Virus record (IMG/VR): IMGVR_UViG_3300049492_000076
Coordinates: 1-24,189 of that record
Strand: one strand, 5' to 3'
Length of the DNA: 24,189 bases
DNA from: a virus
Lineage: Duplodnaviria; Caudoviricetes
This document shows, piece by piece, positions 1 to 24,189 of this stretch. Positions within the stretch are counted from its first letter, which is position 1, and the number at the start of each line of letters is the position of its first letter. The notes below the pieces were generated by a model. The model ran no database searches, was not told where the DNA came from, and saw nothing but the letters and a program-made list of their open reading frames with translations. The position numbers were made by a program, and so were the translations under genes.

Positions 1-17
1 AAACCTATTTTGAGAAA

Positions 18-323
18 ATGGCACAGGTTAAATTCTCCGTGTCGGCATTGGGTGCTTACTTAGTTCCGAAGATTAAATCGGTGCTATCTACGAACTCAAA
101 GGCCTCGTCCGGGGGTATAACCGAAGCAGAGGCAATGGAGCAATTGGCTCAGGCTATTGGAGTTGGTGTGGCTGCGGCCTGGAGTAGCCCGATGATTACA
201 TCGGCATTCTCTGCGGTTCTAGGCTTACCGATTGCACCGCCCGCAGTACCGGTTACTCCTGGAGATCCTGCTGCAGGCTCAAAGATTCAGGCGGCCATTA
301 AAGGCCAAAGTATGGAGGCTTAA
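18..323 (+). CDS. hypothetical phage protein (101 aa, Ala/Pro-rich C-terminus)
   Basis: ATG preceded by GAGAAA; co-oriented with downstream genes; no recognisable family. Confidence 0.6.
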   Translation: MAQVKFSVSALGAYLVPKIKSVLSTNSKASSGGITEAEAMEQLAQAIGVGVAAAWSSPMITSAFSAVLGLPIAPPAVPVTPGDPAAGSKIQAAIKGQSMEA

Positions 324-1550
324 AACACAATGAGCTATAGGGGTGTCACATGTCTATCGCATGAGATAAGACTTCATCCAACAAAGTCCCAGGAGGTCTT
401 TTTTCGGAAAGCCTGTGGAGCTGCTCGTGTCGCCTACAACTATGGTCTTGCTGAGTACAAAAAAGCCATTGACGCCAAAGAAAAACCTAAAATCCTTGAG
501 ATAAAGAAGAAGTTCAATCAAGAAAAGAAAGAACTTTTTCCTTGGATGTCTGAAACCAACAAGGATGCTAATCAACAGCCTTTCACTAATCTACAGAATG
601 CATTCGGTAAGTTTTTTAAAAGAACCACTAAGTTCCCAACCTTCAAGAAGAAGGGAAGAAAAGATTCATTCTATATCTCGAACGATAGGTTCTCCGTAGA
701 TGGAAATAAATTTCGAATCCCTAAATTAGGTTTTGTTAATGGCGCAGAAGAATTGAGATTCAAGGGAAAAATTTTATCTGCAACGATAAAAAGAAAAGCG
801 AACTTCTGGTTCGTAGTAGTTAGTGTTGAAACCGAAATCAATCCTGCAACTTGCAAAAACCAAGCGGTTATTGGGGTGGATCTTGGTGTTAAAACCCTAG
901 CTACTTTGAGTGATGGCAAAGTAATAAAATCAGTCAGTCCTATTAGAAAAAGACTTAATAGACTGAAGTTGCTTCAAAGGCGTACATCAAGGAAAGTTAA
1001 TGGGTCATCCAACAAAAGAAAAGCAAATCAGCGTGTAGCTAAGTTACACTATGAAGTCGCCTGCCTAAGAAAAGATGTCCTTAACAAATTGACGACTTAT
1101 TTATGTGAGAATTATCAAGTTATCTGTATTGAAGATTTGAATGTGTCCGGCATGATTAAAAATCATAAGCTTGCACTTTCGATATCAGATATGGGGTTTG
1201 GTGAGTTCCGGAGACAACTTGAATACAAGTCAATCCTGAATGGCGTAACACTTATCGTAGTGGATAAGTGGTTTGCCTCCAGTAAGATTTGCTCTGGCTG
1301 CGGATTCAAGAAAGACGCACTGCCACTCTCCGAGCGAGAGTATGTATGCGAGAATTGTGGACAGGTTATAGACCGTGACCTTAATGCCGCAATAAATTTA
1401 AGAAACTACGGTTTAGAACAACTAAGGGCGGTTAGCCCTGAAGTAACGCCTGTGGACAAGATAGCTCTGGTCGGTGACGACGAAACTATATTGGTTGAAG
1501 CAGGAATTTTAGAGCGACGCGAAAGCATCGCTTAGAAAGTAGCAGGCTTA
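316..1550 (+). mobile_element. solo tnpB insertion (no TnpA), IS607/IS1341-like
   Basis: tnpB flanked by AGGCTTA at 316-322 and 1544-1550; no transposase ORF. Boundaries are inferred. Confidence 0.55.
330..1535 (+). CDS. tnpB: TnpB RNA-guided endonuclease (IS200/IS605/IS607 OrfB)
   Basis: N-terminal HTH (HEIRLHPT...ARVAYN), RuvC-I GVDLG, RuvC-II IEDL, Zn ribbon (CSGCG...CENCG), RuvC-III DRDLNAA; catalytic D/E/D residues intact. Confidence 0.95.
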   Translation: MSYRGVTCLSHEIRLHPTKSQEVFFRKACGAARVAYNYGLAEYKKAIDAKEKPKILEIKKKFNQEKKELFPWMSETNKDANQQPFTNLQNAFGKFFKRTTKFPTFKKKGRKDSFYISNDRFSVDGNKFRIPKLGFVNGAEELRFKGKILSATIKRKANFWFVVVSVETEINPATCKNQAVIGVDLGVKTLATLSDGKVIKSVSPIRKRLNRLKLLQRRTSRKVNGSSNKRKANQRVAKLHYEVACLRKDVLNKLTTYLCENYQVICIEDLNVSGMIKNHKLALSISDMGFGEFRRQLEYKSILNGVTLIVVDKWFASSKICSGCGFKKDALPLSEREYVCENCGQVIDRDLNAAINLRNYGLEQLRAVSPEVTPVDKIALVGDDETILVEAGILERRESIA

Positions 1551-1566
1551 GAATGATTTCGATTAA
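1400..1566 (+). ncRNA. putative TnpB omegaRNA (reRNA) overlapping the tnpB 3' end, plus about 20 nt of flank-derived guide
   Basis: Typical 3' sequence ACGCCTGTGGA...GAAGCAGGAA; GNRA-capped hairpins GTCG-GTGA-CGAC (1470-1481) and AGCGAcGC-GAAA-GCaTCGCT (1513-1532). omegaRNA location follows established TnpB biology; ends are approximate. Confidence 0.6.
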
Positions 1567-3706
1567 CCAGGCAGTGATAAACCAAACAGCGTTCGAAAAA
1601 GTAGCTGCGTTCGAATTGGAGAAAGACATCTCCACCTGGAACAAAGAAATCACAGATCAGTTCATGAGCCAAGTTACATACTTGCCTCAAGGGACTGAGA
1701 CAGACATTGCCATCTCAGAGATTGATGAGAACAATGGATACGCAAAAGGAAGTGTTGTTGCCTGGTTGGGCAAGACGCGAATCAATTTCCCCATCATAGT
1801 AAACAACTTCAAGCTCGCTCCTTTCGATGTGTTTGTGGCCAAAGAAGAGAAGGATGGCCAATCCGTATTCTTGCCAGCAAACGAGCAGAACGTATCCAGG
1901 GTACTGTATCAGCAAGGTCTTGGTATTGTTGACAACTCTAAACCAACCAGCATGATCGAGGGAATCAAACAACCCGGCAACATCGGGCCAAAACAGTCCG
2001 TTCCATTAACCACAATGAACGAGCAGTTCGAAGTTCTCAAGATGTCCTCAGCCATGGCTACTAAAGACGACATGATGAAGCTAGCCGACTGTCTGAATAA
2101 GAACACTGGCATGCCAGAGATGTTCTACCAAAACAGCGGAAACCACCTGCACAACACCATCACTCAGGTTTTATCAAACGTATCGACACCAAGGACGCAG
2201 ACCATTGGCAATCTTGACTTGGGTGGAATTGTGGAAGCTAAGCAGTCGGTCGCCTTGGTTGATTCAGAGCTGTTCAATGCGGACTCCATGTCCCCTTTGT
2301 TGCCTGGAGATGTGGCTGAGTTGCGCATGCACTCATTCCCAACCATGGAAGACTTCCTCGAAATGTCCAGCAAAGATGATGGAAAGCTCATGATTGCCAA
2401 GTCTGGCAAACCTATCACAGGAGTAATCATCGCCAAGTGCGAGATGCCTGAAGACAGGAATTTTATTTCATCGTCGTCACATCCAGGTGAAGAGAAAAAG
2501 AAAGAAAAAGTACCACAAATATTTCTCTCATCCTGCGGAAAATATGTTGCAGAGTTCGAAGACTGGGATCGCACGAATGTAGGGTTCTATGGAACTAAAC
2601 TCGGTGTTAACCCTTCAGATATCATCGCTAATCTTCAGTCAAAAGTATTGGACGCATCCTCAACCAGCAACGTTCTGAATAAGATGGATGGGTCCGATAA
2701 GCTATTGGATGCCATGACGGATGCAAATCAAGGTCGAGAGAGATACAGGGGCGACTACCCATCACTGGCATCAACAGAGAGAACATTGTTGATATTCCCA
2801 ACCCCAACCGGATACAAAGCAACCTCGTTCTATGATGGATTCAGAACTGCCATAGTAAACGGCGCAAAGGTTCGTTACAACCAATCCATGGCCCTTATTC
2901 CATCCAATGTTTTGGACATCGTTAGAGTTAGCAAGGTATCCGATCCAGTATTGTCTGCGGCCGTAGGAAGTGCCAAAAACATATACCTCATACCAGAAGC
3001 GTCGATGATGATTTCCGAAAAATTCACAAAGCGCCTTGGAACGCAAGACTTTGTCACTCCATCACAAACAGTTAGAAAAGCCTACGAAGTGAGTGAACTT
3101 CCAAAAACAGAAGTTAGCGTGAGCGAAAAAGAAGCTGGATTCAAGCTATCCGGAGATGTCATTGCTCCAATAATGAAGCTCGCTGGAGTAAGCCCCAGTG
3201 ACACATTGTCTAGGCTCCATGTCAAAGCCATTCTCAGTGTTGCTGGCATAAGCAAGACCGCATCTGACATTGCCATGAAGACGGCGTTCAACAGAGCTGT
3301 ACTTGGCCAAAACCCAACAGCAACAATCTACGGAGGAAGGGCCGATTACTTGACCTCAAAGGGTCTTGATAAGAAGGCTTCTGATACTCGTCGCGCATCA
3401 GTGATAGAGAAGATTGCTACTGCACTAAAGAGAGATTTGATCAAGGAAGCAAGCATGTTGACAGACCCAGATTCTGTTGACGTGGTCCTATCACTCAACT
3501 TCATTAACAAAGACAACCTGCAGTCTTATGTTGAACAGATTCCAACAATGGAGAAGGTTCAAAGCAAGCTGGCTGGGATGTTGGTTGCCAGTAGAATGGG
3601 CTTGGCTGAAGTACCTGAGGGTGCTATAAAGAACTCCATATCTGGATTGACAGATGTTCTCGATGGCCTGAAGTTAGTTAAGTCATCTTTATCTAAAGGG
3701 ATCTAA
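1553..3706 (+). CDS. large hypothetical phage protein, probably virion/head-associated (717 aa)
   Basis: Long clean ORF with many K-x-A motifs (EKVAA, MKLAD, MKLAG, SKTAS, DKKAS, EKIAT, IKEAS) shared with the head-region proteins. Confidence 0.6.
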   Translation: MISINQAVINQTAFEKVAAFELEKDISTWNKEITDQFMSQVTYLPQGTETDIAISEIDENNGYAKGSVVAWLGKTRINFPIIVNNFKLAPFDVFVAKEEKDGQSVFLPANEQNVSRVLYQQGLGIVDNSKPTSMIEGIKQPGNIGPKQSVPLTTMNEQFEVLKMSSAMATKDDMMKLADCLNKNTGMPEMFYQNSGNHLHNTITQVLSNVSTPRTQTIGNLDLGGIVEAKQSVALVDSELFNADSMSPLLPGDVAELRMHSFPTMEDFLEMSSKDDGKLMIAKSGKPITGVIIAKCEMPEDRNFISSSSHPGEEKKKEKVPQIFLSSCGKYVAEFEDWDRTNVGFYGTKLGVNPSDIIANLQSKVLDASSTSNVLNKMDGSDKLLDAMTDANQGRERYRGDYPSLASTERTLLIFPTPTGYKATSFYDGFRTAIVNGAKVRYNQSMALIPSNVLDIVRVSKVSDPVLSAAVGSAKNIYLIPEASMMISEKFTKRLGTQDFVTPSQTVRKAYEVSELPKTEVSVSEKEAGFKLSGDVIAPIMKLAGVSPSDTLSRLHVKAILSVAGISKTASDIAMKTAFNRAVLGQNPTATIYGGRADYLTSKGLDKKASDTRRASVIEKIATALKRDLIKEASMLTDPDSVDVVLSLNFINKDNLQSYVEQIPTMEKVQSKLAGMLVASRMGLAEVPEGAIKNSISGLTDVLDGLKLVKSSLSKGI

Positions 3707-3710
3707 TACA

Positions 3711-4160
3711 ATGTCATCATGGGCTTACGTGATGCCTAGAACCATAATGAGCCCGAGCTTCGCGGCTTATCGAGAGTCGCTTGGCCTTGAAGGACCAGAG
3801 TCTAAAGAGTTGGTTACAGCCAGGCGAGCGCCCAAGGTCAATAGCGTTAACTCTATTCGTGGACTGGATAAAGTTGGCCATATTCAAATGGCTAAAAAAA
3901 GAGTCGCGAGAACTCTTCTTTATTTAGATAAACATGCTGGCCTTACAACAGATGTGATAATTCCAAAACTTTACAAGGAAGTTGATGAAATTGTCGAAAG
4001 TGTTGATGAAGGCTTGCCGCCTGATGGTGTTACTAAGATCCCTCGGCGCGTGCGAAAGAAATCGGATCCAATAAGGACCGAGATTAACGAGACAGATATG
4101 GGGAGTATGATTGCGGCGTCTCCCATTGAATTAACCCTTAATAGTGTATATAATGTTTAG
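3711..4160 (+). CDS. hypothetical protein (149 aa)
   Basis: Starts 4 nt after the previous stop; contains LDKHAG motif. Confidence 0.6.
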   Translation: MSSWAYVMPRTIMSPSFAAYRESLGLEGPESKELVTARRAPKVNSVNSIRGLDKVGHIQMAKKRVARTLLYLDKHAGLTTDVIIPKLYKEVDEIVESVDEGLPPDGVTKIPRRVRKKSDPIRTEINETDMGSMIAASPIELTLNSVYNV

Positions 4161-4166
4161 AATCTT

Positions 4167-4209
4167 CCCGCTGATATTAACCCTTGAGTTACTTGTTTTT
4201 GTCAGCGGG
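4167..4209. terminator. hairpin between convergent genes (possible terminator or processing site)
   Basis: CCCGCTGATA...TGTCAGCGGG outer stem with inner TAAC/GTTA stem; fills the gap between convergent stops at 4160 and 4215; no clear U-tract. Confidence 0.45.
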
Positions 4210-4214
4210 CTATG

Positions 4215-4952
4215 TTAGCTTAAAACCGTGTTCAGAATAGCCTTCCTCCAGCTAGTAGGATTTAGCTTATTTTGGATTGCACTCATCAAGCAAGTTATTA
4301 CCATCCTTGTTATTTCCACAAGAGCGTGGACAAGCATAGATAAGATGCTTTTGAGCTTTTTTATCTCTTCCTGAAATGCTCGCTTAATGGTCACGTAAAG
4401 CAATCCAGCATTTCTTACTGTCGATTCCTGATCCAAGATTCGATCGTAGTGACTCTGTTCTAGATCTGGACCCCAAATGAAGTCATAGGCACCTTGGGCG
4501 TCCTTTAGGGTATCAAGATGATCTTTGTTGTAAACGCTCTTAAATACATTGGAGCATAAGTATATCCAATGCTCACGAACGATAGCGATCTCTTTTGGAT
4601 CGTGATGTTGCTCGGCATATTCCCATCCCTGATCTCTTATATCATAAAAGAGTTTGTAGTTAACCTTAATACCAAGCTTTTCTAACTTGGCGAAGAAGTC
4701 TGGATCCATTGGCATCACATCAATCGCTGTTCTTGTGATCTCGTCCAGTTCTGTCTTGAATCTATCCATCACCTTGCTCTTAACGGCATCCTGGTTATCC
4801 AATTCCTTCTTAACCTGAAGGATCTTGTTCTTAACGGAGTCAAAGGTTATGTCTCCAACGACACCTTTGACTTCTTCGACCTTATCTTTACCTAGCTTCT
4901 GAAATGCACCAAAAGTGCTAGAAGCTAATTTGATCAATGGCATCCAATTCAT
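4215..4952 (-). CDS. hypothetical helical protein (245 aa), last gene of the RT cassette
   Basis: SD AAGGAAGG and an A-rich leader before ATG; N-terminal LIKLASS motif; predicted helical/coiled-coil composition. Confidence 0.7.
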   Translation of the reverse strand: MNWMPLIKLASSTFGAFQKLGKDKVEEVKGVVGDITFDSVKNKILQVKKELDNQDAVKSKVMDRFKTELDEITRTAIDVMPMDPDFFAKLEKLGIKVNYKLFYDIRDQGWEYAEQHHDPKEIAIVREHWIYLCSNVFKSVYNKDHLDTLKDAQGAYDFIWGPDLEQSHYDRILDQESTVRNAGLLYVTIKRAFQEEIKKLKSILSMLVHALVEITRMVITCLMSAIQNKLNPTSWRKAILNTVLS

Positions 4953-4993
4953 TGGACCTTCCTTTTTGTTTTTTTTTGTTGGTGAAAATTGAT

Positions 4994-5136
4994 GAGACTG
5001 CGTTGAGATGTGATTTTACTCACATCTGATTTCAGGCTTTTGCTTCCTTTGGCTTCTCAACAGTTAGTACGAATACTAATCCATCGAATCGTCCTTTGGT
5101 GACATCCGCCCTCTTATCCTTATTCAACACAGTCTC
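4994..5136 (-). ncRNA. candidate retron-like ncRNA (a1/a2-type closing inverted repeat)
   Basis: GAGACTGCGTTGA (4994-5006) is complementary to TCAACACAGTCTC (5124-5136) at 12/13 positions, and the mismatch is a G-U wobble on the minus strand. Internal hairpins AGATGTGA/TCACATCT (5006-5027) and UUAGUA-UUCG-UACUAA (5064-5079). Adjacent to a retron-type RT and RNase H. Confidence 0.55.
5032..5130 (-). CDS. unannotated small ORF, 32 aa (MLNKDKRADVTKGRFDGLVFVLTVEKPKEAKA)
   Basis: SD AAGGAG (5139-5134), then GTG (5130) and in-frame TTG (5127), open to TGA at 5034-5032; shorter than any ORF in the supplied track. Confidence 0.5.
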   Translation of the reverse strand: MLNKDKRADVTKGRFDGLVFVLTVEKPKEAKA

Positions 5137-5157
5137 CTTCCATTACTTCGTCACACG

Positions 5158-5790
5158 TCAATCAGCTGGGCAATTAAGACCACCTATCGCGTCTCTGACC
5201 AAGCGGTCGACAAACTTATTCCATTTGTCTCTCGAATGGCCCTTCACCCATTTGAATGATATGGAACGAAGTCTAGCGACTAAGCCCTCTATATTCATCC
5301 AAAGGTCGGAGTTGATCACGGGTCTTTTGTTTGTCCTCTGGTATCCATTAGACTTCCATAACGGAAGATTGTTTTTGAAATTATCAGTAACGTATTTGCT
5401 ATCACAATTTATAATGAGAGCGACATCTTCTGGCTCTACGCCAAACAGCTTTCGCGAGTTCTCTACATTAAACTCGATAGCCTTCAGTACAGCCATCAGC
5501 TCGGATCTGTTGGGAGTGGTGTTCTCGATGGCTCCGAAATTATGGGCCGAGAGGTTGATTCCGTCGACATATCCGAAGGTGATGAATCCCCAGGACCCTG
5601 AACTTCCACAGCAGCTTCCGTCTGTGTAACAGTTAACGACTGAGCATCTGTACTTTCCATTTCTGGAAGCGGTGGAGGAAGGGATTGAGATTTCAGCCTC
5701 TCCGCCCTCCTTTGCTCTATCCGTCTCTTGGCCTCTGCTGCTGGCAGTATCGACACCTCTGCCCTTCTCAGGGCGTCCATCATTCTCCAT
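5158..5790 (-). CDS. rnhA: ribonuclease HI
   Basis: CYTDGSC, TPNRSELMAV, NCDSKYV, WKSNGY, VINSDLW, WVKGHS and WNKFVDRL motifs give an intact DEDD set plus His. Domain spans about 5158-5640. Start uncertain (ATG 5790, ATG 5961, or frameshift from the RT). Confidence 0.92.
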   Translation of the reverse strand: MENDGRPEKGRGVDTASSRGQETDRAKEGGEAEISIPSSTASRNGKYRCSVVNCYTDGSCCGSSGSWGFITFGYVDGINLSAHNFGAIENTTPNRSELMAVLKAIEFNVENSRKLFGVEPEDVALIINCDSKYVTDNFKNNLPLWKSNGYQRTNKRPVINSDLWMNIEGLVARLRSISFKWVKGHSRDKWNKFVDRLVRDAIGGLNCPAD

Positions 5791-6851
5791 GCATGACTCT
5801 TCTGTGCTGACGCCACGAAGGATACGTGACCCCTTAGCTCCATGAGCCGTTGTTCTGTTAGAAGCTCCGGCTCCCTCACCGTCGCCTGATGTACTGCTGC
5901 TCGTAATCTCCTCCTTTCTTTGCGTGGTACACCAACCTTGTCTTTCATAACAAGTCCGCATATCCGCATCCGTTCGTTCCTAGACTTAATTTCTGTTTTA
6001 TCCGTGTTGATGGTGAACCCAAAGGCATTCAACAATTTTTTAGCTCTTTTATAAACCGCATCAAACAACTGCTCCTTGTTTAATACCTTGCTACTAAAAG
6101 CTAGATCGTCGGCATATCTAGTGTAAGTTATGCCAAGCCCCTTGCAGTACTCTGTAGTGTTTTTATCGAACCCTCGCATCACCAGGTTGGATATCTTCGG
6201 AGATGTCGCAAACCCTTGAGGGGTGTATCCATTGTAAGTTACAGAGTTTATTATTCTTTTGAATATCGAATTGAATTCTTTATCAGCGTCGTAACCAGGC
6301 ATGAACATAGACTTGATTTCTTCGCACACATAAGGATACTTGCCAGCAACCTTGTTCTCATACAATGATGGACTGCACCTTCCATCCTGCATTCTGCTTT
6401 TATAGATACAGTTCTGGCAAACAACCTTATTCCCAAAGAACACATTCCTGAGCATGTCTTCATTGATAGTATCGAAGAAGTCCTTCAGATCTATTGTTAA
6501 CAAAGACATTGCACCGACATGCATTTGAGCATTACCTACAATACTCCTGCCTTCTACAAATCCAAAAGCAGCATCGTGCTCCCTAAACTTATTAAGAAAC
6601 TTCCATGTGATGAATTTATGCAAGACCCTCAATTGCCTATCGGCTATTGTGATCTTGCGAGTCTTTCCATTTGGTTTTTTTAGCTCTAGGGTTCGGATGT
6701 GTGTGTTTTTGTCTTCCAGGATCTCGTCCACTTTATCGAGTGGTCTCCCGAACATTTGGGAGGACGAGAACAGCGAGTTATCGCTCAGTGTTTCTTGTAG
6801 AGAAAGTCTTGCTCTAGCCTCTTCCTTCGATTTGTCGTAGATCCTTGTCAT
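5496..6851 (-). CDS. retron-type reverse transcriptase
   Basis: KKPNGKTRKI, AFGFVEGRSIVGNAQMH (retron region-X NAxxH), IDLKDFF, PQGFATSPKISN, YTRYADDLAFS, GFTINTDKT, RICGL (variant of region-Y VTG); SD AAAGGAAA before ATG. Confidence 0.92.
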   Translation of the reverse strand: MTRIYDKSKEEARARLSLQETLSDNSLFSSSQMFGRPLDKVDEILEDKNTHIRTLELKKPNGKTRKITIADRQLRVLHKFITWKFLNKFREHDAAFGFVEGRSIVGNAQMHVGAMSLLTIDLKDFFDTINEDMLRNVFFGNKVVCQNCIYKSRMQDGRCSPSLYENKVAGKYPYVCEEIKSMFMPGYDADKEFNSIFKRIINSVTYNGYTPQGFATSPKISNLVMRGFDKNTTEYCKGLGITYTRYADDLAFSSKVLNKEQLFDAVYKRAKKLLNAFGFTINTDKTEIKSRNERMRICGLVMKDKVGVPRKERRRLRAAVHQATVREPELLTEQRLMELRGHVSFVASAQKSHAWRMMDALRRAEVSILPAAEAKRRIEQRRAERLKSQSLPPPLPEMESTDAQSLTVTQTEAAVEVQGPGDSSPSDMSTESTSRPIISEPSRTPLPTDPS

Positions 6852-7887
6852 CTTTTTCCTTTACCGCTAAAGCCCTGGCGTCAACCATGGTCTTAGCTTT
6901 GTTTTCGGTTAATATTGCCTTAGCAGATTCTTCGATAGGATCTGTCTCGTCTACTCCTAGCTTTTCCATTTCATACTCCTGGTTCAACTTGTTCAATACG
7001 TAATCAACAAAAGCATCAGTATCCTTCTTATCAATTACCCCATGAAAATAGTTGTCATACTTTGATCCAACAAATCCGAAATCAAGCTTGTCTATAGTTG
7101 ATTTAGATGAAGACCAGGGATTCTTCTCCAGCTCCACTATGGACACATTATTATTCTTTTGAGATATGCGTAAAAAGTATTTGCAATCACCATGCAAAGC
7201 CTCACAGTACTTAGGATACGACCAACCAAAGGGTTGGTGTAGTATCGACAATTCTTTTCCTATGAATGTGAGGCATTTACTAGACTTCCTCGCTCTTGAT
7301 ACCCATCCAGAAATAGACTCGTCACACTCAAGTGTTTTAACAATCAGATCCAAATCAAACTCACATCTTGATATCACTTCTATAGTCCTTGCGTAGGACA
7401 TAAGCGATGGAAATGTCTCTTCCATAAACACATACAGCGACTTCATCTTCGTCCCTCTAAAGGGAGAGAAGAACTCCTGAGCATTGGAGCAGAACTTAAC
7501 CAAAGATGACTTATGCATCGTCTTGCTGTTGAATGCTTTTCGGAAAGAGTCGAGGTTCTTCTCTGGTATCTTGCCTTGGTTAAATTTAAAGGCCAGGGAT
7601 GTTAGGCTGTCATTAGCGAACAATACAGACCCATCTATTATCTTCTCGTGTAGTTCCTTATTGAACAGGTTTGATACCTGTGTAACACATGGATCTTTTA
7701 TCAATGGCATTCCAATAAACCTCTTAGACTGGTCAGAGTCACTTATAGACAGCGCCCTTTCCCTCAACTCAGTCTCTGGTGTTAATGGGTTAAAAAATTG
7801 GAATCTCCAAACCTTCGATTTGGTTTGGTTCAGCAACATTGCCGATGCAACTAAAGCATCGGGAGATGTTGTGGAAATAATGAGCAT
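6814..7887 (-). CDS. hypothetical protein, possibly a degenerate DHH-like phosphoesterase fold
   Basis: SD AAAGGGG before ATG 7887; overlaps the RT start by 38 nt. N-terminus IISTTSPDALVASAMLL resembles DHH motif 1, but no DHH triad is visible. Confidence 0.55.
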   Translation of the reverse strand: MLIISTTSPDALVASAMLLNQTKSKVWRFQFFNPLTPETELRERALSISDSDQSKRFIGMPLIKDPCVTQVSNLFNKELHEKIIDGSVLFANDSLTSLAFKFNQGKIPEKNLDSFRKAFNSKTMHKSSLVKFCSNAQEFFSPFRGTKMKSLYVFMEETFPSLMSYARTIEVISRCEFDLDLIVKTLECDESISGWVSRARKSSKCLTFIGKELSILHQPFGWSYPKYCEALHGDCKYFLRISQKNNNVSIVELEKNPWSSSKSTIDKLDFGFVGSKYDNYFHGVIDKKDTDAFVDYVLNKLNQEYEMEKLGVDETDPIEESAKAILTENKAKTMVDARALAVKEKDDKDLRQIEGRG

Positions 7888-7963
7888 TAGCAACCCCTTT
7901 CACCATTGGTTAAATTACCCGTACAATAATGTGATTTCAGGTTTGTTGAAAAACTAACAGGAT

Positions 7964-8452
7964 TTAGTCTTGAGATTCTTGATTTAGTCTTTCGTCAATC
8001 TCGCTTTTGGCCTTATGAACCAACATACCGTTTAGGTATCGTTGGGTGAAAGGTAGCGCAACAACCGCGGCCGCCCTAGCTGCACTGGACCCCGACTGAG
8101 ACATCTCTCTCTCGAAAGCATCCGCAGCCCTCACTGCTGTCGTTATAGTTGATTGAGCATCTATCGGAATCTCTTTCATCAAATCCGGGGCTACGGGAAT
8201 AACCTCTTCTTTCTTTACTCGCTTAAGGAACTTCTCATAGGATTCACGCCGCTTGGGGCTCTCCGTACCATACGGAGTGGCTGCTCGTGCTCTAGCCATG
8301 GGGATAAAATTAGATAGGTCCCCACTGTCATACTCTTCTTCAGCGACCTTAGCTAACTCTGAGGTGAAACCTTTTCTAAAGCATTCCTCTAGGCTAGACC
8401 TAAAGAATGGTGCTGAAGATTGCATTTGGCGTATTGTTTCTAGGTTGTCCAT
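7964..8452 (-). CDS. hypothetical protein (162 aa) with head-targeting-like motif
   Basis: Contains GFTSELAKVA, matching the extended shared motif; TATAAT on the minus strand at about 8491-8496 upstream. Confidence 0.65.
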   Translation of the reverse strand: MDNLETIRQMQSSAPFFRSSLEECFRKGFTSELAKVAEEEYDSGDLSNFIPMARARAATPYGTESPKRRESYEKFLKRVKKEEVIPVAPDLMKEIPIDAQSTITTAVRAADAFEREMSQSGSSAARAAAVVALPFTQRYLNGMLVHKAKSEIDERLNQESQD

Positions 8453-8562
8453 GATATGAAAATAACTAAGATCGACTTACTGTCCGATCGATTATATGCA
8501 CAAGTGCGCAAAAAATCATATACTTTATGAAATATGAGTGGTGACGCCTACACGGTGGTTTA

Positions 8563-9636
8563 ATGGAATGTCCATTTAAGAAGTTTATTCAAGCCCATTA
8601 TTTCGCAGGGCAGCCCGTGCACAACACCATTGGGATATGTGGCATTTACGGGTATTTGACCACAACAGGAGAGGTGTCTAAATACTATGCGGAAATCTCC
8701 GACATCCTTCCGCAGGCCCTTCAGGACTTAATGGCCAATGGCGGTCACTTCGATTCCACCAACGACTCGCACTCGCAATGGCTAAAACACTTCGGCGTAT
8801 TCGAAGTATATGACTACATGTCCAGGCGCAAGATTAAGATGGACGACACCCCAGCCTATTTCAAATGGATAGAGGACATACTCTGGATGAATAAGCTTCC
8901 GGATGTTCAGACCGTGGTCAACATCCTGATGTTCAACGGGGAGCCAGACCATACCATATCCGGAATCATCTCATTCAAGTACAAACGAAAAGTAGGGGTT
9001 GATGCTTTAAGATTACACAGGGAGTTGTTTTGGAACTGCTTAATCCTTGATGCCAAATCGGCATTGTACTACTGCAAAAACTTCCATAGCAGCGCCCTTG
9101 TTATACGACAGATAACATCCGGAACCTGCGTGTTAAATACATCAGAGGAGCTTGAGAAGGCTATTACCAGTATCGCTTCAGGAGATGAGTATGGCGACGA
9201 TGGGAATAATGTCGGTGTTGTTTTTCAGGATCCAGAATACATCAAATGGAAAATAGGAGTACCTGACGCCAAGGTTCCAGACACAAGAGAGTTTCTTGAA
9301 GAGGTTAAGAAGTCATCCATATTCAAATTCCGTGAAGCATCCATGATCTCTCAAAGCATAGAGGTTGAAGAGAAGAAGGGGAATAATGCTGCACTTGGTG
9401 ATTTTAACGAGACTATAACAAAGAAGAGAAATACCGAAGAGCGAAGATCCAGAATGATGAAAGAATATCTGGACATGTTCATTAAGGCCGAGAAGGCAAT
9501 GCCAGAAAAGAAAGATGATACAGAGAACTTCTTCCAGAGATTGGATCAACTTGAAATGAACTTCGGTGGAGAGCGCCTGGCTGTTGCCACGGATCAGAAA
9601 GACCTGTTTGCCGATATAGTTGGCGATGTTAGATGA
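8563..9636 (+). CDS. hypothetical protein, positional candidate for terminase small subunit or packaging factor
   Basis: ATGA stop/start overlap with the large terminase; charged helical C-terminus. Function inferred from position only. Confidence 0.5.
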   Translation: MECPFKKFIQAHYFAGQPVHNTIGICGIYGYLTTTGEVSKYYAEISDILPQALQDLMANGGHFDSTNDSHSQWLKHFGVFEVYDYMSRRKIKMDDTPAYFKWIEDILWMNKLPDVQTVVNILMFNGEPDHTISGIISFKYKRKVGVDALRLHRELFWNCLILDAKSALYYCKNFHSSALVIRQITSGTCVLNTSEELEKAITSIASGDEYGDDGNNVGVVFQDPEYIKWKIGVPDAKVPDTREFLEEVKKSSIFKFREASMISQSIEVEEKKGNNAALGDFNETITKKRNTEERRSRMMKEYLDMFIKAEKAMPEKKDDTENFFQRLDQLEMNFGGERLAVATDQKDLFADIVGDVR

Positions 9637-11288
9637 AAGCTTATAAGCCACACAACTTCGCCCAGGCAATATTCCAATTAAACGGAATGCCTCTTCAGAT
9701 GCCTAAAGAGTCGATGCATCACCTGTGGCCCATCTACGACCAGCCAAGCAGATCGTTATTGCTAAAGTTCGGAAGACAGACTCATAAGTCTTCAACAATG
9801 GGTTATACAATAGCTTTGCCTTGCTTAAGATACAGGCATTACCATTCGCTTTATGTGGCACCAACAGGTAATCAAGTGTCTGTATTCTCAACAGATAAAT
9901 TGAATGGCGCACTCAGAGGGTCCGCAACCATTGACCGTGAGTTTATGGATACGGAGACAAAAGACCAGGTTGGGTACAAAGAATTACGTAATGGCTCCAA
10001 GATGTATTTACGCTCCGCATTCCATACTGCTGATGCCATTCGCGGTATTTCTGCGGACAGTACGAGCATCGATGAGATACAGGATATTATTAGCGATCAC
10101 ATCCCTGTTATCGAACAGTGCATGTCTCATAGCCTAGCTAAATGGGAACACATGCAGAAGACATTCCCGGATTTACCAATGCATCTATTTAACCATAAGA
10201 TGTATGCGGGCACTCCCAAGACTGCCGAGAATACGCTTGAGAGATATTGGAACAAGTCAACTAAAACCGAGTGGATCATTAAATGCCTGGCATGCAATAA
10301 ACACAACTACATCGATGATAAGAATGTTGGTCCAACTTGCTTGATATGCAGAGCTTGTAGTCGCCCTATCTATTATGAGAATGGGCAATGGGTTCGTATG
10401 AATGAGAAGGGTGTGATTGATGGATACAGATTGCCACAGGTTGTTTTGAATTGGGTTAACAATCGCAATCATCCCGAGGTGTGGTTTGAAAACGTAATAA
10501 AACCCAGGCAGTTATACACCGAAGAGAAGTTCTTCAATGAGTGTTTGGCCCTGCCTTATGCTAATGCTAGAAACCCTTTGTCCAGAGCCGAGATGGAGGC
10601 GTGCTGCAAGTCTTACAGATTTGTAGAGCCCGGGCAACTTAATAACGTGACAATGGGCTCTAAGCTTTATGCCGGTATCGACTGGGGCAAAGGTGATATG
10701 GCGCAGGGTACGTCATACTCTCACTTGTGGATTGGTGGATTCTACGGCAATGTGTTCAAGATAGTATTCGCTAAGAAGTACACGGGAAAGATGTCAGATC
10801 CAATTGAACAGATGAAGGATATGATTAACATCATAAATCAGTTCAGAGTTGACATGACCATAGCCGATAGTGGCGACGGTAGAACATCGAATGCATTCAT
10901 GGTTAAAGCCCTTGGGGCAATGCGATTCGCTGAAGTTTATGAGCATGGAACAATGGCTAAAAAAGTTAATTGGAAATCAGACCAAGGCCTCTATCTCATA
11001 AATAGAACATTATACATGACCGATGTGATGATGGAGATCAAGAGGCAGCAGATAGAGTTCCCGTGCGTAGAGGACATGGATTCATTCATCCCTGATTTCA
11101 CCAATATTTACGAAGAGTACAGCGAAGCTACCCGCATGAAGAAGTACGACCATAACCAACCAGATGATGGGTTTCATGCGTACATGTTCTGTAGATTTGC
11201 AGCAGGCCTAAGGCGTGGTGAGTACAATGGATTCTTGATGGAAGCCAAAGCTGACAAGAAGTCGGCCAATGCGCCAATATCAATGTGA
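9633..11288 (+). CDS. terL: terminase large subunit (lambda GpA-like)
   Basis: Walker A-like LKFGRQTHKS, YVAPT, RGISAD..IDEIQD (Walker B), AGTPK coupling motif, CxxC pairs, RNase H-fold nuclease GIDWG...IADSG...PDDGFHA. Confidence 0.9.
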   Translation: MKAYKPHNFAQAIFQLNGMPLQMPKESMHHLWPIYDQPSRSLLLKFGRQTHKSSTMGYTIALPCLRYRHYHSLYVAPTGNQVSVFSTDKLNGALRGSATIDREFMDTETKDQVGYKELRNGSKMYLRSAFHTADAIRGISADSTSIDEIQDIISDHIPVIEQCMSHSLAKWEHMQKTFPDLPMHLFNHKMYAGTPKTAENTLERYWNKSTKTEWIIKCLACNKHNYIDDKNVGPTCLICRACSRPIYYENGQWVRMNEKGVIDGYRLPQVVLNWVNNRNHPEVWFENVIKPRQLYTEEKFFNECLALPYANARNPLSRAEMEACCKSYRFVEPGQLNNVTMGSKLYAGIDWGKGDMAQGTSYSHLWIGGFYGNVFKIVFAKKYTGKMSDPIEQMKDMINIINQFRVDMTIADSGDGRTSNAFMVKALGAMRFAEVYEHGTMAKKVNWKSDQGLYLINRTLYMTDVMMEIKRQQIEFPCVEDMDSFIPDFTNIYEEYSEATRMKKYDHNQPDDGFHAYMFCRFAAGLRRGEYNGFLMEAKADKKSANAPISM

Positions 11289-11292
11289 TAGC

Positions 11293-11329
11293 AAAAAAAA
11301 CCATACACGCTTTCGAGCGTATGGTTTTT
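11293..11329. terminator. bidirectional rho-independent terminator
   Basis: A8-CCAT-ac-ACGCT-TTCG-AGCGT-ATGG-T5 between convergent genes. Confidence 0.85.
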
Positions 11330-11333
11330 GTGT

Positions 11334-11675
11334 TTAGATTCCACCGTATGGTATGTTTCCTGCAGCAGGGGCTTTTGCAGAGACAGGTTCTGCAAAAGCT
11401 TTTGCCAGTTCTTTTTCTAGTTCTCCTGAGTCGGCCTTAATAGAGGTCTCGACCTTAGTGGTCGAGGTCGACTTGCTTGTCAGGGCATTATACTTGTCTT
11501 TAACATAATTCAATAGAACCGGGCTGTCCAATTCAGAACTCAGACCTACCGCCTCGTGGAGGCGATTGGTCCCACGAATAATGGTACTCGCTGTTGCGTA
11601 CCCTGTACCGATAACTAATCCTGTCTTGAATCCCTGTTCGATAGCGTTGATTGCGGAAAACTTTTGCTGAAACAT
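11334..11675 (-). CDS. hypothetical protein (113 aa)
   Basis: SD AAGGAG then ATG at 11675 (MFQQKFSAI...), a better start than the 11789 given in the ORF track; one moderately hydrophobic segment. Confidence 0.7.
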   Translation of the reverse strand: MFQQKFSAINAIEQGFKTGLVIGTGYATASTIIRGTNRLHEAVGLSSELDSPVLLNYVKDKYNALTSKSTSTTKVETSIKADSGELEKELAKAFAEPVSAKAPAAGNIPYGGI

Positions 11676-11759
11676 AGTATCTCCTTCGTGAGTCAAGTAT
11701 TCGAAGCGGTATTGCCCCGAAGCATCCATTGTTAAATGGTTATGGTTGACTCTATATAG

Positions 11760-11789
11760 TTTATACCACAAAATGGCCAAAAATAACAC
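11760..11789 (-). promoter_or_regulatory. sigma70-like extended -10 promoter
   Basis: Minus strand TGTTA-N18-TATAAA with TGG before the -10; same architecture as 12001-12030. Confidence 0.5.
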
Positions 11790-11801
11790 TATTAGGGGGT
11801 A

Positions 11802-11857
11802 TTTAGGCCTATATGGGGGCGTTTAGGCCTATATGGCCATAATAGGCCTATTATGGC
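11802..11857. repeat. three TAGGCCTA palindromes; 15-bp direct repeat and perfect 22-bp palindrome
   Basis: TTTAGGCCTATATGG at 11802-11816 and 11822-11836; GCCATAATAGGCCTATTATGGC at 11836-11857. Confidence 0.9.
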
Positions 11858-11994
11858 AAAAAAGAAGCTCCGTGAACCCCAAAGGGGCCCCGCGGGGGAG
11901 AACCCGCGGGAATCTGCACACACCCCCATAACAAAGTGTGCGCAGACGTGCTCTTTATCAAAGTTGCCATCTTTTACGATAGCTGTTTGATTAC
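11858..11994 (-). ncRNA. candidate structured small RNA
   Basis: Three tandem GC-rich hairpins (11877-11887, 11889-11910, 11913-11946), an imperfect closing stem, an upstream promoter and a terminal U-tract on the minus strand; no ORF. Confidence 0.5.
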
Positions 11995-12000
11995 ATATTA

Positions 12001-12030
12001 GTTATACCATGAATTAACTTATTTTAACAA
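12001..12030 (-). promoter_or_regulatory. sigma70-like promoter upstream of the candidate sRNA
   Basis: Minus strand TTGTTA-N18-TATAAC with TG extension. Confidence 0.55.
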
Positions 12031-12046
12031 CAAAAGGCGAGGTTTC

Positions 12047-12406
12047 ATGCCATTCAAATCTAAAGCACAAATGCGGTTATTTAAAGCCAAAGAGGCCAAT
12101 GGGGAATTGCCAAAAGGCACTTACGACCAATGGTTGAAAGAAACACCCTCAATTGACGCTCTCCCAGAAAAGGTGGCTGAGCTTATGCCCTCGTTCTTCG
12201 ACGAGATGTCCAAACTGGCATCCAAGATACCAATGTCAATAAGCAAGCCTGTTGTAACAAAAAGAAAGTTACCTCACAAAAGATTGATAACCACAGAAGA
12301 GAGAATAGATCAAGCTACCAAGCCTGCTGTTACAGACACGATTATAAATAGAAATAAGAACGTAGCTAGACGGCGAGGGGTGGAAGTATCCCAGGCTTTT
12401 AATTAG
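12047..12406 (+). CDS. hypothetical phage protein (MPFKSKAQ N-terminus) with shared motif
   Basis: SD GAGG; contains SFFDEMSKLA; basic C-terminus. Confidence 0.75.
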   Translation: MPFKSKAQMRLFKAKEANGELPKGTYDQWLKETPSIDALPEKVAELMPSFFDEMSKLASKIPMSISKPVVTKRKLPHKRLITTEERIDQATKPAVTDTIINRNKNVARRRGVEVSQAFN

Positions 12407-12830
12407 GCAGGATTATTCCACCAGGAGATCTGCGCTCCCTCATTGGCATAATCTCATTAGCATAACCCCTGGCATCCACTAGCAATGATTCTTGTTCAAG
12501 AGACACCAAGTCCTCTCCACCGACATGACCGGCAGACTCTTCGAGAATCTCTTTGATTGTCTTGTCGAATACCGCTTCGTACCTAGCCACAGATCGTTGC
12601 AATTCACCGAGTGGGGCCAACCTGAACTCTCGGATTAAATTGGCTTTGGCTGCATCGATAGATCCGGCCATCAGTCTGTTCTTTGTGGGGCTTCTGTTGA
12701 GCATAAACTCAATCATTTGGGATATAGCCGACTTGAAGATAAGTTCAAGAAGCTCGATCTTATCTGTACCTGGCTTTGCCTCGGCCAGCCACTTGGGCAA
12801 ATCTTTAACTAAGTCATTTCCGTCTTGCAT
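12399..12830 (-). CDS. hypothetical protein (about 143 aa)
   Basis: SD AAGGAAAGG before ATG 12830; a promoter-like TTGCGA-N18-TATTTT overlaps the upstream TTG start given in the track. Confidence 0.65.
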   Translation of the reverse strand: MQDGNDLVKDLPKWLAEAKPGTDKIELLELIFKSAISQMIEFMLNRSPTKNRLMAGSIDAAKANLIREFRLAPLGELQRSVARYEAVFDKTIKEILEESAGHVGGEDLVSLEQESLLVDARGYANEIMPMRERRSPGGIILPN

Positions 12831-12965
12831 GGTAAGCGTCACCTTTCCTTTTGCTTTCAAAAATAGTTCCAAACAATCATTGTTCGCAAATCCTTTGTGT
12901 AGAAGGGGTAAATAGAGCTATTTTTAAATTATAGAGAATTTTGTTTACAACAGACGGCGGGGAAT

Positions 12966-13652
12966 ATGATTCCAAAAAGTTTTGGCGACGAACTAATAAA
13001 AACTGCTGGCATGTGGGATGTTCTTGGTAGGATGACAACCAGCACTAGAGCGCGTCGCGCCATGGAAGAACTTCGTGGCGATAGAAAGATTTTTCATGGA
13101 GGACTTGGGGCTTTTGTTGATAGCTTCAGCAATGTGCATGGTAAAGCTCGCGCCGGTTTGGCCGCAAGACAGGGTAAGAAGCTGTTGGACCAGGCCACAA
13201 GCTATTACAATGATGCTAAGGGCGGATTGTCAGGAGTGTTCGATTCATTGAAAGGTGGACATGCCGCCATTAAAGCAAAAGAACGAGAGTTAGGAAGGTC
13301 ATTGTCCTTCGCCGAGAAGTCTCAATTGAATTCCGGTAACATGAAAAGTTTAGGTGAAAGTGCTCGCAAGGTTATGGGTGTGTTTGGTGACAAAAACAGG
13401 AACTTAGAATTTATGGAGCGCGCCGGTAAAGCTAAATCATCCTTTACTAACGCTTTGCATCCCGAAAACACTCTTGTTGGAAAATCAATCAAGGGTGCCA
13501 AGGTCGGAGCGGGTGGACTTGCTGGTGCTGGCGTTATTGGTGCTGGAACGATAGGATACGATGCGGTTACTAGAGATCCTTCCTTGTTGTACAACGCTGG
13601 GATGGGTGGTAATATTCGCAAAGGTGCTGATTTCGCTGGAAGTTGGTATTGA
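12966..13652 (+). CDS. Gly-rich basic protein, putative internal virion protein
   Basis: N-terminal SFGDELIKTAG; C-terminal glycine-zipper GAGGLAGAGVIGAGTIG. Confidence 0.7.
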   Translation: MIPKSFGDELIKTAGMWDVLGRMTTSTRARRAMEELRGDRKIFHGGLGAFVDSFSNVHGKARAGLAARQGKKLLDQATSYYNDAKGGLSGVFDSLKGGHAAIKAKERELGRSLSFAEKSQLNSGNMKSLGESARKVMGVFGDKNRNLEFMERAGKAKSSFTNALHPENTLVGKSIKGAKVGAGGLAGAGVIGAGTIGYDAVTRDPSLLYNAGMGGNIRKGADFAGSWY

Positions 13653-13661
13653 GAGGGCAAA

Positions 13662-14516
13662 ATGACTGACGAGCAAATGATCGAAGTTATAAAGAAATCT
13701 TCTGAACTGGTCGCCAGGGAGTACCTATCCAATGGTACATCTATGAACGACCAGGTAATCCAAATATCCGAAGAGATGGGATTGAATGAGGAGATTATTC
13801 GTAGAATTTGCGAACAGGCAAATCAGGCTGTTTATTTAGCTTTATTCAACAACCCAGAAACCAACAGAAAAGACATCAAGTTCTGTATGGCGGAACCAGA
13901 AGAAATAATAAAGATTTTAACTGAAAGAGAGTCGAGCATGCAAGACTACGACATCGCTCCCACGGACTACAAGTCCGGCCTGGACGTAGCATCTGATAAA
14001 GCACCTTCCGTAAACATGGAAGAAATTATCAATGCGTCGATTCCTCAAATAAAGGTGGCCGCATTGGCTATCGGAAGAAGAGACATTGGTGTTTACCAAG
14101 GCTTCCTATCCAACCTAGAGGGATTGCGATCTGAAGAGATGCGCAATATTGAAAAGTTGGCTGAGCGTGTTCGCCGTGACACGACAATCATGGTATCCAA
14201 TAACGAGTCGATTGCCGACATAGCTAAGCTCGCATGCAGATACGTCAAATCGAAAGGCCTGTCCTTCGACAAGATTGCATCTGTTTACAACGAAATTCAC
14301 GATGAGCTTATCGCTTCCGGGTACAAGGTGAATGATGAGTTCACGAAGATATCCTCCGCTCCGTTGCGCATGGATTCCCCAGTATTCTTCCCTTCATTTG
14401 AGATCGCTCTTGGTTTTGAGAAGATTGCTGCGTTAACGGAAATGATAGCACGGGCTTCTGAAACTCTGTCGGCCTACAAAGAGATAACAGAAAAGGTGGA
14501 GTTGCATCTTGTCTAA
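13662..14516 (+). CDS. hypothetical helical head-region protein
   Basis: SD GAGGG; multiple K-x-A motifs (IKVAA, EKLAE, AKLAC, DKIAS, EKIAA). Confidence 0.7.
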   Translation: MTDEQMIEVIKKSSELVAREYLSNGTSMNDQVIQISEEMGLNEEIIRRICEQANQAVYLALFNNPETNRKDIKFCMAEPEEIIKILTERESSMQDYDIAPTDYKSGLDVASDKAPSVNMEEIINASIPQIKVAALAIGRRDIGVYQGFLSNLEGLRSEEMRNIEKLAERVRRDTTIMVSNNESIADIAKLACRYVKSKGLSFDKIASVYNEIHDELIASGYKVNDEFTKISSAPLRMDSPVFFPSFEIALGFEKIAALTEMIARASETLSAYKEITEKVELHLV

Positions 14517-14850
14517 ACCCAAATCAATCCTGCAATCTTTCATAAAAGAAGCAGGGGTGCTTTCGGCTACCTCTGATTTTGCTGGCAATGTTGCCGGCTC
14601 AATTGCAAGAGGTGCTTTACCTGTCGATAAGACTGCTCCAATCGGAGAAAAATTGATTGGTCTTGGTGTGAAGGGTGCTTTGGGTTATGGGACTTATAAG
14701 GGCCTCAGGTCCATAGCAGCAAAGCCCCCAACTCCTTTGGACTACACTTTCATGCAGCGCAACAGGCTACTTGCTGGGGAGATAAAACCCGAAGAAATTG
14801 CTGGCGATGAGCTAGCAAAAATTAAGAGATTAGGGATGAAGTATGAGTAG
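14509..14850 (+). CDS. small putative virion protein
   Basis: SD GGAG with TTG start, overlapping the previous gene; SFIKEAG motif; Gly-rich hydrophobic segment. Confidence 0.65.
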   Translation: MSKPKSILQSFIKEAGVLSATSDFAGNVAGSIARGALPVDKTAPIGEKLIGLGVKGALGYGTYKGLRSIAAKPPTPLDYTFMQRNRLLAGEIKPEEIAGDELAKIKRLGMKYE

Positions 14851-15091
14851 CTCCCTGAGGTCTTTTGGCGAAGAAATGAACAAGCTGGCATTCGGGCCTT
14901 TGCTGAACGCTGGGTTTAATGCACTCGGTGCAGTATCTGCGGTGAATGAGGGTAAGGCAAAGATGAAGGATGCTTTTAAAGCACCATCATCCGGAAATCT
15001 CCCTCTTCCCCATTGGAGTCAATTTGGGTATGGTCGCGGAAAAGTATTTCGCGGATCGAATCAACTATTTAGGACAAGGATCCCACTATGA
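14843..15091 (+). CDS. small putative virion protein
   Basis: Coupled start; N-terminal SFGEEMNKLA. Confidence 0.65.
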   Translation: MSSSLRSFGEEMNKLAFGPLLNAGFNALGAVSAVNEGKAKMKDAFKAPSSGNLPLPHWSQFGYGRGKVFRGSNQLFRTRIPL

Positions 15092-15732
15092 GTATTGAAG
15101 TTGGTAAAGTGAAAGATGCGGCACAAAGACTTCTCTACAAAGGCGAAATTACGCAGGAAGAGTTTGATTCTCTTGAGAAAGAGGCTGGTGCCGGTACTGT
15201 TCTAGGGTCTATAGGTGCAGGTCTATTAGGAGCGGCAGTCGCATCAAAACCAGTAGCAAACCTCGGGGCCGCCGCATTCAAAGCGGTACTCCCAAGCGGT
15301 CTCGCTCAGATAGCCTTCCCAAGAACAACCGGAATTATAGAAATGTTAGGCAAAGCGGCCATACCAACTGCGGTTGGATTAGGTTTGGCTGCCGCCGGAG
15401 CAAAAGGCTACGACTACCTAAAGCAGAAGATTGAAGTTTCTAGGACACAAAATCAGGTGCTGTCAGACCCAATGTTTGCCGACAAAGACCAAGATCAAGT
15501 CAAAAACTATTTTGATGTAGTGAAAGACTTCGCGCCAACCGCGGCATCAAACCCACTCGTAGCATCAGCGCTCGTAAATAAGATGATGAACTTCGGTGGA
15601 GTTGATCACAAGTTGGTTCAAGATTTGAGAAACATAGAAGATACCAAAAAAGAATACCTTGCCGATCAATTCACATCAGAAGCCATCAAATCATTAATGA
15701 AATCTGTTGTAGTTGGAAGTGGTGATGTCTAA
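15088..15732 (+). CDS. putative virion protein with Gly/Ala hydrophobic segments
   Basis: ATGA overlap; FDSLEKEAG followed by GAGTVLGSIGAGLLGAAVA and a second hydrophobic helix. Confidence 0.7.
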   Translation: MSIEVGKVKDAAQRLLYKGEITQEEFDSLEKEAGAGTVLGSIGAGLLGAAVASKPVANLGAAAFKAVLPSGLAQIAFPRTTGIIEMLGKAAIPTAVGLGLAAAGAKGYDYLKQKIEVSRTQNQVLSDPMFADKDQDQVKNYFDVVKDFAPTAASNPLVASALVNKMMNFGGVDHKLVQDLRNIEDTKKEYLADQFTSEAIKSLMKSVVVGSGDV

Positions 15733-15998
15733 TGTCGAAAGCATTTGACTCGGTTGCTGGAAAGATACTATCCTTTCCGTATCGTTATCCAAGAACAACT
15801 CTGGGTGTAATTGGTGGGGCTATTTTAGCAAAGGCTTTGTCAAATGTATCCAACATAGCTGCGGCTGGAAGCAGCATAGTTACCGCATCTCAGAATCAAC
15901 AGCAGAGCGAACTTCTCAGACAGCTTGTTAACAATACCAATCCTTCGGAGCAAATCGTAGGAACTCCAATAAACATGTCAGAATTGATGGGTGGTTAG
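15732..15998 (+). CDS. small protein with one hydrophobic helix
   Basis: TAATG overlap; TLGVIGGAILAKAL segment. Confidence 0.65.
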   Translation: MSKAFDSVAGKILSFPYRYPRTTLGVIGGAILAKALSNVSNIAAAGSSIVTASQNQQQSELLRQLVNNTNPSEQIVGTPINMSELMGG

Positions 15999-16001
15999 GG
16001 T

Positions 16002-16853
16002 ATGGGCGAAATTATCGGAACCCCTCTCATCAAGACTGCTGTTGACGGTGGATACAGTTCTTATCCAACATACAACGACTATCAGCCACAACAACAACAA
16101 GGATCCAATTGGGGTAAATCCGCATTAATGCTTGGACTTGCTGGTGGTGGTGCTTACGGCGCCCACAAGTTATACAAGGGCTTCACACAACCTAAAGTCG
16201 GATTCATCGGTAAGATGTTGGGTCACGCAAAAAACCCTCTGATTGCTGGAGCGATCGGACTTGCTGGATGGGGTGCTGCGAAATATGGCAAAGGCTTGGC
16301 TCGCGGTCTATCTACCATGAAAGAATTCAGACCTTTAGCCAAGTCTTTCATGGGTAATGAAGGGTATAGAAAATTTACAGAGGGTGCCACAGAGGTTAGT
16401 CCATTTGTTAAAGAGCAAGCAAGAAGACATTTCGGTCATAGGGGATCTGAGGGCTACGACGAGGTAATGAACGCTTGGAACAAAAGAAGAGAGTTTAGAT
16501 CTGGAAAGTCATTAGGTACGGTTCCTTTAAGCCAGAAGCAAAGAAACTTCCAACCTGGGGCAATGAAGCCAGCCCCGCGAAATTTAGATACCACTCCAGC
16601 TAGCGCTTGGGGTGCTGATGGAAAGAAAAGGGCTGATTGGAATCCTGATGATGTTGCCGGAACTCCAAACACAACGCCTAGTGCGTCTTTTGCGGCAACA
16701 GATAATTCTGCCGAAGTTGCTCGACAAGCCCGAGGTTTCGCCGATCCAAATGCCGCTAGTGAGACTATAGCAGCAACTCCAAAGACCGTTGGCGCCAAAC
16801 CAAAGAAGCAGCCAATCAATAAAACAAACCAAGGTAGTTGGGGTGGGGAATAA
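16002..16853 (+). CDS. Gly-rich protein with two hydrophobic segments and a disordered tail
   Basis: N-terminal LIKTAV; ALMLGLAGGGAYGA and LIAGAIGLAGWGAA. Confidence 0.7.
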   Translation: MGEIIGTPLIKTAVDGGYSSYPTYNDYQPQQQQGSNWGKSALMLGLAGGGAYGAHKLYKGFTQPKVGFIGKMLGHAKNPLIAGAIGLAGWGAAKYGKGLARGLSTMKEFRPLAKSFMGNEGYRKFTEGATEVSPFVKEQARRHFGHRGSEGYDEVMNAWNKRREFRSGKSLGTVPLSQKQRNFQPGAMKPAPRNLDTTPASAWGADGKKRADWNPDDVAGTPNTTPSASFAATDNSAEVARQARGFADPNAASETIAATPKTVGAKPKKQPINKTNQGSWGGE

Positions 16854-16855
16854 AC

Positions 16856-17371
16856 ATGTTAAACATTCAAGGCAAAAGAGTCATCAGCATGGCGTCCATC
16901 CAGTCTCTTGTGAAAAGAGCCGCAGATGAATCCGCAGCTCCAGCACCATCAAACACTAAGAGTGAGATGCTTGCCGAGCTCATTGTTGATATGCAAAAAG
17001 AGTATGGTGCTGCCATACAGTACATAAATCACGCCGCCATGATTGATGGCGCTGAGTTCGACTTCATCAGTCGCCACATACTTGAACATGCTCAAGAAGA
17101 GTTCGATCATGCTAAAGCTTTGGCTGACCGCATCCAGTTCTTGGGTGGAAATCCCGCCATAACCATTGAGACCGTTAAGGTGTCTGGTTCGGCGATAGAG
17201 ATGCTTAAGCAGGACCTAGAAGGCGAGAATGATGCTATCGCTCGTTATCGCAAGCGTATTGTTCAGGCTGAGTCTATTGGTGATTTTGGAACGAGCGAGT
17301 TGATTCGCGGAATATTGGCTGACGAAGAGAGTCATAAGAATGAACTTCAGACAACATTAAGAATGAGGTAA
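16856..17371 (+). CDS. ferritin-like di-iron protein (bacterioferritin-like)
   Basis: EYGAAIQY, EEFDHA, ADRIQFLGG.P, DLEGENDAI..Y, GD..T.ELI..ILADEESH give a complete E/ExxH/E/ExxH ferroxidase set. Start uncertain (16856 or 16889). Confidence 0.9.
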   Translation: MLNIQGKRVISMASIQSLVKRAADESAAPAPSNTKSEMLAELIVDMQKEYGAAIQYINHAAMIDGAEFDFISRHILEHAQEEFDHAKALADRIQFLGGNPAITIETVKVSGSAIEMLKQDLEGENDAIARYRKRIVQAESIGDFGTSELIRGILADEESHKNELQTTLRMR

Positions 17372-17373
17372 TT

Positions 17374-17970
17374 GTGGTAAGTCCGTTATTAGGCATCAAA
17401 GGTCAAGTCGCCGGATTGATTAGAGGCGCTGCCGAATCCTCTTCCAACCAAGGGGCTTTAGACGCCATGGTTGAAACCGTGGCATCGCCAGAGGTTCAAA
17501 GTAGGATACATAATGCCTTGAACCCGGACGACACTACCGAGATAAGAAAAAAAACACTTGAGGCTGTAGATGAGATTTTGAGTGGCCCAAAACCACCTAA
17601 CTTCTTTTCGAAAAACAAGGGTTTCATACTGGCCGGAGTTCCTGTTGCCAGTGGTCTTGCTGGGATTTACGCATCCATGAAGTCGTCCGCAGCAGCCAAT
17701 ACCGCCGATCAGGCCATGAAAGCTGTGACGAGAGCCTCCATACCAGCATTTGCTGGGATCACCCTGGCAAGCCTTCTTGGAGCCGGATACCTCGGCAAAC
17801 AAATATTCATGGACAAGCAGGCTGACGGAGAATGGGATGAGGCTACTAAAGGAAGTGGTGGAAGCGGTGGTTTAGACCATCTCCGCTATAACATGCATGA
17901 GATCAGAACCATAAAAAAGACTGGCAGTATGAATAAGATTGCCGGCATTCCATGGGCGTTATTAAAATGA
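17374..17970 (+). CDS. putative membrane or virion protein (2 hydrophobic helices)
   Basis: GFILAGVPVASGLAGIYA and IPAFAGITLASLLGAGYLG; DKQAD and NKIAG motifs. Confidence 0.65.
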   Translation: MVSPLLGIKGQVAGLIRGAAESSSNQGALDAMVETVASPEVQSRIHNALNPDDTTEIRKKTLEAVDEILSGPKPPNFFSKNKGFILAGVPVASGLAGIYASMKSSAAANTADQAMKAVTRASIPAFAGITLASLLGAGYLGKQIFMDKQADGEWDEATKGSGGSGGLDHLRYNMHEIRTIKKTGSMNKIAGIPWALLK

Positions 17971-19766
17971 TTAAGTATTTCGACGTAGACTCCTTTGATG
18001 AATCAGGCATTAATATTATACCTGTTGTAAAAAGAGGCTTGACTAAAACAGCTAGCTCTTACTCTCCCGAGTTGATGGAAGTCATCATGGGGATGAAGAG
18101 AGACCCGGCCTATTACTACGTCGTAATCAATGCTTTAGGGGCTTTTGAACGCTGGGGTGCGAATAAGAATGGTGATGGATTTCCTGAATCCGGATTGAAG
18201 CATTTCTCCACTGCCCAGGACATGGGAAGCGAGAATGACTTCGGTTACAAAACATTCGAGCTTTACGCCAAGCTGTTCAAGCATCATGTTAACAAATCTG
18301 ATTCCCCAAGTTACGGAAAAGTATTCCACTCACATTGGAATGATGCCATCAAGCGCGTTGAGTTAATAGTCGGAATAGACAGAACATCTGGCGCTGATAT
18401 TATTGATGCTCTTGAGAGAGACGAGGTTGTTAGCGTCAGCATGGGAGCGAGAGTCAAGCATGATCTGTGTAACATATGTGGTAACATGGCTTCTACCAGA
18501 GCTCAATATTGTACACATCTAAAGAACTATTTGCGACACATTGTTTCGGCAGAAACCGCAAGAAAATGGTCATTGGAAACAGGAAGGCTTATACAGCCTG
18601 GAACCATGGTACATGCCATTAATGACAAGCCTAAATTCTTCGACATCTCCAGAGTGCATGTTGGTGCAGACAGGACAGCTTTTGTATTAGGCAAGGCCGC
18701 CTCTACAGCACATGGTCCAAGCGGATTGGATCTGGCCGAAGCCTATGGGATGACAGATACTATTTCTGATGAGCTTGAGAAGAAAGCGCGCTTGTCAAAA
18801 ATCTCTCAAATCAGAAAGGTTTCGGAGATAGACAAAGAGGTTGGTGGTCCTGGTGAAATAGATGGTGCTGTGATTAAGGATGATACCTTACACAAAGTCT
18901 TGTCTGGAAAAATGCTGAATCTCATAGAGTCTGAACCAAGGCTCCCAACAGAAACGCTTAATTCTTTAGCTATGAGTGGGAGCTTAAAAGAGGTCCTTTC
19001 CAATATGCTTGGAATTGGCATTCATCCCAAGCCCGTTGAGTTCCAGCGCATTGTTCTTGTTAACATAGGCGAGCGCGACTTAGCCGACCAGCTTGAGTCC
19101 CAGAGAATGGTGTTCGACAACAACGCTCCATGCGGATGTACTCAGCTCGACATGCCAGAACCAAACAATGATTTCATTCTAAGAATGCTATCGAAGTATA
19201 TCTCAAGTAGATCGTCGGCCATACCAGCATTGATGAGTAGAATGAATGCACCAGTGGAGAAAACAGCATCTGTCATGGATGCAATGAAACTGCTTAAGGG
19301 TGAGATCGCTCAATACATGGCTGGTTTGTATGCGGGAATGAAGATGAAAGCTGCTGGAACATCAGCTCAAGTTACAGCATCCCTATTCGAAAGAAAGCCT
19401 TGGCTATTGCCTGTCATTGGTGGCGGCGTGTACGCAACACTAATGAGAACTATTGCCGATTCGGATAAAACAGACAAGACCTTGATCCCAGCTTATGCTT
19501 ACACCGGTTCGTTAAAACCTGGTTTCCAAAAGCAAGCCTCAATGGGCAATGCTGTTGGTCTAGGTTTAGCAGCAGGAGCATTAGCATTGCCAGCGGCCTA
19601 TGTTATGAACACATACAACCAGAAATCGTTGTATGAAAAGGGTGTACCCTTGTTCGCAGGCGCAGGCACGGATCCAAAAACTTCCGCTATTCTCGCAGGC
19701 GGAGGGACGCTTACAGGGACTCTCCTTTATGACCGATTAAAGGGAAAGTTAGGTAAGATTGTTTAA
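17967..19766 (+). CDS. probable prohead (capsid maturation) serine protease with C-terminal extension
   Basis: NKNGDGF, FKHHVNK (candidate His), VSVSMGARV (candidate Ser), followed by CNICG...CTH; FFDISRV..GAD; located upstream of scaffold-like and capsid genes. ATGA overlap at 17967. Confidence 0.65.
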   Translation: MIKYFDVDSFDESGINIIPVVKRGLTKTASSYSPELMEVIMGMKRDPAYYYVVINALGAFERWGANKNGDGFPESGLKHFSTAQDMGSENDFGYKTFELYAKLFKHHVNKSDSPSYGKVFHSHWNDAIKRVELIVGIDRTSGADIIDALERDEVVSVSMGARVKHDLCNICGNMASTRAQYCTHLKNYLRHIVSAETARKWSLETGRLIQPGTMVHAINDKPKFFDISRVHVGADRTAFVLGKAASTAHGPSGLDLAEAYGMTDTISDELEKKARLSKISQIRKVSEIDKEVGGPGEIDGAVIKDDTLHKVLSGKMLNLIESEPRLPTETLNSLAMSGSLKEVLSNMLGIGIHPKPVEFQRIVLVNIGERDLADQLESQRMVFDNNAPCGCTQLDMPEPNNDFILRMLSKYISSRSSAIPALMSRMNAPVEKTASVMDAMKLLKGEIAQYMAGLYAGMKMKAAGTSAQVTASLFERKPWLLPVIGGGVYATLMRTIADSDKTDKTLIPAYAYTGSLKPGFQKQASMGNAVGLGLAAGALALPAAYVMNTYNQKSLYEKGVPLFAGAGTDPKTSAILAGGGTLTGTLLYDRLKGKLGKIV

Positions 19767-19771
19767 TTGAA

Positions 19772-19809
19772 TTGCGAACAAATGCCATACATGCCTATAT
19801 TTAGGGCTG
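19772..19809 (+). promoter_or_regulatory. promoter TTGCGA-N18-TATATT
   Basis: -35 at 19772-19777, -10 at 19796-19801; TATATTTAGRGCTG recurs at 23579-23592. Confidence 0.55.
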
Positions 19810-19842
19810 TAGAGGTTTAACACTCACTGGAGGAACAGGAAA

Positions 19843-20739
19843 ATGAAAAGATCGATGGAAGACTTTATGGGAATCGTTGAAGGCGGACAAAACAAAACCG
19901 CTAGCGCACGAAAAGTTGGCTCTTCTCTTTTAGAGAAGTTAGCTAACGAATTAGCAATGGAAGGTGGCGAAGCTGCTGCTACGACAACCGCTTCGGTTCA
20001 AGCTGTAGCCGCTGGTAAAACTGGCGTTGAAGCTGCTCCTGGCGTTGTTGCTGCAACCGATGCAGTTACAGCTGCTCAATTGGCTGCCGTTGGAATGGAC
20101 CCAGCACAACAGATCGCTGGCGAAGTACCTGCTCAAGCAGTTGCCGCTCCTGTCGTTGTTAGCGCAATGGACGGAACCGCTGTAGGTGCTGCTGATGGAA
20201 AAACTCAAGAAGCTTCTGCGGCTGCCGCTGCTGGTTTCTCGACAACTCCTTCAGAAATCAAAACAGCTTCTGATGCAGATGCTTTAGGCCGCCAAATGGC
20301 CCGCAGCTTCCACTCAGAATTGAGCAAAATTGCTCAAGACAACGAATATCAAGACGGCTTGATGTTCTTGAAACAAGCTGGAATGTTAGACGGCTACAAA
20401 TTAGCCGACGCGGACCGCTTAGAAAAAATCGCAAGCGCCGAAGGCAGCTTCGAAACTTTGGAAAAGATTGCATCCATGTCTGGCGCAATCACCAAAGCCG
20501 ACATCATCACTGGTGCTCAAGAACTTGTAGCTTTCCAGAAGCTTGCTGCTGATGCAGAAGCCGCTGGTCGCGCACACGCTCACGAGTTGATGGCCAAGGT
20601 TGCAGAAGAAGAAGCTGCTATATCTGAAGCCGCCGCTGAAGGTGCTGCAGAAGAAGGCGAAGAGCAATTGTCTGAAGATGACATGGCTGCTCTAGCCGCT
20701 CAGCTCAAAGCTGCCGGATACAAGATCGTTAAGGAATAA
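19843..20739 (+). CDS. probable capsid scaffold protein
   Basis: SD GGAGG; Ala/Glu-rich acidic helical sequence; lies between protease and capsid genes; at least 9 K-x-A motifs. Confidence 0.6.
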   Translation: MKRSMEDFMGIVEGGQNKTASARKVGSSLLEKLANELAMEGGEAAATTTASVQAVAAGKTGVEAAPGVVAATDAVTAAQLAAVGMDPAQQIAGEVPAQAVAAPVVVSAMDGTAVGAADGKTQEASAAAAAGFSTTPSEIKTASDADALGRQMARSFHSELSKIAQDNEYQDGLMFLKQAGMLDGYKLADADRLEKIASAEGSFETLEKIASMSGAITKADIITGAQELVAFQKLAADAEAAGRAHAHELMAKVAEEEAAISEAAAEGAAEEGEEQLSEDDMAALAAQLKAAGYKIVKE

Positions 20740-20779
20740 GGCTGAGCATTTCGATGTTCTCCCTTATCGGAACAAACCT

Positions 20780-20798
20780 TGGGGTCACAAACCCCAAA
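20780..20798 (+). terminator. intergenic hairpin
   Basis: TTGGGGT-CACAA-ACCCCAA; no strong U-tract. Confidence 0.35.
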
Positions 20799-20831
20799 CT
20801 TACCCTTGGTTAACTCCTCGGGTAGAAAGTA

Positions 20832-21347
20832 TTGGAATCTCCAGTGAGTTCAAAGATCCAAAGGTTGATTAGGGAGGCCATCGAGGCTGGAAATGGTGCG
20901 ACTAAAATCGCATCTACCCATACATCATTATCTGAGATCGAGAAGGCAGCTGTGGGACTCAAGAAGATCGCCGGTCTTCCTCACGATCCTTTAACTTACC
21001 ATGCCTTTCAAGGGGTAATGAAAATCGCTTCCGAGAAGCTTGAAGAAGCAATAAGCTACATCAAGTCCAAAGAATGCGTTATAGATGGACTCCAAAAAGA
21101 GGCTGGGATTCAGGGTCTGGTGTTGGATATGGTTGACGTAGGCTTAATCGGTGAGCATGATGTCACGACCAAAACGGCAGAGCTTCTGGGAAAATCCCAG
21201 CAAGAGCTCGAAGTGATCCGTGAGGCCTCCAAAATGAGGAGTGCAGGCGGAAATGTGTATTTCAGTTCGGAGAAGACAGCTTCCGAACATATCTCCAGCG
21301 AACCTCAACGTGGGAAGCGCGAGATATTTTCATCTGTTTTTAATTAA
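20832..21347 (+). CDS. hypothetical head-assembly protein
   Basis: Dense K-x-A motifs (TKIAS, EKAAV, KKIAG, MKIAS, QKEAG, EKTAS); start uncertain. Confidence 0.65.
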   Translation: MESPVSSKIQRLIREAIEAGNGATKIASTHTSLSEIEKAAVGLKKIAGLPHDPLTYHAFQGVMKIASEKLEEAISYIKSKECVIDGLQKEAGIQGLVLDMVDVGLIGEHDVTTKTAELLGKSQQELEVIREASKMRSAGGNVYFSSEKTASEHISSEPQRGKREIFSSVFN

Positions 21348-21372
21348 CAAGTAAAGTCGAAAGGACTGAACA

Positions 21373-21831
21373 ATGATAAATGTATTAACAATCCTAAGCA
21401 AGCTCGACCGCGTATCACGCGTTGTTGATCCAGCATCCTTCAGCTACAACCCAGGCCAATGGGCTGATTTGGATTCTGAAGGCGGATTAGTAGTCCCTGC
21501 CAACGGAGTTCCTGCAGTATTGCCTCAGTTGATCTTGGGCAACCCAGGTGACAACGTGTATGAAGGACATGACCTGAAGGTCGGTCGCATAACCACCATC
21601 GAGGGCGCTGGCGTTCGCGTTTCTGTTGATGGCGCTGGTTTCGCTGGAACCGTAAATCAAGGCGACTTGCTTTATGTTTCTGCTGATTCTGCAAACAAAG
21701 GCAAATTAGTAGCCCTTGCTACGATCACGGCCCCAGGTTGGTATGTCGCCGTTGCCAAAGCCCAGCAGATCACTGCCGGTGTTTTGACATACGTAACCTT
21801 ATCACCTGTTATCTTGACCCAAAAATCCTAG
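21373..21831 (+). CDS. probable capsid decoration/cement protein
   Basis: SD AAGGA; small beta-rich Gly/Val protein (GDLLYVS...GKLV) just upstream of the capsid gene. Function inferred from position and composition. Confidence 0.55.
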   Translation: MINVLTILSKLDRVSRVVDPASFSYNPGQWADLDSEGGLVVPANGVPAVLPQLILGNPGDNVYEGHDLKVGRITTIEGAGVRVSVDGAGFAGTVNQGDLLYVSADSANKGKLVALATITAPGWYVAVAKAQQITAGVLTYVTLSPVILTQKS

Positions 21832-21851
21832 TCTGTAACAAGACTTGAGTG

Positions 21852-21888
21852 AAAAGAGCTTCGAAGAAATTCGAGGCTCTTTTTTTTT
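21852..21888 (+). terminator. rho-independent terminator
   Basis: AAAAGAGCTTCGAA-GAAA-TTCGAGGCTC-T9. Confidence 0.85.
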
Positions 21889-21941
21889 GATCATGCAAAA
21901 AACAGAGTGCAAGCTCTCCCTGTTTTTTGTTCATTATAGAC

Positions 21942-22343
21942 ATGAATACTACCGCGTTTTTCGACGAGATGACTAAGATAGCAATGTCATTCAACAAACC
22001 GTTAATGCAAAGCTTCTTCTCAATGGAAAGATTCGCAAAAGCTCATGCTCCTGTTGGAACTAAGTCTAGGCTTGGCGTCTTACGAAGCAATGTTAAAAGA
22101 GCCATCAAGAGTAATGACAGTAAGCTATTGAACTCGTATCACAACGAGCTTTCCGGTATCACCAAAAACATATCGAAGTCCAAGGGCATACAGGCTCCAG
22201 CTTCTTTCAATTCCGGATCGACAAGCATCTCTCCAATTAGAGTATCGAACCCAATACCATCATTGCAGTCCACAACATCGTTCGCCAAAGGCATGCCTAG
22301 GTCATCTCGCTCTCCTTCTATGACATTGGGCTCTTGGCGATAG
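21942..22343 (+). CDS. basic Ser/Lys-rich protein with shared N-terminal motif
   Basis: ATG 21942 gives MNTTAFFDEMTKIA; strongly basic remainder. Confidence 0.65.
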   Translation: MNTTAFFDEMTKIAMSFNKPLMQSFFSMERFAKAHAPVGTKSRLGVLRSNVKRAIKSNDSKLLNSYHNELSGITKNISKSKGIQAPASFNSGSTSISPIRVSNPIPSLQSTTSFAKGMPRSSRSPSMTLGSWR

Positions 22344-22462
22344 CTAAAAAATCATTTGCGTTCGTACCGTATTTTGTAGTAGTTTTATAGTCAAGCATAA
22401 GGCGCTATCATTGTGGTGGTTGCTGTAATGCGCTAACTAAAATTATCAAGGACAGTAAAACT

Positions 22463-23488
22463 ATGATGAAAGATATTTCATCCGCTCAGTTTAACGAACG
22501 GTTCTTGGAGAAAGTTTCCTCTGTATCCGGTCAAGCCGAATTGCAGGAAGCTGGTCGCCAATACATCAAAACCGAATTGATGGAATCTGCTTTTAGCCGA
22601 GCCATCATCCCTCAAGAACCCATCACAACCGCTGATTGCCAACGCAACGTGGCTGATGATTCTTTGTACTTAATTCGCGACGTTGAACCAGATGCAGAAG
22701 CAGTTGGCGTTGATAACCTTGGCGAACCTGATGGCGTAATCGTGGCTGGTACACGTTACATCATCCCCATCGTTAACTTCAAAACCAAGCGCTTCCAAAT
22801 CACGGTTGAATCACTTCGTGCTTATCAGTACAAAGTGACCAAGCGTATTGAAGACAAATCGGTTCCAGTTATCGAGGCTTTAGAAGACAAGTTCTTCTTG
22901 AAGCTCTTGGGCGCTTCTCTTGGAGCAGGTGGAGCAACTGGTTGCAAAGTTGTTGCTGGCACAAGCACAGACAACTTAACCATCGCTGCAAAAGACTTCC
23001 CAAAACTGAAGAACACATTGGCTTCTGGGGTTAATAGCTCCGATCCAAAACGTAAAGAAGTTGGCGTTATCCTCATGTCTCAAGACGTGTACGAAACTGC
23101 CGTCTTGTTACCTGGCGCTGGCGATGATTTCGGTAAAGATCGCGTGTACTTCGGTATCGCATCTGACACCTTGTACGGAAGCAAAATCCTCCGTACCATC
23201 AAAACTCGCTTCTTGCCTGCTGGTCACATGTTTGCCTTCACGACCCCAGACTTCTTAGGCCACAACTTCTCTTTAGGTGACCCCACCTTTGAGATCCGTA
23301 GCCAATTTGGTTTGATCGAATGGCAGACCAGTGAATCCATTGGTCTCGGAATCGGAAACCGCTTATCTATCGCCCTCATGGCGTTGAAGGGTTCGGTAAT
23401 TCCCGGAACCGCAACTAGCCTTGAAGTAACGACAGATGGCACATATCCTGCCGCGATTGCAAACTACTACAAGAGCCTAAAACTCTAG
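22463..23488 (+). CDS. probable major capsid protein (HK97 fold)
   Basis: 341 aa; SD AAGGA; follows protease, scaffold and decoration genes; own promoter-like site (TTGCGT at about 22356) and strong terminator; C-ending codons suggest high expression. Fold inferred. Confidence 0.75.
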   Translation: MMKDISSAQFNERFLEKVSSVSGQAELQEAGRQYIKTELMESAFSRAIIPQEPITTADCQRNVADDSLYLIRDVEPDAEAVGVDNLGEPDGVIVAGTRYIIPIVNFKTKRFQITVESLRAYQYKVTKRIEDKSVPVIEALEDKFFLKLLGASLGAGGATGCKVVAGTSTDNLTIAAKDFPKLKNTLASGVNSSDPKRKEVGVILMSQDVYETAVLLPGAGDDFGKDRVYFGIASDTLYGSKILRTIKTRFLPAGHMFAFTTPDFLGHNFSLGDPTFEIRSQFGLIEWQTSESIGLGIGNRLSIALMALKGSVIPGTATSLEVTTDGTYPAAIANYYKSLKL

Positions 23489-23517
23489 TAGTCATTGCCT
23501 GATCGTTAGGTTATGAT

Positions 23518-23547
23518 AAAACCCGGGGGAGAAATCCCTCGGGTTTT
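23518..23547 (+). terminator. rho-independent terminator
   Basis: AAAACCCGGGGGA-GAAA-TCCCTCGGGTTTT followed by a T-rich tail. Confidence 0.9.
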
Positions 23548-23608
23548 GTTTTTGTATGAATATGATTGTGTTATCGTTTATATTTAGAGCTGACGGAAGG
23601 TGGCTTAA

Positions 23609-23995
23609 ATGTTTTTAAAGAATAATAACAAAACCGAATCAGTAGTACTGAAGAATCGAAAAAAGACTCTCGTTGCTCCTGGGGAAGTAATCTACTTGAG
23701 CACAAACGATTACGATCTGTCTATCCCAAATCTCGGTGGGTTTGAAGAGATCGATCACATAACAGCAAACGAAATCATAACCAATACCAGAGCCGAGGTG
23801 GCTCCAGTGGCTGAGGTTGTTGCAAAAACACCAGAACTTATCGCAGAGTCTGTTGTGGAAATCATCGATGTCTCATCCGAACTGAATACGGAGCCCGTAG
23901 TCGAGACTGTTGTTGAAACAGTTTTAGAGACAGTGGTAGAACCTGTTGTTGAAGTTGCCGCAAAGCCAGCCAAGAGCGGCAAGAAGGGTAAATAA
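23609..23995 (+). CDS. hypothetical protein with VVE(T/P) repeats and Lys-rich tail
   Basis: SD GGAAGG; PVVETVVETVLETVVEPVVEV...KPAKSGKKGK. Confidence 0.7.
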   Translation: MFLKNNNKTESVVLKNRKKTLVAPGEVIYLSTNDYDLSIPNLGGFEEIDHITANEIITNTRAEVAPVAEVVAKTPELIAESVVEIIDVSSELNTEPVVETVVETVLETVVEPVVEVAAKPAKSGKKGK

Positions 23996-23997
23996 CA

Positions 23998-24189
23998 ATG
24001 TCAATCATCCGCATTAGCAATCCAGGCGCAACAATACAGGCCAACTTCTGCGGACGTACCGTGCTAATCCCTTCCGGATTTAGTCTTCAGAGAGACACGG
24101 AAGACATGCAATCTTTAGTTAAGTCTCACCCGAGACTAAGCTCATCTCCTTACCTACCAGAAAACAATCCTGAGGCCGCTGTCGTTGCC
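23998..24189 (+). CDS. partial ORF (MSIIRISNPGATIQANFCG...) running off the window
   Basis: ATG 2 nt after the previous stop; no stop before the window end. Confidence 0.6.
   Translation, partial: MSIIRISNPGATIQANFCGRTVLIPSGFSLQRDTEDMQSLVKSHPRLSSSPYLPENNPEAAVVA

Follow-up and report, generated by a model that had tools for sequence, protein, structure and literature searches.

A retron-type reverse transcriptase module conserved beside the terminase of large phages

The run of genes around a reverse transcriptase (RT) in the window, the whole 24,189-nt stretch of phage DNA analysed here, is a real, conserved module, and is best read as a new retron-type variant inherited vertically in phages. 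The copy in the window is a divergent branch of the family in which the phosphoesterase, judged by its sequence, has lost its catalytic residues. We somewhat favour a model in which a divergent retron-type operon at a fixed terminase-side site has its RT copy a downstream RNA, as a guard against competing phages. Taken separately, synthesis of cDNA from the downstream RNA by the family is predicted with good confidence, and the guarding role is proposed tentatively.

The window derives from a large uncultured phage, and its RT operon adjoins DNA-packaging genes, with the terminase large subunit at 9633-11288. The minus-strand gene run described in the original prediction was recovered, with ORFs at 7887-6814 and 6851-5496, an RNase H domain ending at 5158 and a further ORF at 4952-4215; as also stated there, no non-coding gap precedes the RT, because the RT start overlaps the upstream 357-aa gene. 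Family loci have the layout promoter, DHH phosphoesterase, RT, RNase H, small basic protein, covarying msr/msd-like RNA and terminator. Synteny, which had been proposed as a check, holds across 27 phage or metagenome loci, 26 of which carry an orthologue of the upstream DHH gene and 22 an RNase H, and the expectation of a structured RNA 3' of the RT is borne out for the family loci. Natural variants have or lack RNase H, carry live or dead DHH proteins and have RNAs of ~85 to 250 nt. The description of a self-sufficient system with RNase H in cis stands for the loci that carry the enzyme but is too strong as worded, because four loci with sufficient DNA lack RNase H and one holds a degenerate copy. 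The last ORF of the run (245 aa, 4215..4952, minus strand), an orphan on the same strand as the module, had been counted as part of the system, yet homologues were found in none of the 27 loci and none of five related records, and a protein search returned only the ORF itself. From this comparison it is probably a lineage-specific insertion outside the conserved module and, not being conserved, was set aside as a candidate effector.

The RT (451 aa, 5496..6851, minus strand; core residues 1-364; motifs NAQMH, YADD and ICG) is of retron type, as predicted: its top HMM matches are retron models without exception, retron RTs make up the 16 highest-ranking solved folds, and the tree places it with NAxxH/VTG RTs and separates it from those of group II, RT-Cas1 and DRT-like kinds. 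The sampled NAxxH/VTG RTs form the sister group of its clade (support for this join only 0.80, with DGR and Abi RTs not identified among the outgroups). The clade matches no named retron clade in this sampling and is discrete, with 56 relatives at E<1e-53, the next sequence at 1e-34 and a clade support of 0.99. H111, YADD and C298 are invariant in 53 sequences, in which VTG is replaced by [IV]CG, and the 27 loci share an insert in which four cysteines (C145, C148, C159 and C176) are invariant; these are candidate metal ligands, with a weak Pfam LRV_FeS match below the cut-off. A tail of ~87 aa has no counterpart in relatives. In low-depth variant contigs (depth 3-4, which may hold errors), 9 of 11 altered RT codons are silent. 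A group II intron was rejected (TIGR04416 at 69 bits against a cut-off of 300, and no Rfam match), as was a DGR (no long repeat within 3700-8600, and one match of the 3' half of the family RNA per genome in four of four genomes). PADLOC gave no match for the 357-, 245- or 162-aa or RNase H proteins and no type-specific partner of retron types I-XIII. Among 50,697 phage records none belongs to the RT clade (best match 27%), the clade is not among the 80 GTDB loci listed in genome and metagenome scans covering 7 of 64 and 5 of 64 parts, and viral contigs scanned with single sequences (the RT, the 245-aa ORF and the pair of RT and P0002) yielded no relative.

The gene upstream of the RT (357 aa, 6814..7887, minus strand), taken as unknown in the original prediction, has a DHH/DHHA1 fold, which that first reading missed together with the loss of its catalytic residues and a nested 51-aa peptide. 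A profile search with the window's protein finds PggH (7d62, E 2e-10), which its predicted structure resembles (TM 0.51; model pLDDT 69); Pfam DHH matches 13 of 19 aligned members and does not match the window's copy. Its HxDxDG, D, DHH and GGGH motifs are all replaced, so that it is predicted to be catalytically dead, and it forms the longest branch of the DHH tree. The DHH motif is present in 25 of 26 relatives' orthologues, and a dead but full-length copy is retained in a sister lineage (P0170, 33% identical to the window's). The DHH/DHHA1 phosphodiesterases (PggH, the PAP phosphatase 8a8k, NrnA and RecJ) share the fold, and relatives of the window's protein have all of the catalytic motifs; the window's copy differs in having none, and in an added C-terminal MEK peptide. 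This in-frame 51-aa peptide (6814..6969, minus strand) has its own ribosome-binding site, CAGGAG, 5' of ATG 6969 and is conserved as a tail in relatives, and in L010 and L017 the DHH protein ends before the peptide, which begins in another frame; from these sequence features, the MEK peptide is probably also produced separately. The intact motifs in 25 of 26 loci, and the identity of the closest solved DHH relatives as pGpG and pAp phosphodiesterases, would fit a counter-defence function, in which the cDNA decoys host retron or DNA-sensing proteins and an active DHH protein destroys short signalling nucleotides. We consider this very unlikely, as catalysis is lost in the window's branch and in P0143 and P0144, and the module is fixed, whereas anti-defence genes are usually patchy in distribution.

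The module occupies a fixed site beside the terminase in phages of 164-208 kb, and the RT is present in all 20 close-terminase loci that have enough upstream DNA. Nineteen of the 20 loci found through the terminase were contigs already known through the RT, and the terminase profile was built from RT carriers, so that these counts do not lend independent support to the status of a core gene. Distances between RTs and between terminases are correlated (rho 0.84). Fixed, vertical inheritance is not typical of genes carried for defence and would suit a housekeeping role no less well. It is a point in favour of an alternative that we rate as rather improbable, namely that the module makes cDNA to serve infection by the phage itself, in a cDNA-protein complex that times or regulates the process or packed in the head. 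A promoter class used across the phage genome would be in keeping with such a role: the promoter-like site at 7923..7960 (minus strand), a degenerate form of the family motif GTTATT-N16-AATAAC with its adjoining -10-like box, scores highest in the window (18.9 bits) against a weight matrix built from nine relatives' sites 5' of the DHH gene, and the motif occurs in 2-3 exact copies per genome in five related genomes, against 0-1 for a control pattern. Of 48 distinct tails, 46 also have K[TES][GA] in the MEK peptide. This is a variant form of K-x-A-[SAG], which occurs 52 times in 12,626 aa of a 717-aa gene family, compared with one occurrence in 9,257 aa for the RT and one in 8,383 aa for the terminase. 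However, the window's peptide has the motif in degenerate form and its link to virion targeting is presumptive, the 3' half of the family RNA has no second matching site in four related genomes, and both RNase H and DHH catalysis are dispensable.

The RNase HI domain (5158..5961, minus strand, in the -1 frame of the RT; YTDG at 5628 to the stop at 5158) had been called intact, and its catalytic D, E, D, H and D are indeed all present (Pfam RNase_H, E 8e-25); a normal start is absent, and the RT frame overlaps the domain out of frame by 43 codons. No start codon lies near the domain, and the nearest in-frame ATGs, at 5790 and 5961, have no clear ribosome site; translation of the domain could begin at either of these ATGs or be reached from the RT through a shift of frame near 5630. 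The window's copy could instead be decaying, with a dead DHH protein, an RNase H severed by a one-base loss near 5630 and the family RNA lost, a reading to which we give a low probability. Consistent with decay, the RT-frame residues before YTDG match the start of the family RNase H (1% of random 4-mers score equally) and those in the RNase H frame fit poorly (47% score equally), no family RNA model matches the window, and the DHH branch is the longest. Against this, the dead DHH protein persists at full length in the 33%-identical relative, and the promoter, the MEK start and the RT and RNase H catalytic residues are intact. Moreover, the RNase H frame is open for 117 codons upstream (P ~0.001 under synonymous shuffling), which suggests selection for a rescued start. 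The one contig run covering the RT/RNase H junction, likely the window's own source, has no indel there, and inspection of 5780-5630 by eye showed no tandem slippery heptamer.

In relatives, the family RNA is a covarying two-hairpin structure, with two-sided changes in 12 of 14 pairs and a covariation score reached by none of 500 shuffles. It consists of a closing a1/a2 stem, a G, two short hairpins and long hairpins (for example L006 9778-9985), and L010 and L268 carry variants of the same anatomy. A G flanks the closing stem on both sides in 15 of 18 relatives, in a loose test in which shifted controls gave 6, 12, 4 and 2 of 18. For the 5' half, the sense strand gives the better fold in 16 of 16 cases; for the 3' half, complementary DNA does so in 15 of 16, or in 9 of 16 without the C-rich loop. 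The relatives' small ORF precedes the RNA. Searches used two half models, as a full-length model could not be calibrated, and the 3' model had no base pairs. Rfam had no match for the window or for six relatives' RNAs.

In the window, the inverted repeat said to bound a 143-nt element is confirmed at 13 bp (arms 5136-5124 and 5006-4994), and the minus strand of the window has only one other repeat of this kind. The element (4994..5136, minus strand) comprises this closing stem, a G-U-rich 5' hairpin and a perfect 8-bp 3' hairpin; its fold has a z score of -5.0 or -6.1, and 2 of 277 random 143-nt windows were as low. Its strand-folding polarity is that of the relatives' RNA, and the G-G register is obtained only with the inner stem opened, with only G5128 in an alternative register. 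The family models R1 and R2 gave no significant match in the window (best 8.9 bits, E 2.9, at 5148-5120) and the element lacks the family CCCCGACCCCA motif. Because the family models miss it, the element is a candidate template only, and we lean slightly towards 5136-4994 being the msr/msd template of this copy. Inside it, at the position of the family small-protein gene, lies a 32-codon basic ORF (5032..5130, minus strand), and no homologue of the small protein from the window was among the 50 matches listed for the small-protein HMM. The ORF's start codon falls in the 5' arm of the closing stem, which covers both ribosome site and start codon, as would suit the decay reading, in which the element is a mere leader for the 32-codon or 245-aa ORF. 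A second, weaker RNA candidate at 4160-3925, before a family-like terminator tail, was set aside: a 149-aa ORF on the plus strand runs across it, the fold is better on that strand, and the RNA models do not match it. We also entertain, as a bold and improbable idea, that a lineage of large phages adopted a retron as a core gene with some function other than defence, and that in this branch the DHH protein became a pure scaffold, the RNA was rebuilt around the small gene, and RNase H is made inside the RT gene, from an overprinted start or through a frame change yielding an RT-RNase H fusion like that of retroviruses.

The retrons described so far are defence loci of the host and rely on its RNase H1. 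The family shares with bacterial retrons (Eco1/Ec86, Eco7/Ec78, Ec83, Eco2/Ec67 and Eco8) the RT fold, NAxxH, YADD and a VTG-like [IV]CG, the RNA anatomy of a closing stem, a G and two short plus long hairpins, and an operon partner gene. It differs in the RNA placed after the last gene, the DHH partner, its own RNase HI and the four-cysteine insert, and in being fixed in large phages, where bacterial retrons are patchily distributed cargo of their hosts. The retrons of P2-like and Pf prophages (for example Klebsiella phage 4LV2017 and Pseudomonas PfAC01) also place a retron RT in a phage genome; however, they are only ~24% identical, and those phages are small and temperate. Type VI retrons, as described for Vpa2 (10.1101/2025.10.22.683967) and Sen3 (10.64898/2026.04.27.721009), have a small protein beside or inside a structured RNA, which the 32-codon ORF starting inside the closing stem resembles. 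By contrast, the module has no conserved HTH gene, the RT_VI model scores 138 bits against 202 for the best model, and the small ORF of relatives comes before the RNA. For types I-XIII, 'DHH' occurs 0 times in the main text of Mestre et al. 2020 (PMC7736814), and, in keeping with the original prediction, no described retron type with this partner set was found in the portions of the literature surveyed.

In the mechanism that we favour, a single transcript would start at the phage promoter at 7960, and the RT would prime on a G at the foot of the closing stem, copying the 3' half of the RNA. The phage RNase H would strip the template and set the stop point, the job of host RNase H1 in bacterial retrons, which need that enzyme for termination (PMC8989520). 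The product would be a short RNA-linked DNA held in complex with the DHH-fold protein, which may act as a binding partner able to do without catalysis. The likelier effector may be the small basic protein, released when a co-infecting phage disturbs the DNA. Conservation of the module with a phosphoesterase, usually an RNase H and a folded RNA makes it likely that these phages copy a small RNA into DNA for themselves. If so, a retron-type system that a phage family maintains at a single site, equipped with an RNase H and partnered by a DHH protein, would count as a new type of retron and as the most clear-cut example of msDNA used by phages themselves. Its natural variants offer a ready series for asking what msDNA is for outside defence, and such modules may possibly serve as compact generators of ssDNA independent of host RNase H.

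The minus-strand run first described in the window constitutes a phage retron-type module that is real and conserved. The window is a 24,189-nt piece of a virus record about 13% complete. The run comprises the 357-aa ORF as upstream gene of the operon (7887-6814), the RT (6851-5496), the RNase H domain (ending at 5158), a structured 143-nt element (5136-4994) and the 245-aa ORF245 (4952-4215). The terminase large subunit lies at 9633-11288 and the head protease at 17952-19766. A ferritin-like gene sits amid the head genes (16856-17371, +), and an IS605-family TnpB gene occupies 330-1535 (+; Pfam OrfB_IS605, Cas12f1-like_TNB), with TnpB-like genes at other sites in five related loci. Twelve proteins encoded within 1553-3706 and 12047-22343 (+), chosen for the motif K-[TIVLQE]-A, hold 44 copies in 3,251 aa, often with S or G next; the motif, possibly a head-protease or targeting signal, is rare in the RT and terminase and occurs once at the N-terminus of ORF245.

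The retron tests on the RT came out in favor of the assignment originally predicted. Its best HMMs are retron models, and its predicted structure (residues 1-364, pLDDT 95.6) ranks 16 retron RTs first in the PDB (TM 0.60-0.66, compared with 0.52 for group II and 0.49 for DRT2). Of 899 protein matches, 56 form one group at E<1e-53, the remainder starting at 1e-34. Across 53 aligned RT sequences, NAxxH, YADD and [IV]CG are kept, together with an insert carrying four invariant cysteines. In a tree of 113 tips the clade's 37 are monophyletic (support 0.99), and a second tree of 83 sequences, in which 16 of the 27 genome-derived outgroups are labelled, places it as sister to the sampled NAxxH/VTG RTs (joint support 0.80), with group II, RT-Cas1 and DRT-like RTs falling elsewhere. 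In both trees its deepest branch comprises the window's RT and the relative P0002, and the cultured phage records contain no member (best 27% identity). RTs of other branches occur in other viral contigs of 180-210 kb (L022, L023 and L295; in L295 the RT and a distant terminase are some 5.5 kb apart). Within the window's RT gene, 6650-6501 (-) shows a low folding z of -7.2, from 12 shuffles only.

An RT profile search recovered at least 27 clade loci (20 viral, 7 metagenome; 24 distinct RT C-termini). The expectation that neighboring genes travel with the RT held for the upstream gene, found in 26 of 27 loci (one copy truncated), and for RNase H, found in 22 of 27 (four loci with sufficient DNA lack it, one has it truncated by the contig end and one has a degenerate copy), but not for ORF245, for which no search, including that of the clade loci, returned relatives. 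Upstream of the operon, relatives carry a promoter-like motif, and its best match within the window is at 7960.

The upstream gene, at first called unknown, has DHH/DHHA1 phosphoesterases as relatives: Pfam DHH is found in 13 of 19 of them, a profile search matches PggH (E 2e-10), and 25 of 26 loci carry the DHH motif. In the window's copy the fold is retained (TM 0.51 to PggH, model pLDDT 69), but all catalytic motifs are replaced. They are likewise lost in P0170, a relative 33% identical to it; P0170 and P0002, each from a 10,311-nt Logan contig, probably share one and the same contig. The relatives P0143 and P0144 have lost the motifs too, yet resemble the main group, so that motif loss likely occurred more than once. 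The last 51 residues of the window's protein start at MEK with a ribosome site upstream; at loci L010 and L017 this stretch is a gene of its own.

RNase HI, first described as intact, does retain its catalytic residues, but its start is unusual. Of 21 scorable relatives, 20 have YTDG 11-52 nt past the RT stop, whereas the window has it 133 nt ahead of that stop, inside the RT tail in the -1 frame. The RT-frame residues preceding YTDG rank in the top 1% of 13,418 random 4-mers for fit to the family start, suggesting that an RT-RNase H fusion lost one base long ago. The RNase H frame, however, is open for 117 codons upstream (5-59 in relatives; P ~0.001 by synonymous shuffling), suggesting selection for an overlapping start, and the two signals are in conflict. 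The likely source run contains no indel at the junction. Two low-depth contigs have 9 of 11 RT codons silent, from 12 listed of 19 differences; the other frame has 10 of 10 codons changed, none of them to a stop.

The downstream position proposed for the RNA is borne out by the relatives, in which RNase H is followed by a basic, amphipathic ORF of 40-85 aa (an HMM built from 18 loci matches 24 of 27), a structured RNA and a terminator. The RNA motif CCCCGACCCCA is present in 22 of 27 loci, three others being truncated and two having a short variant. Two 5' hairpins covary, with two-sided changes in 12 of 14 pairs and 0 of 500 shuffles reaching the score, the structure being drawn from the same sequences. 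In 15 of 18 relatives the closing stem has a G on both flanks, versus 2-12 of 18 in shifted controls. The sense strand is more stable for the 5' half (16/16), and the complementary DNA for the 3' half (15/16; 9/16 without the C-rich loop). At the divergent loci L010 and L268 the anatomy is the same but the sequence differs; L010, a locus without RNase H, has a minimal RNA of about 85 nt (9223-9308). In L006 (9920-9988) and relatives aligned with it (alignment A5), the stretch ahead of the C-rich motif can pair with either of two flanking segments that resemble each other (~70% paired in each case); this may be a two-state switch, and cDNA of such an RNA would carry two G-tracts. The C-rich pattern also occurs near 4001-4021 in three viral contigs without a module gene within 4 kb (L314, L315 and L316; one is 288 kb).

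The window's candidate RNA has a 13-bp closing stem and a fold z of -5.0 to -6.1; 2 of 277 random windows of equal length fold as low. Models of the two halves of the relatives' RNA did not find it, the sixth-best match of the 5' model (E 2.9) falling on its first 29 nt. It combines a G-U-rich 5' hairpin with a perfect 3' hairpin, in the relatives' polarity, and offers a branching G only in an alternative register (G5128). A nested 32-codon ORF, its start codon in the stem, is reminiscent of the hybrid RNA outlined for type VI retrons in 10.1101/2025.10.22.683967. Arms of 18 nt (5037-5020/3957-3940, 83% complementary) could pair across ORF245, though chance alone yields repeats of similar length in this region. 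A second structured stretch (4160-3890) ends with a hairpin and TTTTTAGCCA, a tail found after the module in 12 of 18 relatives; this stretch overlaps a 149-aa ORF with weak codon bias and no relatives found.

As anticipated, no described retron type in the literature covered matches: no type I-XIII partner fits, the term DHH does not occur in the main text of PMC7736814, and PMC13712802 has zero counts for DHH, RNase H and viral. Titles and abstract openings revealed no publication on the module, whose RTs could be listed in supplementary tables; the retron literature covered also included PMC10849725, 10.64898/2026.04.27.721009 and PMC8861645. The branch to which the window belongs is divergent, with a predicted dead DHH protein, an unusual RNase H start and a candidate RNA.

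Most likely, the RT would prime on the G and copy the RNA's 3' half, and RNase H would trim the template and set the cDNA end, as host RNase H1 is described to do for bacterial retrons (PMC8989520). Across the family the RT, its RNA, the fold of the DHH protein and, for the most part, the two small peptides are invariant, while DHH and RNase H catalysis are dispensable; the DHH-fold protein may thus act as a binding partner, with the small protein as the likelier effector. Contigs of sufficient length show the two terminase genes on one side of the module and a 717-aa gene on the other. Three carriers are complete genomes of 164-186 kb with terminal repeats, in each of which the module's RNase H is the sole RNase H match. 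A terminase search gave 36 close loci, 20 with the RT, two ending inside the DHH gene and 14 with <2.9 kb upstream; since 19 of those 20 were already known through the RT, this shows no counter-example rather than forming an independent census. Among 33 distant-terminase loci, one has an RT, unrelated to the clade. Distances between loci in the RT tree are correlated with those in the terminase tree (rho 0.84; 105 pairs from 15 loci). The preferred reading, drawn from homology to every characterised retron, is a guard against co-infecting phages, a role to which we give somewhat less than even chances. Its main rival, in view of the fixed inheritance, is that the module serves the life cycle of the carrier phage itself.

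Follow-up and report, generated by a model that had tools for sequence, protein, structure and literature searches.

The reverse transcriptase module and its genomic setting

The window, by which we mean the whole stretch of DNA analysed, is a viral record of 24,189 bases estimated to be 13% complete, so that about 87% of the phage genome is absent. It encodes a terminase large subunit and a head protease, and its minus strand carries a run of four ORFs: a degenerate DHH/DHHA1-like protein of 359 aa (6814..7893, recognized by tblastn and by alignment with relatives), a retron-type reverse transcriptase (RT) of 451 aa (5496..6851, PF00078), an RNase H ORF with its domain at residues 109-259 (5158..5961, PF00075 and tblastn) and a 245-aa ORF without known relatives (4215..4952). 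The last has coding-like codon blocks; it matched only itself among proteins of 134-429 aa, and gave no tblastn match below E 0.6 in 27 loci of the RT family described below. The locus under study is the 205-nt spacer between the RNase H ORF and the 245-aa ORF, on the minus strand; the only other gap adjoining module genes measures 70 nt. Elsewhere in the window, an IS605-family TnpB (OrfB) gene is inserted among the phage genes (330-1535) and a ferritin-like gene lies within the morphogenesis region (16838-17371).

The RT has an intact YADD motif and NAQMH in region X, and thus the NAxxH feature of retron RTs; H111 is invariant across the 84 aligned sequences (83 relatives and the window RT). 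In region Y, ICG replaces VTG both in the window RT and in the family consensus, the G being kept and the VT not. The best PADLOC and NCBIfam models are retron RTs, with scores under the NCBIfam cut-offs, and the RT_VI PADLOC model ranks low (138 bits vs 202 for the best). About 90 relatives share 33-52% identity, after which scores drop to general retron RTs. No close relative came up when viral contigs were scanned with one protein at a time, the RT or the terminase, and the 30 records of cultured phages with an RT match all lie below 60% identity (23-26% for the 15 listed). Residues 140-180 form a cysteine-rich insertion specific to the family, in which C145, C148, C159 and C176 are invariant and which possibly binds metal.

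The DHH-like protein has tblastn matches in 22 of the 27 family loci (E<1e-10). Its relatives give weak Pfam DHH/DHHA1 matches and the window protein none; in the alignment the DxDG, DHH and GGGH motifs of the relatives are replaced, and the protein is likely a retained pseudo-enzyme. Judged by differences between related strains, of which 15 of the 17 listed are silent (10 of 12 in the RT, 5 of 5 in the DHH-like gene), both genes are under purifying selection. RNase H also has tblastn matches in 22 of the 27 loci, and its active-site residues, like those of the RT, are intact. Its frame is -1 relative to that of the RT, whose tail of about 90 aa overlaps it, and holds no ATG, GTG, TTG or CTG from 5790 to 5499 on the minus strand; in relatives, RNase H begins about 5 residues ahead of YTDG. 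Strain differences down to 5739 leave the RT sequence unchanged but are non-silent when read in the RNase H frame, where one of them creates a stop. An RT-RNase H frameshift fusion, or an unusual RNase H start, is possible; inspection of the overlap by eye revealed no classical slippery heptamer.

An inverted repeat enclosing a 32-codon ORF

Shortly after the RNase H gene, AAGGAG (5139-5134) is followed by ACT, a GTG at 5130 and a TTG at 5127, and the frame runs to a stop codon at 5034-5032. The RNase H stop precedes the start of the resulting 32-codon ORF (5032..5130, minus strand) by 27-30 nt; from the TTG, 3 nt later, 31 aa would be made. The Shine-Dalgarno-like (SD) AAGGAG is included in ATGGAAGGAGA (5133..5143, minus strand), which equals the 5' consensus of the family RNA alignment. 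The start codons, the stop and the 32-aa peptide are exactly as given in the original prediction. So is the 5' arm of an inverted repeat (5124..5136), which covers the GAG of the SD and both start codons. It pairs with a 3' arm (4994..5006, minus strand) over 13 bp with one G-U, a wobble that exists only on the minus strand. When repeats of 13 bp with at most one G-U and arms 40-300 nt apart were searched for in the 24-kb window, this one was unique on the minus strand and the plus strand had none; ten whole-strand shuffles contained 8, 0, 1, 0, 0, 1, 1, 0, 0 and 0. An 18-base scan for the 5' arm region elsewhere returned three stretches lacking the 3' arm, RT, RNase H and DHH-like gene, which we ascribe to chance, and an Rfam search gave nothing below E 0.3. 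Among the sequencing runs, X2 holds no piece that covers the spacer, and X1 may be where the window itself came from.

The 143-nt element bounded by the arms folds, as minus-strand RNA, at -51.3 kcal/mol (z -6.6, 0 of 200 shuffles), its ends having been set after the arms were seen. The z-score is -4.3 for the plus-strand RNA and -1.3 for the plus-strand DNA; for the interior without arms it is -4.4 as minus-strand RNA and -1.4 as plus-strand DNA. The ORF nearly fills the element. It contains a predicted 14-bp hairpin with a UUCG loop (5056..5088, minus strand), and its stop codon is followed by 5 bases, a hairpin of 7-8 predicted base pairs stacked on the 3' arm (5007..5026, minus strand) and the 3' arm itself, 25 nt from the stop. 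The arm duplex alone amounts to -20.2 kcal/mol. Opening the start region (-14..+12) is predicted to cost 16.7-18.3 kcal/mol with the 3' arm and 4.0-4.5 kcal/mol without it. The claim that long-range pairing blocks initiation is thus borne out by prediction, pairing with the 3' arm adding 12-14 kcal/mol.

Small genes and RNAs of the phage family

A family with a module of DHH-like, RT and RNase H genes, an order that the window shares, emerged from profile scans, with 20 viral, 7 metagenome and 2 genome loci; the metagenome scan covered 5 of 64 parts, and a family-specific profile recovered the same 20 viral loci and gave the 2 genome loci. We found no description of this phage module in those parts of the literature searched by full text. 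PMC10638138 reports an RT of unknown role in Staphylococcus jumbo phages, whose RNase H gene has a locus tag far from that of the RT.

A small ORF adjoins the RNase H or RT stop in all 26 family loci with downstream sequence. Relative to that stop, the starts of the 22 distinct small genes range from -56 to +64, apart from an uncertain one at -128, and the window ORF, at +27/+30, falls within this range; the aligned products of the 22 have 30-84 aa and mostly an amphipathic core, and a search with the small-protein profile yielded 10 proteins. A separate RNA lies after the small-gene stop, small gene and RNA being two units. It opens with a 5' arm followed by a G and two hairpins, continues with long variable hairpins and closes with a 3' arm and a terminator, with the motif CCCCGACCCC ahead of the 3' arm in most loci; the genes downstream differ among loci. 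The 5' hairpins covary in 20 sequences, with 89% of cells paired against 42-53% in slid controls and a score reached by 0 of 500 shuffles. With a model built on them, the held-out L163 scored 29.3 bits, whereas L015 was found only weakly, at 14.5 bits. A G stands just 5' of the 3' arm (a2) in 18 of 20 loci, a count for which anchors were set by hand and in which some helices are short. This arrangement is the retron geometry as described in PMC7736814 and PMC8989520. The presence of the RNA makes the small-gene start at most 1.3 kcal/mol harder to open in all 17 relatives examined.

Several further features of these loci were recorded. The CGAC core of CCCCGACCCC recurs in the terminator hairpin loop of many loci (L002-L021, L083, L086, L087), and in several a CAGYCAGG-like word occurs on both sides of the complement of this core, which permits alternative pairing. 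L017 (6220-6320) and L020 (6256-6350), both without RNase H, have a minimal family RNA of about 85 nt that lacks CCCCGACCCC; their terminator loop, GTAAAA, is also the loop of the window 3' hairpin. In L006, a 12-bp long-range helix covers the small-gene start, with its partner near the end of the coding region; such helices measure 6-10 bp in the other 21 loci, and the 12-bp one is probably due to chance.

The window belongs to a separate branch of this family. In a quick tree of 48 RTs, from which 6 near-duplicate or cut loci were left out, the window RT groups with its closest relative, P0002 (52% identical), at support 96, and the 38 other family rows group separately (97). By this tree the window RT is a deep sister branch and the most divergent of the family. 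All fetched loci lie on the sister branch, so that conservation of the ORF could be tested against that clade only; in this weak test the conservation called for by the original prediction fails in every relative fetched.

Is the ORF then a gene? Length by itself says little, as an ORF of at least 30 codons occurs in 1898 of 3000 shuffles of the 205-nt spacer; an SD, a start and at least 30 codons occur together in 62 of 3000, or in 280 of 3000 when AAGGAG is kept. The SD energy (-7.6/-8.8 kcal/mol) is inside the range of the family small genes. The codon log-odds of the ORF, 10.1 bits, is higher than in 71% of 154 true coding blocks and than in every one of 175 open off-frame blocks, and is reached by 48 of 3000 shuffles of its own sequence; none of the 38 open frames in family ncRNAs comes near it, their scores being at most 1.7. 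This signal is one of amino-acid composition and not of synonymous bias, 2004 of 5000 synonymous recodings scoring as high.

The peptide itself has no relative in the collections searched: there were 0 homologues at E<=0.001 among 1.84 billion representatives, none in the Atlas, and across 185 loci tblastn gave no match below E 0.25. The family small-protein HMM gives the peptide 0.5 bit and the core profile a z of 0.0. Family members left out in turn score above 13 bits on the HMM in 16 of 22 cases and at most 8.3 bits in 6 of 22, and 4 of the 22 small proteins defined by position fail the core profile. The hydrophobic core that had been predicted is present as a stretch, LVFVL; however, this stretch is spelled by the palindromic UUCG hairpin, and the peptide lacks the amphipathic helix of the family, its helical moment of 0.26 being the lowest of the set (others 0.46-0.85). 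No other frame of the window matches the HMM, the best lying far away at 7.7 bits (E 0.16). Two candidates for the missing small protein, the RT tail and the N-terminal part of the 245-aa ORF, were rejected (0.1 bit or no HMM match; core z 0.5). The idea of a hidden small gene thus gains from position and codon score and loses from the missing homologue and family helix. On these sequence criteria we lean slightly towards the ORF being real, that is, translated.

The RNA features of the family were sought in the same spacer. ATGGAAGGAGA ranks first of 48,354 positions with an 11-column matrix of the family 5' motif, which comprises the a1 end, the branching G and the start of hairpin 1. The score is 15.0 and the runner-up elsewhere reaches 14.5; with 13 columns the match drops outside the top 12. 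Like retron RNAs, the element is closed by terminal inverted repeats, here of 13 bp. Against the family RNA model the spacer scores 6.2 bits (E 0.2), which is no match; the CCCCGACCCC motif was not found in the element; and the outer a1/a2 duplex is worth -2.7 kcal/mol vs -7.5 to -17.7 kcal/mol in 19 loci. Neither 5' hairpin is present, the match being confined to the first 11 bases. The arms end in an A opposite a C, with the first G 4 nt further, and there is no G-G branch site. Where retrons have one long msd stem-loop next to the 3' arm, the window has its hairpin of 7-8 bp. The window 3' end was also tried as the family 3' motif and rejected (score -3.4, rank 394). With the match to the family consensus limited to these 11 bases, the SD of the ORF may have been inherited as an RNA motif, may work as a true SD, or may do both.

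The element could accordingly be read as a divergent, non-coding template RNA of the RT, with the ORF as a by-product and the apparent SD as the family 5' motif. The first rank of ATGGAAGGAGA fits this reading, as do the position of its G, 21 nt after the RNase H stop in the window and 8-22 nt past the small-gene stop in 20 of 21 family RNAs, the frequency with which a start and at least 30 codons arise once AAGGAG is given, and a hydrophobic stretch that is a hairpin palindrome. In the family, moreover, a start codon stands just behind the G in only 5 of 21 RNAs, opening unrelated ORFs of 2-64 codons. Against it stand the coding-like codon score and a motif match that fails with 13 columns and barely exceeds its runner-up. 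The non-coding reading also requires the loss of the small gene present in 26 of 26 relatives examined, while no other window frame matches the small-protein HMM. We regard it as rather unlikely, although it deserves serious weight; if the ORF is due to chance, the finding shrinks to a divergent RNA of the family.

The spacer may instead be foreign to the RT module, having come with the 245-aa ORFan while the RNA of the RT lies elsewhere or was lost; it would then be a fold-back mRNA like those of type I toxins, or a promoter/operator region. The missing family RNA match and the variation between loci of the genes past the family RNA agree with this, and the matches listed include no terminator-like site between the element and the 245-aa ORF. 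Read as DNA, the 3' hairpin spells a palindrome without mismatch, TGTGA-N6-TCACA (5009-5024), of the form known from CRP boxes, and a 16-nt word of the spacer (5024-5039) recurs, 14/16 identical, in the gap upstream of the operon (7929-7944). However, with one mismatch allowed the palindrome is expected by chance (56 of 100 shuffles), and the 16-nt pattern was derived from its own two copies; neither was seen at the corresponding places in relatives. Neither strand of the spacer has a sigma-70-like promoter among the matches listed, the G-U pair speaks for the RT strand, and the RT is under purifying selection. Attenuation of the 245-aa gene can be rejected, because holding the ORF open shifts its start by less than 1 kcal/mol. 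A foreign spacer is thus improbable in our judgement. With RT and DHH-like genes under purifying selection and the other gap only 70 nt long, the element is, within the part of the genome that the window covers, the best candidate partner of the RT; since the RNA model, CCCCGACCCC, the outer duplex and the G-G site are unmatched, it is by position that it is a candidate.

Control of the start codon and likeness to known systems

The original prediction held that reverse transcription and RNase H cleavage could free the ribosome binding site, and several published findings bear on this. The msDNA of Retron-Vpa2 is reported to relieve the repression of a small protein, and to act in trans as well (10.1101/2025.10.22.683967). 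The small gene of Retron-Sen3 is likewise flanked by an inverted repeat, but its product is described as constitutive and HTH-controlled (10.64898/2026.04.27.721009); because a similar repeat goes with a constitutive protein there, the layout does not imply an RT switch. Retron copying is described as starting at the G beside the arms and covering the region between them (PMC8989520), the arms being left uncopied (PMC8989520 and the Eco8 preprint), and RNase H as removing the template and sparing non-template regions (10.64898/2025.12.04.692459). As far as the structural accounts go, part of the arm duplex, with two bases of the second arm, is visible in the mature msDNA of Eco2 (PMC12405507), and neither arm is resolved in Eco8. 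By inference, the arm duplex of the window would survive RT and RNase H with the 3' arm still paired. The 25 nt between stop codon and 3' arm would moreover mean that any copy longer than this leads RNase H to cut inside the ORF. An RT switch would need either a very short copy or action in trans.

RT activity could thus free the start if only the last hairpin were copied and RNase H cut between the stop codon and the 3' arm, or if RT-DNA annealed in trans and forced the arms apart. The repeat over the start is real, the active-site residues of both enzymes are intact, Retron-Vpa2 offers a precedent, and the template region of about 30 nt in L017 and L020 makes a very short copy possible within the family. 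The stable and presumably uncopied arms, the missing G-G site, the short distance from stop to arm and the small-gene starts that the RNA leaves unsequestered in 17 of 17 relatives all speak against such a release, and no HTH gene is found among the ORFs beside the RT. We consider an RT switch very improbable. Its most explicit version, in which one RNA is both the template and the message for a 32-aa effector and a short-hairpin copy lets the phage RNase H sever the 3' arm and turn the peptide on, is an equally long shot; if true, an RT-gated translational timer would have arisen independently of type VI retrons, and without an HTH.

We tentatively favour, as a reading that could well be wrong, fold-back silencing of a likely 32-aa gene, independent of the RT, on a dual-use RNA in the last 205 bases of the operon. 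It is favoured because it is the simplest account that keeps all the facts shown. In the window lineage, small gene and retron-like RNA would have become a single dual-use RNA. The RNase H stop lies 27-30 nt upstream, and ribosomes that leave it could initiate the peptide only as long as the 3' arm, about 120 nt further on, is not yet transcribed; the arm would then fold back over the RBS and start codon, silencing the ORF without the RT. Trimming of the 3' arm would be an alternative release. The folded RNA would be silent and then likely serve as the RNA partner of the RT, and the peptide would act as an accessory of the module, made in rationed amounts, and not as a toxin released by the RT. 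All together, the structure is real, the ORF is plausible and the RT switch is unsupported.

The original prediction likened the locus to type VI retrons. What stands is a small ORF in a structured RNA beside a retron-type RT, with RBS and start sequestered (a prediction in the window) and an inverted repeat whose 3' arm lies past the stop codon, as in Vpa2 and Sen3; derepression by RT-DNA is not supported. The window differs in having no HTH, in an RNA downstream of the RT instead of the SP-HTH-RT order, in its DHH-like and RNase H partners, in being phage-encoded, and in an RNA of 143 nt vs about 470 nt with no separate msr-msd arm before the ORF. Judged by its gene content and order, the window system is not a type VI retron.

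With canonical retrons, as classified into types I-XIII in the main text of PMC7736814, where the word DHH is absent, the window RT shares NAxxH and YADD, and the RNA of the relatives shares the a1/a2 arms with a G behind a1, the pair of 5' hairpins and the long hairpins on the 3' side. What sets the system apart is an ICG where retrons have VTG, an RNase H of its own and a DHH-like partner, and the window element lacks the branch G and the long msd. In the type I toxin mRNAs aapA3 and hok, sequence far downstream is described as occluding the SD, and 3' trimming as releasing it (PMC6733600). The window resembles them in an ORF of about 30 aa and, by prediction, in an SD occluded from far downstream and a stable, inert full-length fold. 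Unlike them, it has no promoter or terminator of its own that we could find (nor an antisense promoter in the spacer among the matches listed), and the hydrophobic stretch of its peptide is only 8 residues long.

The closest system remains the phage DHH-RT-RNase H module, with the same gene order, RTs 40-52% identical and a similar neighbourhood. The window departs from it in an RT on a sister branch, a DHH-like protein that lost its motifs, an RNase H start that is hard to place, the absence of the conserved RNA motifs, and a small gene and RNA that are not separate. The family is a retron-like module of large uncultured phages, with its own RNase H, a DHH-like partner and an RNA of strong covariation. 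If small gene and template RNA have indeed merged in the window, they would show that the hybrid-RNA design of type VI retrons can be reached in a second way, and would offer a 143-nt test case for control of translation by an RT versus a simple fold-back.
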